DNA of 59,206 bases, filler included, from Sphacelaria rigidula (GCA_964200075.2; 8 parts of 8 records of this genome joined end to end with filler, not necessarily neighbours in it), one strand, 5' to 3'; shown: positions 1 to 59,206, counted from the whole stretch's first letter. Numbers and translations are program-made. The notes: generated by a model from the letters alone, not told the origin.

Positions 1-101
1 CGGAAGGGGGGCGTGGTTAATGGGCCCCCCACCAAAGCCAGCCAAGGCAGACACAGCCCCCCCCCCCCCCTTTCCCCGCCGCCTTGCTACCCCGAGCTCA
101 G

Positions 102-1645
102 GTGTTGGTACGAGAGGAGGATCATCTTTCGTGGCGAGTACTTCCTGTGGGGGTGGTGACGGCAATGAAGAGCACTACCGATCAGATACTATTCAGAGCC
201 CACGCAACGCACTTTTTCCAGTTTGCCCTGGGGAAACTCGTCAACAGGCCTGCGCCGAACCCGCTACGCTTACCGATTGACGTCAGCGCCCTGCGGCCCC
301 GGTTCGCGGACGATGACGACACCGACTGGTCAGACCGATCCGAGGTTGCCATATACAACGCGGTAGAAACGGGCACGCTTTTGACGGTGGTAGCCGTCAC
401 TAGCCTAGGTGTGTGTGAGTGGCCAACAGAGCAGGGACGGAGGGCGGGCGTACCCCACTTCCTCTGCGGGAAAGAGATCGCTTCTGCGCAGACCGCCCAC
501 GTGCCTCCGGGCGGGAGCGCTAAGCTTGCCTCAGGCACAGGCTCGATCGAACAAGTGAGTTGCAGAATAACAGCAGGGTAAGCGGGAGGGGCTGGGACGA
601 GGGGCGGGATGTCCTGCTGTACGTCGGGGTTCTGTTGCGTATCGTTTGGTTGTTTGCGATCGACACAAATCGCGGACTACTCCGACGGTGACGGTCGATG
701 AGCATCCAGAGGGCAACCAAGGAGCCACATAACCCAATCAGTGCACTCTGCCTCGAGTATTCGGCTGTCGCCGATCTATCGGTGTGCGATAGACATGGAC
801 ATGGGCTGACCGGGTTTCCCTGCCGCGAGGGAAGGATATCGTTGCGATATGATCGTTGAGCACAGTATGGCACACAGTGGACACAGTTGCCCCAGAGTAC
901 ATCGAGAGGCGCCGGGCTTAACGAGAAATCCCGGTCGCGATGGCAACTCTGCGATGTCGATGTCGATATCTCACAGTAGTCGGGGCTCTACCCGCCGCAG
1001 ATATGGCGAGAGCTGCAGAAGATATTGTCAGTCGACGTCTTCAGGATATTCTCCAACGCAACTGTAGTTGAAATACGTCAACTTGAGGTCTTGTGGAACC
1101 CCTCTCTTCAAGTCATTCCTACAACGGGCTGCATAAGGCTATATTTCAGGGGGGGAAACTCTGTATACGAGGTACGTCTCGACGAGGCGTACGAATATAC
1201 AAAAAACTGATTTCTCAACTTTAAATTCCGATTTGAAATCACACGACATCTGCAACATAACGGGACGAGACAGAGGAGTTTATCGCCACGCTTGATCCCT
1301 CTCGATTTGATTCGATTCAATGGATCTTATGGTTGCTATGATTTTGATCGCTTCACGATTCCTGCTGCATATATACACCATCATCCCCCTCCTCCCCCAC
1401 AATAGGTGACGGTGATCATAGCGACAGTGGACGCCCACGAGGTGACAGTATGGGGAGCGGAACAACTCGAGGGTGGGCAACGCATGGCGATACTCAATCC
1501 GTTCTTCGATGGGGGAACTCCGCTGCTTGGCCCGGAGGCCTTGGACGGACGGAAAGCGATAGCCAAGCAAGTCATGCAGATGTACAGCCATGCCGCCCGC
1601 TCGGTGCCGCCCGTTAGAGCCGCCGGCATGGCGCCGCTGGCGTAG
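102..1645 (+). CDS. 3' part of a spliced host gene (exons 102-554, 1001-1171, 1406-1645); hypothetical protein beginning with what resembles the C-terminal end of a ZU5-like domain
   Basis: All junctions are phase 0 and join in frame: CAG|GTG (102), CAA|GTGAGT (554), CAG|ATA (1001), GAG|GTACGT (1171), TAG|GTG (1406), stop TAG 1643-1645. 'VLVREEDHLSWRVLP...RAHATHFFQFALG' resembles the ZU5 end motif W..L...HFS.FAL (inference). Confidence 0.65.
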
Positions 1646-2148
1646 TCTTCGATTACGTTGTAAGATTACTCAAGGGTGCGGCAGTTCTGCACTTGAAGAT
1701 CTGACCCAGGTTTCACGGAGAGTTGTCAGCGGACACAGCGGTTGTGCACAGCAACTCCGTTTTTGGTTTTTGACTTTGCCGTATCTCGAAACCGTTCGTA
1801 TCCCCCGTGTTGAGATAAAGTTCACCCCTGTAAGCTCTTGGTGAGTGGTGAGTTGTCTGGTGTTACCGCGGTGCTGTAGCCTGTTTGCGGCCACAGCCTT
1901 TTTGCTGTTCTGAAGGAGGTTCGAAGCCTTCGGCTGGAGTCTACGCACCCATTTTCGACGTGGTGAAGAAGGCCCGCGCAACAAGTATTGCCTTTGTACA
2001 GCTAAGTGCTTCCTCTATCGCTGTGTATGTGTAGATGGAGATAATTTTGAGTGCCGTCTCTTGCCATCGTTCTGAGAGGGGAGTGTTTCACGGGGTCCAT
2101 AGTGAATATGGCTCGGTGTAGAAAGAAGGGTGGGTGGGGGGGGAGGGG

Positions 2149-2212
2149 TTCTCATTTGTTGCTTGCCTTCGTCGTTTGATCATTGACCACGCATCCTTTT
2201 CGAAACGGAGCA
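2149..2212 (-). mobile_element. ~65-nt retrocopy of the 3' end of the C-tract-associated LINE
   Basis: Matches TGCTCCGTCTCGAAAGGGATGCGTGGTCAATGGTCAAACGACTAAGGCAAGCAACAAATGAG; its 3' end abuts the G-rich tract at 2128-2148. Confidence 0.8.
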
Positions 2213-2280
2213 TAGGCGTGTACCAGGGAGAGATGGGGTGATCCCCTGAGACCACGGACTCGTCCAGAAGGGTTGTGGGC

Positions 2281-2346
2281 CGTTCTCATGTGTTGCTTGC
2301 TCTAGTCGTTCGACCATTGACCACGCATCCCTTTCGAGACGGAGCA
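2281..2346 (-). mobile_element. Second ~65-nt retrocopy of the same LINE 3' end
   Basis: Same sequence and same 5' truncation point as 2149-2212, 30250-30316 and 37068-37134. Confidence 0.8.
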
Positions 2347-4854
2347 AGGGAGCAAGGGTGGGTCGTTTTGTTGTGTATAAATTTGGGTGAAGATGACGTA
2401 TGATGTGCATGGGGATGTATATTAGATTTTTTCGGTGGAAACGCGTAGCGTAACTACAGATAGTGTTACCCTAGACCAAGAAGTACGATATAGAGAACAG
2501 AACGTTGGTGCGCGTCTCGTTCGAACCCTAGAGCTCAATACTATGGATATTTACCACACTTTACTACTACTTCTCCGTGGTACATGGCCAAGTGCTGGGA
2601 CACCGAACTCCTGTGCGGCGTCTGTGAACATCGTTCACGCAGACGGATGTGACCCAGGGTGATGAAGCGCTCGCGGCGCGTAATGATGGTGGGAATGAGC
2701 GAGCTGAGCAAGCTGTTTTCGGTGGCTATGTTTTTTTTTTTGCGGTGCGGCCTCCCTGTTGATGCGTGACTGCTGGATGTCGAGGTTCGGTACCTTATCT
2801 CGTATGGTGCGCGTGTCCACTACTCTTTTGCTGTAAGTTGATGTAAGCTACGAGTCGGAGGCAGGACAAGATATGCACGGGCCATTCTTACTTGTTGCCA
2901 GTGTGGGTATGCCAACAGACGTTGTTGGCGAGTCTTGACTTTCCGAGTATTCCCATGCTTCGTGTAGCGACTGAACTCAGTGCGCACTAGATGGGTGTTG
3001 TTTTCATGCCTCTTCCTTGCTTGTCGGGTGCGGCCGTTGTTTTTCCTCGCGTTGTGCGCTTTTCATGGTGCCGTACATCGTGATGGCGTTGTATCAGATT
3101 CGCTTTTCTTGTGAACCAACGTTCCCCCTCTGCGAAGCTGTTGCGTTGATCATACGAGTATTCGTAACATTGTATATATCACGGACGGGCTCGTGTAACC
3201 ACCGTGCTCGTACTGTGAAGATATTGTTTTCTCTTGTCGAGGGTGAGCGTTAAGAGTTGCACACGTTGGATAATGGCAATATACCATACTGTCAAAAAGT
3301 GTACTGCGTGCAGAATGGAATCTGTTGTCTATTGCGATGGACGCGATGATAGTCGATACTGTACGCAGTATATATTTTTTTACAATAAATCAAGTCTTTA
3401 GTACAGGGTGTGAAGAGTTGATGAACAAGAAAGTATGCTTTGGAAAAATTGGAAAAGTAAAACGGAAGAACCGTCATCATTGCGTTCATTGCCTCTTTCT
3501 TGGTGCTGCATCTCCGCAATTACATCGTTTTAGTAAAATTTTCCTTGGAACCGATGTTTCCTGTCTGCGAGGCTGCGACGTTGACCGTATTTGTAACCTG
3601 TAGTCATAGTGTTCCATAATATATACTTGTAGTCGTAGTGTTTTCAGAAATGGTGCCACCTTGATGCCGTGATCGACGCGCATTCGGTACGCTAGCCCCG
3701 TGCGGCGGCATTATGGCTTGGTGTCGTCTCGAATTTCGTGATCGCCCATTCCACACGTCGATCTGGCATCGTCAGTCCACCCATGGGGTATTCAAGGAAA
3801 TATACTTTTACGAGAAATACACGCCGGCAGCGTCGCCTTGTCCCTGGCCCACGTGTCTCACCAAGCCCATGTCGGCGACCCTGGGTACATATGGTGGTTT
3901 GCTCACTTGAGTGTGACGTGCCAAGCACATCCAGCAGGTTTCAAGATGACATTTATTATGCTGATGTTCTCCCCCACACATGCCGGCGTTGCCGTGGTGT
4001 TGGATGTGGATGTCGTGCGAATGTCGTCGCGACGAAGATCTCCAACTTGCCTCGCATTACATCCAAGGCTGTAGCGCCATGCTAACACACCTCACGGGTT
4101 GATTCCATGGCAAGTGTGTTCAAGTTCAACACTTGGTTCTCATCAGTGCACAGGCGACCGTGAAAAGTTAGGAGCTACTGCGAGTCGTCGGAGCCGCTGC
4201 CCCTGCCTCTGGTCAGACGACAGTGATACGCAAAAACTCATCGTTAACTGTAGCGCTGATACCGTGAGATCTACATTTGACCTATCTTGCTACATTTGTG
4301 GGTATAAAACCTAACTAACGGCTACACCGCCTCTTGCCGATTTTCGTGTGCAGTTTCGTATATACCCACCATCACCCGCTCACCTTCCTCTATCTTGCAC
4401 CATGGATGGGCCCATTTCTTGTAGCAGGACATCATGTCAGCACTCCCTCTCAACCACCGTTACTGCAATGCCTTGCTGGACACGTTACGTGTGCACAGCC
4501 TTTAGAACAGGCTCTCAGCCGTCTTGTATGATTTTTTCTCCGTGTCTCTTCCCCTGTACACCACACCGTTTACCCTGACCTACTACTGACAGAGCGTCGA
4601 AATGGGAAGGAGTCGCCATTGTACATAAGGGATACCAGACCAGCTGCACCACCAGGACACAACACACTTTCACTGATGCGAATTCGGGTAGACTCTTGTC
4701 CGCACCCTCACCCCAGAGAGGACGGGAACGGTGCCGACAGAAAAACGGCAAAAAAACATTCCCCATCGATCACCGCTACGACTCTTCAACCATGTGTCAT
4801 CATAACAAGCTTTTTGTTCACAAATCCCCGAATTCTCCTTCCGTCAGCGATGTA

Positions 4855-6800
4855 TCACTGCGACTGTGATAATGGCTGTGACTGTGACTGGCTGCCAAGT
4901 AGCGACTCATCGTCATGACTATCATCATCATCATCATCATCATCATCGCTGTCTCCTGTCCGTTGTCCTCCCGGAGGCTTCTTGATGAAAGCAGACAGAG
5001 TGCCCTGATGACCCGTTTTAACGGCGTACGGCGTGAGCTTGCTCTTCATCATGTCCAGCAGAGTCTTGCACTGCCATCATACATAAAAAAAGGAACGGGT
5101 ACACAAGGGTCCTTATTTGTTTAATGCATGCCATGAACAAAGCTCAAGTAGAACGAGGGTCACAGGTGCGGAACACCGAATGGGACACAGGCATGATTAC
5201 GAGGATCTAGCTTGGTCTCACGAACCACCCGCCGGCCGACTTTTCTGCAGTACAAGCCGTGCCTCACTGACAAAAAGCTCATGCGCCACAAGATGTGTCT
5301 CGAAAGTTAAATATGTGCGGGAAAATGACGTGCGGGTGATTTTGTTCCTCGTGTCGGCGTCGCCCGACTGACTGCCATACTCGTTTGTCGCGCACAAAGG
5401 TCATCTGTATTGCAATTTGGGAAAATAACGACGATATCAACCATTTTCATGGCAGAAATCAGGCGAGTAATTTGAAGTTTTGTGACTACTGTACAAAAAG
5501 CCAGTGAAGACAGTTGAGTACCAGTGCCGTACTATCACAATCATGGATCTACGGGTGAAACCGTGTGTACCATCACTCCTCAAATTGAGCTTTCAACGCG
5601 CGTGCTACACGATGAAAACATCCCCAATCACGCTCATATTCGGAGCGATGGCGCAGAAAACACATTGCGACCGCGCCGATTCTTCGATCAGCGCCAATGT
5701 ACAGCTCATGAAACGAAAGAGCGTGGACTGTACATTTACCATAGTGGGAAACCGAGGACATCCAAATGTATTTCTAGGATGTGTGCAGGTGGGTGTTCTG
5801 TTCATTCTTCCCATCCTCTGGGAGGGGACTGACAGCAAATTGAGAAAACTGCGGCAGAATCCTGCTTTGGATAACATATGGAGCTATCAGTAACCAGATG
5901 GCAACGGTTAACCGAGGCGAGCCAAACTTACCATCTGGATGTAACCCTGCATGACATCCCGCATTTGCTTGTTGAGGAGATCCAGCATATCGAGCAACCT
6001 CTTGCATTCCCAATAGTCTGGCCGTCCGGTCTCCGAAACGGCCAACGCTCCTGCCGACATCTCGTTAGCAAGCGCAACCACTGCGTATTGCCGCTGGTAT
6101 CCTTTCGAGCTGTCATCCTGACCGCGGAGGGGCAGGAAAATCGGTGGCGAGGTAAAAACAATGTTAAAAACACTCGTGACCGGGACATGCCGTCGTTAAA
6201 AACGAGTTTGGTGCAGTATATGAACCGTCATTACATCCCCCCAAAAGAAGTGGAGGAAAAGCTGCTACTTCAGAGATGGTATTTGGCGCGTCTGGGGGGT
6301 AGGGTACATAGAGTAGAGCTAGTCGGGTATTTATCGCGAAGCCCAACTGTGGCCCTACGCGTACGCACGTACCACCCACCAGCAGGGCTTTGGTTTGACT
6401 TGTATAGTGTGGTGCAGATCAAGAAGAAATGGAGCAGGAGGAAAAGTCGCTCTCAATTGCTCCCTCACCGTGAACGGCTTTCCGGTGTATTTTTTCACGA
6501 CTCAAATAGCACACCTGTCTGCGCAACATACATGTGAAACACCGTATGTAAAACTCGCCGGAGGGCGAGAGCTAGGCCATAGCTACACCAATTTTGACCT
6601 TCACAAGGGGGACTGTAACGGTGGTTCTCCCGTGAGCCACCACCCCCTCCCGCCCCCCTTCCCCTGCCACCGATCTTTCGGGGCGAAACACGGATTTCTC
6701 ACCACTCAGGTAACGCCTAGGCGACACTTTTTGTTGGATTAAAACATAGTACGACTTCGATGTGGTGAAAATAACATGGTACCATGCGTAATACCTTCCT
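4855..6800 (-). pseudogene. Degenerate multi-exon gene, candidate Zisupton/MULE-like DDE transposase
   Basis: Clean phase-0 exon 6117-5932 (CAG...ATG|GTAAGT; DDSSKGYQRQ...MQGYIQM) and terminal exon 5070-4855 (CKTLLDMMK...poly-Asp...SQ*). Upstream pieces read FTTSKS...RRY and DRC(*)...LRATFPPAPFLLDLHHTIQ, with an in-frame stop. Confidence 0.4.
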
Positions 6801-7314
6801 TCCGCCCTCACCCTCTGACTTGTCTTTGGAGGTTTTCGGGCTATGGCTACTTAACATGACCAGCTACGACATCCTTTGTTTTCAGAGTGAGACAAACGTC
6901 TCGACGTGTACCCCCATCAACATAGACTCTTTTCTTCGCACCTGGTTCGATCATATTGTATTTGCCTTGTTCAAAAAATAAAATCACCCATCCATCCTCA
7001 ATCATTCAACCATCCATCCTCGAACAATCTTTAATTAATTAATATATATATTGCATGGATGAATGTTACAAATGTGGTATCGCTTTTGTTTTTGGGATTT
7101 TTAAAAAGGTATACAAGGGGGTTTTCGTCTGTTGGGTTTCTGGTACAGACAATTGTTTGTTGTGGATGCTACGTACAGATGGCAAATCTCATGTTTTCAT
7201 GGTTGATTCTAGGACACTCTGAACAGATTCTGTTTTTGCTGATAGCGGTATGCCGTGTGTAGGCTAGGCATGCCCTGTCTGTTGTGCTTCCATGACGATG
7301 CTACTTGACCAAAA

Positions 7315-7414
7315 NNNNNNNNNNNNNNNNNNNNNNNNNNNNNNNNNNNNNNNNNNNNTTAATTAATTAANNNNNNNNNNNNNNNNNNNNNNNNNNNNNN
7401 NNNNNNNNNNNNNN
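7315..7414. other. Artificial contig spacer (N44-TTAATTAATTAA-N44)
   Basis: Identical 100-nt spacer with stops in all six frames, recurring every 7413-7414 nt. Confidence 0.98.
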
Positions 7415-10400
7415 CATCACGGGCACATGGACTTCAGCAGCTTTAGTTATTCATGTATTAACCCTTAGCATAGCACAGGAAAACAGGACCATAGCCTCTC
7501 TCCACCAGAGTAGCAAAACCAAGCCTCACGTCATGGAGGTCACCTACCACAGAGTCCGGCAATCAGACCCGCAACTTCACCTACACAATGTGGCTAGAGT
7601 CTACAGATCTCAGCAACATCCAGTGCTTTGTATGCGACAAATACGGGCATCGTCGCAACACATGCCCTAAACCTCTGCGACAGAGATCACAGGATCACCA
7701 ACAACAGCAGAGGCAAAAGAAGAAGTACTGGAAGAAAGGAGGAGACGGAATTCCAAGTGGTGTTCTTTACGCGAGACAGAAAGTTACAGCGACGAGCAGT
7801 GCTTCAAGCAGAAGGCTACAAAGAAGGAAAAAGCTAGCAGCATCAACTCCGCCAACATCAGCAGCACGCGAATCGCCCAGACAGCAGAACTCGAACAGCC
7901 AACATTTGGGTTTTCCTTCACATATGTCGGGACTACGCTCGCGAACGTGGCGGAGGAGTCCAAGAAGCTGGAAGAGCCCGACAAGTCAGTCTTCGTTCTT
8001 GGACTGGCGCCGGAAAAAACACTTGAGCAACGGACTGTAGATACTCGGGGGTTCTTTGGGACGATTGGCGAAGTTCCGGATGGGGAGTCATACGTGGCTA
8101 CGCCAACGGCTTTGTGCTCGGTGGGGCACAATGGGGACGGCATCAACAGCATATCCCTGATCATGCTGGTGGATAGCGGTGCATCTGCACACTACCTGGA
8201 CAGCGAGCTCGCTCCCGAAATTCAACGCCGGGTGACAAACCTAGCGAAACTGAAGAAGTCTCACAGGATTGTTACCGCTGGTAAACACATCGTGGAAGGC
8301 GTCGCAACGGGCACCATTTCTGGTACTGTCACCGACCGAGACGGCGGGAAGCACCTGGTTTCACTCTCGGTCATCACAATGCCTGGTCTGGGACGGCACC
8401 TTTTTTCAGTAGCTGCAGCATCAAACATGGGGGCTGTCACCATTTTCAACTCTGTTCAATCGCGCCTAAAGATGGGAAGCATCACTCTGCCATTGAAACG
8501 GCTTGGGGGCGATGGGTTGTTGTACTCCTTTAAGTTGGATCTGGGGGTTGTAACAACGGGAACGGCCATCCGAGCAGAGTCAGCTAACCTGTGGCACCGG
8601 CGTTTGGGACACGTCAACCGCAGGAGTCTGGATGCTTTGAAGAAGGTGGACGGCAATGGCGTCAACTACGACGGGGACGTGCCAGCTTGCGATGTCTGTG
8701 CCATCGGGAAAAGCACACAGCAATCTCGCCCCAAGGAAGCTACCTACAAGGTCACCCGTCCCTTTCAACTAGTCTACACCGAACTTATGGGGCCGATCAC
8801 TTCTCCGGCGTTTTGGGGCTACAACTACATCAGCACGTTCACCGACCAGGTGACCAAGTGGAAGGAGATATTCCTCATCAAGGACAAAAGCGATTCCCTT
8901 GACTCTCTCAAAATGTTCGTGCAAGCGCTCGTAGTTCCCAGTGAGTTGCGAGTCGAGCGCCTCCGTACGGATAGAGGCGAGTACACCGGTGATGCGTTCA
9001 AGGACTACTGTCATCATCAGACTGGCATCCGACACGAGTTCGCCTCAAGAAACACACCACAGCAGATGGATGCCTGCGAGCGTGACGGGAGGACCCTCGC
9101 CGGGATGGTGCGCTGCCTTCTCACGGACTCCGGCCTGCCGAATTTTCTGTGGGGAGAACTAATGCAAACCGCGGTACACCTAGCAAACCGGGTGCCGCAT
9201 GCAGCACTGGGAAATGTCACGCCGGACAAAAGGTTTTGCGGCAAGAAAACAAACCTTGGACATCTTCGGGTCATCGGGGCCAAGGAGTTTGTTCACGTCG
9301 AAACGCACACCAATAAGCTCGACCCCTAGGCTTGGGAAGGACGGCTCTGTGGGTACAGCATGGAAATCAAGTCTTTTAGGATCTACAATCCAGCAAAGAA
9401 GAACGTGAGGGAGAGCAGGAACGTCATTTTTATCGAGACGCCCTCTACCCTGCGGGCTCCGGAATTGACGGGCGATTTCATAGACACTGGTTTCACCCAC
9501 CAGACCCATGACCAATTTGTGAGAGACGCGAGGAACTACACTTCACGCCCTGACCTCAGTTCGCCGCTCAATCACATTGCGGGGATCGATCGACTAGGAT
9601 CGGATAACGACGGACTTCGGAACATCTTGGAGGAAATCCGCGAAATTACCGCTCTTGATCTGCGCTTACGCGCCGGGTCAGGGCCTGCATAGCCTGGGAA
9701 GAGCTCGCTGGCGGAAGCTATGCCGAGTGGAGAATCGGGAAGAGCATCTTCAAATGCCTCAGAAGAGGTATCTTCGTCTAGTGCGGGAGTTGCCTCTCGT
9801 TCCAAGACGCGGAGCACCCCTTCCGCCCAAACGTCGAGTGCGCCGGGACGCCCGGCGACACGAACCAGCGGTAACCCTCTCGCTAGTCCCAGCACGCCCC
9901 ACGACGGAGTTAGCGCGGCAACTTAGCGCGAACTCAATTAGCTAGCATACTACACCAAGGAGGTGGTGGAGGACGTTGCCCACCACGAGGACGCCCTAAA
10001 TTCCGTAGAAGGCGCCCTCGCCACCACCAATACCCAACTACAATGTCGTTCGGAGGGGAAGTAGGTGACCACAATTCCGAACACCTTCAAGGAGGCTATG
10101 GAGCTACCGGATCACAACACTGGAAAGCGGCGTCCGACAAGAAAATGAGGAGTCTGCAGGAATTTGGGGTCTACTCCTTGGTACCTTCCTCCACATTTCC
10201 TCCGGGAATGCAGGCGATCGGGTCGAGGTGGGTATATAAGATTAAGGCCGACAGAACCAACAAGGGGCGCCTGGTAGCCCAGGGTTGGAGTCAGGTGTCA
10301 GGCAGGGACTGCGGTGGCACTTCCGCTCCGGTATGCAGACTGCAGAGCATCCGCATGGTGCTCGCCACAGTGATGGAGATGAACTGGGAGGTCTACCAGC

Positions 10401-10503
10401 TGGACGTGCAAACGGCGTTTCTTAACGGAGACGTCGAGAAGGAGGTGTATGTCAACATGACACCTGGCTACGAGACCACAGAAAAGACGGAGATTCCGCT
10501 CTT
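7415..10503 (+). mobile_element. Degenerate Ty1/copia LTR retrotransposon internal region: gag knuckle, protease, integrase, N-terminal RT
   Basis: CFVCDKYGHRRNTC zinc knuckle (~7624); protease MLVDSGASAHYL; GAG-pre-integrase LWHRRLGHVN...CDVCAIGK; integrase RPFQLVYTELMGP, RLRTDRG, PQQMDACER; RT IGSRWVYKIK, KGRLVAQG, QLDVQTAFLNG. PR-INT-RT order indicates copia. Stops and frameshifts are present. Confidence 0.95.
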
Positions 10504-11263
10504 AACAGCAACTTGTGCGAATTGAGGTTTAACTCTGAATTGAGGCTCAAGTGGGCAACCCGACTTGCGNNNNNNNNNNCAGAAGTACCGAGGACAAGCT
10601 CTTATTCGGAAGAAGTAATCTGTGGAGGTGAACCCGTTACGCATCATGTTTAGTATCTCGGAGAAACGAGAGAAGTTAGTCGGGTGAGCACTCTTGTTCC
10701 TCTACACCACAGGGAAATAGGTGGCAGCGCACGGATTCCATGCCTTGCGCTAAGCCCCCACCCCCCCTCAGGCTGCGCCAGCGCGAGGACGGCATCCCGA
10801 TCATGCCCGACAGGGTGGAGGGGGTGGGGGTGCTCGTCAGGCATGACTAAGACGGGCACCGTTCGTGTCTTGAGATGGTGGATAGAGACTGGGATAGAGG
10901 CATTCTGTCGGTGACGCATACCACGTTCACGGACACGCTCGTAACGCGTTTTGAGGTGAGGGGATACTCAGAAATCCCTGCCTCTGTTTCTGTCGAGTTG
11001 GGGCCGACAACGCGTGAAGACACAGGGGTGAATCGCCCATACCGTAACGCAGTGGGGGGACTGATGCGGCTGGCAACAGTCACTAGACCTGACATAGCGA
11101 GTTCAGTACGAGCGCTCGCTCGCCAATCACATGATCCGTGCGAGAGCCACTGGGAAGCTGTGGTGAAGGTGCTAAAGTATCGAAATAAGGCAAAGGAGTT
11201 TGGACTTACGTTCAAGAGAGATCATGACAGGCTTTCAGTTTACTGCGATGCAGACTACGCTAA

Positions 11264-12204
11264 GGGCCTTTATTACCGACAAATAAAACAAACGGGAGAA
11301 AGTATGAAATTTCGGCAATCACCTAGGCCTTACTATTATCTAGATCTACTGTTGCTGATAGATGTATCATCACAGATAGTACTGATCTCGACGTTTGCTT
11401 ACCTTCGCCGGCAAAATAAAGGACAGGGTTATGCTACCTGCCCGTCTATGGCGTTCATGACTGTGGTGAACATCTTTCTCGCAACCCCTCTGTGACACAG
11501 GGGGGCAGTTTATGCTACCTGCCCGTCTATGGCGTTCATAACTGTGGTAAACATCTTTCTCGCAACCCCTCTGTGACACAGGGGGGTAGTCGGACAGGCT
11601 AGGGGGTGTTCGACCGGCTCTCTCGGGATGCTGCAGCAACTCACCCGAGTAAAAATACCAACTGTAGAAAGACCCGTGCATAGATTGCAGCATGCTTACT
11701 TTCTGTGAGTTTCATGCACAGATACACCCAAATAAACCACCAGTTATAGACTTTACAGACGGTGCGGTAGCGTACACTCGTAGCAGCACTGCAGGCAAGT
11801 GGGTAGCCACTGGACTGTTTCCGCTCTTCACTTCAAAAGTGCATATGTCTGCAAACGATGACCACCGTGCTTGACCCCAACAGCTCCAACACCGCTGCCG
11901 CGGCACACACCGTCTAAAGAGATAGATACCATCAACGCGCGGTGCCTTTTACTCTACAACATTGCCCAGGATGTCACTAGCAAGGTTCCTGATGATTATC
12001 GCATGCTTGCGAGCGCCACGGCGTGCGCCAAGGGCAGCTCTGCAGAGTATTGTGCTGCGGTCCGAAATAATCGGCGGTCGCCAAACGTGAAGGCTTGGCG
12101 AAACAATCCAGCAGCTTCATTTTTGGAGAACGCCAAGCGCAAGGTGCGAAAATGCAAAAAAATCTTGGCGATATCCGAAAAAACTGTGTCGGTAATAACG
12201 GCCC
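11264..12204. mobile_element. 941-bp non-autonomous PIF/Harbinger-like (Tourist-type) element
   Basis: 18-bp TIRs GGGCC(T/G)TTATTACCGACA; TAA duplication at 11261-11263 and 12205-12207; precise insertion into copia RNase H. Confidence 0.9.
11429..11590 (+). repeat. Two tandem 81-bp units inside the Harbinger-like element
   Basis: TTATGCTACCTGCCCGTCTATGGCG...TGACACAGGGGGG starts at 11429 and again at 11510; the copies are nearly identical. Confidence 0.95.
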
Positions 12205-12357
12205 TAAGAAGAAAACAAATAGGCGTTCGGTCTCAGGGGTAGCTGTGATGTACGGTGGCGTGGTAGTGTCTGCAACGAGCCGCACGCAACACTGTGTGAC
12301 TTTGTCAACCACGGAGGCAGAGTATGTCGCAATAGCCGAGGGGGCAAAGGAGGGAAT

Positions 12358-14669
12358 TGTGACGAAATCACGCCGTCACGTTGAGTATAGAGTGATGATT
12401 GGATGATGACTTGGAATCTGTAGGGATGATATGGATGATGACATGGACACAGGGGTGATGCCCTGATGTGCTTTATGGGGCATGTGCCTGTGTGGTACTC
12501 CAGGGTATTAAAAGGTGTTGTGAAGGAGTCATCCTACGATAGGGGGGGGGGTATTTGGTTGCACGAAAAACGAGGCTCATAAGTGTGTNNNNNNNNNNCC
12601 GCCATGATCTGACGCGAAATTTCGAGCAACAAATGGCCCAAAATCCCCCCCCCCCCCCTAGCGTAGGATGACTCGAAGGCTGATAACTAAAACCTAAGGC
12701 CACTGGAACTGGGGAGTCCCTCAACAGCTTCAGATGCTGCAGTATTAGCAACCTGCAGGCGCCACAATATCGATACTAGTGCTAGTCGTGCTAGTTGTGC
12801 TATCGTTAGTGACTACTGGAAATATTTCAGTAGAGAGGAGTCTGGACAGCTCCGGACATATTGCTTCACGGACGCGTGAGAAGATTTCAAGCTGAGGTAG
12901 CTGCGAAGGCGGCTGGCCCGTGATTGATCCAGACTGGAGACTTGCTGGAGCTGCGTGCAGCAGGAGTTTACAGGACCCCACGGCTGTGTAGTGCGGTGAC
13001 GAAGGCAGGTGTGAACTGTGGAGTTCGAGAAGGTTTAGAAGTCTTCGATTAGGTCCGCTTGGAAATATCGACTACAGAGGTACCGGCCGAAGAGCCAGCG
13101 GAGACGACCGTAACCCCAGTTGTTCAGGAAGAAGCGTTGCGGCCTCCCAGTTACGGGAATTTGTATTCTGAGTGTGCTTCTTGTTCGTTTTATACGAAAT
13201 ACGTGGAATACAATAAGTGTGTGGCGCATGCGAATGCGGGGGGTGCGGTAAGGCATCAGGTGGTTTCCATGGCGCAACTCGTGCCTACCCCCCTTCAACG
13301 CGTTTTTGCGAGAAGATTCCATGAGAAGAGCACAACAACGCCGCTGCAACTGGCTGCAGCGATCAAGAAGCATGCAGGGCATACGGCGGGCGCTGAGGTA
13401 GAGCTAATACAGGCGTCCGCGGCCGCGGCGAAGGCTGTCGCCATACACCACAAGGGGAAGACCATGCGTGAGAGGGTGGAGCCAATCATGGGAAAGTTGG
13501 AAACATATTTTTCGGGAAATCCCAACGTCGAGATGGTTTATCGTTCCTCCGATGCGAAATTCCGTCCAGCGCCCGCTGCGGTGATCACGAAAGCGATGGT
13601 GGAGGGTCTGGCACCGGCGGAATTCAAACGGGCCGTGCTTGTGCAATTACAGCACGAAACCAATTGGAAGTCAGACCCGTACTTAGTTATGGATACCGTG
13701 GTGACTGGGGCTCAGGCATGGCGGAAGATTGAAGTATTCGGGAAATCATCCACTTCGTCGCCGCAGTCTTCGAGCTCGCTTAACTGCTGATCAAAATCCG
13801 CAGGCAGTGCCACCGCCAATATCACTTGCTTTCAGTGTGACCAGGTAGGCAGGCCACTACGCACGCAAGTGCCCAACGCCTTCCGAGGGGGAATCTGGGC
13901 AGACGAGTGCCGGGCGCCCTCGCAATCACAAAGGAGGGAACAGTCATCGGGGGGGTGGCCGAGGCGGATCCTCCAGCGGTGGAGGTGTACAGTCGAGTTT
14001 CCAGCAGCAGCAGCAGCAGGGGCAGCGGCGTCGGGGGGGTCCGGTTCTGGGTCCGGCTCAGCCGCGATGGCTGCTGCTCCGCAACGGGCGGTGCAGATGG
14101 GACCGACCACTCTAGTGTCGGGCTCGGTGCCGGCGCCGCTTGCAGCAGAGCAAGGCGAGACACCTGCTGCTGAGCCGGCCGGATTTCAGCTGAAATTTGG
14201 ATCCGCTGCTGCGTCGATCGGAGTACCGCTGCAGTTTGGTTCTGCGAGCGGGGCTTCGTACCCGCCGGCGGTGCCGGTGACCCCGGCGGAGGCGTCTATG
14301 CGTGCGCCGCACGCGCAGTCGTGGCGCAGAGTGGGGATCACGACAAATCAGTCGGCAGAGCAGGTGCCGGTCAAGGATCAAGAAATGTATCCCTGCAGAG
14401 TTATATCTCTCAAACCAACGGGCGGGGGGAGCCATATCTGTCAACGCTGTGTTGGATTCAGGCGCCCATTTTACGAGCGTGTCGGTGCTGATTGTGGAGA
14501 TGCGGGAGCGTCTACTCCCTGGTGAGCAAATCCGCATTCCGTTCTCGCTCGGGGCGCGGCAGGCAATCACCGCATCGGGGCAACGTATAAATGTCACGGA
14601 GCGTACGATTCCCCTACAGTTGGCGTTTAGGACTACGTGGGGGCCAGCGAAAGTACCCCCGGTATCGTT
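12358..14669 (+). mobile_element. 5' half of a Ty3/gypsy-like retrotransposon (putative LTR, gag, CCHC knuckle, aspartic protease) inserted in the copia RNase H
   Basis: Copia similarity ends abruptly at TGTGACG (12358). Gag-like ORF 13059-13790 is followed in frame by CFQCDQVG..HYARKC; protease AVLDSGA at ~14446. Confidence 0.7.
12526..12674. mobile_element. Sola-like non-autonomous DNA transposon (interior collapsed in an N gap)
   Basis: TIRs GAGTCATCCTACG(A/C)TAGGGGGGGG; 4-bp TSD GAAG at 12522-12525 and 12675-12678. GAG...CTC termini with a 4-bp TSD fit Sola2. Confidence 0.75.
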
Positions 14670-14728
14670 GAGCCATCCTACGATAGGGGGAGGGGTATTT
14701 GGTTGCACGAAAAACGAGGCTCATAAGT
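14670..14728 (+). mobile_element. Left end of a second copy of the Sola-like element, inserted in the gypsy protease and cut by the contig end
   Basis: GAGCCATCCTACGATAGGGGGAGGGGTATTTGGTTGCACGAAAAACGAGGCTCATAAGT is nearly identical to 12526-12584. Confidence 0.85.
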
Positions 14729-14828
14729 NNNNNNNNNNNNNNNNNNNNNNNNNNNNNNNNNNNNNNNNNNNNTTAATTAATTAANNNNNNNNNNNNNNNN
14801 NNNNNNNNNNNNNNNNNNNNNNNNNNNN
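14729..14828. other. Artificial contig spacer
   Basis: N44-TTAATTAATTAA-N44. Confidence 0.98.
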
Positions 14829-15049
14829 GACGCACTTCCTACTCCTCCCAAAAATTGCACATCAGCAGCGTCGTGCGGTACTCCTGAGGGCTTTTTGTCA
14901 CTCAACGGCTAGGGTCTTCAAACCTCATTTCATTGATGAACCTCATTTCATAGAATCCCATGTTAGGTGCTCACGCGGGGGGGGGTCATGTTGAGGAGCA
15001 ATTTGCCGGCGTGTGACACGCGTGGAACTCCTCTGTAGTTCCCGCATTT

Positions 15050-16460
15050 CGTCCGATCGCTCTATTTGTGGTGAACTATGATGGTGGCATCCTTTTATTC
15101 TTGTGGTACCGCTGCTCCACCCCAGGTGTCAACGATGATAGCGCGCAATCTCTACAGTCCGCTAATGTCGTCGCCGCCGAGGAATATCTTCAACAGTTTA
15201 GTTGGCAGTTCATCTGGGCCAACAGCTTTTCCGTTGGCCATATATCGTATGGCATCCGCTGTCTCGTCTATCTTAAGCACCACGTCCGGTGACGTGCTCG
15301 GAAGTCGCCCCTGGAGTTGGTCGATGATTGCTGGGCTGAGGTGGGGCGACTTGGTCTTGAGGAGGGTGTGAAACCACTGTACCCACAGCGCGCGGATGAA
15401 TTTTACGTCTCTGAGCAGTTGATCCTTGTTGTCGCGGATATGTTGCTGCTGTGAAATACATGGTTTCCCCCCTTCCACATCGACTCCCTTCAAGTGCCTG
15501 TAAAACCTTTGTTGGTCACCTTCCGCGATGTGCGCTTCAAGTCGACTGACGTAGTTCTCGAGGAATATCTCCACCGCATGTGCCTAAAACGCGGAGCTCC
15601 TTGTTGGTCTTCTTCAAGATTTTCTTGAGGTTGGTGTCAGTGGGTGTTGACATCGATTTCCTCCGTGCTGTTTCCCTCGCCATCCATGCCGTGTGAACCT
15701 TTTCCTTGGTCTCGGCGCTCGCGCACCAGCCGTGGGAGCCTCGTTGGTTTCTTTCGTGGGGTGCGGTGTCTGCTGCGGCGGATATCAGCATCTTGAAAGT
15801 GTACGAGATGCTCCACTTGGTTGTTCTGAAGAACGTCGTGAGCACGGTAGGGCTTCGATCCTCTGCGAAGACCAGAAGCATCTCACCGCTTTGTTTTGGT
15901 CGGTCCCGTCCGTATCAGCCGAGTACCTTTCCATCATTCTCTCCACCCCCTTCACTTTGTTTCCCAGTGCGGGCGTTGGCATCCACCATGGTGGATAGAT
16001 ATTCTTTGCCAGGTACCTGTGAGATGGTATCGGATACGTCAACCCAAAACTTGTTCTTGTCGCGCAGCGGAGCGGTCTCCGTCGGGACATACCCAACTAT
16101 AAATGATACTGCGTTGGATTTGCCGTATAGGTAAAGTTTCACCTTCATGAGGCGAGCGCTGAGGTACTCGACTGTAGCACCTTTTCCTCCCATCTCCTCC
16201 AGGATCGACTTCGTGATAGCGATCCCTACCCCATGTTGTCCTGCTCTCCCCTTAGCCTCGCTTGTGTCACCAGAACAGAATATCGTAAACCCCGTCCCAC
16301 TGAACACCGATTGGTCATCTATTCTGGTTTCTTGCAAACTCATGATATCGCAGCCCAGACTCTGACAAGGTTTTAGGACAATCTCGCTGTGGCCAATACC
16401 GTTCGCACCTTTGAAAGGGAGCGTGCGAACATTGTCAGTGCCGACAGTAAGCTCGCCGCT
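15050..16460 (-). mobile_element. Degenerate RTE-like LINE: APE endonuclease and RT N-terminus
   Basis: TVGTDNVRTL, LQETR, GQHGVGIAI, IVGYVPTE and VDANARTG are APE motifs; MANGKAVGPDELP is the RT domain-0 motif. Confidence 0.9.
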
Positions 16461-16935
16461 CCTGCCGCTCGCCCTCGCAGTCTTTTTTCTCTTGCCGGCA
16501 GCCCTGCAATCTGCTCGTCTCCTGCGCCTCTTCTTTTTCCGAGCGGAGTGTTTTTATTCTCCTCCGTCCTTTTGCATACAAGTCTTGAACAAGTATATAA
16601 TTATGTTCTGAAATTGGCATTACTTCGCGCGTGCTTGTTACCAGACATGGTTTCCGGGGTAACAGTCCCGACATGCCTCGACTGTACTGTAGGGTTCTGT
16701 ACTGGACTGTATTGTGCTTTTTCAATCAACACTGGTCGATCGCACATATGGCGGGGCAGCCTACGGCCAATCAGTGTGAGAAAAAAAACACGTCGAGTCA
16801 CGTCACGTCAGCGTCCTCTATGAAACTTCGAACTTCTCAGCGTCCACACTGAAGTCCTTCAACTACAACAGTAGGAGGAGTGATTCTGACATGAATTCTG
16901 ATCTTTTCCGAAACTCTATTATTGTACAAGATTAA

Positions 16936-17032
16936 CCCCTAGACCGCGAGATCAGTCTTTCTGGATTACGCATACTTCTTCCACTCGAAATTGATGCCGA
17001 TTCAACAGAAGACTAACCTCGCGGTCTAAGGG
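16936..17032. mobile_element. 97-bp piggyBac-like MITE
   Basis: TTAA on both sides (16932-16935, 17033-17036); TIRs CCC(C/T)TAGACCGCGAG. Confidence 0.85.
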
Positions 17033-17289
17033 TTAAGATCACCTGGTTACTTCGAAAATATAATGGAAATGGTACATTTACCATACACTTTAATAACTTC
17101 AAACGAAGTTGATCTAACCTCCATGCTCGCTGTGCACTAGATGTCTGCATAGCAAAATAAAATCCGACCGCTACAAGTACTTAGTTTTCGGCATTTACTC
17201 TGAGATATCGCAACAGTATTGTAGCACAACCCATTGGTGCGGCGCTTTCTGGTCTCCAGACCGCGGGTCGTATCGAATTAGACAAAAGT

Positions 17290-17673
17290 ATGAATCAAAA
17301 ACACAAGTTCCAACGCCTGCAGAATCTCGCCGCCTCAGACTGTAAAATGTCCATGTGCTGCCTGGCCCACGCCCGATGCTGCGGCCAAAACATCACGACA
17401 ATACGTCGATTTAATCGTTATGTAGAAAATTTCTTATTTGCTGCAGCAATTGCGGCATCTACAGCTACTTTCAGGGCTGCAGACGGGTTCATGACATCGG
17501 CAATATTTTCGGCGGACCATTTGAATTCCCAACCTGTGTCTTCGTGTACAAGGCAGGCTCGCGTGGGCTTTGGATGCCGCGACGGTTATGGGCCGGTGTT
17601 TTCCAGGAGAGTGGTGCCCGGGGTGGTGCTATGGGCCTCTATGGACGAGGATGATGATGAAGATGGCGGCGAT
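17290..17673 (+). CDS. Candidate first exon of a plastid-targeted protein
   Basis: Hydrophobic FLFAAAIAASTATFRAADG-F (ASAF-like cleavage motif), then an S/R-rich transit-like stretch, acidic ASMDEDDDEDGGD and a GAT|GTAGGT donor. Downstream exons could not be joined cleanly. Confidence 0.4.
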
Positions 17674-19955
17674 GTAGGTTTTTGTCTGTTTTGTGTGTGT
17701 TCGGGTTGCCTGATTTGAAAGCTGTTACATGATACGTCAGCCAATTTCGACCAAAGCACAGCAGCTTTTAAAATTGGATACCACCCCCCTCCCCTCCCCC
17801 GCTCGACCCTACCAGATCCCCGCATACTGCTCTTTTTCTATCCCGCGCCAGAATACATCTGACTTTCGATGGTGGATTCCAAGCTGAATGTCGAAAACTA
17901 AGGCTGCGATGGCCAGGATGTTCCACTTCAAATTTTGAACGGAAAGATCAAACTCTGTATGTCAGGGTACGCCATGACCGGGGACACTGTACTGTTGTTC
18001 CTGTAGATCCAGGGCCCAGGCAATTTCGCCGACTGGACGGCAAACGGGGGGTGAAGGATGTCACATAATGGCTCCTGCCATGAAGGACACCCATCACCCA
18101 TGCGTACAAGGGTTCTCGATGATTGACGTCTAGAACCAACACAAACCAATCCTCCTGTCGGTTCTTGGCCGAGCATTATAATGTAATAGTGCTGTGGATA
18201 CTTGGAGTTTTTTTCGTTCAAGTGAAAAGAACACCTGACCCAACACTTACCCCGCAAGCGGGTAAGTGTGCCGATTACCGAGAGGCTCGGCTAGACTACC
18301 TCGCGGCAGTCATGGATAAGTGTTGTAGGACGAAAAGGATGAAGCTATAATTGCGGAATATTCCCGATCGAAGGAACATCTCCGTTCTGTGCGTCACAAG
18401 TACAGCAGATGTTCAAGCAGCGCATTGGACGGTTTTGCGGCAGGGATATCGGCGATAGTCTCCTACCGCACTGCACTGATTGTTGTACTGACTGTTATAA
18501 TGCGATGTACCGTACGGTACGGTACGAGAGAAATTTGATTTATACACTGCGCGCTTGAATGAAGTTTTATCACACCCTGCGACTTGATTGAGGGGAAGTC
18601 CATATTACGTGGCAGGGGTATGAAGCACAGATCGCTGGGCTCGAGGTCCGCGAATCACTTCCCGTCCATGGAACACAGGGTAGAAACGGAAGGGGTGAAA
18701 CGAATCAGGGGTCGAATCACGGGCGCGTTTTTATCTGCAAAACAGATTATGGAGCAGTCACAAGTTGCGTAGGTACGAGTTACCTATGTTCGGTCCAAGG
18801 CACAAGTAAACATTGAGGAATTGAGATCTGTACAGTAGCGCAGAATCTCATTGCATCTTCGAGACCCCACAATGGTGCCTGACCCAGCACCAGCCATGAC
18901 TGGAAAAGCTGTCGTAATATCAACCCTTCGAAAACAGACTCGCTCCCGAGCTGTCTTGTTGTAGCTGAAAACCGTTCCGTCATGATCCAAAATATTTTTC
19001 CAATAGTGCTCTCAACAATATTCTGCGCGAAATGCCCGGAGTGAAAAGTCTCTCCGCTTGGGTACTCTACATCAACGCAGCATAGTTTTCAGTCCAATAG
19101 TATAGTCGGTGCCATTTACTGTGTGAATGTGAAGGGTTTGATACAATACCCTGGTGGCTTGGTCGTGGCTGCCTACCTACTGGTGTTTTTTTTCCGGGAA
19201 AGGAAGGGGGGGGGGATTATTATACTCTTAACCTCGTTCCATCTCCCCCCCTGGTATATGCCTGAACGTTTGGTAAAAACCGGGCCGGCCAAGTGTCAGA
19301 GAGCCAAATCTTTTGAACAGTAATGTGTCAGGGCAGGCTGAGCATGTCAGTGAAGTAAGATAGTGAAGGCGGTAACGCACAGCCATACAGCTCACGAATC
19401 CGCTATGTTTTTTGTGAAACTGGCTTCTCCGAATTCACACTTTTCTGTATGCGGTTTTTGAGTTGCTCTCCTGAAGGAAGTCGTGGAAATAAAAAAGAGT
19501 TCAACTTTCTCATAGTTTCCGAGCGTGTGGCTCTCAAGGTAGAAATAATAGCAGTGAAAGTCTCATCCCGTGATTCATCGTCTTGCAAGGTATCGTCTAA
19601 ACACTGTATTCCCTATATTAGATAATTTCGGAAACACAAAACCGGCCGGAAAAACTCAGGGTTAGGACGTGTTAAGGTTTAGAAGTTGGGATTTAAGGCC
19701 AGGATATGACGAATTCCCCTAGGTAAACCCCGAAAACTGAACCCTGAGAAGAGACATGCGCAGTAACTCAGGATTAACTTTCAAATTTTTCAAATAAACC
19801 CTGAGTTGCTAGACACCCTGCCCCATAGCGACCAAGGTTACAGAACACAGCCGCAGGGCAAATATCGTAGGGGAGGCGATGGTGGATGCCGTGAACACCC
19901 GCGACAGCGCTGGTGATGGCACCTCGTTCACGAGAGCGACCCAAGACTACGAGGA

Positions 19956-20232
19956 GCACATGGAGGCGAACGGGAGAGCCGAGACACGAGTCGACTTGGC
20001 TTATGATGATGCGAAATGGCGGGACTCGGCCGCTCAAGCAGCTGCTACGAGGACTTGACAAAATGGCCACGAAACGTGAAGCTTGCGTTAGCTCGCGCAG
20101 GTACACCACCATTGTGTGGCCATCTTGTCGAGATCCTCGTAGGGGCTGCATGAGTGGCCCACTTCAGCCCTTCCACGTTATCTTTAGCCAGGTCGACAGG
20201 TGTCTCTGTTCCCCCGTTCGCCTCCACGTAGC
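19956..20232. repeat. Long imperfect inverted repeat (arms 19956-20070 and 20116-20232, 45-nt loop); candidate hairpin RNA
   Basis: Left arm ...TGGAGGCGAACGGGAGAGCCGAGACAC...ATGGCCAC is the imperfect reverse complement of GTGGCCAT...GTGTCTCTGTTCCCCCGTTCGCCTCCA. Confidence 0.9.
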
Positions 20233-21398
20233 TAGGATTACTGCGTATGGTGAACCTTTATCGAAAACTACTGTACTTTCTCAAAGTATACAAACGCACA
20301 CACACGCGCATGTGCACACTTTTACTACAAACAGTTGTACAGTACAGAACACGTATACTGCAGAAAGTATACAAAACTGTCTGCAGACGGTACAATGCAA
20401 CAACAGTGTACAGTCAGTACCACTCTGAACTGTCTCGACTTAATAGTGCTGTACGACACACCGACATGTGCAGGACTTGTGAATGACAAGCGGGCGCCGA
20501 GGTGCACTGCCTGTGTGCCCAATGCTGTGTACTGTGCCGGGTTCGTATCCGGAGGCTGTGTTGACGGTACTGTGTGTGTGAGTTGTCGTCCCGTCTATTC
20601 TGGACGCCGGTCTACACCTCGCGGTATATGTGGGCGCACCAGCCGGGGTCACACAGGAGGAGGGCCAACACAGGAGTTTTTTTTCATTTTTTGTTCGTTT
20701 TCAGCACTACACCTTTCTTCTGCGGTGCTTGCCTTTATAGTTTATCGCGAGAGGGGTTCAGCAGTCCCTTTCCCTCGTCGACCGTCAGGTCGAATATACT
20801 GCTGTCGCGTATTCAACGGTACGGGGACAGCATCAACAACCAAAGTCATGCTAGGATAGGACGGGGGGTATTTTGGGCCGTTGCTTCCACTAAATTCAAC
20901 TTTGAATCGATTTTAAGAGCAACGATCTTCAGAACGGGCGTGTTGCCGATAAATAACGCTCATTCATACTGCTGGACGCCGTTTTACCCAAATACACGCG
21001 CACGGCGAGTGTGTCAGGTTGTCCAAAACATCTATGAGTCTTTTTTCCCTGGAATCAAACACCCAACCTATGGTAGCACGGCTCTGTACATGCTCTCCTG
21101 CGCTGTACGAGTAACACCGCATGGGTGGGCGCAGACACGCAGAGTGCAAGCGCAGAAAAGCACGGCGCGACTTGTACCTTTTCAACTCATGACACCGATC
21201 ACGTGGCATCCGGAACAGAAAAGACTAAACCCTGAGAAGTTGGCCACGGTCCCCACCTGCGTGGTGAAACAAAATAAAAAACAAACCTGGGGTTTACACC
21301 AAACAATCCAGTCGTTCCTCGCTTTATCCCTGAGTTCTGATTTTTTTGCGAAACTCTCTTTTGTACATCAGTAGAAGTGCAGAGCGATCTTGCTGCAG

Positions 21399-21687
21399 AT
21401 ATCGCCACGCGGCGCTCTATTTTCCGAGTTGGAACCCAATATTTTGACATGCGATTTGCAAGGTCATATTCAAATACCCCCCCCCCCCCCAGATTTTTGT
21501 TTTTCTCGCCGAGATACGACCAACCAAAGTAATGGCCAATCCGATCGATTGGACGCATCTCGGCAACTAAGAAAAAATATTAGGGTAAAGTTCGGGGGGG
21601 GGTATTGAAGTGTATCGGCGATTACGCGGAAATCACGTCTAGAAAATTCAGGCCCGAACTCGAAAATTAAGCGCTGCGTGGCGATAT
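21399..21687. mobile_element. ~290-bp foldback element / MITE
   Basis: Nested inverted pairs: ATATCGCCACGC / GCGTGGCGATAT, AATACCCCCCC / GGGGGGGTATT, GCCGAGATACG / GCATCTCGGC. No TSD recognised. Confidence 0.65.
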
Positions 21688-22141
21688 TGTTGAATCTCCG
21701 AAACTCTTGACCTTCTGGGCTTGCGTCGTGGACTAGATTTGGTCAGTGTACGCCCGTATCACGTCGACGCTCGTCATTTTTGTGTCTGCTACTGTACCGT
21801 GATCTTCACTCTCGCTCATATCCTCACGACAGTCAACGGATGAAATCAGGCACGGTCCAAGCGAATCTCACAACTTGACCTAAAAAATAATCCAATAGTC
21901 GTATATGCCGAGATTCATTCGAGCCCTCACTCACTCACCTTCGGTCCCTCTTCCCTTCTCCCCTTCGAACCGGATCAAACATTACATGTTACCATATAGA
22001 TGGATAGACAGACCACCGGCTGGCGACAACTTCCTCTGAAGTTTTCTAGTTGATGGCAAAATTGTACTCAACACAATCGCATGGCATTCCCTTGTGCTTT
22101 ACCGCACCCCAATTCGCCACGGGGCGCGACGGTAGTCAGAC

Positions 22142-22241
22142 NNNNNNNNNNNNNNNNNNNNNNNNNNNNNNNNNNNNNNNNNNNNTTAATTAATTAANNN
22201 NNNNNNNNNNNNNNNNNNNNNNNNNNNNNNNNNNNNNNNNN
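22142..22241. other. Artificial contig spacer
   Basis: N44-TTAATTAATTAA-N44. Confidence 0.98.
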
Positions 22242-23848
22242 AAAAAAAAAGCAGCCCCCCCCCCCCCCCCCCCCCCTCAACCCTCCTCAACCCCCTTCCC
22301 CGTGTGGTATGTTCTCCGTATGTGGCGTTGCTGGGTATGAAAATGTTCCTCGCAGGTGTACAAGCAAGAGAGTGACATGTCCGAACTGGGTGAGTGAGGA
22401 CAAACGAGAAGTACGTAAAAAATACACCAACGAATAAATGTATTTCCGCTGGCTGCTGCAGGCAGTAGGAGGCAGTCGTGAAGCACTACTACCCAGGTTG
22501 ACTAAACAAGAAGAAACCGGCGGTATGTTTTGTGGGGATCGTGGCCTTTTTTCATTGTCCCTCCGAAGAACTGCGCCGTTTGTATCAGAAGTGATTCCAA
22601 CGGATGGATGATGGCTCGGGCGATCAATCGTAGATTAGATTTTCTGTGGAGAGGAACGATGTAATTGATGCGTAGTTTGGTAAAACCGTGCGCAAAGTGT
22701 AGACGGCGTCAGGTAGATCTTTTCTGAAACTGCGAAACACGAGATTTTGGTGCTATTATACTTCAGTTGCGTGCGCATGTACTCTACTGAACACTTATTC
22801 ATCGTTGGGTGGAGGATATCTCTTTGCAGTGGTATATCAGAGACTGATGCCACACATGTATGCAGACCCAGCACAAGCAGGGACAAGGTAGGAACGTTCC
22901 GGAAGGACCAGATCACCGAGGACCCTGTAATGCCGACGTAACTAGGCAGCTCGGGGTGATGCTAGGAAGAGCCTAATATTAGGACGGTCCAACATCCCCC
23001 AAGGAACTGGTCGCCCACGGCGACCACTCTCCTAGTCTGACCCCACTTCTTGCCTACATATACGAGAGGAAATCATCGCCAGCCTCGGAGTTCCTTCGGC
23101 ATCAGGACGGCAGTCTCCTCCCGTAGGTCCCTGACCATTCTACCGGTACGCCTTCCCCACAGTTGTTATAGTTCTTTACTCTCTTATACACTGTTACTGT
23201 TGCCAGTAGTCATCACTACTACCATTGTCGTTATCGCGATTATTCTTACTCCCGCAGCTGTTTATTTTTTCATTTTCGTCACAAATCCCGGCTCCTCGGG
23301 CCCGTTGTCGTTGGTTACTTGAAGATGGGGACCGCAACAGTAATATACAACACAAGTGTACAGCAACAAAAAGTCGCAGATTGGTCGGTTGATCTGTTGG
23401 TTGTCGCACCGATTGGTCATTATTTACACGATAGACGTAACTAGGGTAGAATGGAATAGGAAAGACTCGCTGAAGGAAATGCCGAGGAGGGGGAAAAGAT
23501 GAAGAAAGAAAAATACAATACAAACGCAGTAAACTTTAGAACAAAACAGAAGGAAAAGAAACAGAACAGAACACACACAAGCAACAGAAGAAGGAAATCA
23601 AAGGAAACGAGAGGACAAGGAAACGAGAAACAAAAAAAACGGTCCCGATCAAAAAGAGAGAGGAAAAATAACGAAATTTTAATATTTCATTCGATCTTGT
23701 ACGGATCTATTGTAGTGGATGTGCCCTTTTTCGTGTAGATGTTTTGTTTCTTGCCGTCCTCTGCGGGCTGTTTGATTTATGGGTATGGGTGGTATGCTCC
23801 TTGCACTCTGTGACGACCGGTTCGAGAGATCGAGCTAATGTGACGAAC

Positions 23849-23912
23849 ATAATAATAATAATAATGATCATAATGATCATAATGATCATATTTAATGATG
23901 ATGATGATGATG

Positions 23913-23994
<82 letters not shown>
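23849..23994. repeat. Compound (AAT)n/(GAT)n microsatellite
   Basis: Directly visible. Confidence 0.97.
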
Positions 23995-23995
<1 letters not shown>

Positions 23996-24828
23996 GAGTA
24001 GAACAGAGTAGAAAAGGCTGGGCTCTGCAGCATGACTTTAGGTGAAGAGGCGGCGCACGACGAGCACATACATCCATTCACAAATGATTAAAAAAAGCCG
24101 TGGGAGAAGACTGCGCCTCAGCTATTCCGGACCGTACTATTTAGTCGTGAGCTCTCACCCATGAGCAGCCCTACGGAAGCGAGGCACCAAACTGCTGCTA
24201 TTTAACACTGAGAGGAAATACACAGCGAGATAGAGCGAGAGGATGGAGAGAGGACAGAGAGAGCAGACAAAGAAGCGATGAGTCCGAAGAAGCTGAACAT
24301 GTACGGGAGTACAGCCAAAACACCACGGGATCACAAGCCCGAGGAAACACTCAGCACCCGATCAATGAGACAGGGGTAAATCGCTTTCCCTGTTAGTCCC
24401 TCTTCTCCCTCGTATCTCTAGTCGGGTACAAAGCGGGGCACTCTCTCGACTATCTCAATCCTGGATTCCTCGCGAGCTTTTGTCGTTGATGTTATTGTGC
24501 CAGTCTTGCACTTCGACTCCAGTACCCTGTCGTATTTGACGAAGGTCCCATTGGGGTTTATCTTCACGTCGCCACGTGTCCTCGGTCTCTTCCGTCTCTT
24601 TGTGGTGGAATCCAAGGGGCTATTTGCTCATTTTCTTCCCCTTCATGACCCAATCGTGTGTGACTTCGACCGCAACATCCGCCATTTCACTTTATTCCTC
24701 TTTCTGCTGCCTTATTATTTTTTTATTTATGTTAGTCTACTCTGTTGGTCTGTTCTACCTTTTTTCTGTCTTCTTTTTCTTCTTACTTATTTTTCCTTCA
24801 GCGAATGTGTCAGCTTTGTTCTTGCCTC

Positions 24829-24920
24829 GGGTACGTCTATCATATCATGTGGATAATGACCACGACTGGATCATGATTCCTGGGAGATTAGTTAGGGTGC
24901 GACAACCAAATAATCAATCA
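24829..24920 (+). mobile_element. LINE/SINE 3' end with (CAAT)n tail, copy A
   Basis: GGGTACGTCTAT...GACCACG(A)CTGGA...GTGCGACAA followed by CAAT repeats; T-rich region upstream. Confidence 0.7.
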
Positions 24921-25437
24921 CATCAAACCGTAGATGAACAATTTACGTCGTGCTCTTTTGCGTGGAAGAGCCCCCGGTGCACACGGGGTCTCCTGGACGT
25001 TGTCTACCCAGTGTTCAAGGGGCAGCAAGCCTCCTCGGTCCCTTGTGCAGCCAACTGTAACCGTCCGAACGTGATGCACTTTGGACGTACGTGTTTCATC
25101 CCGCCAGGCAAGGCCCCCCGCGAACGAGATTTGGCCCTCACAGATAATCTTCTCGATGCGTTTGCAATCGGTCATCCCCAGCACATCTCTGTACGAGAGA
25201 TTGTTGCAGCCAGTTCGGACTCCAATCACCCGCAACAAGAGCTTGTGGTGGATAGCGCGCCCACTGTCCGAGTCCTCGGGATGCAGCGTCCATATGGTAC
25301 ATCCGTGCAGCAGTGCTGCCCACTACCTCCGCTTTAAGCAGCATGATTTGTAGAGGTAGCTGAGCGTTGGGCCGATCGTATAGATGGGAACTGTCCTTTT
25401 GGAGGCGTGCCCCGCCCACACAGCGCTGATGCGGCAT

Positions 25438-25545
25438 CTGATTTGATTGTCGCACTTTAACTGACCCACCTGTTAATTTTGATCCAACCGTGGTCTCATG
25501 ATAGACGTACCCAAGAAAAACGAAACTCGAACACGCTCTCAGGAA
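25438..25545 (-). mobile_element. (CAAT)n-tailed 3' end, copy B (variant loop)
   Basis: Reverse complement reads GGGTACGTCTATCATGAGACCACGGTTGGATCAAAATTAACAGGTGGGTCAGTTAAAGTGCGACAATCAAATCA. Confidence 0.8.
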
Positions 25546-27733
25546 AAAAAAAAATCGATAGAAATATTTGTATCTGCGCTGACAGCGCCGTCAAAGTGGA
25601 CATACACGGTCACCTGCTCATGCCGTTGACCTGCCGCGGTCATGTGCAGTGCGGTTCCTGCGGAGCTGAGTACTGACCACAGGCGCATGGACTCTGTCTT
25701 GCTCTCCGATACCGTCAGTCCGGACTTCTGACAGGCCACCACCATCACAGCCATCATTCATGCACGCCTGTCTGGGAACCTCGAGACCATTCAGGCGTGA
25801 TCCGCATGCAGCATTCCCTGCACCGCGTGCCACACCTTTTCCAGCGGGGTCTTTGTCAGGGGTGGTCATCATCCCCACCGTCGGGGCGCATCATCTAGGT
25901 ATACCAAGTCTGAGACGATCGATGGCTAGCTTTGCCGCGAATCGTTGTAGAATGCGGTCGACCAAGGTTGCACCGAAGGCGTTGAACAAAACCGGGGACG
26001 AAGCGCATTTTGTGCCTGAGTTCCTGGCAGATGTGGAACCACGCTGACAGGTCGCCATCATCCAGCTGTACCCAAGCCCGCAGGCCATCGTAAAGCATGC
26101 TGATGACCTTGATCATCCGCGGCGGGACTCCGAACCGGGCAAGCACGTATCAAAGGAGCGTGCGGTCCACGGAGTCGTATGCTCTCTGCAGGTCAATAAA
26201 ATACATGGTTGGTGGGATATAGCTCGCCCGTCCCAACTCATGTAGTCGACGTACCACGAATATCATATTGGTGGGCAATCTTTGGCGTCGGAATCGGCAA
26301 TGCTTCGGGGAAGGCCCCTGACTCGTCGCAGAAACTCACGACCCCATTGGCTACGATTTTGAGGAGAGCTTTACCAGCATGTGCAACGACGGAGAGGTCC
26401 CTGTAGTTGCCACACTAGGTCCTATCTTTCTTCTTGTGTAGCACTTTGATAGGGCCGTTATTGCACTCCCGCGACACTTTGCCAGTTGTCCAAACAGCGG
26501 CGATGATGCTGTGAAATTAGTACAACTTCCCCGGACGCTCCCCCACTAACTCAAGCTGAAGGAGTTCGTTCAGCAGGTAGCCCGCCCGGGCCCATCGCTT
26601 CGCCCTTAGCCATAGCTCTTGGGCCTTCTCCAGTTTCAACTGGGCTTGGCGGGTCTCCAAGTGACAGCGCTATCTATCGGTCGTTGCGCAATGTTCTCTA
26701 CGACAGCTCGATCGACCTTTGCCGATATGGCGTTCACCAATGCGAACAACTTCCGTTACCGTTCCCATCTCTCACAAATTGGACCTTCGTCCTGCAGTAG
26801 GTTCCCGTTCTCGTTCTCGATATATTACTCCCTCTCAGGTTTTCGTCCTGCCAGAATCCACCCTCCTCTAGGATTTTTGTACCATCCTGCCATGCTCCCA
26901 ACTCTATTAAACTCCAGCTCCGTACCATGCACGGCCAGGAACCTGTCCACCCGAGCTTGGATAACCTCTTTGATTCCTCCACGCTGCTCTCAAGGTGCGC
27001 CACGCGGGGGTACCTACCGGTCCTATTCGCACCGTCGACCTCACCCTTTCCCTCTCATCCAAGACCTGTTCGGCCTCCGCTCGGATGGCAGCATCTTTGA
27101 GCCACCCCGCTATAGATGCCGTTCGGGTTCGATGGGGAACCACCTTCTCAGCGGAGCTCGGGAGTTAGTCGGCAAATTTCGCAGTCAATGCACTGGCTGT
27201 ACCCCCAGTTCGACTGCGCTTGAGCTCGCTGATGATGAGCTGGGTGAGTTGCTCATGTGTATCTGTGCCCGGCGTTATTGCCCGCCTGTACATCGGTTTG
27301 CGCCCGACCGAAGTTCGCCAAGGCCTGTTGGATGCGAAGCGACCAAGGAGCCGCGCAGAAGTGCATACGATTTGGTGGTCGGTGTCGGGCGAGTTGGGTG
27401 GTTGAACGTGGACGGTGACGTTGCGAAGAAGCCTGCAGCGATCTTGCAGTGTGAGGACGTGGTCAGTGCGTTTTTGTCCGCGGGACGATTCGCAATACAG
27501 TTGAACGTATGCGACTTGCCCACCTCGGGGGTTGATACCAATGTGTTGGCCAGGGCAACCCTGTTGTCGACTGAGAATTGTAGCAAAGAGATACCCTTGC
27601 CGTCGTCGGCTTGGGGGTCTCGGCTGTATGCCCCCATTATTTTACATCCCTCATTTTTCTGTTCTTAGCCCGTTCTGTTCGACTTTTTCTGTCCCTTCTT
27701 TCTTAATCAACTTTTTCAGTTTTGCTTTGTGTT

Positions 27734-27807
27734 GGGTAGGTCCATCATGTGACCACGGCTGGATGCCTGGGGGGTCAGTTGAAGTGTGGCAATCAATCAA
27801 TCAATCA
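27734..27807 (+). mobile_element. (CAAT)n-tailed 3' end, copy C, inserted antisense in the LINE endonuclease
   Basis: GACCACGGCTGGATGCCTGGGGGGTCAGTTGAAGTGTGG(CAAT)4. Confidence 0.8.
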
Positions 27808-29554
27808 CGCAGTCAATCAAATTCAGTCAGTCCTACGTTAGCGTTGGATCAAAATTAACAGGTGGTGATTGTTAGGAACTAGGTTGACCGTGCCGTCCAA
27901 CCAACCCTGTTCAAAACGAACCTCTCCCTTCCGTGCTTTGATGTGGCTGTAGGGGCATCGACGACTGCAAACGTCACAGCGTTCGGCTTACCTGCGAAGT
28001 TGAAAGTCATCGACCTGAGGCGTTCGCTGATGAGTCCTTGAGTCCAACTCGCCCTACTGATCATCGACTCCTTGACCGCCAACCCCACCCCATGGGCAAT
28101 CGCCAAAAACGGTATACCGACGGTATTTTCGCCAACATCCGGTATAGCTCACACCTCCCCTCAGAAAAGCTACTAATGCAGCCGCCTGATTGGCCACATC
28201 CCGCCGCGTGCGCATTCTGGCGAACACACGGTATACCTGTTTTGGGCAACTCAATTTGGCTTTCACCGGTTTTTGGCGATCGAGACGGTAATGCTTAAGT
28301 TCCCGACCGCCCCCAAACCACACACGTCATCATATTCTATGTTACGTTTCGACGGCTGGCCGTTGGAGATCATAATATCCGGAGTTTCGTTTCGTCTATC
28401 CGATCACCCGCCGTCCTGGAGCTTTGCCCGTCAATCCGACAATAAGCACGCTTTGTCAATCCTTCAACGAATACGCCTCGTCGATCCGACAAAGCACGTG
28501 GTAATCCACGGGTTTGGAGAGAACCTTCAGTTGAAAGCACACGGCACCCTGATCAAACAAACCGTCACCCTCGCAGGAACATGCAGAGTACAACATATCA
28601 CCGCCCACGCGAATCCAACATCAAATGCTCCGACCTAGGGGGACTCTCCCGTTATCGCAGCGTCGCTTTTTTTTCACAGCAGGGATTTGTCTGTCGCCTG
28701 TTGTTGCACGTACCGGCGTACATACACCCACGAGATCATCACTCAAGAAAGGGGGCCACGACTACACGGCAACTATTTGAATCCAAGGGCTTGCTGCCGC
28801 TGCCTGCATGTGTACGGCGCTTCGGCACGTCTCCGTACCTTGTCTGTCTGCACACTGTTTGGCCTTAGTTGTAAACTGTAAGATGTGCAATTAGAGCGTG
28901 TCTTTGCACTTTTCTCATCGATCGGAAAGATGGGGAAGTGGAATCAATCAATCAATCCATCTCTGAGCGAAAATTTCTCGTTTTGATGAAGTTGGGTCCA
29001 GATGTATTATCAAGCTTCCCATCGAATAAAGGCAATGTAGTTCGTGAGACGGTACATGGTCACTCGTCTACAGTACAGTACAGACAGTTTGTACTGTCCG
29101 CACTGCTTGCAAGCAGGGTGCCTTGAGTGCGTGTTTCGTGCAGGGGGATATAGAGGAGAAGCGGGCAATGTGCAGTACAGACAGCCCTGAACTATCAGCT
29201 CTCTCTGCTTAAAATGCAACGTCAAACGGACTTCAGCAACCTCCAGCTTTGTGCTGCCTGCACTGCACATGAGCGTGCACGCAACTCGGTTGCCCACCGT
29301 ACCACGCAGCTCCGTCGCTGATGCCCACCATGAGAGAAGATGCGCAAGTTTTTGCCAACATAAAATAAACAAAGCATACCAACTACAGTGTATCTATCCC
29401 TGTGCTCAACTCGTGCTCTGTGCTGCAGGAATGAGTTGGATGGAGTTTGCATGGTCCTGCAAAGAGGTATTATTTGGCGTGGTGGTTTCGGTCGTAGGTT
29501 CGTGGGCTCGTGACAGCCAGCCAGGAGTACACAGGGCGCCGTGTGCTTTCAACT

Positions 29555-29654
29555 NNNNNNNNNNNNNNNNNNNNNNNNNNNNNNNNNNNNNNNNNNNNTT
29601 AATTAATTAANNNNNNNNNNNNNNNNNNNNNNNNNNNNNNNNNNNNNNNNNNNN
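29555..29654. other. Artificial contig spacer
   Basis: N44-TTAATTAATTAA-N44. Confidence 0.98.
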
Positions 29655-29839
29655 GTATCAGTAGGGTATGAGATGTCCCAAATACCGGTACCGGGTACCT
29701 ACCTTACCTACGGTGCCTGTGGAAGATTGGTAATTGGACTTTTGTATGGGACGATGAGAATCAGTTGAATGCAGTGTGGTCATTCGAAACCCCATACAAA
29801 AGCGACATGTCCATGCTGGGTAGTAAACCTACACTCAAA

Positions 29840-30085
29840 GGGTGTACTCACGATCTTATATGCCGTAGTCACATGGCCATTGACTTCGCATCCCTTCAAA
29901 GCTGGGACGGAGCACGCCGGGTTTTCGCCAGGCAAGGCTCGCAATCAACCACCAAGCGCGGAATGCCGTGATGCGTTGGGTGAGTCGCATGAAGGGTAAG
30001 CTGCATCCTGCTGAGCTTGTTCGGCCCGAAGCGTACCAACTATATTGCATATGGATGACAGCTTACAATGAGTTGCTTCATTTTC
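29840..30085 (+). repeat. Unclassified dispersed repeat 'family X' (other copies 36180-36400 minus, 36900-36967 plus, 39650-40110 plus)
   Basis: Shared DNA and conceptual peptide H.AIDLASLQS.DGARRVFA..G.QS..KR. Confidence 0.75.
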
Positions 30086-30249
30086 TGGTATCGACACTTT
30101 CCGAGACATGACCACGGGTTCCACAATGCCTCATGAACCCTACACTGAGAGGACGCACAATACTTCCTGGATACCACCTCCTCCCCCTCCCGCGAACACC
30201 CGCCCCCTCCCCCTTCCTCGAACACCCCCCCCCTCCCCCCAAGATCACC

Positions 30250-30316
30250 CTGCTCCGTCTCGAAAGGGATGCGTGGTCAATGGTCAAACGACTAAGGCAA
30301 GCAACAAATGAGTACG
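30250..30316 (+). mobile_element. 67-nt LINE 3'-end retrocopy with a perfect 15-bp TSD
   Basis: CCCCCCAAGATCACC at 30235-30249 and 30317-30331 flanks CTGCTCCGTCTCG...AAATGAGTACG; no poly(A) tail. Confidence 0.9.
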
Positions 30317-30386
30317 CCCCCCAAGATCACCAAATTTCAACTTTGTAGGCGATGGCGTCACGTAAAAAAATATGAACACCCTCGGG

Positions 30387-30495
30387 GGGCGGGACGATGA
30401 TTTGAACCGGGTTCGTTTCACTGCTCTCGTAGTGTACCTGCCCTTCATCCCGGAAAGGACCAGGGTCGAGGAGCAGATCGCAGCACTAGCTGCCC
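30387..30495 (-). pseudogene. tRNA-like Pol III relic (tRNA pseudogene or tRNA-derived SINE head)
   Basis: Minus strand: GGGCAG...CCGCCC acceptor-like ends, B-box-like CCGGTTCAAATC, weak A box TAGTGCTGCG, and T7 about 17 nt downstream. Confidence 0.35.
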
Positions 30496-30939
30496 AGTTT
30501 TAATATGGCGTGTTATACTCACAGTGCCTGAGTTTGGTGTGATGTAGGTACCTGTATCTACTCGACTTTTTGGTATCGGGACATCTACACACGTCTGAGG
30601 GAGTGTGGTATTGTTGGTATCGTTTTAACAGTGTCACTGCATAGCAATCCCTCATGACTGATATATATGTCAATGGTCTACTTTGTGTTTCGATTTTGTA
30701 TACGGTTGCACCCCCAGCGAAGATTTCGAGTCTCGGTATCTGACTGCTTTGGCGGGCACATGCATTACGATTGGTGCACGCTCTCTCGCACTATTGCTGT
30801 AACATACCCGAATAGAAGACTCTCTTCTCATGCTTCCGTAGTCTTGGTACTTCCTTGCAGCGTACGTACATAACATATTCCTTCGGTCAGGGTACGTTTG
30901 GGGGGCTTTAATACACCATCACCCCGGCGCATTGACAGT

Positions 30940-33050
30940 CCCGCCGACAGCTGCGGCAAGTGTCGGAAGCACCTGCGTAAGTGTGGCCGACAATTATGTA
31001 CGTCTGACGGCACACTTGACCTGTCGCTTGTGGTGCTGGACAAGAGCGTCGCAGTTTGAAATCGTCGGCGGGACATCTGCCCCTTATGACGACACGTCTG
31101 AGATGTGAGCGAGAATGCGTGCCTTGTGGGCGATACTGTTGAAAGTGTTGCCGATACCCGTCAGCTGTTGGCCACACTGCAGCTATGGCTCATGCGTTGG
31201 CCCACCGTTACGCCGGCGTTAAAACGGCAAGTGTCGCTCGCACGTCCCACACTGTCGCAGACGCCTCCCATATCGTCGCTGGCAACTCCGCAACTATCGG
31301 CTACGGTGGTGTAAATGCCAACCACAGTTGCGTAGGTTGTGGCGATAGTTGTGGAAGTGTGAGCGACAGTGCTACAAGTGTCGGCAGCTATTCCCGTGTG
31401 TAAGCTCAACTGTTGTCAAGAACTGCGCTTCAGTCGCAGACACCTGCGCGAATATCGTCCGCGGTGGCGGAGGGAGATGTCAGCGACAGTTAAAAAGGTA
31501 TACACGGTAGTTGTAAAAGTGTGCGCGATCGTGCCGCATGAGTGGACGATCATCCGTAGATGGGACCACACTACCACCCACATTTACTCTAGCATCTTCG
31601 GCAGTTTAGCAGTCACCGGCAAACGATACCATAGGTGCCGTACACGGTTGTGGAGTGTCGACAGATATTGTGATTTTGTCGATGACAGTGCAGTGAGTGG
31701 CGTTCACCACTCTCAGGTGTGGGCTACGAGTAAAATGTCACTGATACCTCCGCAAGTGCCGTCGATAGCTCCACCACTGTCGCCGATGGCTCCGCAACTG
31801 CCGGCCACAGTGGTGTAGGTGTCGGCGACATTACCGAGGTATCAGCGACGGTTTTAGATGTGAGCTATGGTGTCGCTAGAGTCAGCGACCATCCCTGGCT
31901 GTGGGATGCACTACCGCTCAGACGTTCAAGATGATCGTCGGCCGTTTGGTAATTACATGCGACATCAAAATAGGTGTTGGGAGTGGTTGTGAAGATCTTG
32001 GTGACAATTGCGGAGGTGAATGCAAAGGTGTGGGAGACAGTGTCTCAAGTGTCGCCCACCTCGTTCAGGTGCAGGCGACATGTCGCTGCCACCTTTCGCG
32101 AATCTCGCCTTCAGCTGCTCAATCGTGTCGTCAATACTTGCCGCAACCGTCGGCGCGGTGTCCATCGTAGCTCCACTGCGACCGACACGAGCGACATCTG
32201 TGACCGGAACTAGTGATAACTGGTGCCCACACTGACAGAATTGGCCACCCATCGCGGATCTGCACTAGTCACTTTTTTTATGTTCCGGCGCCACACTTGA
32301 CAAATGTTGGTGGCACTTGCGTGAGTGCCGCCGATATGTGCCGCAACCGTCGGCGCAACGTTCGCGATAGATTTACTGTGGCCGACACGAGCGAGAACTG
32401 TGGGCGAAATGGGCGATACCTGAAGTTCACACTGACGAAATCAGCCACCATAATGCGAACCTATTGCCGGTACTTGTAAAGTGCCGGTGCTATACTTGGC
32501 GAACATTGGCAGCACCGGTGAAGTGTCGTTAACACTTGCCGCAACCGTCGGCGCGATGCCCGCTGTAGCTTCGTTGTGGCCGATACAAGCGGGAAGTGTG
32601 ACCGCAACTGGCGATATGTTGTGTCCAAGCTCGCGGCATTGTCTACCACAGCGAAAACCGTGGCCGGCACTTCTTGCCGGCGCCACATTTGGCGACAAGA
32701 AAAGAGCTGATATAAGTTGCCGCAACTGTTGCCGCGAGTGTCGGCGATGAATACGCGAGTGTGGGGAGTATCTAAGCAAGTGTCGCCGACGTTTTCCGCA
32801 AGTGTCGGCGCGCTCTAGGTGTGTTCATTGTACCCGATACCCGTGGGAACTGTGGCCGGCGCAGTCGAGAGCTGGCGTCCACTGCGGTGGCAACTGGATA
32901 TCACTCCACCGATCTGTCGCTGACACTGTCAGCGCTAGTTGCGGCTGGAAAGTTGCCGGCGTAACTTCCGCCGACAACGGCAAGCTCGGCCGACAGTTGC
33001 GAAAGTGTCGATGGCACTTGCCATAGCTGTGGTCCACACTTGCTGCAGCT
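30940..33050. repeat. Degenerate array of ~21-bp quasi-palindromic units, including three ~200-bp higher-order repeats (32130-32620)
   Basis: Recurrent GCAAGTGTCG(G/C)CGAC and GTCGCCGACACTTGC in both orientations; GCCGCAACCGTCGGCGC at ~32140, ~32340 and ~32538. Confidence 0.75.
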
Positions 33051-35491
33051 GCGCGTACTTATTAGAAATACTATCCCCTCGCTCGCTTCCACTACTGGCG
33101 AGAGTTACCCAAACAACGTACTCTCTGCCGATACTTTCCCAGTATCAACGTTTTGGTGGCCTTGCTACTATACCTCGAGTAAGCTTTGATCTTACAATGT
33201 TTTTACGTGCCTGCTACGTGCATGGTGATTGACGGTTCAGCAGTGCGCGGCTATTCGACAACGCAACGTAAAGTAGCAGGGCATGTTCCAAAAACGAACA
33301 AACATGCCTCTCTCGCTGTGTTCCATGTGTTGGGCGCGTTTGCCTGTGCGGGTGCGTTGGTGGAAGAGGCAGTTCTCGCGAGAAGGCGAAGAGAGGTTCA
33401 TGAAACGAGGATCAAAATCGGGAAAATGTTATATCCTCAGACGTCACGAACAACTTTCGCGGCCAAATTCGGAATCGCCGCTCGAATTCCAGTGTACGCG
33501 AAACATTCTTTCGGAGTGTTGAGAGTGCGGCAGAACCGCCGCGAGGGTGTCGGGGTGCGGAGAGTTGTTTGTGGGCAGAGCCTCGGCGTTTCACTTCCGA
33601 AATAACACGCCTGGTTTGGCCATTGCGTTTGGTGAACCGCGAGCAAACCGGTACATAATCGACTCTTCGGGAGCCATGGTTGCGTGTTGCTGGTGGTTTG
33701 GGTAGCGGCGCGCGCCGGCTCTATGAGCCACATGAGGTCCATGAGTAGTTTATGCCCGCCTACAAAAGGTCGGTAGGGACGTCTAGAGAGGGACTTTCGC
33801 GAATACAAATGCCAGATCCGGCAAACGCCTGGTATTTTCTGTCTAGCAAGAGCACTAGGTGGGTTCGGGGAGGAGGTTCGTATTGCGCATGAGCCATACG
33901 AGGTGAAAATGTGTTATTCCCGCTCATTTTTAAGGTACAGGCGCGTCACATAAGTCCAGTTGATGTGCGTGAAGAATTCCCAGTAAAAAAAAGACTTTCT
34001 GGTGCGTTTTTCCAATTCTGCGTGCATGGCCCAACATAGTGCCTTCTAGAGGCGAACGACGGGAAGGAATACCTGTTTCACACTCAAGTCTACGCAAAAT
34101 ATTATTCCTTAACAGTGTTTCATACACTAGGCGACCGAAAGCGGACACTCGAAAGTTATCCAGGATTAGGGACGAACTTCCTCGCGTCCACGACTGCCGA
34201 TCTTTCTCCCGGAGCGTCTCACGCTGAATATTGCAGCATGTTTCCTCAATAGCTGACTCGCTGCTTTCGTGGTTACAGATGAACACAATCTGCAGAAGAG
34301 TCCGCAACGAAAGGCCTGAAAAAGTTCGTTGTCAGGAAATTTGATCGCATCTGAGATGGACGTTTGCCTCCGGAGCATCTCGTTGTTCCCTTATGGTACT
34401 TGCATATGCGCACATGTTGCGGGCACGGAATCTCCCCTCACGGTACTTGCATGTGTGCACATGTTGCAGTGAAGGGCGCGGAATCATTTCGCACCTCTCA
34501 AACGCGCGCCGCAAACCAACACAGACCATGGTGACGATTTGTGAAATAGTGTAAAAAGTCAGGTTTTATTGTGGAAAAAAGAGGTGGTGGCTGGGGTTCA
34601 CAAACTTCGGTCCTGACGTCCTCCCCAAAAAACAGTACGGTGTAGTTGCTCCAAGGCTCATTCCTGGCGGCGGCGAAAATACGGAAATTTTTTTCTACCC
34701 CTATGTTCTGACCAGCCGCTACGTTTTGACCAGCCGTGAAATTCCCGCTCACATATCCGTTTTCCGTACTTCGCAGACATATCAGGCGCACGAGCTCAAT
34801 GAACTTTATAATTCGGTGTGGAAACCTCGAGCTGACCTAACCATGAACTGAACCGCCTCGTGGTTACTCTAGAAACACTGCGCGAACGACGGTACAAATT
34901 TCAAAGCGTTTGCATGTGTGGCTAACGGATCATTTTCGTAAAAGATATTGAGGGCAGTCTAGAATATATTCTCACTTGAGCATTACAATCCACCGGACGA
35001 CATACTCCCACTTGGATATTACAGTTCCTTCGGACTGCATACCTTCACTGTTGAACAGTTTACATTATTTGTCTATGCTCTACTAGGTTGTCTGATGCTA
35101 AATGTTTCAAATGCTGCTAGAGTGAAGAAGACGTCCATGACGTTTCTGGGACTTGAAAACTCCGGTCCCCCACGCAACGTCCACGAAGAGGTTTTCCCCC
35201 GTCTATTGGGGAGCTTGCTCGAGCTAACCTGGTTCCCGGGAGAAACCACTCTCAACCCAAAGTAAACTTTGTGTGCTTCACACTAGATCCGCGAGCCCAG
35301 ACGCTCCGGCACAGCGCCCGCTGTAGCTAGTCTCCCGTGGGAGCATAGTGTTCTCATTTGGCGTCGACTCCCGAACAAAAGTCTAGTCAGTCGGTGGACG
35401 AATACGCACGAGATGTCATCATTCAGTTCACACGCCTACTCGGTCAAGCTGAACGCTCAGCTGCTGTATTTGAACCCCCCGCGTATTTTGC

Positions 35492-35492
<1 letters not shown>

Positions 35493-35557
<65 letters not shown>
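35493..35557. repeat. (TTA)n microsatellite
   Basis: Directly visible. Confidence 0.97.
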
Positions 35558-35710
35558 GTAAGAGCAAAATGTTGCCAGCTGAGAATCCTGTGTCATTTTG
35601 AGGTAGTGGATTCTTCGGGTCCTTTCGGCACTTGAGGTAATATCCAAACCCAGCGAATTCGTGCTTACCGCAGCTTTTCCGGGTCTACAGAAGTTAACTG
35701 TTGTATTTTA

Positions 35711-35770
35711 TGATTGATTGATTGGTTGATTGTTCACTTTAACTGACCCCCCAGGGATCCAGCCGTGGTC
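35711..35770 (-). mobile_element. (CAAT)n-tailed 3' end, copy D
   Basis: Reverse complement reads GACCACGGCTGGATCCCTGGGGGGTCAGTTAAAGTGAACAATCAACCAATCAATCAATCA. Confidence 0.85.
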
Positions 35771-36420
35771 CTGTGGAGAGAAACACGGTACGGTGCAACG
35801 GACGAGGGTTCCCGGCTTCTGCTGTACTGGACTAGTGTACCGTCACGCCCTGGTGGTCGAAGTGATAACGGTACAATGAGACGGCATAGGGCGAAAGAAG
35901 TGTTCGAAGCCTGGCAGATGCATTTGTTTTTCTTCCTGAGAAAGTAGACGATTTCCGTCGATGAAAGCGGTTGGGACGTGAATAGCAAAGGAAGTAACTC
36001 TGATAAATGTTGACGCGGTGCGGTAGTGTTGGTCATCATCCGATCCGCGGTATCAGGGACGTGATTGGTTGATCTCTAGAGACAGCGGATTCGTCCAGAG
36101 GAAGGGGAGAGGTTGGAAGTGTAACGAAAAAACATGAAGCGTTTCTGGTTTAACGAGCCATGACTAATGCCACGATCCTCCCCCCCCCCTCCTCGACACC
36201 AGCCGAAAACTGTCACGAAGGAAATGATCATACAGCGGATGATACTTGGTTTAAGGTAACATGAAGTGCCTGATATGGGTGACATTGGCGAAAGCGATCC
36301 CAAGCGCGGGAATTCCCAGCGGCTCGTTGTGCCCGGCTTATTTCATTTCGATTTACGTGCAGATTTTGCCTCCCCAAACCGGCCACTCTATATTTTTGGA
36401 GGGGGGGGGGGGGGGGGGGG

Positions 36421-36885
36421 CACCTATTTGTTGCTTGCCTTAGTCGTTTGACCATTGACCACGCATCCCTTTCGAGACGGAGCATCGTTTCTACTCCTAA
36501 TAGAGACACCTCCAACGTTTGGGTGCTCATGACGTTTCTTCCATATATTACACAAAATCTTTTTCGTATCTTATCCCCGCCCTTTTTCGCCGGCTGTGGC
36601 CACCATCTATCTCCTAGTATAGCCATCGTGCTCTCCCTACTATCTAGTGCATCAAACGGTTTCATGCCACCTTCCTTCACGTCCCGTATTTCCCCCTCTA
36701 GCACGTCCCGTTCCTCTCTGTATAGTTCACATTCTGCCACTAGATGACTTCTGCTCTTTGTTGCATTGCCACAGGGGCACTTCTGTGCATCTACTTCCTC
36801 CTCCACTCGACTAGTGGTATATCTCTTCATTCTATCCGGCAGGTCCAGGTCCCCCACCCGAACTTCGCCGCGTCCATTGGGCCAT
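36421..36885 (-). mobile_element. Longer 3' fragment of the C-tract-associated LINE, with a C-terminal CCHC zinc finger
   Basis: RVGDLDLP...CPCGNATKSRSHLVAECELY...ILGDRWW, followed by the same 3' end as the 65-nt copies; flanked by G20 (36401-36420) and a G tract at 36894-36908. Confidence 0.85.
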
Positions 36886-36967
36886 GTAGATATGGGGGGT
36901 GGGGGGGGTGTACTCATGATCATGCATACGATAGTCATCAGGCCATTGACCTCGCATCCCTACAAAG

Positions 36968-37067
36968 NNNNNNNNNNNNNNNNNNNNNNNNNNNNNNNNN
37001 NNNNNNNNNNNTTAATTAATTAANNNNNNNNNNNNNNNNNNNNNNNNNNNNNNNNNNNNNNNNNNNN
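36968..37067. other. Artificial contig spacer
   Basis: N44-TTAATTAATTAA-N44. Confidence 0.98.
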
Positions 37068-37134
37068 GCGTACTCATTTGTTGCTTGCCTTAGTCGTTTG
37101 ACCATTGACCACGCATCCCTTTCGAGACGGAGCA
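37068..37134 (-). mobile_element. ~66-nt LINE 3'-end retrocopy
   Basis: Near-identical to 30250-30316; G tract at 37144-37164 on its 5' side; the contig breaks at its 3' end. Confidence 0.85.
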
Positions 37135-37299
37135 TGCTCACCAGGGGGGGGGGGGGGTGGGGGATATCTCGGTAACTCATCAGCCGAACAAAGCATGCAC
37201 CCCCAAAACGGAGTGGTGCACAGTTTTGGGATCGGTCGACAAATTGATCGGTTAGTCTGATTGGCCGAGAAAGCCCCACCGCGTGTACTGTCCTTGTTG

Positions 37300-39530
37300 T
37301 CTTCACAGTAAAACCCGTTCCGATATCTGCGCAGTACTCTGTACTGGGCATCCGATGCGGACGCCTTCCGTGGTCACAGGCTCACTACCCCAAAACAGGG
37401 TAAAATAAATTAGGAAAAATAAAATCAGACCCGCAAAAATCTCACAGACGCGACACAAAAAAATGCAAACGAATGAAAATGATAACGGTAATTATAAAAG
37501 AAGAAAGAGAAGGAAAAAATACTGCTGAGCTCTTAAGTTCCGATGCCGTATGTGACCATTCGGGCTACTGTTACGCAAAGCCCATTGGTCCAGTCAACAC
37601 GCGAGGCCAAGCAGGAAGGGAGTCAAACTAGAAATTGATCCACTCAACACGAGAATCCAAACAGAAAGGGAGAAAAACTCACGGACGAAGATCGCCAACC
37701 ATAGCAATGAGAATCGCAGGGTTCTATCCTTGTACCTCCAGAAGGACAGCCGTGTGTACGAATATACTAGACATCACAAGAAAAGTACTATATGACAACA
37801 CAACAACTTAGGGGAGGGGTGCATGGAAGTCAGCAATTAGTAGGGAGAAAAAAAGACAAGGGGAGATGATGGGGAGTCCTGACACTTCCGCCATGTTCAG
37901 TTCGTTACACGCTGGCTACGCATCCTTCCAGCTCCTCCCTTCTCTCCTCAAAGATCCCGTTTATGCACTTTTTCGGCTGGCCTCCTCCTCGTTCTGGTGC
38001 CGAGAGGTCATGAACCTCTCCGCTCCCTGCAGAACCCCCGCGTGTCACGGTATCCCCCCTTTCTTCTTCGCTGCTAAGGGTCAGAGAGCACTCTCAACTC
38101 CGAACGTCTGTCCGTTGTCGTCCGTAGAGCCGTTCGTAACCGAAAGCTTGAAAATTGTCCCTCAGGCACTTCAGCCAGTTTTTCTCCGGGCACCCTGGTC
38201 CTGGATCCTCCCCCCCCCCACGGGTGTTCCGAATGCCAGTCTCTTCGATAGTCTTCCGTGCGGTTGCCTAGCCAGGGCTCCCACGAACAGCAGTCACCGT
38301 TGCCGGACGATGGCTTAAGCGCTTTGGCATCCGGTTTTCTTAACGGTACACTAGCGGTTGCTGAGGACGTTACACTACCAGCTCCTCCTGCGGTTCATCA
38401 GGTACCGCGGCGTGCGTGGCACATACCGACAGTTATTTTACCGTAGTGCTCGCAGCGCGGGGCCCCACGTCATGCATGTGTATAGTAGGGCCTCAATCGC
38501 CTCCGCCTTCAGCAGTCGGACCTTGAGTCCCCACGGTACTTTCGGTCGGTCGAAGATCTCCCGGGGAAACTTTATGGTGCACGCCCACATGGCTCTGCTT
38601 CGGTTGTTGATCTCTTGTGTGAGCTCGCCGTCTTCGGTGACGAACCCACCCAGGTATCGGAACTTCGTGGTTTGTGCGTACTTCTAGCCCGCTACTTCGA
38701 TGACCAGTGGAAGAGGAAGTGTTGTTGGTGGCTCCCCCCTCTGTAGCAATTTTGTCGGTACTCGCATCAGCAGAGGCTCTGTCTTCTTCTCCGACACCGT
38801 CAGTCCGAAGGCCCCAAACACGTATACTATAACGGTCATCATCCTCGCCAGGCCGTCGGGGGACACGAGATGACGACGGCTGCGTCATCGGCATATAGCA
38901 TTCCCCACACCGCTGTCCGTACGCGTTCCCGTGGTGTTTTTGTCTCCATCGCCCTCTCGTCGTCGAGATATACCGTGTCCTTGAGGATGATGTCATCCTC
39001 TCTGAATCGCACGAGAACTGTCTCGAGCGCCGCAGCGAAACAAGTACTGAACTGCAGTGGAGACAACACACATCCTTGCCGCAGTCCCTGAGTGGCCTCA
39101 GACCACTGCGAGAGCTCCCCGTCGTCCATGCGTACACGGGCCTGCATGCTATATCGTGGAATTGGCGGATAACTGCCATCATCTCATCCGGAATACCAGG
39201 TCGGGCAAGTACCTGCCATAAAAGCTCTCGATTGACCGAATCATAGGACTTTTGGAGGTCGACGAAACACATGTATAATGGTATTCTCCGTCGCCGTCCC
39301 AGTTCCTGGAGTCGGCGCACCACAAACAACATATCGACGGTGGATCGATCAGGTCGGAAGCCGCACTGTTCCTCCGGCAGTATCCCATGGGCTTCAGGGT
39401 AGTCACCAAGGCGGTTGGCCACTATCTTCCACGTCACTTTCCCTGCGTGCGACACTAGTGAAATTCTCCGGTAGTTGTTACAGTTGGAGGGATCCAATTT
39501 CTTGTAGATCACTTTTATCGTAGCATATTT
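37300..39530 (-). mobile_element. 5'-truncated RTE-like LINE (RT, C-terminus, long 3' UTR), frameshifted
   Basis: NYRRISLVSHAGK, EEQCGFRPDRSTVD, FVDLQKSYDSVNR, QGLRQGCVLSP, WGMLYADD, GLTVSEKKTE. The 3' region matches 42655-43410. Confidence 0.95.
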
Positions 39531-39649
39531 TCACTCTCAAGTTTCGAAGAAAAAAACTATGGATATAGACACTACTTCGTCTTACTTGCAGGGTGCTTGG
39601 CAATTCCGTTTTTTTTTTGCAATTTTAGAGGGGTGATGCCGCGATAGTC

Positions 39650-40110
39650 CCCCCCCCCAGAGAAGTGGATGGTTTTACGAGGCAAAATCTACATGCGAAT
39701 CAAATGACAAAAGCCGAGCACACCGAGCAGCTGGAAGCGCCCACACTTGGGATTGTTTTCGCCAATGTTGCCCATATTAGCGCTCCATGCAGTCTGAAAC
39801 CAGCTGTCATGAGCGTTATGGCCATTTTCTTCGACAGTATTGGGACTGGTTTGGGGGGAAGGAGGTGGTTACTGATGGTCTTGCGTGCCGTCGTCATCAG
39901 ACCATCGACCTCGCATCTCTACAAAGCCAGGACGGAGCACGCCGGGTTTTCGCCGATACGGGCTTGCAATCAATCATCAAGCGCGAAGCACCGTGGTGTG
40001 TTCGGTGAGTTGCATGAGGGCTGAGCTGCATGCTGCTACGATTGTTCGGCCCGAAGCGCACTGAGTATCTTGCATATGGATGACAGCCTCCAATGGGTTG
40101 CTTCATTTTC
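39650..40110 (+). repeat. Longest copy of unclassified repeat family X
   Basis: Aligns with 36180-36400 (minus) at its start and with 29840-30085 at its end; begins at a C tract. Confidence 0.75.
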
Positions 40111-40319
40111 TGTGTGTTTATTTTTTGCGGAGGGGAAGAGGGGCTATCGTGGCGTCACGCAATGGGTTATCAAATGGTATTATTGATGTCTGTTCTCTAC
40201 ACGATCATACCGCGAAAAGCTCACACCTTTAGCTGGGATCACACGATATGCCGTAAAAAGTTGAAGCACGGCTCGTGCAGTGTAGCAAGTCAAAATCCGG
40301 GTATCGTGCCATCGGCTGC

Positions 40320-40920
40320 GAAATCACGTCTTGAATGCTTACCAGCATAGTCCTTACCACCGATAGTTTGTGGCGGAGAGATTTGTGTGCAGCAGTGTTC
40401 ATGCGAATATTGCCCAATACCCAGTTCTCGCTGAAAATCCGCCTGAAAAAAGCAGAGGTGAGGGAAGCTGTGTTGTATGCATGCGGACTCTGCACCCCGA
40501 GGGTGTCGAAATTCTGCGCACTGCCAACCATAAGCTTTTACTGCGAACAATGGGTCTCCGCAGGAGGGATAGCACTGGGTGCGAGCCTTTTTTGTGCGGA
40601 TCTATGCTCGAGGTGACCCAATGCGAGCTTATCGACACGACCTCAGCAGTATCGACTCTGGTTAGCGGGGGTCCTTGTCCGGCAGCATACATGAAACACG
40701 TCCTCAGAAGCCCGTCATGTTCGGGCGGTTGGTCCACACAAGGGTCCAATTAGGCTGCCCGGCCTCCAAAACACTAAGGGGAACGCCCCCAGGATAACCT
40801 GCATACGCTTGGGGTTGTCCCACCAAGGGGAAAACGAAGGAGATGAGTTGTATAAGGAACATAGGTCAAAGACTCGTAAGACTCGGTCACTGTCGCCAAG
40901 AACCTTGGCAAATGGCGTCT
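40320..40920 (+). mobile_element. Degenerate RTE-like LINE C-terminal fragment
   Basis: LKIRLKKAEVREAVLYAC, ILRTANHKLLLRTMG. Confidence 0.7.
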
Positions 40921-40959
40921 ACGGGTCGAGCGTTGCACCTTCATCGAGATGGCGATCGG

Positions 40960-42410
40960 ACTGAGTGCTCACCAGAGTTACCTGCCCAGCTCTTTCTAGG
41001 AAAACTCCCTTTATGGGCAGCCCCTTTCTCTCCTCGTCCCCCACGACACTGCGATAGCCGCCTGGTCGAGTACTTCCTCCCAACATTCTCTGAGGCGCCG
41101 AACGCATTCCACTGTTATGCTGGGGAATTCGAGGGTGATCAAATGATACGTGTCCTTGACGGGCGCAGTGTGCGCCTTTGCGGACATAGGATATTGCGGC
41201 CGCAGGGCAGTCGGTGTCAGTGCTTCTCCGCTGGAGATGTCCGGCCGCGTGGGGGTTGGCGTGAGAAACGTCGACCAAGATACCCTTTTCCCGTCAGATG
41301 GGCTGTTGGAGGCGTCCCGAAGTTCTTCGGCCGGGGTGACGATGTATCCCTGTAGTCTCTGAACAGAAGCAAACAGGGTACCATCCTCCACCGTTGTCTT
41401 CACTCTTAGCCGCTTGAAGAGTGACGCTTCTTCGTGGACCGGCGGTTCGTATTCCCCTGGACCCTCGCGCGGTGACACAAGCGCGCATGGAGGGTGGTGA
41501 CATTCACTGTGCCGCATACCGGACATCGTGGGGCCATAAAGGGCTTGATGCCGAGGAACCTCCTCGCCAACAGTTTGTACTGTAGCGGTGAGATGATCCT
41601 GACGGTATCGTAAGGCTGGGTTCCCTGGACCGCCAGCGCCCCGTTTCCAGGCATACGTTGATACCTCGCTCCTGTCCCAGGAGCGGATTCTCCGCCGACA
41701 AACGGGTCATCCGGGCTCGTTGGTCGACCAGCCCAGGGGCAGATCAGCTAGCTGCTGCAGTAGTATCAACGTATTGATTTTATACAAGAGGTGAACCACC
41801 TTGCCTTGCTAACGGCCGGAGCCTGCACCTGACGACGCGTCATGTTCAGCAAGGAGATCTGTGGTCAGAGTTTGTAGCATTCTGCCGGCGTTCCATTCTC
41901 CGTGGGCCCACGTGACTAACCTTAGTGATAGTACGGCCGCTGTTTGGTCGGTGCTGACCCCGACATGTTCGGCCAGCACCTGGAGGGTCGGCGCCAGCGA
42001 CGTCACCATGGGGGCATGGGAGAGCTTGACCCTCAATCGCACGCCCAAGAGCCGCTATAAATCAGCGCTGTTCAATTACGGCATTCCACGAAAACTCCCC
42101 GCAGTCGCGGACGTGCGTCTAGTCACTGCTTAGGCGAGGCCTAGTCCCCTGGAACCAGGCGGCAAGACGGTCTGAGGCCGTTAGTGGAGCACGAGCTGCA
42201 CTTGCCCTAAGGATGAGTTAGAGTCGAAGGAGATTTGCTCGTCTGCGGTCTGCGGTAGCTCCATGATGTGCTCCAACACCCATGGTCCTCCGAGGTCGGC
42301 TCGCGCGCAGGCCAGCTTCGACAGGTCGACATCCATCATGTGCTTGCTCCAAGGAGCAGGTCTTCAATTCCTTGAACTTCGAGGTGATGAGCATCGCCGC
42401 TTGTTTGCCG
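40960..42410 (-). mobile_element. Degenerate CRE-like non-LTR retrotransposon (post-RT region, CCHC finger, restriction-like endonuclease)
   Basis: LPPGSRGLGL, RRFLGI..CPVCGTVNVTTLHARLC, YIV..ELRDAS..VDVSHANP, ITVECVRRL; the order matches RLE-type LINEs. Confidence 0.7.
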
Positions 42411-42654
42411 GACATAGGCGAAAACTAATAATACCTATTCGCGTAAAAACTTTCAAAACTGCGCGGGCCATGCGTTAACGTTTCGCGGTATGCCATTTTA
42501 TCGTTACGGATGTTGCTACAAGTGCTGTTGACTGCTGCTTCTGCTCATTAGATACATGCTACCAAATATGCACTGTATAAAATCCGTTTGCCCGTCTGAA
42601 ACTACAGAATCAAAATCGCCAGGTAACCTGCAAGCATTATATATTCGGTGTTAC

Positions 42655-43410
42655 TGAGAGAGGGGAGTGATACCGTGGTACGCGGGGGTGATGCAGGGAG
42701 CGGAGAGGTCCATGACCTCATGGCATAAGGACGAGGAGAAGGTCAGCCGAATACGTGCGATTAAACGGGACGTCAACTAAACCAACGCAACAGCAACGAT
42801 GGCTCAGAGGAGGGTGGGGGATAAACAGGGTAATAATCGCAGAAATATCCAAATTGAGGATACCAATGCGGCCGAAGAGAGCAGGAAGGATATGGCAGAA
42901 CGTGTAGCCAGATATGTACCGGACTGAACATGGCGGAGGTGGCAGGTCTTTCTTTTTGTTACTATTTCCTGCCTTTCAATGCACCCCGCCCCTAAGATGG
43001 TGTGTTGCTATGTGGTGCTTCTCTTGTTATGCCTAGTATATTTGTGCATGTAGCTATCCCTCTAGAGGCAAAAGGATCGAGTCATACGACTCTTACTGCT
43101 ATGGCTGGTGATATTTGGTTTTTGAGTTTGGCTCCCTTTCTGTTTGGCTTCGCGTGTCGAGTGAAAACATTAGGTTCTGCCTCCGTTCGTCCGAATGGTC
43201 GCCTGCGGCACCGGAATTTGTGAGGTCAGCAGTATTTCTCTTTTACTTTGTTTAGCGTCTGCGTGAGTTTTTCTGGGTCCTACTGTGTTTTGCGTTGATT
43301 TCCTTACACCTCATTTTGGGTAGATAGCCTGTGACCGCGGAAGGCGTCCGCATCAGACGCCCAGTACGGCGTACTGCGCAGACATCGGAACGGTTCTTGA
43401 TGTGAAAAAA
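42655..43410 (+). mobile_element. 3' end (ORF tail and 3' UTR) of the same RTE family as 37300-39530
   Basis: GATACCGTG..ACGCGGGGGT..TGCAGGGAGCGGAGAGGT.CATGACCTC and GCCTGTGACC.CGGAAGGCGTCCGCATC are shared. Confidence 0.85.
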
Positions 43411-43528
43411 ACAACAGCTGAAAAATCAGGTGCTTCAACACACACACATATATATATATACATACATATATTCGACTTTTTTTCTGTTCATTATTTTCTT
43501 GAGCTTGTGTTTTTGTTTCGTTTTCCTT

Positions 43529-43598
43529 GGGTACGTCTATGATGCGACCACGGCTGGACCCATGGGTGGTCAGTTAAAGTACGACAATCAATCAATCA
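43529..43598 (+). mobile_element. (CAAT)n-tailed 3' end, copy E
   Basis: GGGTACGTCTATGATGCGACCACGGCTGGACCCATGGGTGGTCAGTTAAAGTACGA(CAAT)3. Confidence 0.85.
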
Positions 43599-44019
43599 AA
43601 TAAATAAATCATTCATATATATATTGAGACCTCCTAGGCGTGTGTATATATGGATGGGGAAAGGACATAGGCGACGCACCCCCTGGCGGGTAATTCACCC
43701 CGGCCCCAGCCTGGTAGAGGTACAGGATGCAACCATGCAATTCTTATTGGTATTTGGTGATGAGTCATGCCACGGTAGGGGTTGCACATTTGGGCTCAGA
43801 TATTTCTCATTGAGAGACTCCTAAAGTTAGGAACTGTGGAAGAATGTAAGACAGGAAATCCTCATTTTTTAAATTCACTCTAGATATACCTAGCCCATCG
43901 GAATGCTAATCGTGGTGACGTGCTCTCACGAATTTCATATTTCGACTATTTTAGATGAAGAACCCCTAATAATTCAAGCCTCAGAAATATTTGTGCAACC
44001 TTAACGGGGCATGACTCTG

Positions 44020-44250
44020 ATCTTTTGTTCCCGAGTTTGACTTTATTTCTGTTTGGCGGCGAGTGGGAACGCTAGGCTCTGCCTTCAATAGTCCGAATGG
44101 CCACCTGCAGCACCAGATCTTCTGAGATTAGCAGATTTTCTTTTTAATTTTAATCGCGTCTGTGCTCATTTTTTATGGGCATTATTTGAGTTAGTTGATT
44201 TCCGTACACCTTAATTCGGGTAGTTAGCCTGTGATCACGGGAGGCGCTTC
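44020..44250 (+). mobile_element. Third, shorter copy of the RTE 3' UTR
   Basis: TAGG.TCTGCCT...GTCCGAATGG..CCTGC.GCACC...GGGTAG.TAGCCTGTGA matches 43120-43345. Confidence 0.8.
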
Positions 44251-44298
44251 CCCAACCGCTGAACGACAGAGGGGGTGAGGCAATATCATTACAGTATC

Positions 44299-44329
<31 letters not shown>

Positions 44330-44380
44330 TTTCTTCTTTTCCTGCCTCCCCCCCCTCCTCTCCCCCTCCCTCGCGTCATG

Positions 44381-44480
44381 NNNNNNNNNNNNNNNNNNNN
44401 NNNNNNNNNNNNNNNNNNNNNNNNTTAATTAATTAANNNNNNNNNNNNNNNNNNNNNNNNNNNNNNNNNNNNNNNNNNNN
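44381..44480. other. Artificial contig spacer
   Basis: N44-TTAATTAATTAA-N44. Confidence 0.98.
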
Positions 44481-44840
44481 GAACGGGTCGGAGGGGGCCG
44501 GCGGGGGGCGGGGTGGGGGAGAGGGGGGGGGGGGGGGTTGCAGAGATACCCCAAAAGGTAGTTTTTCAATAATTCGGTGAGACAAGATTGAGTTCACGAG
44601 TGTGGTGTCGTCCTTCGTTTCCAGTTGCATTACCTCAACATGATTATTTGCTTACTCGAACAGTTGCCGCACTCCCCACTTTTGGCATGTGGGTAAGGCA
44701 ACACAAACCCCCTCCAAGGAACCTGGGCAAATGATAGATGCAGCATCGATTTCAAGATTAATCTCCTCTGCACACCGCGGGCGGCGTTCGGGGTATTTTG
44801 TTTTTCATTTCTCTTGGCTGACCCGTGGAGGTTGTGTCAC

Positions 44841-45020
44841 CTGCCGATCGTTGTTAGGGCTGCCCTTGACGCCCAGCTCGAGACGCCGAGCTGTCGGCGA
44901 GTCTGCATAGCATCCCAGATCCTTTGACTCGGTGGCTGCCTGCGCGCCGATGACAACAATAAAGTACGGAGCGAAAAGAGCTGTGACGTGGAGAAGTACC
45001 GCGGAGAGATCCACATCCAT
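44841..45020 (-). CDS. Candidate first exon of a secreted WSC-domain protein
   Basis: MDVDLSAVLLHVTALFAPYFIVVIGAQA is signal-peptide-like, followed by DLGCYADSPTARRL (WSC start motif LGCY.D....R.L) and a CAG|GTGACA donor. The next exon was not identified. Confidence 0.5.
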
Positions 45021-47199
45021 CCCATTTCCCGGCAATCAACGTACTTGTGACGGACGCCCAATGGTTGCGTCAGCGTACCGGAAGCATCGGCATACGAAAA
45101 CCAACTTCCTCTCGATATGCTCCGACTCTGGTGCAACAACCATTTGCGATTTTTAAAAACTCATTTGAACTGTGGGTATCGCATGCCCATGCGAATGGAA
45201 AACAGGAAAATCATCGATACAATCGAAGCAGGGCAACGGATTCCTGAGATGGACGGCCGAAAACAAAACAATTTTGAAATGTGGAAAAAATAAAAATTAA
45301 GAAGACAAAAACAAATGTTAATTGACGACGAACTCGCGTGAGCCCCCCTCGACCGGACACCGCGTGCTGTTCCGAATGGCTGGCAAGACTTTCTCGTCCC
45401 CCGATGTTTCCTCGTTCCGTCAGTTTCTATGCTTGCTTGTTGCGTAAAAATAGACATTTAGCGGCATGCGCACGGGTGCTGCGTCAATGCACCGATGGAT
45501 TGATCGGCGTTTTTCCTCCGCGAAACTCGATCTTGGTGCCAAGAAATAATTTTCGTCACAATGAATATTGTGTGAATCTTTTCTACTGGTTGCTGTTTTC
45601 AGCCCATGGCTAACACGGATGATCTTCGATTCATTTGAGAGACCGAGGAAAACTCATCAAAGCATGAAGCTACAGCAATCAAGCATTTTTATCTAGCCGG
45701 TTTTATCCTTGTTCCCCTCTTCTCTGCTTTGTGCCCACGCGTATACATAGTCATGTCACTGCTGTTGGTGACGAACCATCGTGACAAAGTTAGTAGGCGT
45801 CACATCCGATCTCAAGACTGAAACAAAATTGAACAAGGATTTGCGACCTGAAAGCAGTCTTCATTTTATCATCGGCAAATCGGGAACATGTTGTGTCGTG
45901 CCTTGCAAGGTTGTGTTTTATACTATATGTAGGGTATACACCCGAAAGTAGGGGATTCAGGGATGGCATACTACACCATGCGGAACCGTGTATCGAACAT
46001 TCTGGTGTGGTCCGGGAGGGTATCGAGCTTTGAGCCTTGCCCCGAACAATCCGGTATGGTTTGAAAGGCCATTTACTGATGAAAAAGAAACCTCTTTCGT
46101 GCTTTGTGAACACCCGAATTTCACCCGGTATACCTACAGAACACAACCCTTGTACCTTGGTGTTTCCGTTGTCATCTCCCCACATCGTGTCACCCCCCCC
46201 CAAACGAGCATGACACTGAATCCTGTAATACTCTCTAGTGATGCACCCAGTGTGAGTCTCACCGTTTGGAGCAAGCGCCCTGGGAAAAAATGAGCTCCCC
46301 TGATGCTGCTGTCTGCCGCAGCTGCGCCCGTGTCTTTCGACACTGAAGCCGCCGCGGATACGACTGCTGTGAGCCGTCCCCACCTCATGGTTTTCAGTTC
46401 AGAAAGGGCACACTTCTTGTAGTATTATGCCTAGGGTGTCCGTAGAGGGAGTAGGTCCCGCTCGTGACGGCGGGTGGCCAATTCTTGAGCGCGTGTGCCT
46501 GATGTGTGTTTGAACCAGGGAGCAAATGTAGAGTGATCGAGGGTGTGGAGGCGCAAGCTGAATGGAGAGGATGAGGTTTTGGATCTTTTGGGTTAGCATT
46601 CCAGACTCCAGGATCTAACATTCATCACCGAGGTTCAGCGGTCCCCAACACGTTCGATTAGGAGAAAATAGGAGAACCCAAGGCACAGAGCGGGCTGTTT
46701 ATAACATAAATAGTAGGTGAAGGAGAATTATCAATTATCAAGTGAGCGGCGTCTTGATATTTCAGGGAATGCAGCATTGCGTATAAACCCACGACAGAAC
46801 GAGTACACATGCACCCATAGATTGCTCAACACCACTACTGACAGATTTAGTCTACTGAATTACTCCAGAGTATGCAGTGGTTCGATCGAATGCATTTGGT
46901 TCCATTTTGATGGGCGAGTATCAACCGACCTGTTGGGCTAACATTCAAGATTGTGAAGTCCTTTTACGACGGAACGCACAGTTTTCTTTCCTATTGAATG
47001 TTGGGATTGAGATGTGCGACGTGATCGCAAAATTCATTATTGATAGTTGACGCGCAGTTGCTTTTGTTGAATCGCAACCCTACGGCTCAACATGTTTAGA
47101 ACTTACGTGTCTCCGCCCCGCTCCGAACTGAAGAGTTATGTAGAAAGAGTGAATTTGACGGATGTACGCGAGACGATCGCCAAACTTCATGGTCGACAC

Positions 47200-47403
47200 T
47201 GTAATCCGTGAGAGGACCGCGTGCTTAGAGGACCGCGCCGTACAATAGTCCAAAACACCTCAGGATCGACGTTTTTCAAAACCAATCGGGCCAGTCCCTG
47301 CAGGTAACACGCCCCTAACACTAACCCTGACTCTAACCTTAACCATAGGGATGTTCAAATTCCGATGCGGTCCTCTGAGCACGCGGTCCTCTCACGCATT
47401 ACA
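47200..47403. mobile_element. 204-bp MITE with TGT...ACA ends (Ginger-like) and internal telomere-like hexamers
   Basis: ~37-bp TIRs TGTAAT(C/G)CGTGAGAGGACCGCGTGCT(T/C)AGAGGACCGC; 5-bp TSD GACAC (47195-47199, 47404-47408); internal CCCTAA variants. Confidence 0.85.
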
Positions 47404-47721
47404 GACACATCCATACTCGCTTTGTTGACCCGCAGGCCTACTACGAAACACTTCTGGAACAGGTCCCTGGATCGTCCGTGCTGTTGCAAATAAATGCGGC
47501 GATACTTCCGGCTCGCGGCTGACTCTTCGACAAACGCTTGTGCCGCATTTGCAGCGGACAGCACCGCGATGACATTTTGCGATACAGGGGGATCATCCGC
47601 GGTTTTCAAGCCCTGGGATGTACATGTCGCTGCCGTGTCGTCCATATCGGTTGTCGAGTTTGAAAGGGACAGACTGAAACTTATTGCCCAGTGCCGATGT
47701 TCTCTGGAGCCTAGACAAGTC

Positions 47722-47926
47722 TGTAATGTGTGAGAGGACCGCGTGCGTAAAGGACCGCATCGGAAATTGAACATCTCTATGGTAAGGGTTAGGTTTAGTG
47801 TTGGGGTTAGGGTCAGGGGCGTGGTCCCTGCAGGGACTGGCCGGAGTGGTTTTGAAAATCGCCGATCCTGACGTGTTTCGAAGTGCGATGCGGTCCCGTA
47901 AGAACGCGGTCCTCTCACGCATGACG
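47722..47926. mobile_element. Second, older copy of the same MITE in the opposite orientation
   Basis: Same TIRs, degenerate at the right end; interior is the reverse complement of 47200-47403. Confidence 0.8.
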
Positions 47927-50900
47927 ATGTTCATAAATAGTAAATAGCCCCTGCTATTGTAGCAGCGACACCGCCCTGCCGGCTACGCTGTCTACAGACG
48001 TATGTGTCACGTTTGCAGTGATCGGCACCGGTGGCGTTCCGACGTTGCGTGGTGATTGGGGGGTTTATATTATGCTTGATATTCTCCACGAGAACAGAAG
48101 CTGTGTGGGGACCAGATGGATCCCTGGATAGCTCCCGCTTTCGCAAAGGTAGCCGCATCATTCTGTTCCGACAACCCTGCTGCCCACAGACTCGTGTGTC
48201 GCAGTTGCAACGGTTAACGTTGAAAGTTATTCAGCAAGGCGGGATGACTTGAGGTGGCCCAGACTGGAACCGATGGCGTCTGTACTTGGTCGTCGGGCGT
48301 TCTGAGAGCGTTTCGATATCTGGCACGGACGGCAATGATAATTAGTTCTGAACATCAACATGTTCCCCACAACGACCAACAGCTGATCACCACAGCCGAT
48401 CTACGGAGAGGTGCTGTATATCATAACTCAAGCTTCGCACCCTGACACTTGAAATTATTTACTGCGAAATATACCGGGAATCTCGAGTTTGACATACCTT
48501 TCATGCGGTTGAAACGTGAGCCGCGAGGTGTCCACGAACCCCCGGACAGTGCTCAATTCCTCTCGGGGTAAATTCAACAACCTTTACGGTAGCTATCAGT
48601 CACGTGTGATGGTATGCTTGTTTTCGCTTCGATCCGTCGAGAACTGAGGTTACAAGTCGCAATGACTGTGAGAAAAACAGGAAGATCAGGACGGATCGTT
48701 GAAAACAATGCAGTGCATTCGATTCAGTCCTGGTGAGACTGATGGTCCCGCGTGCCCCCGCCGTGCGGAACACGCACTTTTGCTCAAGTGGACACTTTCT
48801 CCTCCACTATACTGATGTATGCACCTCCTGAGCCCGAAAAGTGCTGATGCATTTGGTTCGGGCTATGGTTAGCTTCTGCACTCGCCAATACCTCTTAAAT
48901 TACATACCGGAAAAAAAATGCATTTATAAATAAATGATGGCGAGGAGTTGGCTCATGTCGAATTACTCAGATTGTTCTAGTGGGTGAACATGTTGTTGCG
49001 CGCCCGCTGCAGCACTATACTGTACTCAGTACTCCCTTATTCTGGACAAGAGACGTGCGAGCGTGTCCGGAGTACAGCACAACTTCGGCGCCGAAGTCAT
49101 GCACTGTGAATTTCGAAGCATGTATACGGGAAGGCGAAATCTCTCTGACGAAAGGTATCGACTGGCACTCCCAGCCCACAAAACATTATGCCTGTCAACC
49201 TGCAGTCATAGTTACAGTATGAAAACTACCGGCAGTCAAAAGGTTGGTCCAAGTTCACACTACCGCGAGTATTTTGCTGTAGCGCCTGTACGGTTGTCAA
49301 TATTTCTGTACTGCTCTATGCTGTACGGACAGAAGTGCGGTATATGCTATGCCCACAACGCCAAGCTGAGGGATTTCACAGTTCGATGCATGTGCGATGA
49401 GCAGAATAGAGTGGAGTCATCTGCGGTATTGCATGCACTGTGTTCGCATGCCAAGGTGCACTGCAACATTCAGCACCTGGCATAGGCCCAATCCAAAGGG
49501 TATGAATCCAGCAGCTAGAGCCATACCCTTTGGCCCAATCGACACTGTTTCCCCACATATCTAATGAATTTTCAGGGTTTTCGTACTACGCATTCAGACT
49601 TCTCCGAGAACGAAGCGGCTTGATTTTTTCTCCGAAGCTTCATCTTTTTCAAGTCCGAAAACTTCGGACTGCAACGCAGCACTTCGGAGAGCTGCCCTGT
49701 GAAGACGCCGTGGCGTTCGCACGCATTTGAGGATCATCAGGTACTTTGCCAGTGCGACACTCTCGGAGATCCCCGAAAAACAGTGTCGATAATATCGGGC
49801 CTTTTTCTACGCACCGCCAGGTAAGAAGTGCGGGTGAGGGGCGCTGCTACTCGCACACCCGTATCATCACAGGGATTTACAGCGTATTATTGCGGATGGG
49901 TCTTGATCGAGGATAAACCTTGGGGAACTTCAAAGGCATCAAAATGCTTTCGGAGTAAAGATGTAAAGGTGCTCGCCGGTCGTGGTGTATGGCCTCGCTC
50001 ATCCTCAAAACAATCCATCCGTGTATTATCAATCCCGTGTTGCCATCGAACAACTTCGACCTCTTTCCGTTTATTCCCGTACAAAACCTGTCATTATTTG
50101 CCAGAATGACCCGTTTGTACTCGTACAAATTGTGGATGGATTATTTTGCAGGACGAGATCACGCATCACCGAGGCTGTGCTCATCTATGCCCTCGTTCGA
50201 CCACTCGTATAGCTGTGATCAAATATACTGAAAAAAAAATAAAGCTGGCTGAGGATCTGCTGGTATTGCCGTTGTAGCCTGTACCTTTCCTGTTGATACT
50301 ACAGCAGTGGGCGGTCTAACTAATCATTAAATTTTGTGGCATTTTGTGATTTTTCGTAATCGGCCGTGCTCTCGGGCTATTTTTGCTTGCCACCGCTTAT
50401 CACATTGGGGATTTGAAGATATTTGTATCCGCTCCACATTCCAAGAAAAAAATCATACTCACTCGATACTGAATGACCCACGGGCTGACCGGTCATCGGG
50501 GTTCCTGCCACGTTTCAGCCCAGATTCTCACTCTTTGGTATTTTCTGTCGATCGAGCCTGTCCCGATCATATTTGTGAAGAAATGTGAAGTTTATTTTTT
50601 TGAAATAATACCTACCCATTGCACTAGAGCCGAAAACCTGTGTTTCACGGTCAATAACATCCTCCTGATAAACGGGGGTTTGACTCGTCTCGCCCGACGA
50701 CAACAGCTAACACTGACTTGGACACTGTAGTTTGAGGATGATCTGTTTATTGTACGAAAATATACCGACGCTAACAATTTCGATTTCTATTGACGAGTAG
50801 TACGCGAGGAAAACCCTAAAACACCCCTGAATAGTTGACCGCCCACTAAATCATTGCAAGGTATGGTACGGATCCTCCCCGCCCCCTTCGTCCCCCCCGG

Positions 50901-51542
50901 TGAAAACACTTTTTTTGCTGCACGTTTCCGAGGTTCATCCTCAGAAAAAATCCATCCGCAGTTTGTGAAATCCCGTCTTTCGTAACGTGCGATTGCGTTG
51001 TTGCGCTGTCCTTCTTCGCGGCCGTGAATCTGCTTTCGGGCTTCAACTCTCACCGGCTTTCCTGCCACCGTAAGCTACAGAGCTCGTAGTAGTAGGTTTC
51101 TAACCCGTTGCAATGTATATCTTCCTGGCGGGTTTTGAGGGCATGTGGTTACTGTAGTGTTCGCTGCGAGCTGTTTTACGGTGTAGCGTCGCACGAGCCC
51201 GTTACAGAAAGTGGGAACTGCAGCCGTGGCTGCACGTGACCTAGAGGACTGATGATGCAAACGTCTCCCCTTTATGGGGTGTCATCATCACTACCACTGC
51301 CTTCGGTCAAGACACTGCGTATCAAGGTTCTTTCTGCTTATGAGACATCATTTTTTTTGCTCTGTACTTTCCTCTTCTTTTCCTCCTTTTTTTGTTTTCG
51401 GTCGGCCATTTCTTTCTTCTGTGCTTTGCTTGTATTGACTTTTTTATTACTTTTTTTGTTACGACTTGATCTGCTTATTGTTCGGTTCGCCTTTTTTTCT
51501 GTTCCTTCTTTTCTTCAGAGCGTGTGTCAGTTTCGTTTTATT

Positions 51543-51624
51543 GGGTACGTCTATCTTGAGACCACGGCTGGACCCCTGGGGGATCAGTTGAGGTGCGACA
51601 ATCAATCAACCAATCAATCAATCA
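51543..51624 (+). mobile_element. (CAAT)n-tailed 3' end, copy F, with a long T-rich upstream region from ~51345
   Basis: GGGTACGTCTATCTTGAGACCACGGCTGGACCCCTGGGGGATCAGTTGAGGTGCGA(CAAT)n. Confidence 0.85.
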
Positions 51625-51710
51625 TGTCAACGTTATGTTGCAGGGAAGATACGAAAGAGTAACACAGAGCGAAAGTATCTTCCTCCCCCAAACTCCGCAG
51701 GAGGACTTGA

Positions 51711-51793
51711 CCGTCAGACCGCGAGAGTAGGTCACCTGCTGAATCGGCATCAATATTCACTTGGAAAAAGTACACGCGTGGTCCAGATGGACT
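51711..51793. mobile_element. Diverged, truncated copy of the piggyBac-like MITE
   Basis: AGACCGCGAG...CTG.TGAATCGGCATCAAT...TGGAAAAAGTA..CG matches 58565-58662. Confidence 0.6.
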
Positions 51794-51893
51794 NNNNNNN
51801 NNNNNNNNNNNNNNNNNNNNNNNNNNNNNNNNNNNNNTTAATTAATTAANNNNNNNNNNNNNNNNNNNNNNNNNNNNNNNNNNNNNNNNNNNN
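51794..51893. other. Artificial contig spacer
   Basis: N44-TTAATTAATTAA-N44. Confidence 0.98.
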
Positions 51894-53745
51894 AAACTGT
51901 TCTACAGTATATCGGAACGGTTGGCATAGAAAGCGTAGTGCCACCTGCATCGATTCCAGTTCCCAACAACTACAAACAAGCATCTTCTTCACCTTTCGCA
52001 ACAAAATGGAGAGCAGCCATTTTGGACGAACTCCGCAGCATTCAAGACCATCGCGTGGTCGGCACTATTCCAGCTGGAGAAGTTCCGCCGAACAACAACA
52101 TAATTGGTACAAGATGGGTCTACAAGGTCAAAGCCGACGGACGATTCAAGGCCCGACTAGTTGTACAGGGTTGGGCACAACGACACGGCTTCGACTGCGG
52201 GAGCTCTTTCGCACCAGTCTGCCGCCTGGAGAGTCAGCGAATCCTCCCTGCGATTGCAACTGCGAAAAACTGGCCAATAATTGCCCTCGATGTTCAAACA
52301 GCCTTTTGGAATGGAAAGCTACAGGAGACAGTATTTTGCAAGCAGCCACCTGGATTTGAGACAACGGACCCTACTACCGGACAACCACATGTGATGCTTT
52401 TGCGCCGGGCCCTTTACGGTCTGCGTCAGAGTCCCAATGTATGGAACGCAACGGTAGCCTCCGAGTGGAGAAAAATCGGCTTCACTGCTACTGCGAGCGA
52501 TCCCTGCGTCTATACGAGAGGACACGATGATAAATACGTCATGCTTACGCTGTTTGTGGATGACATCCTTCTCGCCGGACCTTCGATCAAGCTTCTTCAG
52601 GATCTTCAAGATAAACAAAAGAAGGAATTCTCCATTTCAGAGCTTGGGCCAGTGTCCCTTATCCTCGGCATGGAGATAACGAGGGATACAGAACAGTGAA
52701 CACTCAAATTATCTCAGCACAAGTACGTCCTCTTCTTACTTCAAAAATTCAAGATGGAGTCTTGTAATTCAGTGCATACACCAGGGATCATTAATAATAC
52801 ACTTCCAGCTTTGGAGGAACATCTACTGGATCTTCAAGGGATGAAGCAGTACCAAGCTATGGTGGGAAGCTTGATCTTTCTATCCCAGTGCACGAGATTC
52901 GATATAGCCTTCAGCGTTACTCAGGTCGCCCGCTACATGAGCAAACCTACCACGGAGCACATGGCAGCTGTCAAACGTATTTTTCGCTATCTGAAAGGTA
53001 CACCGGATCTGCCCATCGTCTACCGCAGTTCAAGAAAAAACTTGGAACTGAAAGGTTTCGCAGATTCGTCATATGGGAATGAAGGTCTTGGAGGGAAAAT
53101 GAGATCAACATCTGGGACCATGTTTTTTTCTAGCGAACGGATATACATTTTTCTTCGAGTCTACAACGGATAACAGCCTCTTCTACAACCGAAGCTGAAC
53201 TTATAGCACTGGTAAGAGGAGGAAAATTCGGTACATACCTTTTCAATCTTCTTGGAGAGCATGGGTGATCTCTGCGGCCTCCAACGATTTTTTCCGATTC
53301 ACAAGGCGCCCTCCACCTCTCTTCGAACGCGAACTACAGAAATAAGAGCAAACATCTGGCGATTAGGTTCTACAGCCTCAAGGACCTCATCAACACGGAC
53401 CAGCTAATCGTCAACTATGTCAGGACTAGTCATCAGTTGGCCGACATACTCACAAAATATTGTGAAAAGGCAACACACCGGCGACTTCTTAATGCAGTCG
53501 CCGATTTCGGAAAGTGACTCTACCAACGGAGGAAACAGACGCTCGTCATTAACAAGGATGACGAACTGACCGACGTGCGTCATTACTAGTACGTCATTTT
53601 CAAAGGGAGCGTATCAACTTTCGTATGTCAAACACTTCAACAAAGCAGGGCTGGGACTACCACCAACGCACACCCAGTCACAACTCTCAAAACACATCTC
53701 CTATCTTCATCTACCAGCATACATCACTACTTCCTTTCTTCAACA

Positions 53746-54367
53746 ATGAGTGGGTCACGCAACGTCTCCAACAACATCAACAACACCAACAGCACCAACA
53801 ACAACCGCGGAAGAGCTCCTCGCAATAATCGCCGGCACGTGATTCACGATGGTGTCAATAACAGAAACAGCCGTCACTCTCGCCAACAAGCGATGAGACA
53901 CCTCGGAATCACACCACGCGCGAGAGCTCGCCTTCACGATATGGCCGCCGCAGGGACCAGACAGACCATTACAGGAACCAGCATCAACTGGGGGTGCAGG
54001 AAGCAGCACGTACAGCAGGTGGGAGTGCCTGGACAAACCTGGGACGCAAGGAGGAGGATGGCGAACGACCTGCGCGCCTACGGCTTTTGCGACAAGAGCG
54101 AGTACGCCACGATTTTTTATTTGTTTCACTTCATTGAGACAACTGTATTCAATCACGGATATCATGTTCTTTTTTGATCCGAGAATTCTGAATTTTTTGG
54201 TAGGGGCATGGATGCATGAAAACCCGGATGATTTCGATGTTTTAATCCTAAGAAGGGTATATCTTTCTCTGGCAATGACGCTATCAGAAGTTGTCTCCCC
54301 TTTTATACTGTACCCGCCAGAATTGTCCAAGTACGGTAGAGATTTAAGAGTGTCCAGGGGATTTTAA
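53746..54367 (+). CDS. Extra ORF downstream of copia pol (~206 aa when a one-base shift at 54170-54175 is corrected); Asn/Arg-rich N-terminus, unknown function
   Basis: CAACAATG start. ORF 53746-54177 continues in the +1 frame (DPRILNFLVGAWMHENPDDFD...SRGF*) across CTT TTT TGA. Confidence 0.5.
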
Positions 54368-54615
54368 GTCCCGAGTGTGCAGTGTTAATATATGAGTACT
54401 CTCTCTTGATCTAAGGTTGTTGAGTATCAGAGTACGTGTGCTTGATATTTGCATACTGGGTGAAGTGCTGCATCTTTTGGGAAAACCATTTAGGCTACAG
54501 GCACCGAAATTTTGATGTCATGCAAATAGCCCGAGTACCTATGTCTAGGGATGAAATTCCACCAGTGACGGTATTTCTTCAAGTAAACGTATACACCTGT
54601 ACGCATAATAATCAG

Positions 54616-54742
54616 GCTGATTTATACATATCAGCTCAGCGTATCTTGGTTGATTCTTTGGTTTGATTTGAGCTGAGTTTTACCCATCAGTACAGCGTAC
54701 CCTGTGGCTGATTTTTTACACATCAGTACAGTGCGCTTGTGG
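54616..54742 (+). repeat. Three ~35-bp units just upstream of the putative PPT
   Basis: GCTGA(T/G)TT...CA(TA)TCAG(T/C)..AG(C/T)G at ~54616, ~54671 and ~54707. Confidence 0.7.
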
Positions 54743-56089
54743 TACTCTTTGTTCATTTGTCTAGTTCACGATTTGATTGAAATTTGATTTGCTACCCACG
54801 TACAACTCAAGGGAGTGTGTTGCAAATCTATACAGCCAAACAATCTAGCTGTATATCTTCCGTGTGTGAGTTTTTTACTCTGTAGCAGATGAGCGGGTCA
54901 ATACGTCTCGGTTCGACTAGGAACCACCCAATATTGACCAAAGGTTCAAGTGCTGGTTTTTCTGTAGATACTTGAGTTCAATGTCCTGTCAGATTTTCCA
55001 CGNNNNNNNNNNCTTGTATAACAAGGCAGTGTGCTGCCATTGTTTGAGAGTGCTGTAGCTTGAGTAAGAATCCAGTCTGTGAGCTGGCATATCAACACGT
55101 CAGAGTCAAGGACGCGTTTTAGTCTACGTACGTGTAGAGCTTTGTTTTTTGCTCCAAGGATTGATCAATGGTAGTCGGTGGTCCTCACCGCCCTCTACAG
55201 TCACTCTCCTTCACTACCATCAGTTCTCCGCTTTGAGAGGAAACTGCGAGTTCTGCTTTTCTTGGCCAAATAAGCGCCCAATCAACCATTAACCTCACTG
55301 ATTTTATTCTGAAGCTACGGAAGCAAGTGGTCTAATCAACCACGGTGCAACCTGTGCATACTACTGTTCGCTGAACAGTAGTTGGCCTGTCGTAAGGACA
55401 GTGCCACGACCACAAATTATTCCAACAAAATTAAGCTCAAACACCCGGAATTAAGCTATACTTCATTAGCGCATACGGAGCAGAAGCTTCATTCCTCGTG
55501 AAATTTCAAAATGTTTCGATATTCCCGTGTCTAGCATCATATGCGATAGTATTAGTATAGAGAGAGGGTTGTTGCCCTAACATGAGGCTCACAAGTACCT
55601 CAACATACAATTCGTGGTCACACACAAAAGCAGCGGCTTGAGCCATCTTGTGCTTTATTCAAAACTGGTCTCACAGTAAATGCATACAGAGCCAAACTTG
55701 ATCTCAGGCGGTGGGAGAAACCAACTCATCTCTAGGACAATACAAACGAATGAGCCTTTGGCCACATGCAGGGGCTCACCAGTAGGGACTCAGCTGGCCA
55801 ATAGAAGAAAGAGAGTGTTATTCACAGGTCGTCGCCTAGGTTCAAAACCAGAGTGAGAGAAGCCTCAACCGATCTCAGAGAGGCTCATCTTACACAGCTG
55901 TCATCTACCATACCTGGGACCAAAAATGGATCCGAAACATGCCGAGTAATATGCTCAAAACAAGGAACACAATGAACGCCCGTTGTGGCTCATGACCGGT
56001 AGATTCGCCCCTTACGATCTGCCGAGCACCGGTTGATGCTCTGGGGGACGATGAAGACTAAACATCCAAATCTCAAATGAACATCGTGC

Positions 56090-56730
56090 ACTGTACACAG
56101 CTTACAGCAACCATGAGCTACATCCTGAACCCGTGACCATCCGAACATATTTTATGTTCACATCTATCCGATAGAACTACTAGTATAATGCTCGAGAACC
56201 GTTGCTCCAAATACCATAGCACATAGCACTGCTGACACACTCCATCATCGTCTTGACCATTCTCCAATCTTTCCTCTGATCCCAGTTTCCCACAACGTTT
56301 CTCATTGCCCGTTTCTCCGCACTGTGTCGCAGCCATTTTGTACGTCCTGAAAGAAACAGTACATTATCATCCCAGCGTCTTACCCACCTTGAACAATCTT
56401 CCCTGATTATGTACACATATGGTCTACGCAACTACGGTTTGGTCTCAAACCCTCTTGCCCCTTGTTGTTCTTTTCTTCTTTTTCTAGTATCGTTCACACT
56501 CTTTTGTTCGGAATCTTACAAAATGTTTTTCTATGGTGCTCAATAGCGTCATTTCTCTAAAACGTCCCTGGGTCGGCCTTGCCTCCTTTCCTGAAGAGGT
56601 CAACTACTATTCCTTCTCTTTACCTCTTGGGTGTGTACTCGTGTCCCCAGATCCAGTCAGTTGTACAGCACAGCCATCATGGTGTTCATTCCCTCTCCTC
56701 CGTGCTTTAGAAAACCGCTTGCTATTTCGT
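56090..56730 (-). mobile_element. Very degenerate LINE reverse transcriptase fragment
   Basis: Across frames: REMTLLSTIEKTFCKI, CFFQDVQNGCDTVRRNG, LWETGIRGK, QDVAHGC, matching NYR.ITLLS, FLDVQKAYDTV and QGV.QGC. Confidence 0.7.
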
Positions 56731-58040
56731 CTGCCCCTGCTGCCTTTCTATTCTTGAGTTTAGCTACGCACTCCTTCACTTCGTCTCTGGTTACTGGGCC
56801 TGAAAATCACGTCAGTTTCACACATTAACACCTGCGGCGGGTCGGAGGGTTTTTGTCTACGCCGTAGGATGAAGCACTCTGTACCTACGGAGCAATAGAA
56901 CATCCTCTCTGCCCGCGTGTTCACGGTCTGCATTTCTCGGGTTACAGTTAGGGTTAGTTAGGGTTGAATTGCAGTTAGATCAGCCTATTAAAGATGCAGA
57001 TATTGTGAAGAGAGTAGCTGCAGACGAAATTAAACCTGTGAGCGCCGTGGGTGTTCATTTGTTGACGGCATCTGTCTTTGGTAAAATCGCCATCATTTAT
57101 ATCCGTAATGGCCTGAAAGTGACGCCAATTCTACAGATGAACACTTCCGGCGGTCAACGTGTTTGAATCGGTGCCGTAGCACTGCGTACCCTGGGACTGC
57201 GAGAGCCATATAACACCCTCGATGCCTGGAAGTTTCGTGATCTGCCTCTGTCGGGTTACGGTCGGGGCTAGGGTTAGACTGTAGGTGGGTCAGTCGATAA
57301 TATATTCAGATATTATGGAGAGAGGGGCTAAAAACGAAATTCAGTCCTTCGATCGCCTCTTGTTGAATCAACATCATTTTCGACCTGTTTCAAGTAAAAA
57401 TGATGCCGGAAACTCCGACAGATGACGGAGCAACAGGCTGCGTCATATTCCGAGAAGGGAAGCGTGAGATTCGCTAGTAAATAGTGGTAGCTACTGGCAT
57501 GAAGGAGAAGCAAGCGGCTAGCGAATTAATTGGTCCCAAAGTGACAGCTTCCCTGAGAGAATGCAAACGAGAGTGTGTTAGAGTGTGTCAGAGTAGTCGC
57601 TAGTGCCGAAATCACAAAAATTATGATTTTCGAACAAATAAAATTCCGCGACGAAAGGGCAAATTCCGAGAAGAGAAACGGAAAAGTGCGGTTGTATCAC
57701 AGAGAACGGAAGACTGAAATATTGACATCTGGTGCGTCGGGGTGTAGGGAAAGGCTGCGCTGTCGTGCGTTGCAAAATAACACGTGTGCGAAGGGAAAAC
57801 GTTGAAAGATCTCAATGCGTATTAGAACGGTACAAAGTTTTGGCGCTTCGTGCCACCGCTCAAATCGAGCGATTCCAAGGCAAAGGGTGATAGAGGTGAA
57901 TGTTCCAATTGAGGTACAGTTAAGGCACCTGACGGGAAAACCTGCGGTTTGTGTAAACCACGATAAGTAGAATAATGCCCAGAAAATCGGAGAGAGACTA
58001 TTTAATCCTCTATCACCTTGGCATTTCAAAATTCAAAAAT

Positions 58041-58140
58041 GTACGTCTATCATGAGACCACGGCTGGAACCCTAGGGGGTCAGTGAAAGTGCGACAATCA
58101 ATCAATCAACCAACCAACCAACCAATCAGTCAATCAGTCA
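58041..58140 (+). mobile_element. (CAAT/CAAC)n-tailed 3' end, copy G
   Basis: GTACGTCTATCATGAGACCACGGCTGGAACCCTAGGGGGTCAGTGAAAGTGCGA(CAAT)n(CAAC)n. Confidence 0.85.
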
Positions 58141-58564
58141 AACCAAGTTGCAGAAATAGATGTGGAGTATGACTCTATTGACGTCACAAATGCGGCCAAA
58201 ATACCCTCTGTTTCGATGACGGTACACTTTACGCAGCAGTTGATTTCTCGCAACCTCAGACGTCTCGGATCTTCTCCTTTGATGCAAATGTTTATAAGAA
58301 CAGTGCGGTCCGTTTCAATATAAAAAAAGGGAACACAAATCTTATGCGGGGATGAAAATCGCCAATCCCTTGGTTTTTGGAACAAATTTCACCATCAAGT
58401 CGGTTGGCAACGCCGTCCTCGACTAAAACTATATGTATATACATTTCCGAACCCATTGAAACAAGTTCTGATTATTATCTTTGTTCTTTTATTCCTTTTT
58501 TAACCCATCAAAATACGTTTTGACAGTCATCTCCCAAAATTTGGTGTTCATGGGTTACGATTAA

Positions 58565-58662
58565 CCCTTAGACCGCAAGGTTAGTCTTCTGTTGAAGCGG
58601 CATCAATTTCAAGTGGGAAAAAGTATGCATGATCCAGAAAGACTAATCTCGCGGTCTAAGGG
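58565..58662. mobile_element. 98-bp piggyBac-like MITE, reverse orientation relative to 16936-17032
   Basis: TTAA at left and TTCA at right; TIRs CCCTTAGACCGC(A/G)AG. Confidence 0.85.
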
Positions 58663-59206
58663 TTCAGGTACTATCACGCACGTTGAGTGATGCTCCCTAA
58701 TCCCCAGAAATCGACAATGACTACGAAAATGGAACACCTAGAGCCAGGACGTTTCAGGTATTTTCCTTCTGCACAAACCTTTACGCATCGCAATACATCA
58801 CAATTTATTACAATGCATCACTTTCCGGCACCGAAGAGGGGAAATAGTTCATTCGGGAATAAAATTTGCCTCTCCCCGGATTTCCGGAACAAATTTGAGC
58901 GTTCTTCTCCGTGTTTGGCCACGCCGAACTCGACGAACACGTTTGTAGATCTCTATGCTTTCTGTTTGTTTAGAGCTACCCAACCAAGTGGAATTAGTTT
59001 CGACATAATTCTCGCAAAAGTTGGTGTTCGGTGGATGTGACTGAGTTACAATGAATCAAGTTTGCTGCCCCCCCGCCCCCCCGCCCCCCCTTCCTGGTTA
59101 GAAGCCCATGAGGCAGTGTAAAAGTCGTGGCTGTGTCTGAAAGTGGCAATACCACAGGATAAAGCAACTCATTGTTGGCTGTCATCTAAATGCAAGACAA
59201 TCAGTA

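Follow-up and report, generated by a model that had tools for sequence, protein, structure and literature searches.

The window, that is, the whole stretch of DNA analysed here (59,206 bases), is composed of eight chunks of 7313-7314 nt joined by linkers of the form N44-TTAATTAATTAA-N44. Given that it is made of joined chunks, features at chunk ends are cut, and neighbouring chunks are possibly unlinked. The GC content of the window is 50%, and pieces of Ty1/copia elements and fragments of LINEs abound in its chunks. Five copies of a 67-nt repeat, c1 to c5, were found by BLAST and nhmmer on chunks 1, 5, and 6 (Table 1), which confirms the original prediction of five copies with a common 3' end on three scaffolds. 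The 21-mer end, with up to 3 mismatches, has 4 matches in the window versus 0 in 100 shuffles; c4, which has a mutated end, is absent from these matches and was recovered by BLAST. For the 20-mer core, 8 matches were obtained versus 0 expected, corresponding to the five copies and to three members of a related family, fam2 (around 29875, 36941, and 39900), that the original prediction did not include.

Table 1. Positions of the features discussed, and 3' flanks of the readable copies of the element.
Feature	Position in window	Strand	Remarks
Linkers	7315-7414, 14729-14828, 22142-22241, 29555-29654, 36968-37067, 44381-44480, 51794-51893
c1, tail-only copy	2147-2212	-	3' flank CCCCTC8, continuing as CCCCTC8ACCCACCC (G8 on + strand, 2136-2143)
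c2, tail-only copy	2281-2346	-	68 nt upstream of c1, orientation as c1; 3' flank GCCCACAACCC, the sole copy of nine without a C run
c3, 67-nt tail-only copy (last 20 ORF2 codons, TGA, GTACG)	30250-30316	+	nhmmer E 6e-23; 3' flank C6
c3 TSD, left copy, CCCCCCAAGATCACC	30235-30249	.	15/15 identical to right copy
c3 TSD, right copy	30317-30331	.	directly after ...GAGTACG
c4, 5'-truncated copy, about 449 nt	36421 to about 36869	-	ORF2 residues about 1183-1328, CCHC finger; 3' flank C20
C20 run directly after c4 3' end	36401-36420	-	G20 on + strand
c5, tail-only copy	37068-37134	-	chunk begins 1 nt beyond c5 3' end
C5AC14 run (element strand)	37143-37163	-	8 nt (TGGTGAGC) before c5 5' junction
RT fragment of the same LINE family	56074-56806	-	76% nt identity to L058; 40-57% aa identity to P0004
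fam2a, 3' end of SINE-like partner	36909-36967	-	cut by chunk end
fam2b, full-length SINE-like partner, 293 nt, CATGAGGCA...GAGTACA	29843-30135	-	last ~80 nt homologous to LINE tail
fam2b TSD, 3' copy, CCCTTTGAGTGTAGGTTT (element strand)	29825-29842	.
fam2b TSD, 5' copy, CCTCTCAGTGTAGGGTT	30136-30152	.
fam2c, 5'-truncated SINE-like copy	39870-40118	-	3' flank ACCACCTCCTTCCCCCC
fam2d, 5' part of SINE-like element	59107-59206	+	first base as fam2b; cut by window end
L001, copy in another assembly			3' flank C11GC5
L002, copy in another assembly			3' flank C8
L003, copy in another assembly			3' flank C10
L004, copy in another assembly			3' flank CCTC7
L058, copy in another assembly			3' flank C13

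The 67-nt repeat corresponds to the last 20 codons of a single-ORF LINE (...APSRKGCVVNGQTTKASNK), followed by the TGA stop and by GTACG, and the stop of the ORF therefore lies 5 nt before the element end. The reading of the repeat as a 3' UTR is ruled out, given that it encodes the ORF2 C-terminus up to the stop plus 5 bases. The frame that contains c4, at 36228-36959(-), has 52-69% identity to the ORF2 C-termini of brown-alga proteins, with the best protein matches coming from Sphacelaria rigidula and Ectocarpus sp., so that a brown alga is the most likely source of the window. The copy c4 itself presents one frameshift near 36555. The LINE-type C-terminal CCHC finger that had been attributed to this long copy is real and reads CPCGNATKSRSHLVAEC in this frame. 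The complete protein is represented by a relative of 1328 aa, P0004, which carries an Exo_endo_phos domain (E 8e-15, residues 142-383), an RVT_1 domain (E 1.7e-32), a CCHC finger (CPCGKSEESRPHIVGEC), and the C-terminal end ...GRVVNGQMTKASNK. A full-length copy from another assembly, L058 (G001:C43:1-5259), carries an intact, stop-free frame of 1382 codons, which aligns to residues 1-1328 of P0004 and ends TGA GTACG. No ORF1 was found upstream of the ORF of L058, where stops interrupt every frame over 1.1 kb. The copies end alike whether they measure 67 nt, about 449 nt, or more than 1.9 kb or are full length, and this variable 5' truncation with a common 3' end is accompanied by the other features of the LINE class, namely a LINE-type reverse transcriptase (RT), an N-terminal AP-type endonuclease, and a target-site duplication (TSD). 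As judged from its sequence, the element is a non-LTR LINE with an AP-type endonuclease, in which a single predicted ORF of ~1330-1380 codons comprises the endonuclease, the RT, and the C-terminal CCHC finger.

The best relatives of P0004 with solved structures are those of human L1 ORF2p (8uw3 and 8sxt; E 1e-25 over residues 550-962), followed by R2 proteins. The RT is matched at E 1e-77 by unnamed fish/marine relatives, versus 1e-25 by human L1. The protein collection holds 581 relatives at E 1e-10 or better, mostly from marine assemblies, and a motif of the type G/R-C-V/E-V-N-G is present ~8-12 residues before the stop in about ten of the 20 relatives fetched. Matches of the LINE RT in the protein atlas were to generic RT clusters only. 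Viral contigs contained no relative detectable by protein and no match to the two DNA patterns used. When the window was searched with 21 relatives, no ORF2 C-termini were found beyond those of this LINE family. More distant LINE RT/endonuclease fragments lie at 14972-16553, 25994-26507, and 38493-39530. Pieces of Ty1/copia-type pol are present in 7671-11495 and 51896-52699, with gag_pre-integrs and a weaker rve match, below the Pfam cut-off, at 7671-9329, and RVT_2 (E 2e-53) at 51896-52699. A ladder in the self-BLAST also reveals a 3-nt-periodic stretch at 23849-23994 and 35493-35557, on two chunks and in opposite orientation.

L058, a contig of 5.3 kb with an intact LINE of the brown-alga type, was recovered from a bacterial MAG, G001, of which a second contig (L059, G001:C51) carries a LINE RT fragment. 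These LINE contigs are eukaryote contamination of the bin, and no further copy of the LINE was found in this MAG by pattern search. Among prokaryote genome contigs, the 20-mer core has 53 exact matches (L005-L057), of which L042 only is the element; L058 is the whole contig to which this search led. The other 52 were rejected as element copies, given that the flanking pattern common to them encodes ...AVMGCVVNGPGE...; the sole prokaryote locus tested, L010:3-599, is Pfam GcpE/IspG (E 6.6e-58). To judge by what they encode, these matches are a chance coincidence with the GCVVNG motif of the LINE, and a trap for k-mer searches.

The related family fam2 is non-coding, about 293 nt long, and has the features of a SINE: a LINE-derived tail, a fixed 5' end (fam2b and fam2d), and a TSD (fam2b). 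No tRNA was found in the window by ARAGORN that could form the head of fam2, and the search for a 5S, 7SL, or snRNA head with Rfam at E <=10 gave one chance-level lncRNA match only in 29800-30200. Behind the 3' end of fam2a comes C8AC6 (36894-36908), a run located upstream of c4, and C7GC7GC7 (59068-59090) is found 16 nt upstream of fam2d. In the tails of fam2a and fam2b (36909-36967 and 29843-29925, both on the minus strand), the frame that matches ORF2 meets no stop before the element end and continues into the C run, so that poly-proline would be encoded.

The 3' flank can be read in nine copies of the LINE, four from the window (c1-c4) and five from other assemblies (L001-L004 and L058). 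In eight of these, a run of at least six Cs starts no more than 5 nt after the 3' end, versus a background of 0.0041 (0.41%) at random window sites (P = 7e-19). The 3' ends are thus linked to C runs well beyond chance, C-run enrichment over background being a comparison that the original prediction had proposed. The reading of the window flanks as a C tract at the 3' ends of three copies, a C-rich remnant at one, and a fifth copy broken at its end with a C tract on the 5' side also proved correct. Although L002 and L058 share 96.6% identity over 1951 nt, their flanks differ, and they are therefore separate insertions. The element end is exact (GTACG) in seven of the nine copies. All nine end in ...GAGTACG or a variant of it, with no A run or microsatellite at the element end in any of them. 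The description of the family as tail-less holds, therefore, as far as poly(A) and microsatellites are concerned, but may go too far in view of the Cs behind L058 and c4, which fit an RNA that carried some Cs, or RT slippage.

The association with C runs was also seen in Logan contigs from four runs of 2 studies (X1, X2, X3, and X5), aligned to chunk 5. The contig ends that continue past position 30322 number 653, 564, 649, and 143, respectively, and their consensus goes on as a further 12-20 Cs (C12-C20), with the agreement with the flank consensus being only 0.39-0.47 and one run being possibly the window's own source.

On the 5' side, a run of at least six Cs is present within 35 nt upstream of four of the eight junctions (c3, c4, c5, and fam2d; background 0.015, P = 3e-6), while the 5' flanks of c1, c2, fam2b, and fam2c have none. 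A C run is found, that is, at the 3' side of most copies and at the 5' side of half of the junctions, and C runs make up the plurality of contig ends on either side; c2 and fam2b lie in merely C-rich sites, where the runs are of 2-3 Cs. The preference for C/G runs is strong, but not absolute. Contig ends before position 30251 (157, 163, and 159) have a consensus of a long C run followed by GG. Given that long copies read AACGGTGCTCCG, this GG is element sequence, which means that a plurality of the tail-only units lie inside C runs.

The TSDs indicate where these Cs belong. At c3, the perfect 15-bp duplication that had been proposed, with its first six bases being the Cs of the target, was recovered in full, and the number of Cs at the 3' junction is the same as in the 5' TSD copy (6 and 6). 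The left copy is preceded by C9T (30225-30234), in a stretch that is C-rich from about 30190. This stretch (30190-30234) includes two similar units, CGAACACCCGCCCCCTCCCCC and CGAACACCCCCCCCCTCCCCCC, which slippage, or a previous event at that site, may have left behind. For c2, a TSD-like pair is formed by ACGACCCAC--CCCTT on the 5' side and ACGGCCCACAACCCTT on the 3' side, with about 11/13 matching, a start of (G/A)CCCAC, and no extra Cs. The TSD of fam2b (CC(C)T.T.AGTGTAGG.TT) matches at about 13/17, starts with CC(C)T, and also has no extra Cs. In the three copies with a readable TSD (c3, c2, and fam2b), the Cs after the 3' end are therefore within the TSD and derive from the target, and the fact that c2 and fam2b have no C run means that a long C tail is no obligatory part of the insert. 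The C run is separated from the element by 9 unique bases in c3, where they are the rest of the TSD, and by 8 in c5, which suggests a fixed geometry.

Two copies behave differently. L058 is followed by C13 and GTT and then by a G-rich flank, and its sole TSD candidate, GGGGAGGGGTGG versus GGGGTGGGGTGG (11/12), is G-rich, adjoins an inverted diverged unit, and contains no Cs, a sign that the Cs came with the RNA or were an addition of the RT. At c4, C20 follows the 3' end, whereas the 5' side has C8AC6, and 25 nt without a match separate the 5' run from the element. Both copies may be accounted for by an RNA that carried some Cs by read-through, or by slippage of the RT. Furthermore, the run upstream of c4 is certainly the run behind the older fam2 copy, and those upstream of c5 and fam2d may likewise follow older elements, given that both have ...GAGTTAC upstream of the run. 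For this reason, 'target' and 'old tail' are not fully separable. No empty-site joint for c3 or c4 is present among the 15 joints listed, with 1582 further joints outside the list; the unique parts are covered by contigs, but no listed contig piece spans the whole stretch.

These observations can be read in two ways. According to the first, which we consider probable, the C run is a preferred landing site that is duplicated with each insertion and possibly lengthened by read-through Cs of the RNA or by RT slippage. According to the second, the Cs are a tail copied from a template: transcription of master copies would extend through a downstream run, the RT would start inside it, and C-rich targets would be selected through annealing of the primer, with an endonuclease that has no specificity for G runs. 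Microsatellite tails are carried by CR1, L2, and I-type LINEs. This second reading would explain the C13 and GTT before the G-rich flank of L058, the excess of Cs at the 3' side of c4, the exactness of the element end, and the length of the 3' runs at contig ends (6 + 12-20 C), which is beyond what is expected for unrelated genomic runs. It is harder to reconcile with the clean TSDs of c2 and fam2b, in which the lack of a 3' C run indicates that a long tail is not always copied, and with the equal number of Cs on the two sides of c3. In c2, moreover, the 5' flank is homologous to the 3' junction as far as the last ACG of the element, which fits an RNA that ends in ...ACG. We regard a templated tail as rather unlikely, and the two readings can be combined.

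A third possibility is that no choice of sequence is made, and that C/G runs are merely fragile or prone to nicking, with the RT using existing breaks (endonuclease-independent priming). This is favoured, if only indirectly, by the abundance of homopolymer runs of at least 8 in the window, with 11 of C and 9 of G versus 0.78 and 0.66 in shuffles, which is about 14 times the shuffle frequency, and by several other repeat ends of the window, which also abut C runs. Nonetheless, full-length copies keep an intact endonuclease domain (P0004, and L058 without stops), TSDs of 15-18 bp are of the kind that staggered enzymatic cuts give, and the part of the TSD that is not C measures 8-9 nt in both c3 and c5. 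Priming at existing breaks is for these reasons improbable.

C runs behind repeat ends are found in other families of the window. Another repeat end, ...ATGCC(A/G)CGAT..T, at 36100-36189 and 39560-39658, has C10 behind both copies, and repeat ends of the type ...AATA followed by C9-C14 occur at 12542, 12645, 19206, 21477, and 21594. The C runs are, therefore, not confined to the LINE family studied here. A repeat of ~190 nt, at 36198-36387 and 39664-39850 (74% identity, opposite orientations), is flanked at both loci by a C run and, on its opposite side, a G run, and lies between inward-pointing 3' ends of different families. This repeat may serve as a favoured target, or may be an element that has homopolymers at its ends. 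The region 12526-12675 is palindrome-like, with the structure GAGTCATCCTACGATA-G10-...N10 gap...-C14-TAGCGTAGGATGACTC. The motif (C)n + ATCGTAGGATG is also present behind the LINE copy in L003, in another assembly.

Four of the five copies c1 to c5 are tail-only units. These measure 66-69 nt and start no more than 3 nt from a common position, (GG/A/C)TGCTCCG, in c1, c2, c3, and c5, and the diverged inverted unit of L058 (4741-4834) likewise starts within 3 nt of this TGCTCCG position. Such a fixed start is not predicted by random 5' truncation. A self-cleaving ribozyme at the 5' edge of the 67-nt unit was considered and rejected, with no Rfam ribozyme at E <=10, as was a stable RNA fold behind the fixed 5' end (no Rfam hit, fold z-score 0.12). 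A conserved structure in the tail units was likewise discarded, given that none of the 14 pairs of the consensus fold has compensatory changes. The LINE, the 293-nt partner, and the tail-only units have the 3' module in common, and from this we infer that all cis-signals for reverse transcription are within the last ~70 nt.

The units are also found in arrays. The head-to-tail joint 30322->30251 (unit-Cn-unit) is present in 32, 20, 48, and 3 contigs of the four runs, and the joint 30322->36485 on the opposite strand, which runs via c4, in 16, 11, 22, and 1. Joints in which the C run of a unit leads to a G run and an inverted unit are also frequent among the joints listed. The window shows this array pattern too, in the like orientation and close spacing of c2 and c1 and in the position of c4 behind the C run of fam2a. 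Given the tandem joints, the 67-nt units and their C runs could be taken for a tandem repeat of satellite type that spread through recombination or slippage, with the Cs as part of the unit. This is very improbable, in view of the dispersed single units with differing flanks, the perfect TSD of c3, and the occurrence of the same end, next to flanks that all differ, at the close of the long or full-length copies of ORF2 found in five other assemblies. An artefact of assembly or sequencing, with false joins of repeat ends to homopolymers, might be suspected from the start of chunk 6 exactly at the element end and from the tendency of short-read assemblers to break at long homopolymers, but it is hardly credible for a junction that the window has in common with 4 metagenome contigs, 1 MAG contig, and the contigs of 4 runs belonging to 2 studies.

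Taking the C run as the preferred landing site, integration would occur by target-primed reverse transcription at C/G homopolymers or C-rich sites. The strand with the G run would be nicked, and its 3'-OH would prime the cDNA from the extreme 3' terminus of the RNA (...GAGUACG), with the top strand being cut about 8-18 nt downstream. The resulting TSD of 15-18 bp would thus begin with Cs, and every copy would end up before a C run. Given that each insertion would duplicate the C run, new copies would land behind old ones, which would give rise to head-to-tail arrays and to the multiplication, and probably the lengthening, of C/G runs. The anatomy of the element, its association with C runs at its 3' and 5' sides, and the Cs at the start of the TSDs are directly observed. 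The polarity of the nick, the choice of the target by the endonuclease, and the annealing of read-through Cs of some RNAs to the G primer are inferred, and G-quadruplex DNA may have a role in target choice.

This scheme can be extended, tentatively and with more doubt than confidence, to a brown-alga LINE lineage in which the whole system of autonomous element, SINE-like partner, and 67-nt units is keyed to G/C runs, and which would be the first LINE specific for a C/G homopolymer. Insertions would duplicate and probably lengthen their own targets, so that the elements would create a load of long C/G runs, with the potential to form G4 and i-motif DNA. The fixed 5' end of the tail-only units would correspond to a defined short template RNA, for example a processed fragment, or one left by ribosome-stall cleavage of an ORF whose frame continues into the C run. 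This putative discrete template of about 67-69 nt would start at GGUGCUCC.

Should this be true, it would account for the 20 long C/G runs (at least 8) in 58.6 kb, versus about 1.4 expected, and for the assembly breaks at these runs. Though still part of the coding sequence, the ~70-nt tail would rank among the shortest defined retroposition modules, and the element would provide a simple system for studying how an AP-type endonuclease or the annealing of primer and template sets the target. The known targets of site-specific LINEs comprise rDNA, the genes for snRNA and tRNA, telomeres, and repeats of di- to tetranucleotides, and mononucleotide C/G runs would be added to this list. For the annotation and assembly of brown-alga genomes, the LINE, its partner, and the C/G runs need modelling.

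Among known LINEs, those of the RTE clade have a single ORF, a very short 3' UTR, and heavy 5' truncation, and end in short AT-rich repeats. The RTE clade is cited in the Saccharina genome paper (PMC4421812). The brown-alga LINE resembles it in its single long ORF, in having almost no 3' UTR, and in the extreme truncation of most copies, a likeness that leaves the placement of the RT aside. It differs from RTE in its C-terminal CCHC finger and in ending at C runs.

L1 inserts by a logic of poly(A) and TTTT/AA. Both L1 and the brown-alga LINE have an AP-type endonuclease and an RT, in both the old tails become new targets, and both have a 3' homopolymer whose first bases merge with the start of the TSD. 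In the brown-alga LINE, however, this homopolymer is C and not A, and cannot come from polyadenylation; the A-rich 3' tail of an L1-like poly(A)-dependent element is absent from the nine readable 3' ends. Unlike those of L1, moreover, the non-autonomous partners carry the LINE's own 3' module, which is the 'stringent' type.

Stringent pairs of LINE and SINE with a common 3' tail include eel UnaL2/UnaSINE1 and the partners of CR1/L2-type elements. Such pairs are described in general terms in one publication (PMC5786205). As in these pairs, fam2 is a non-coding partner (293 nt) with a tail homologous to the last ~80 nt of the LINE, with TSDs, and with a fixed 5' end. It departs from them in that no tRNA, 5S, 7SL, or snRNA head was found by the searches described above, in that no microsatellite follows the tail, and in that this tail is coding sequence in the LINE.

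The closest parallel is with LINEs that insert into simple repeats. Kojima and Fujiwara, in 2004, reportedly described Dong in (TAA)n, Waldo in (ACAY)n, Mino in (AC)n, Kibi in (TC)n, and Koshi in (TTC)n. Togen, a LINE specific for (TG)n, appears in another report (PMC4640811). Like the brown-alga LINE, simple-repeat LINEs have no poly(A), their copies lie in or at the edge of a simple repeat, they form head-to-tail arrays, and their target is a harmless multicopy sequence. In simple-repeat LINEs the repeat is seen at both junctions, as it is for part of the brown-alga copies. What distinguishes the brown-alga LINE from them is its host lineage, the brown algae, a preference that is strong and not absolute, an ORF that ends 5 nt before the element end, and a target, the mononucleotide run (C)n/(G)n, that was not found among those described. 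The claim that a specificity for C/G tracts was undescribed agrees with the accessible literature, brown-alga genome papers included and Repbase and the supplements of the papers outside the scope, in which no account of a C-run-linked LINE was found. Within this same scope, and as far as found, the element is new in being a LINE of the target-specific kind that combines a (C)n/(G)n homopolymer target with a SINE-like partner and a minimal unit of ~67 nt.
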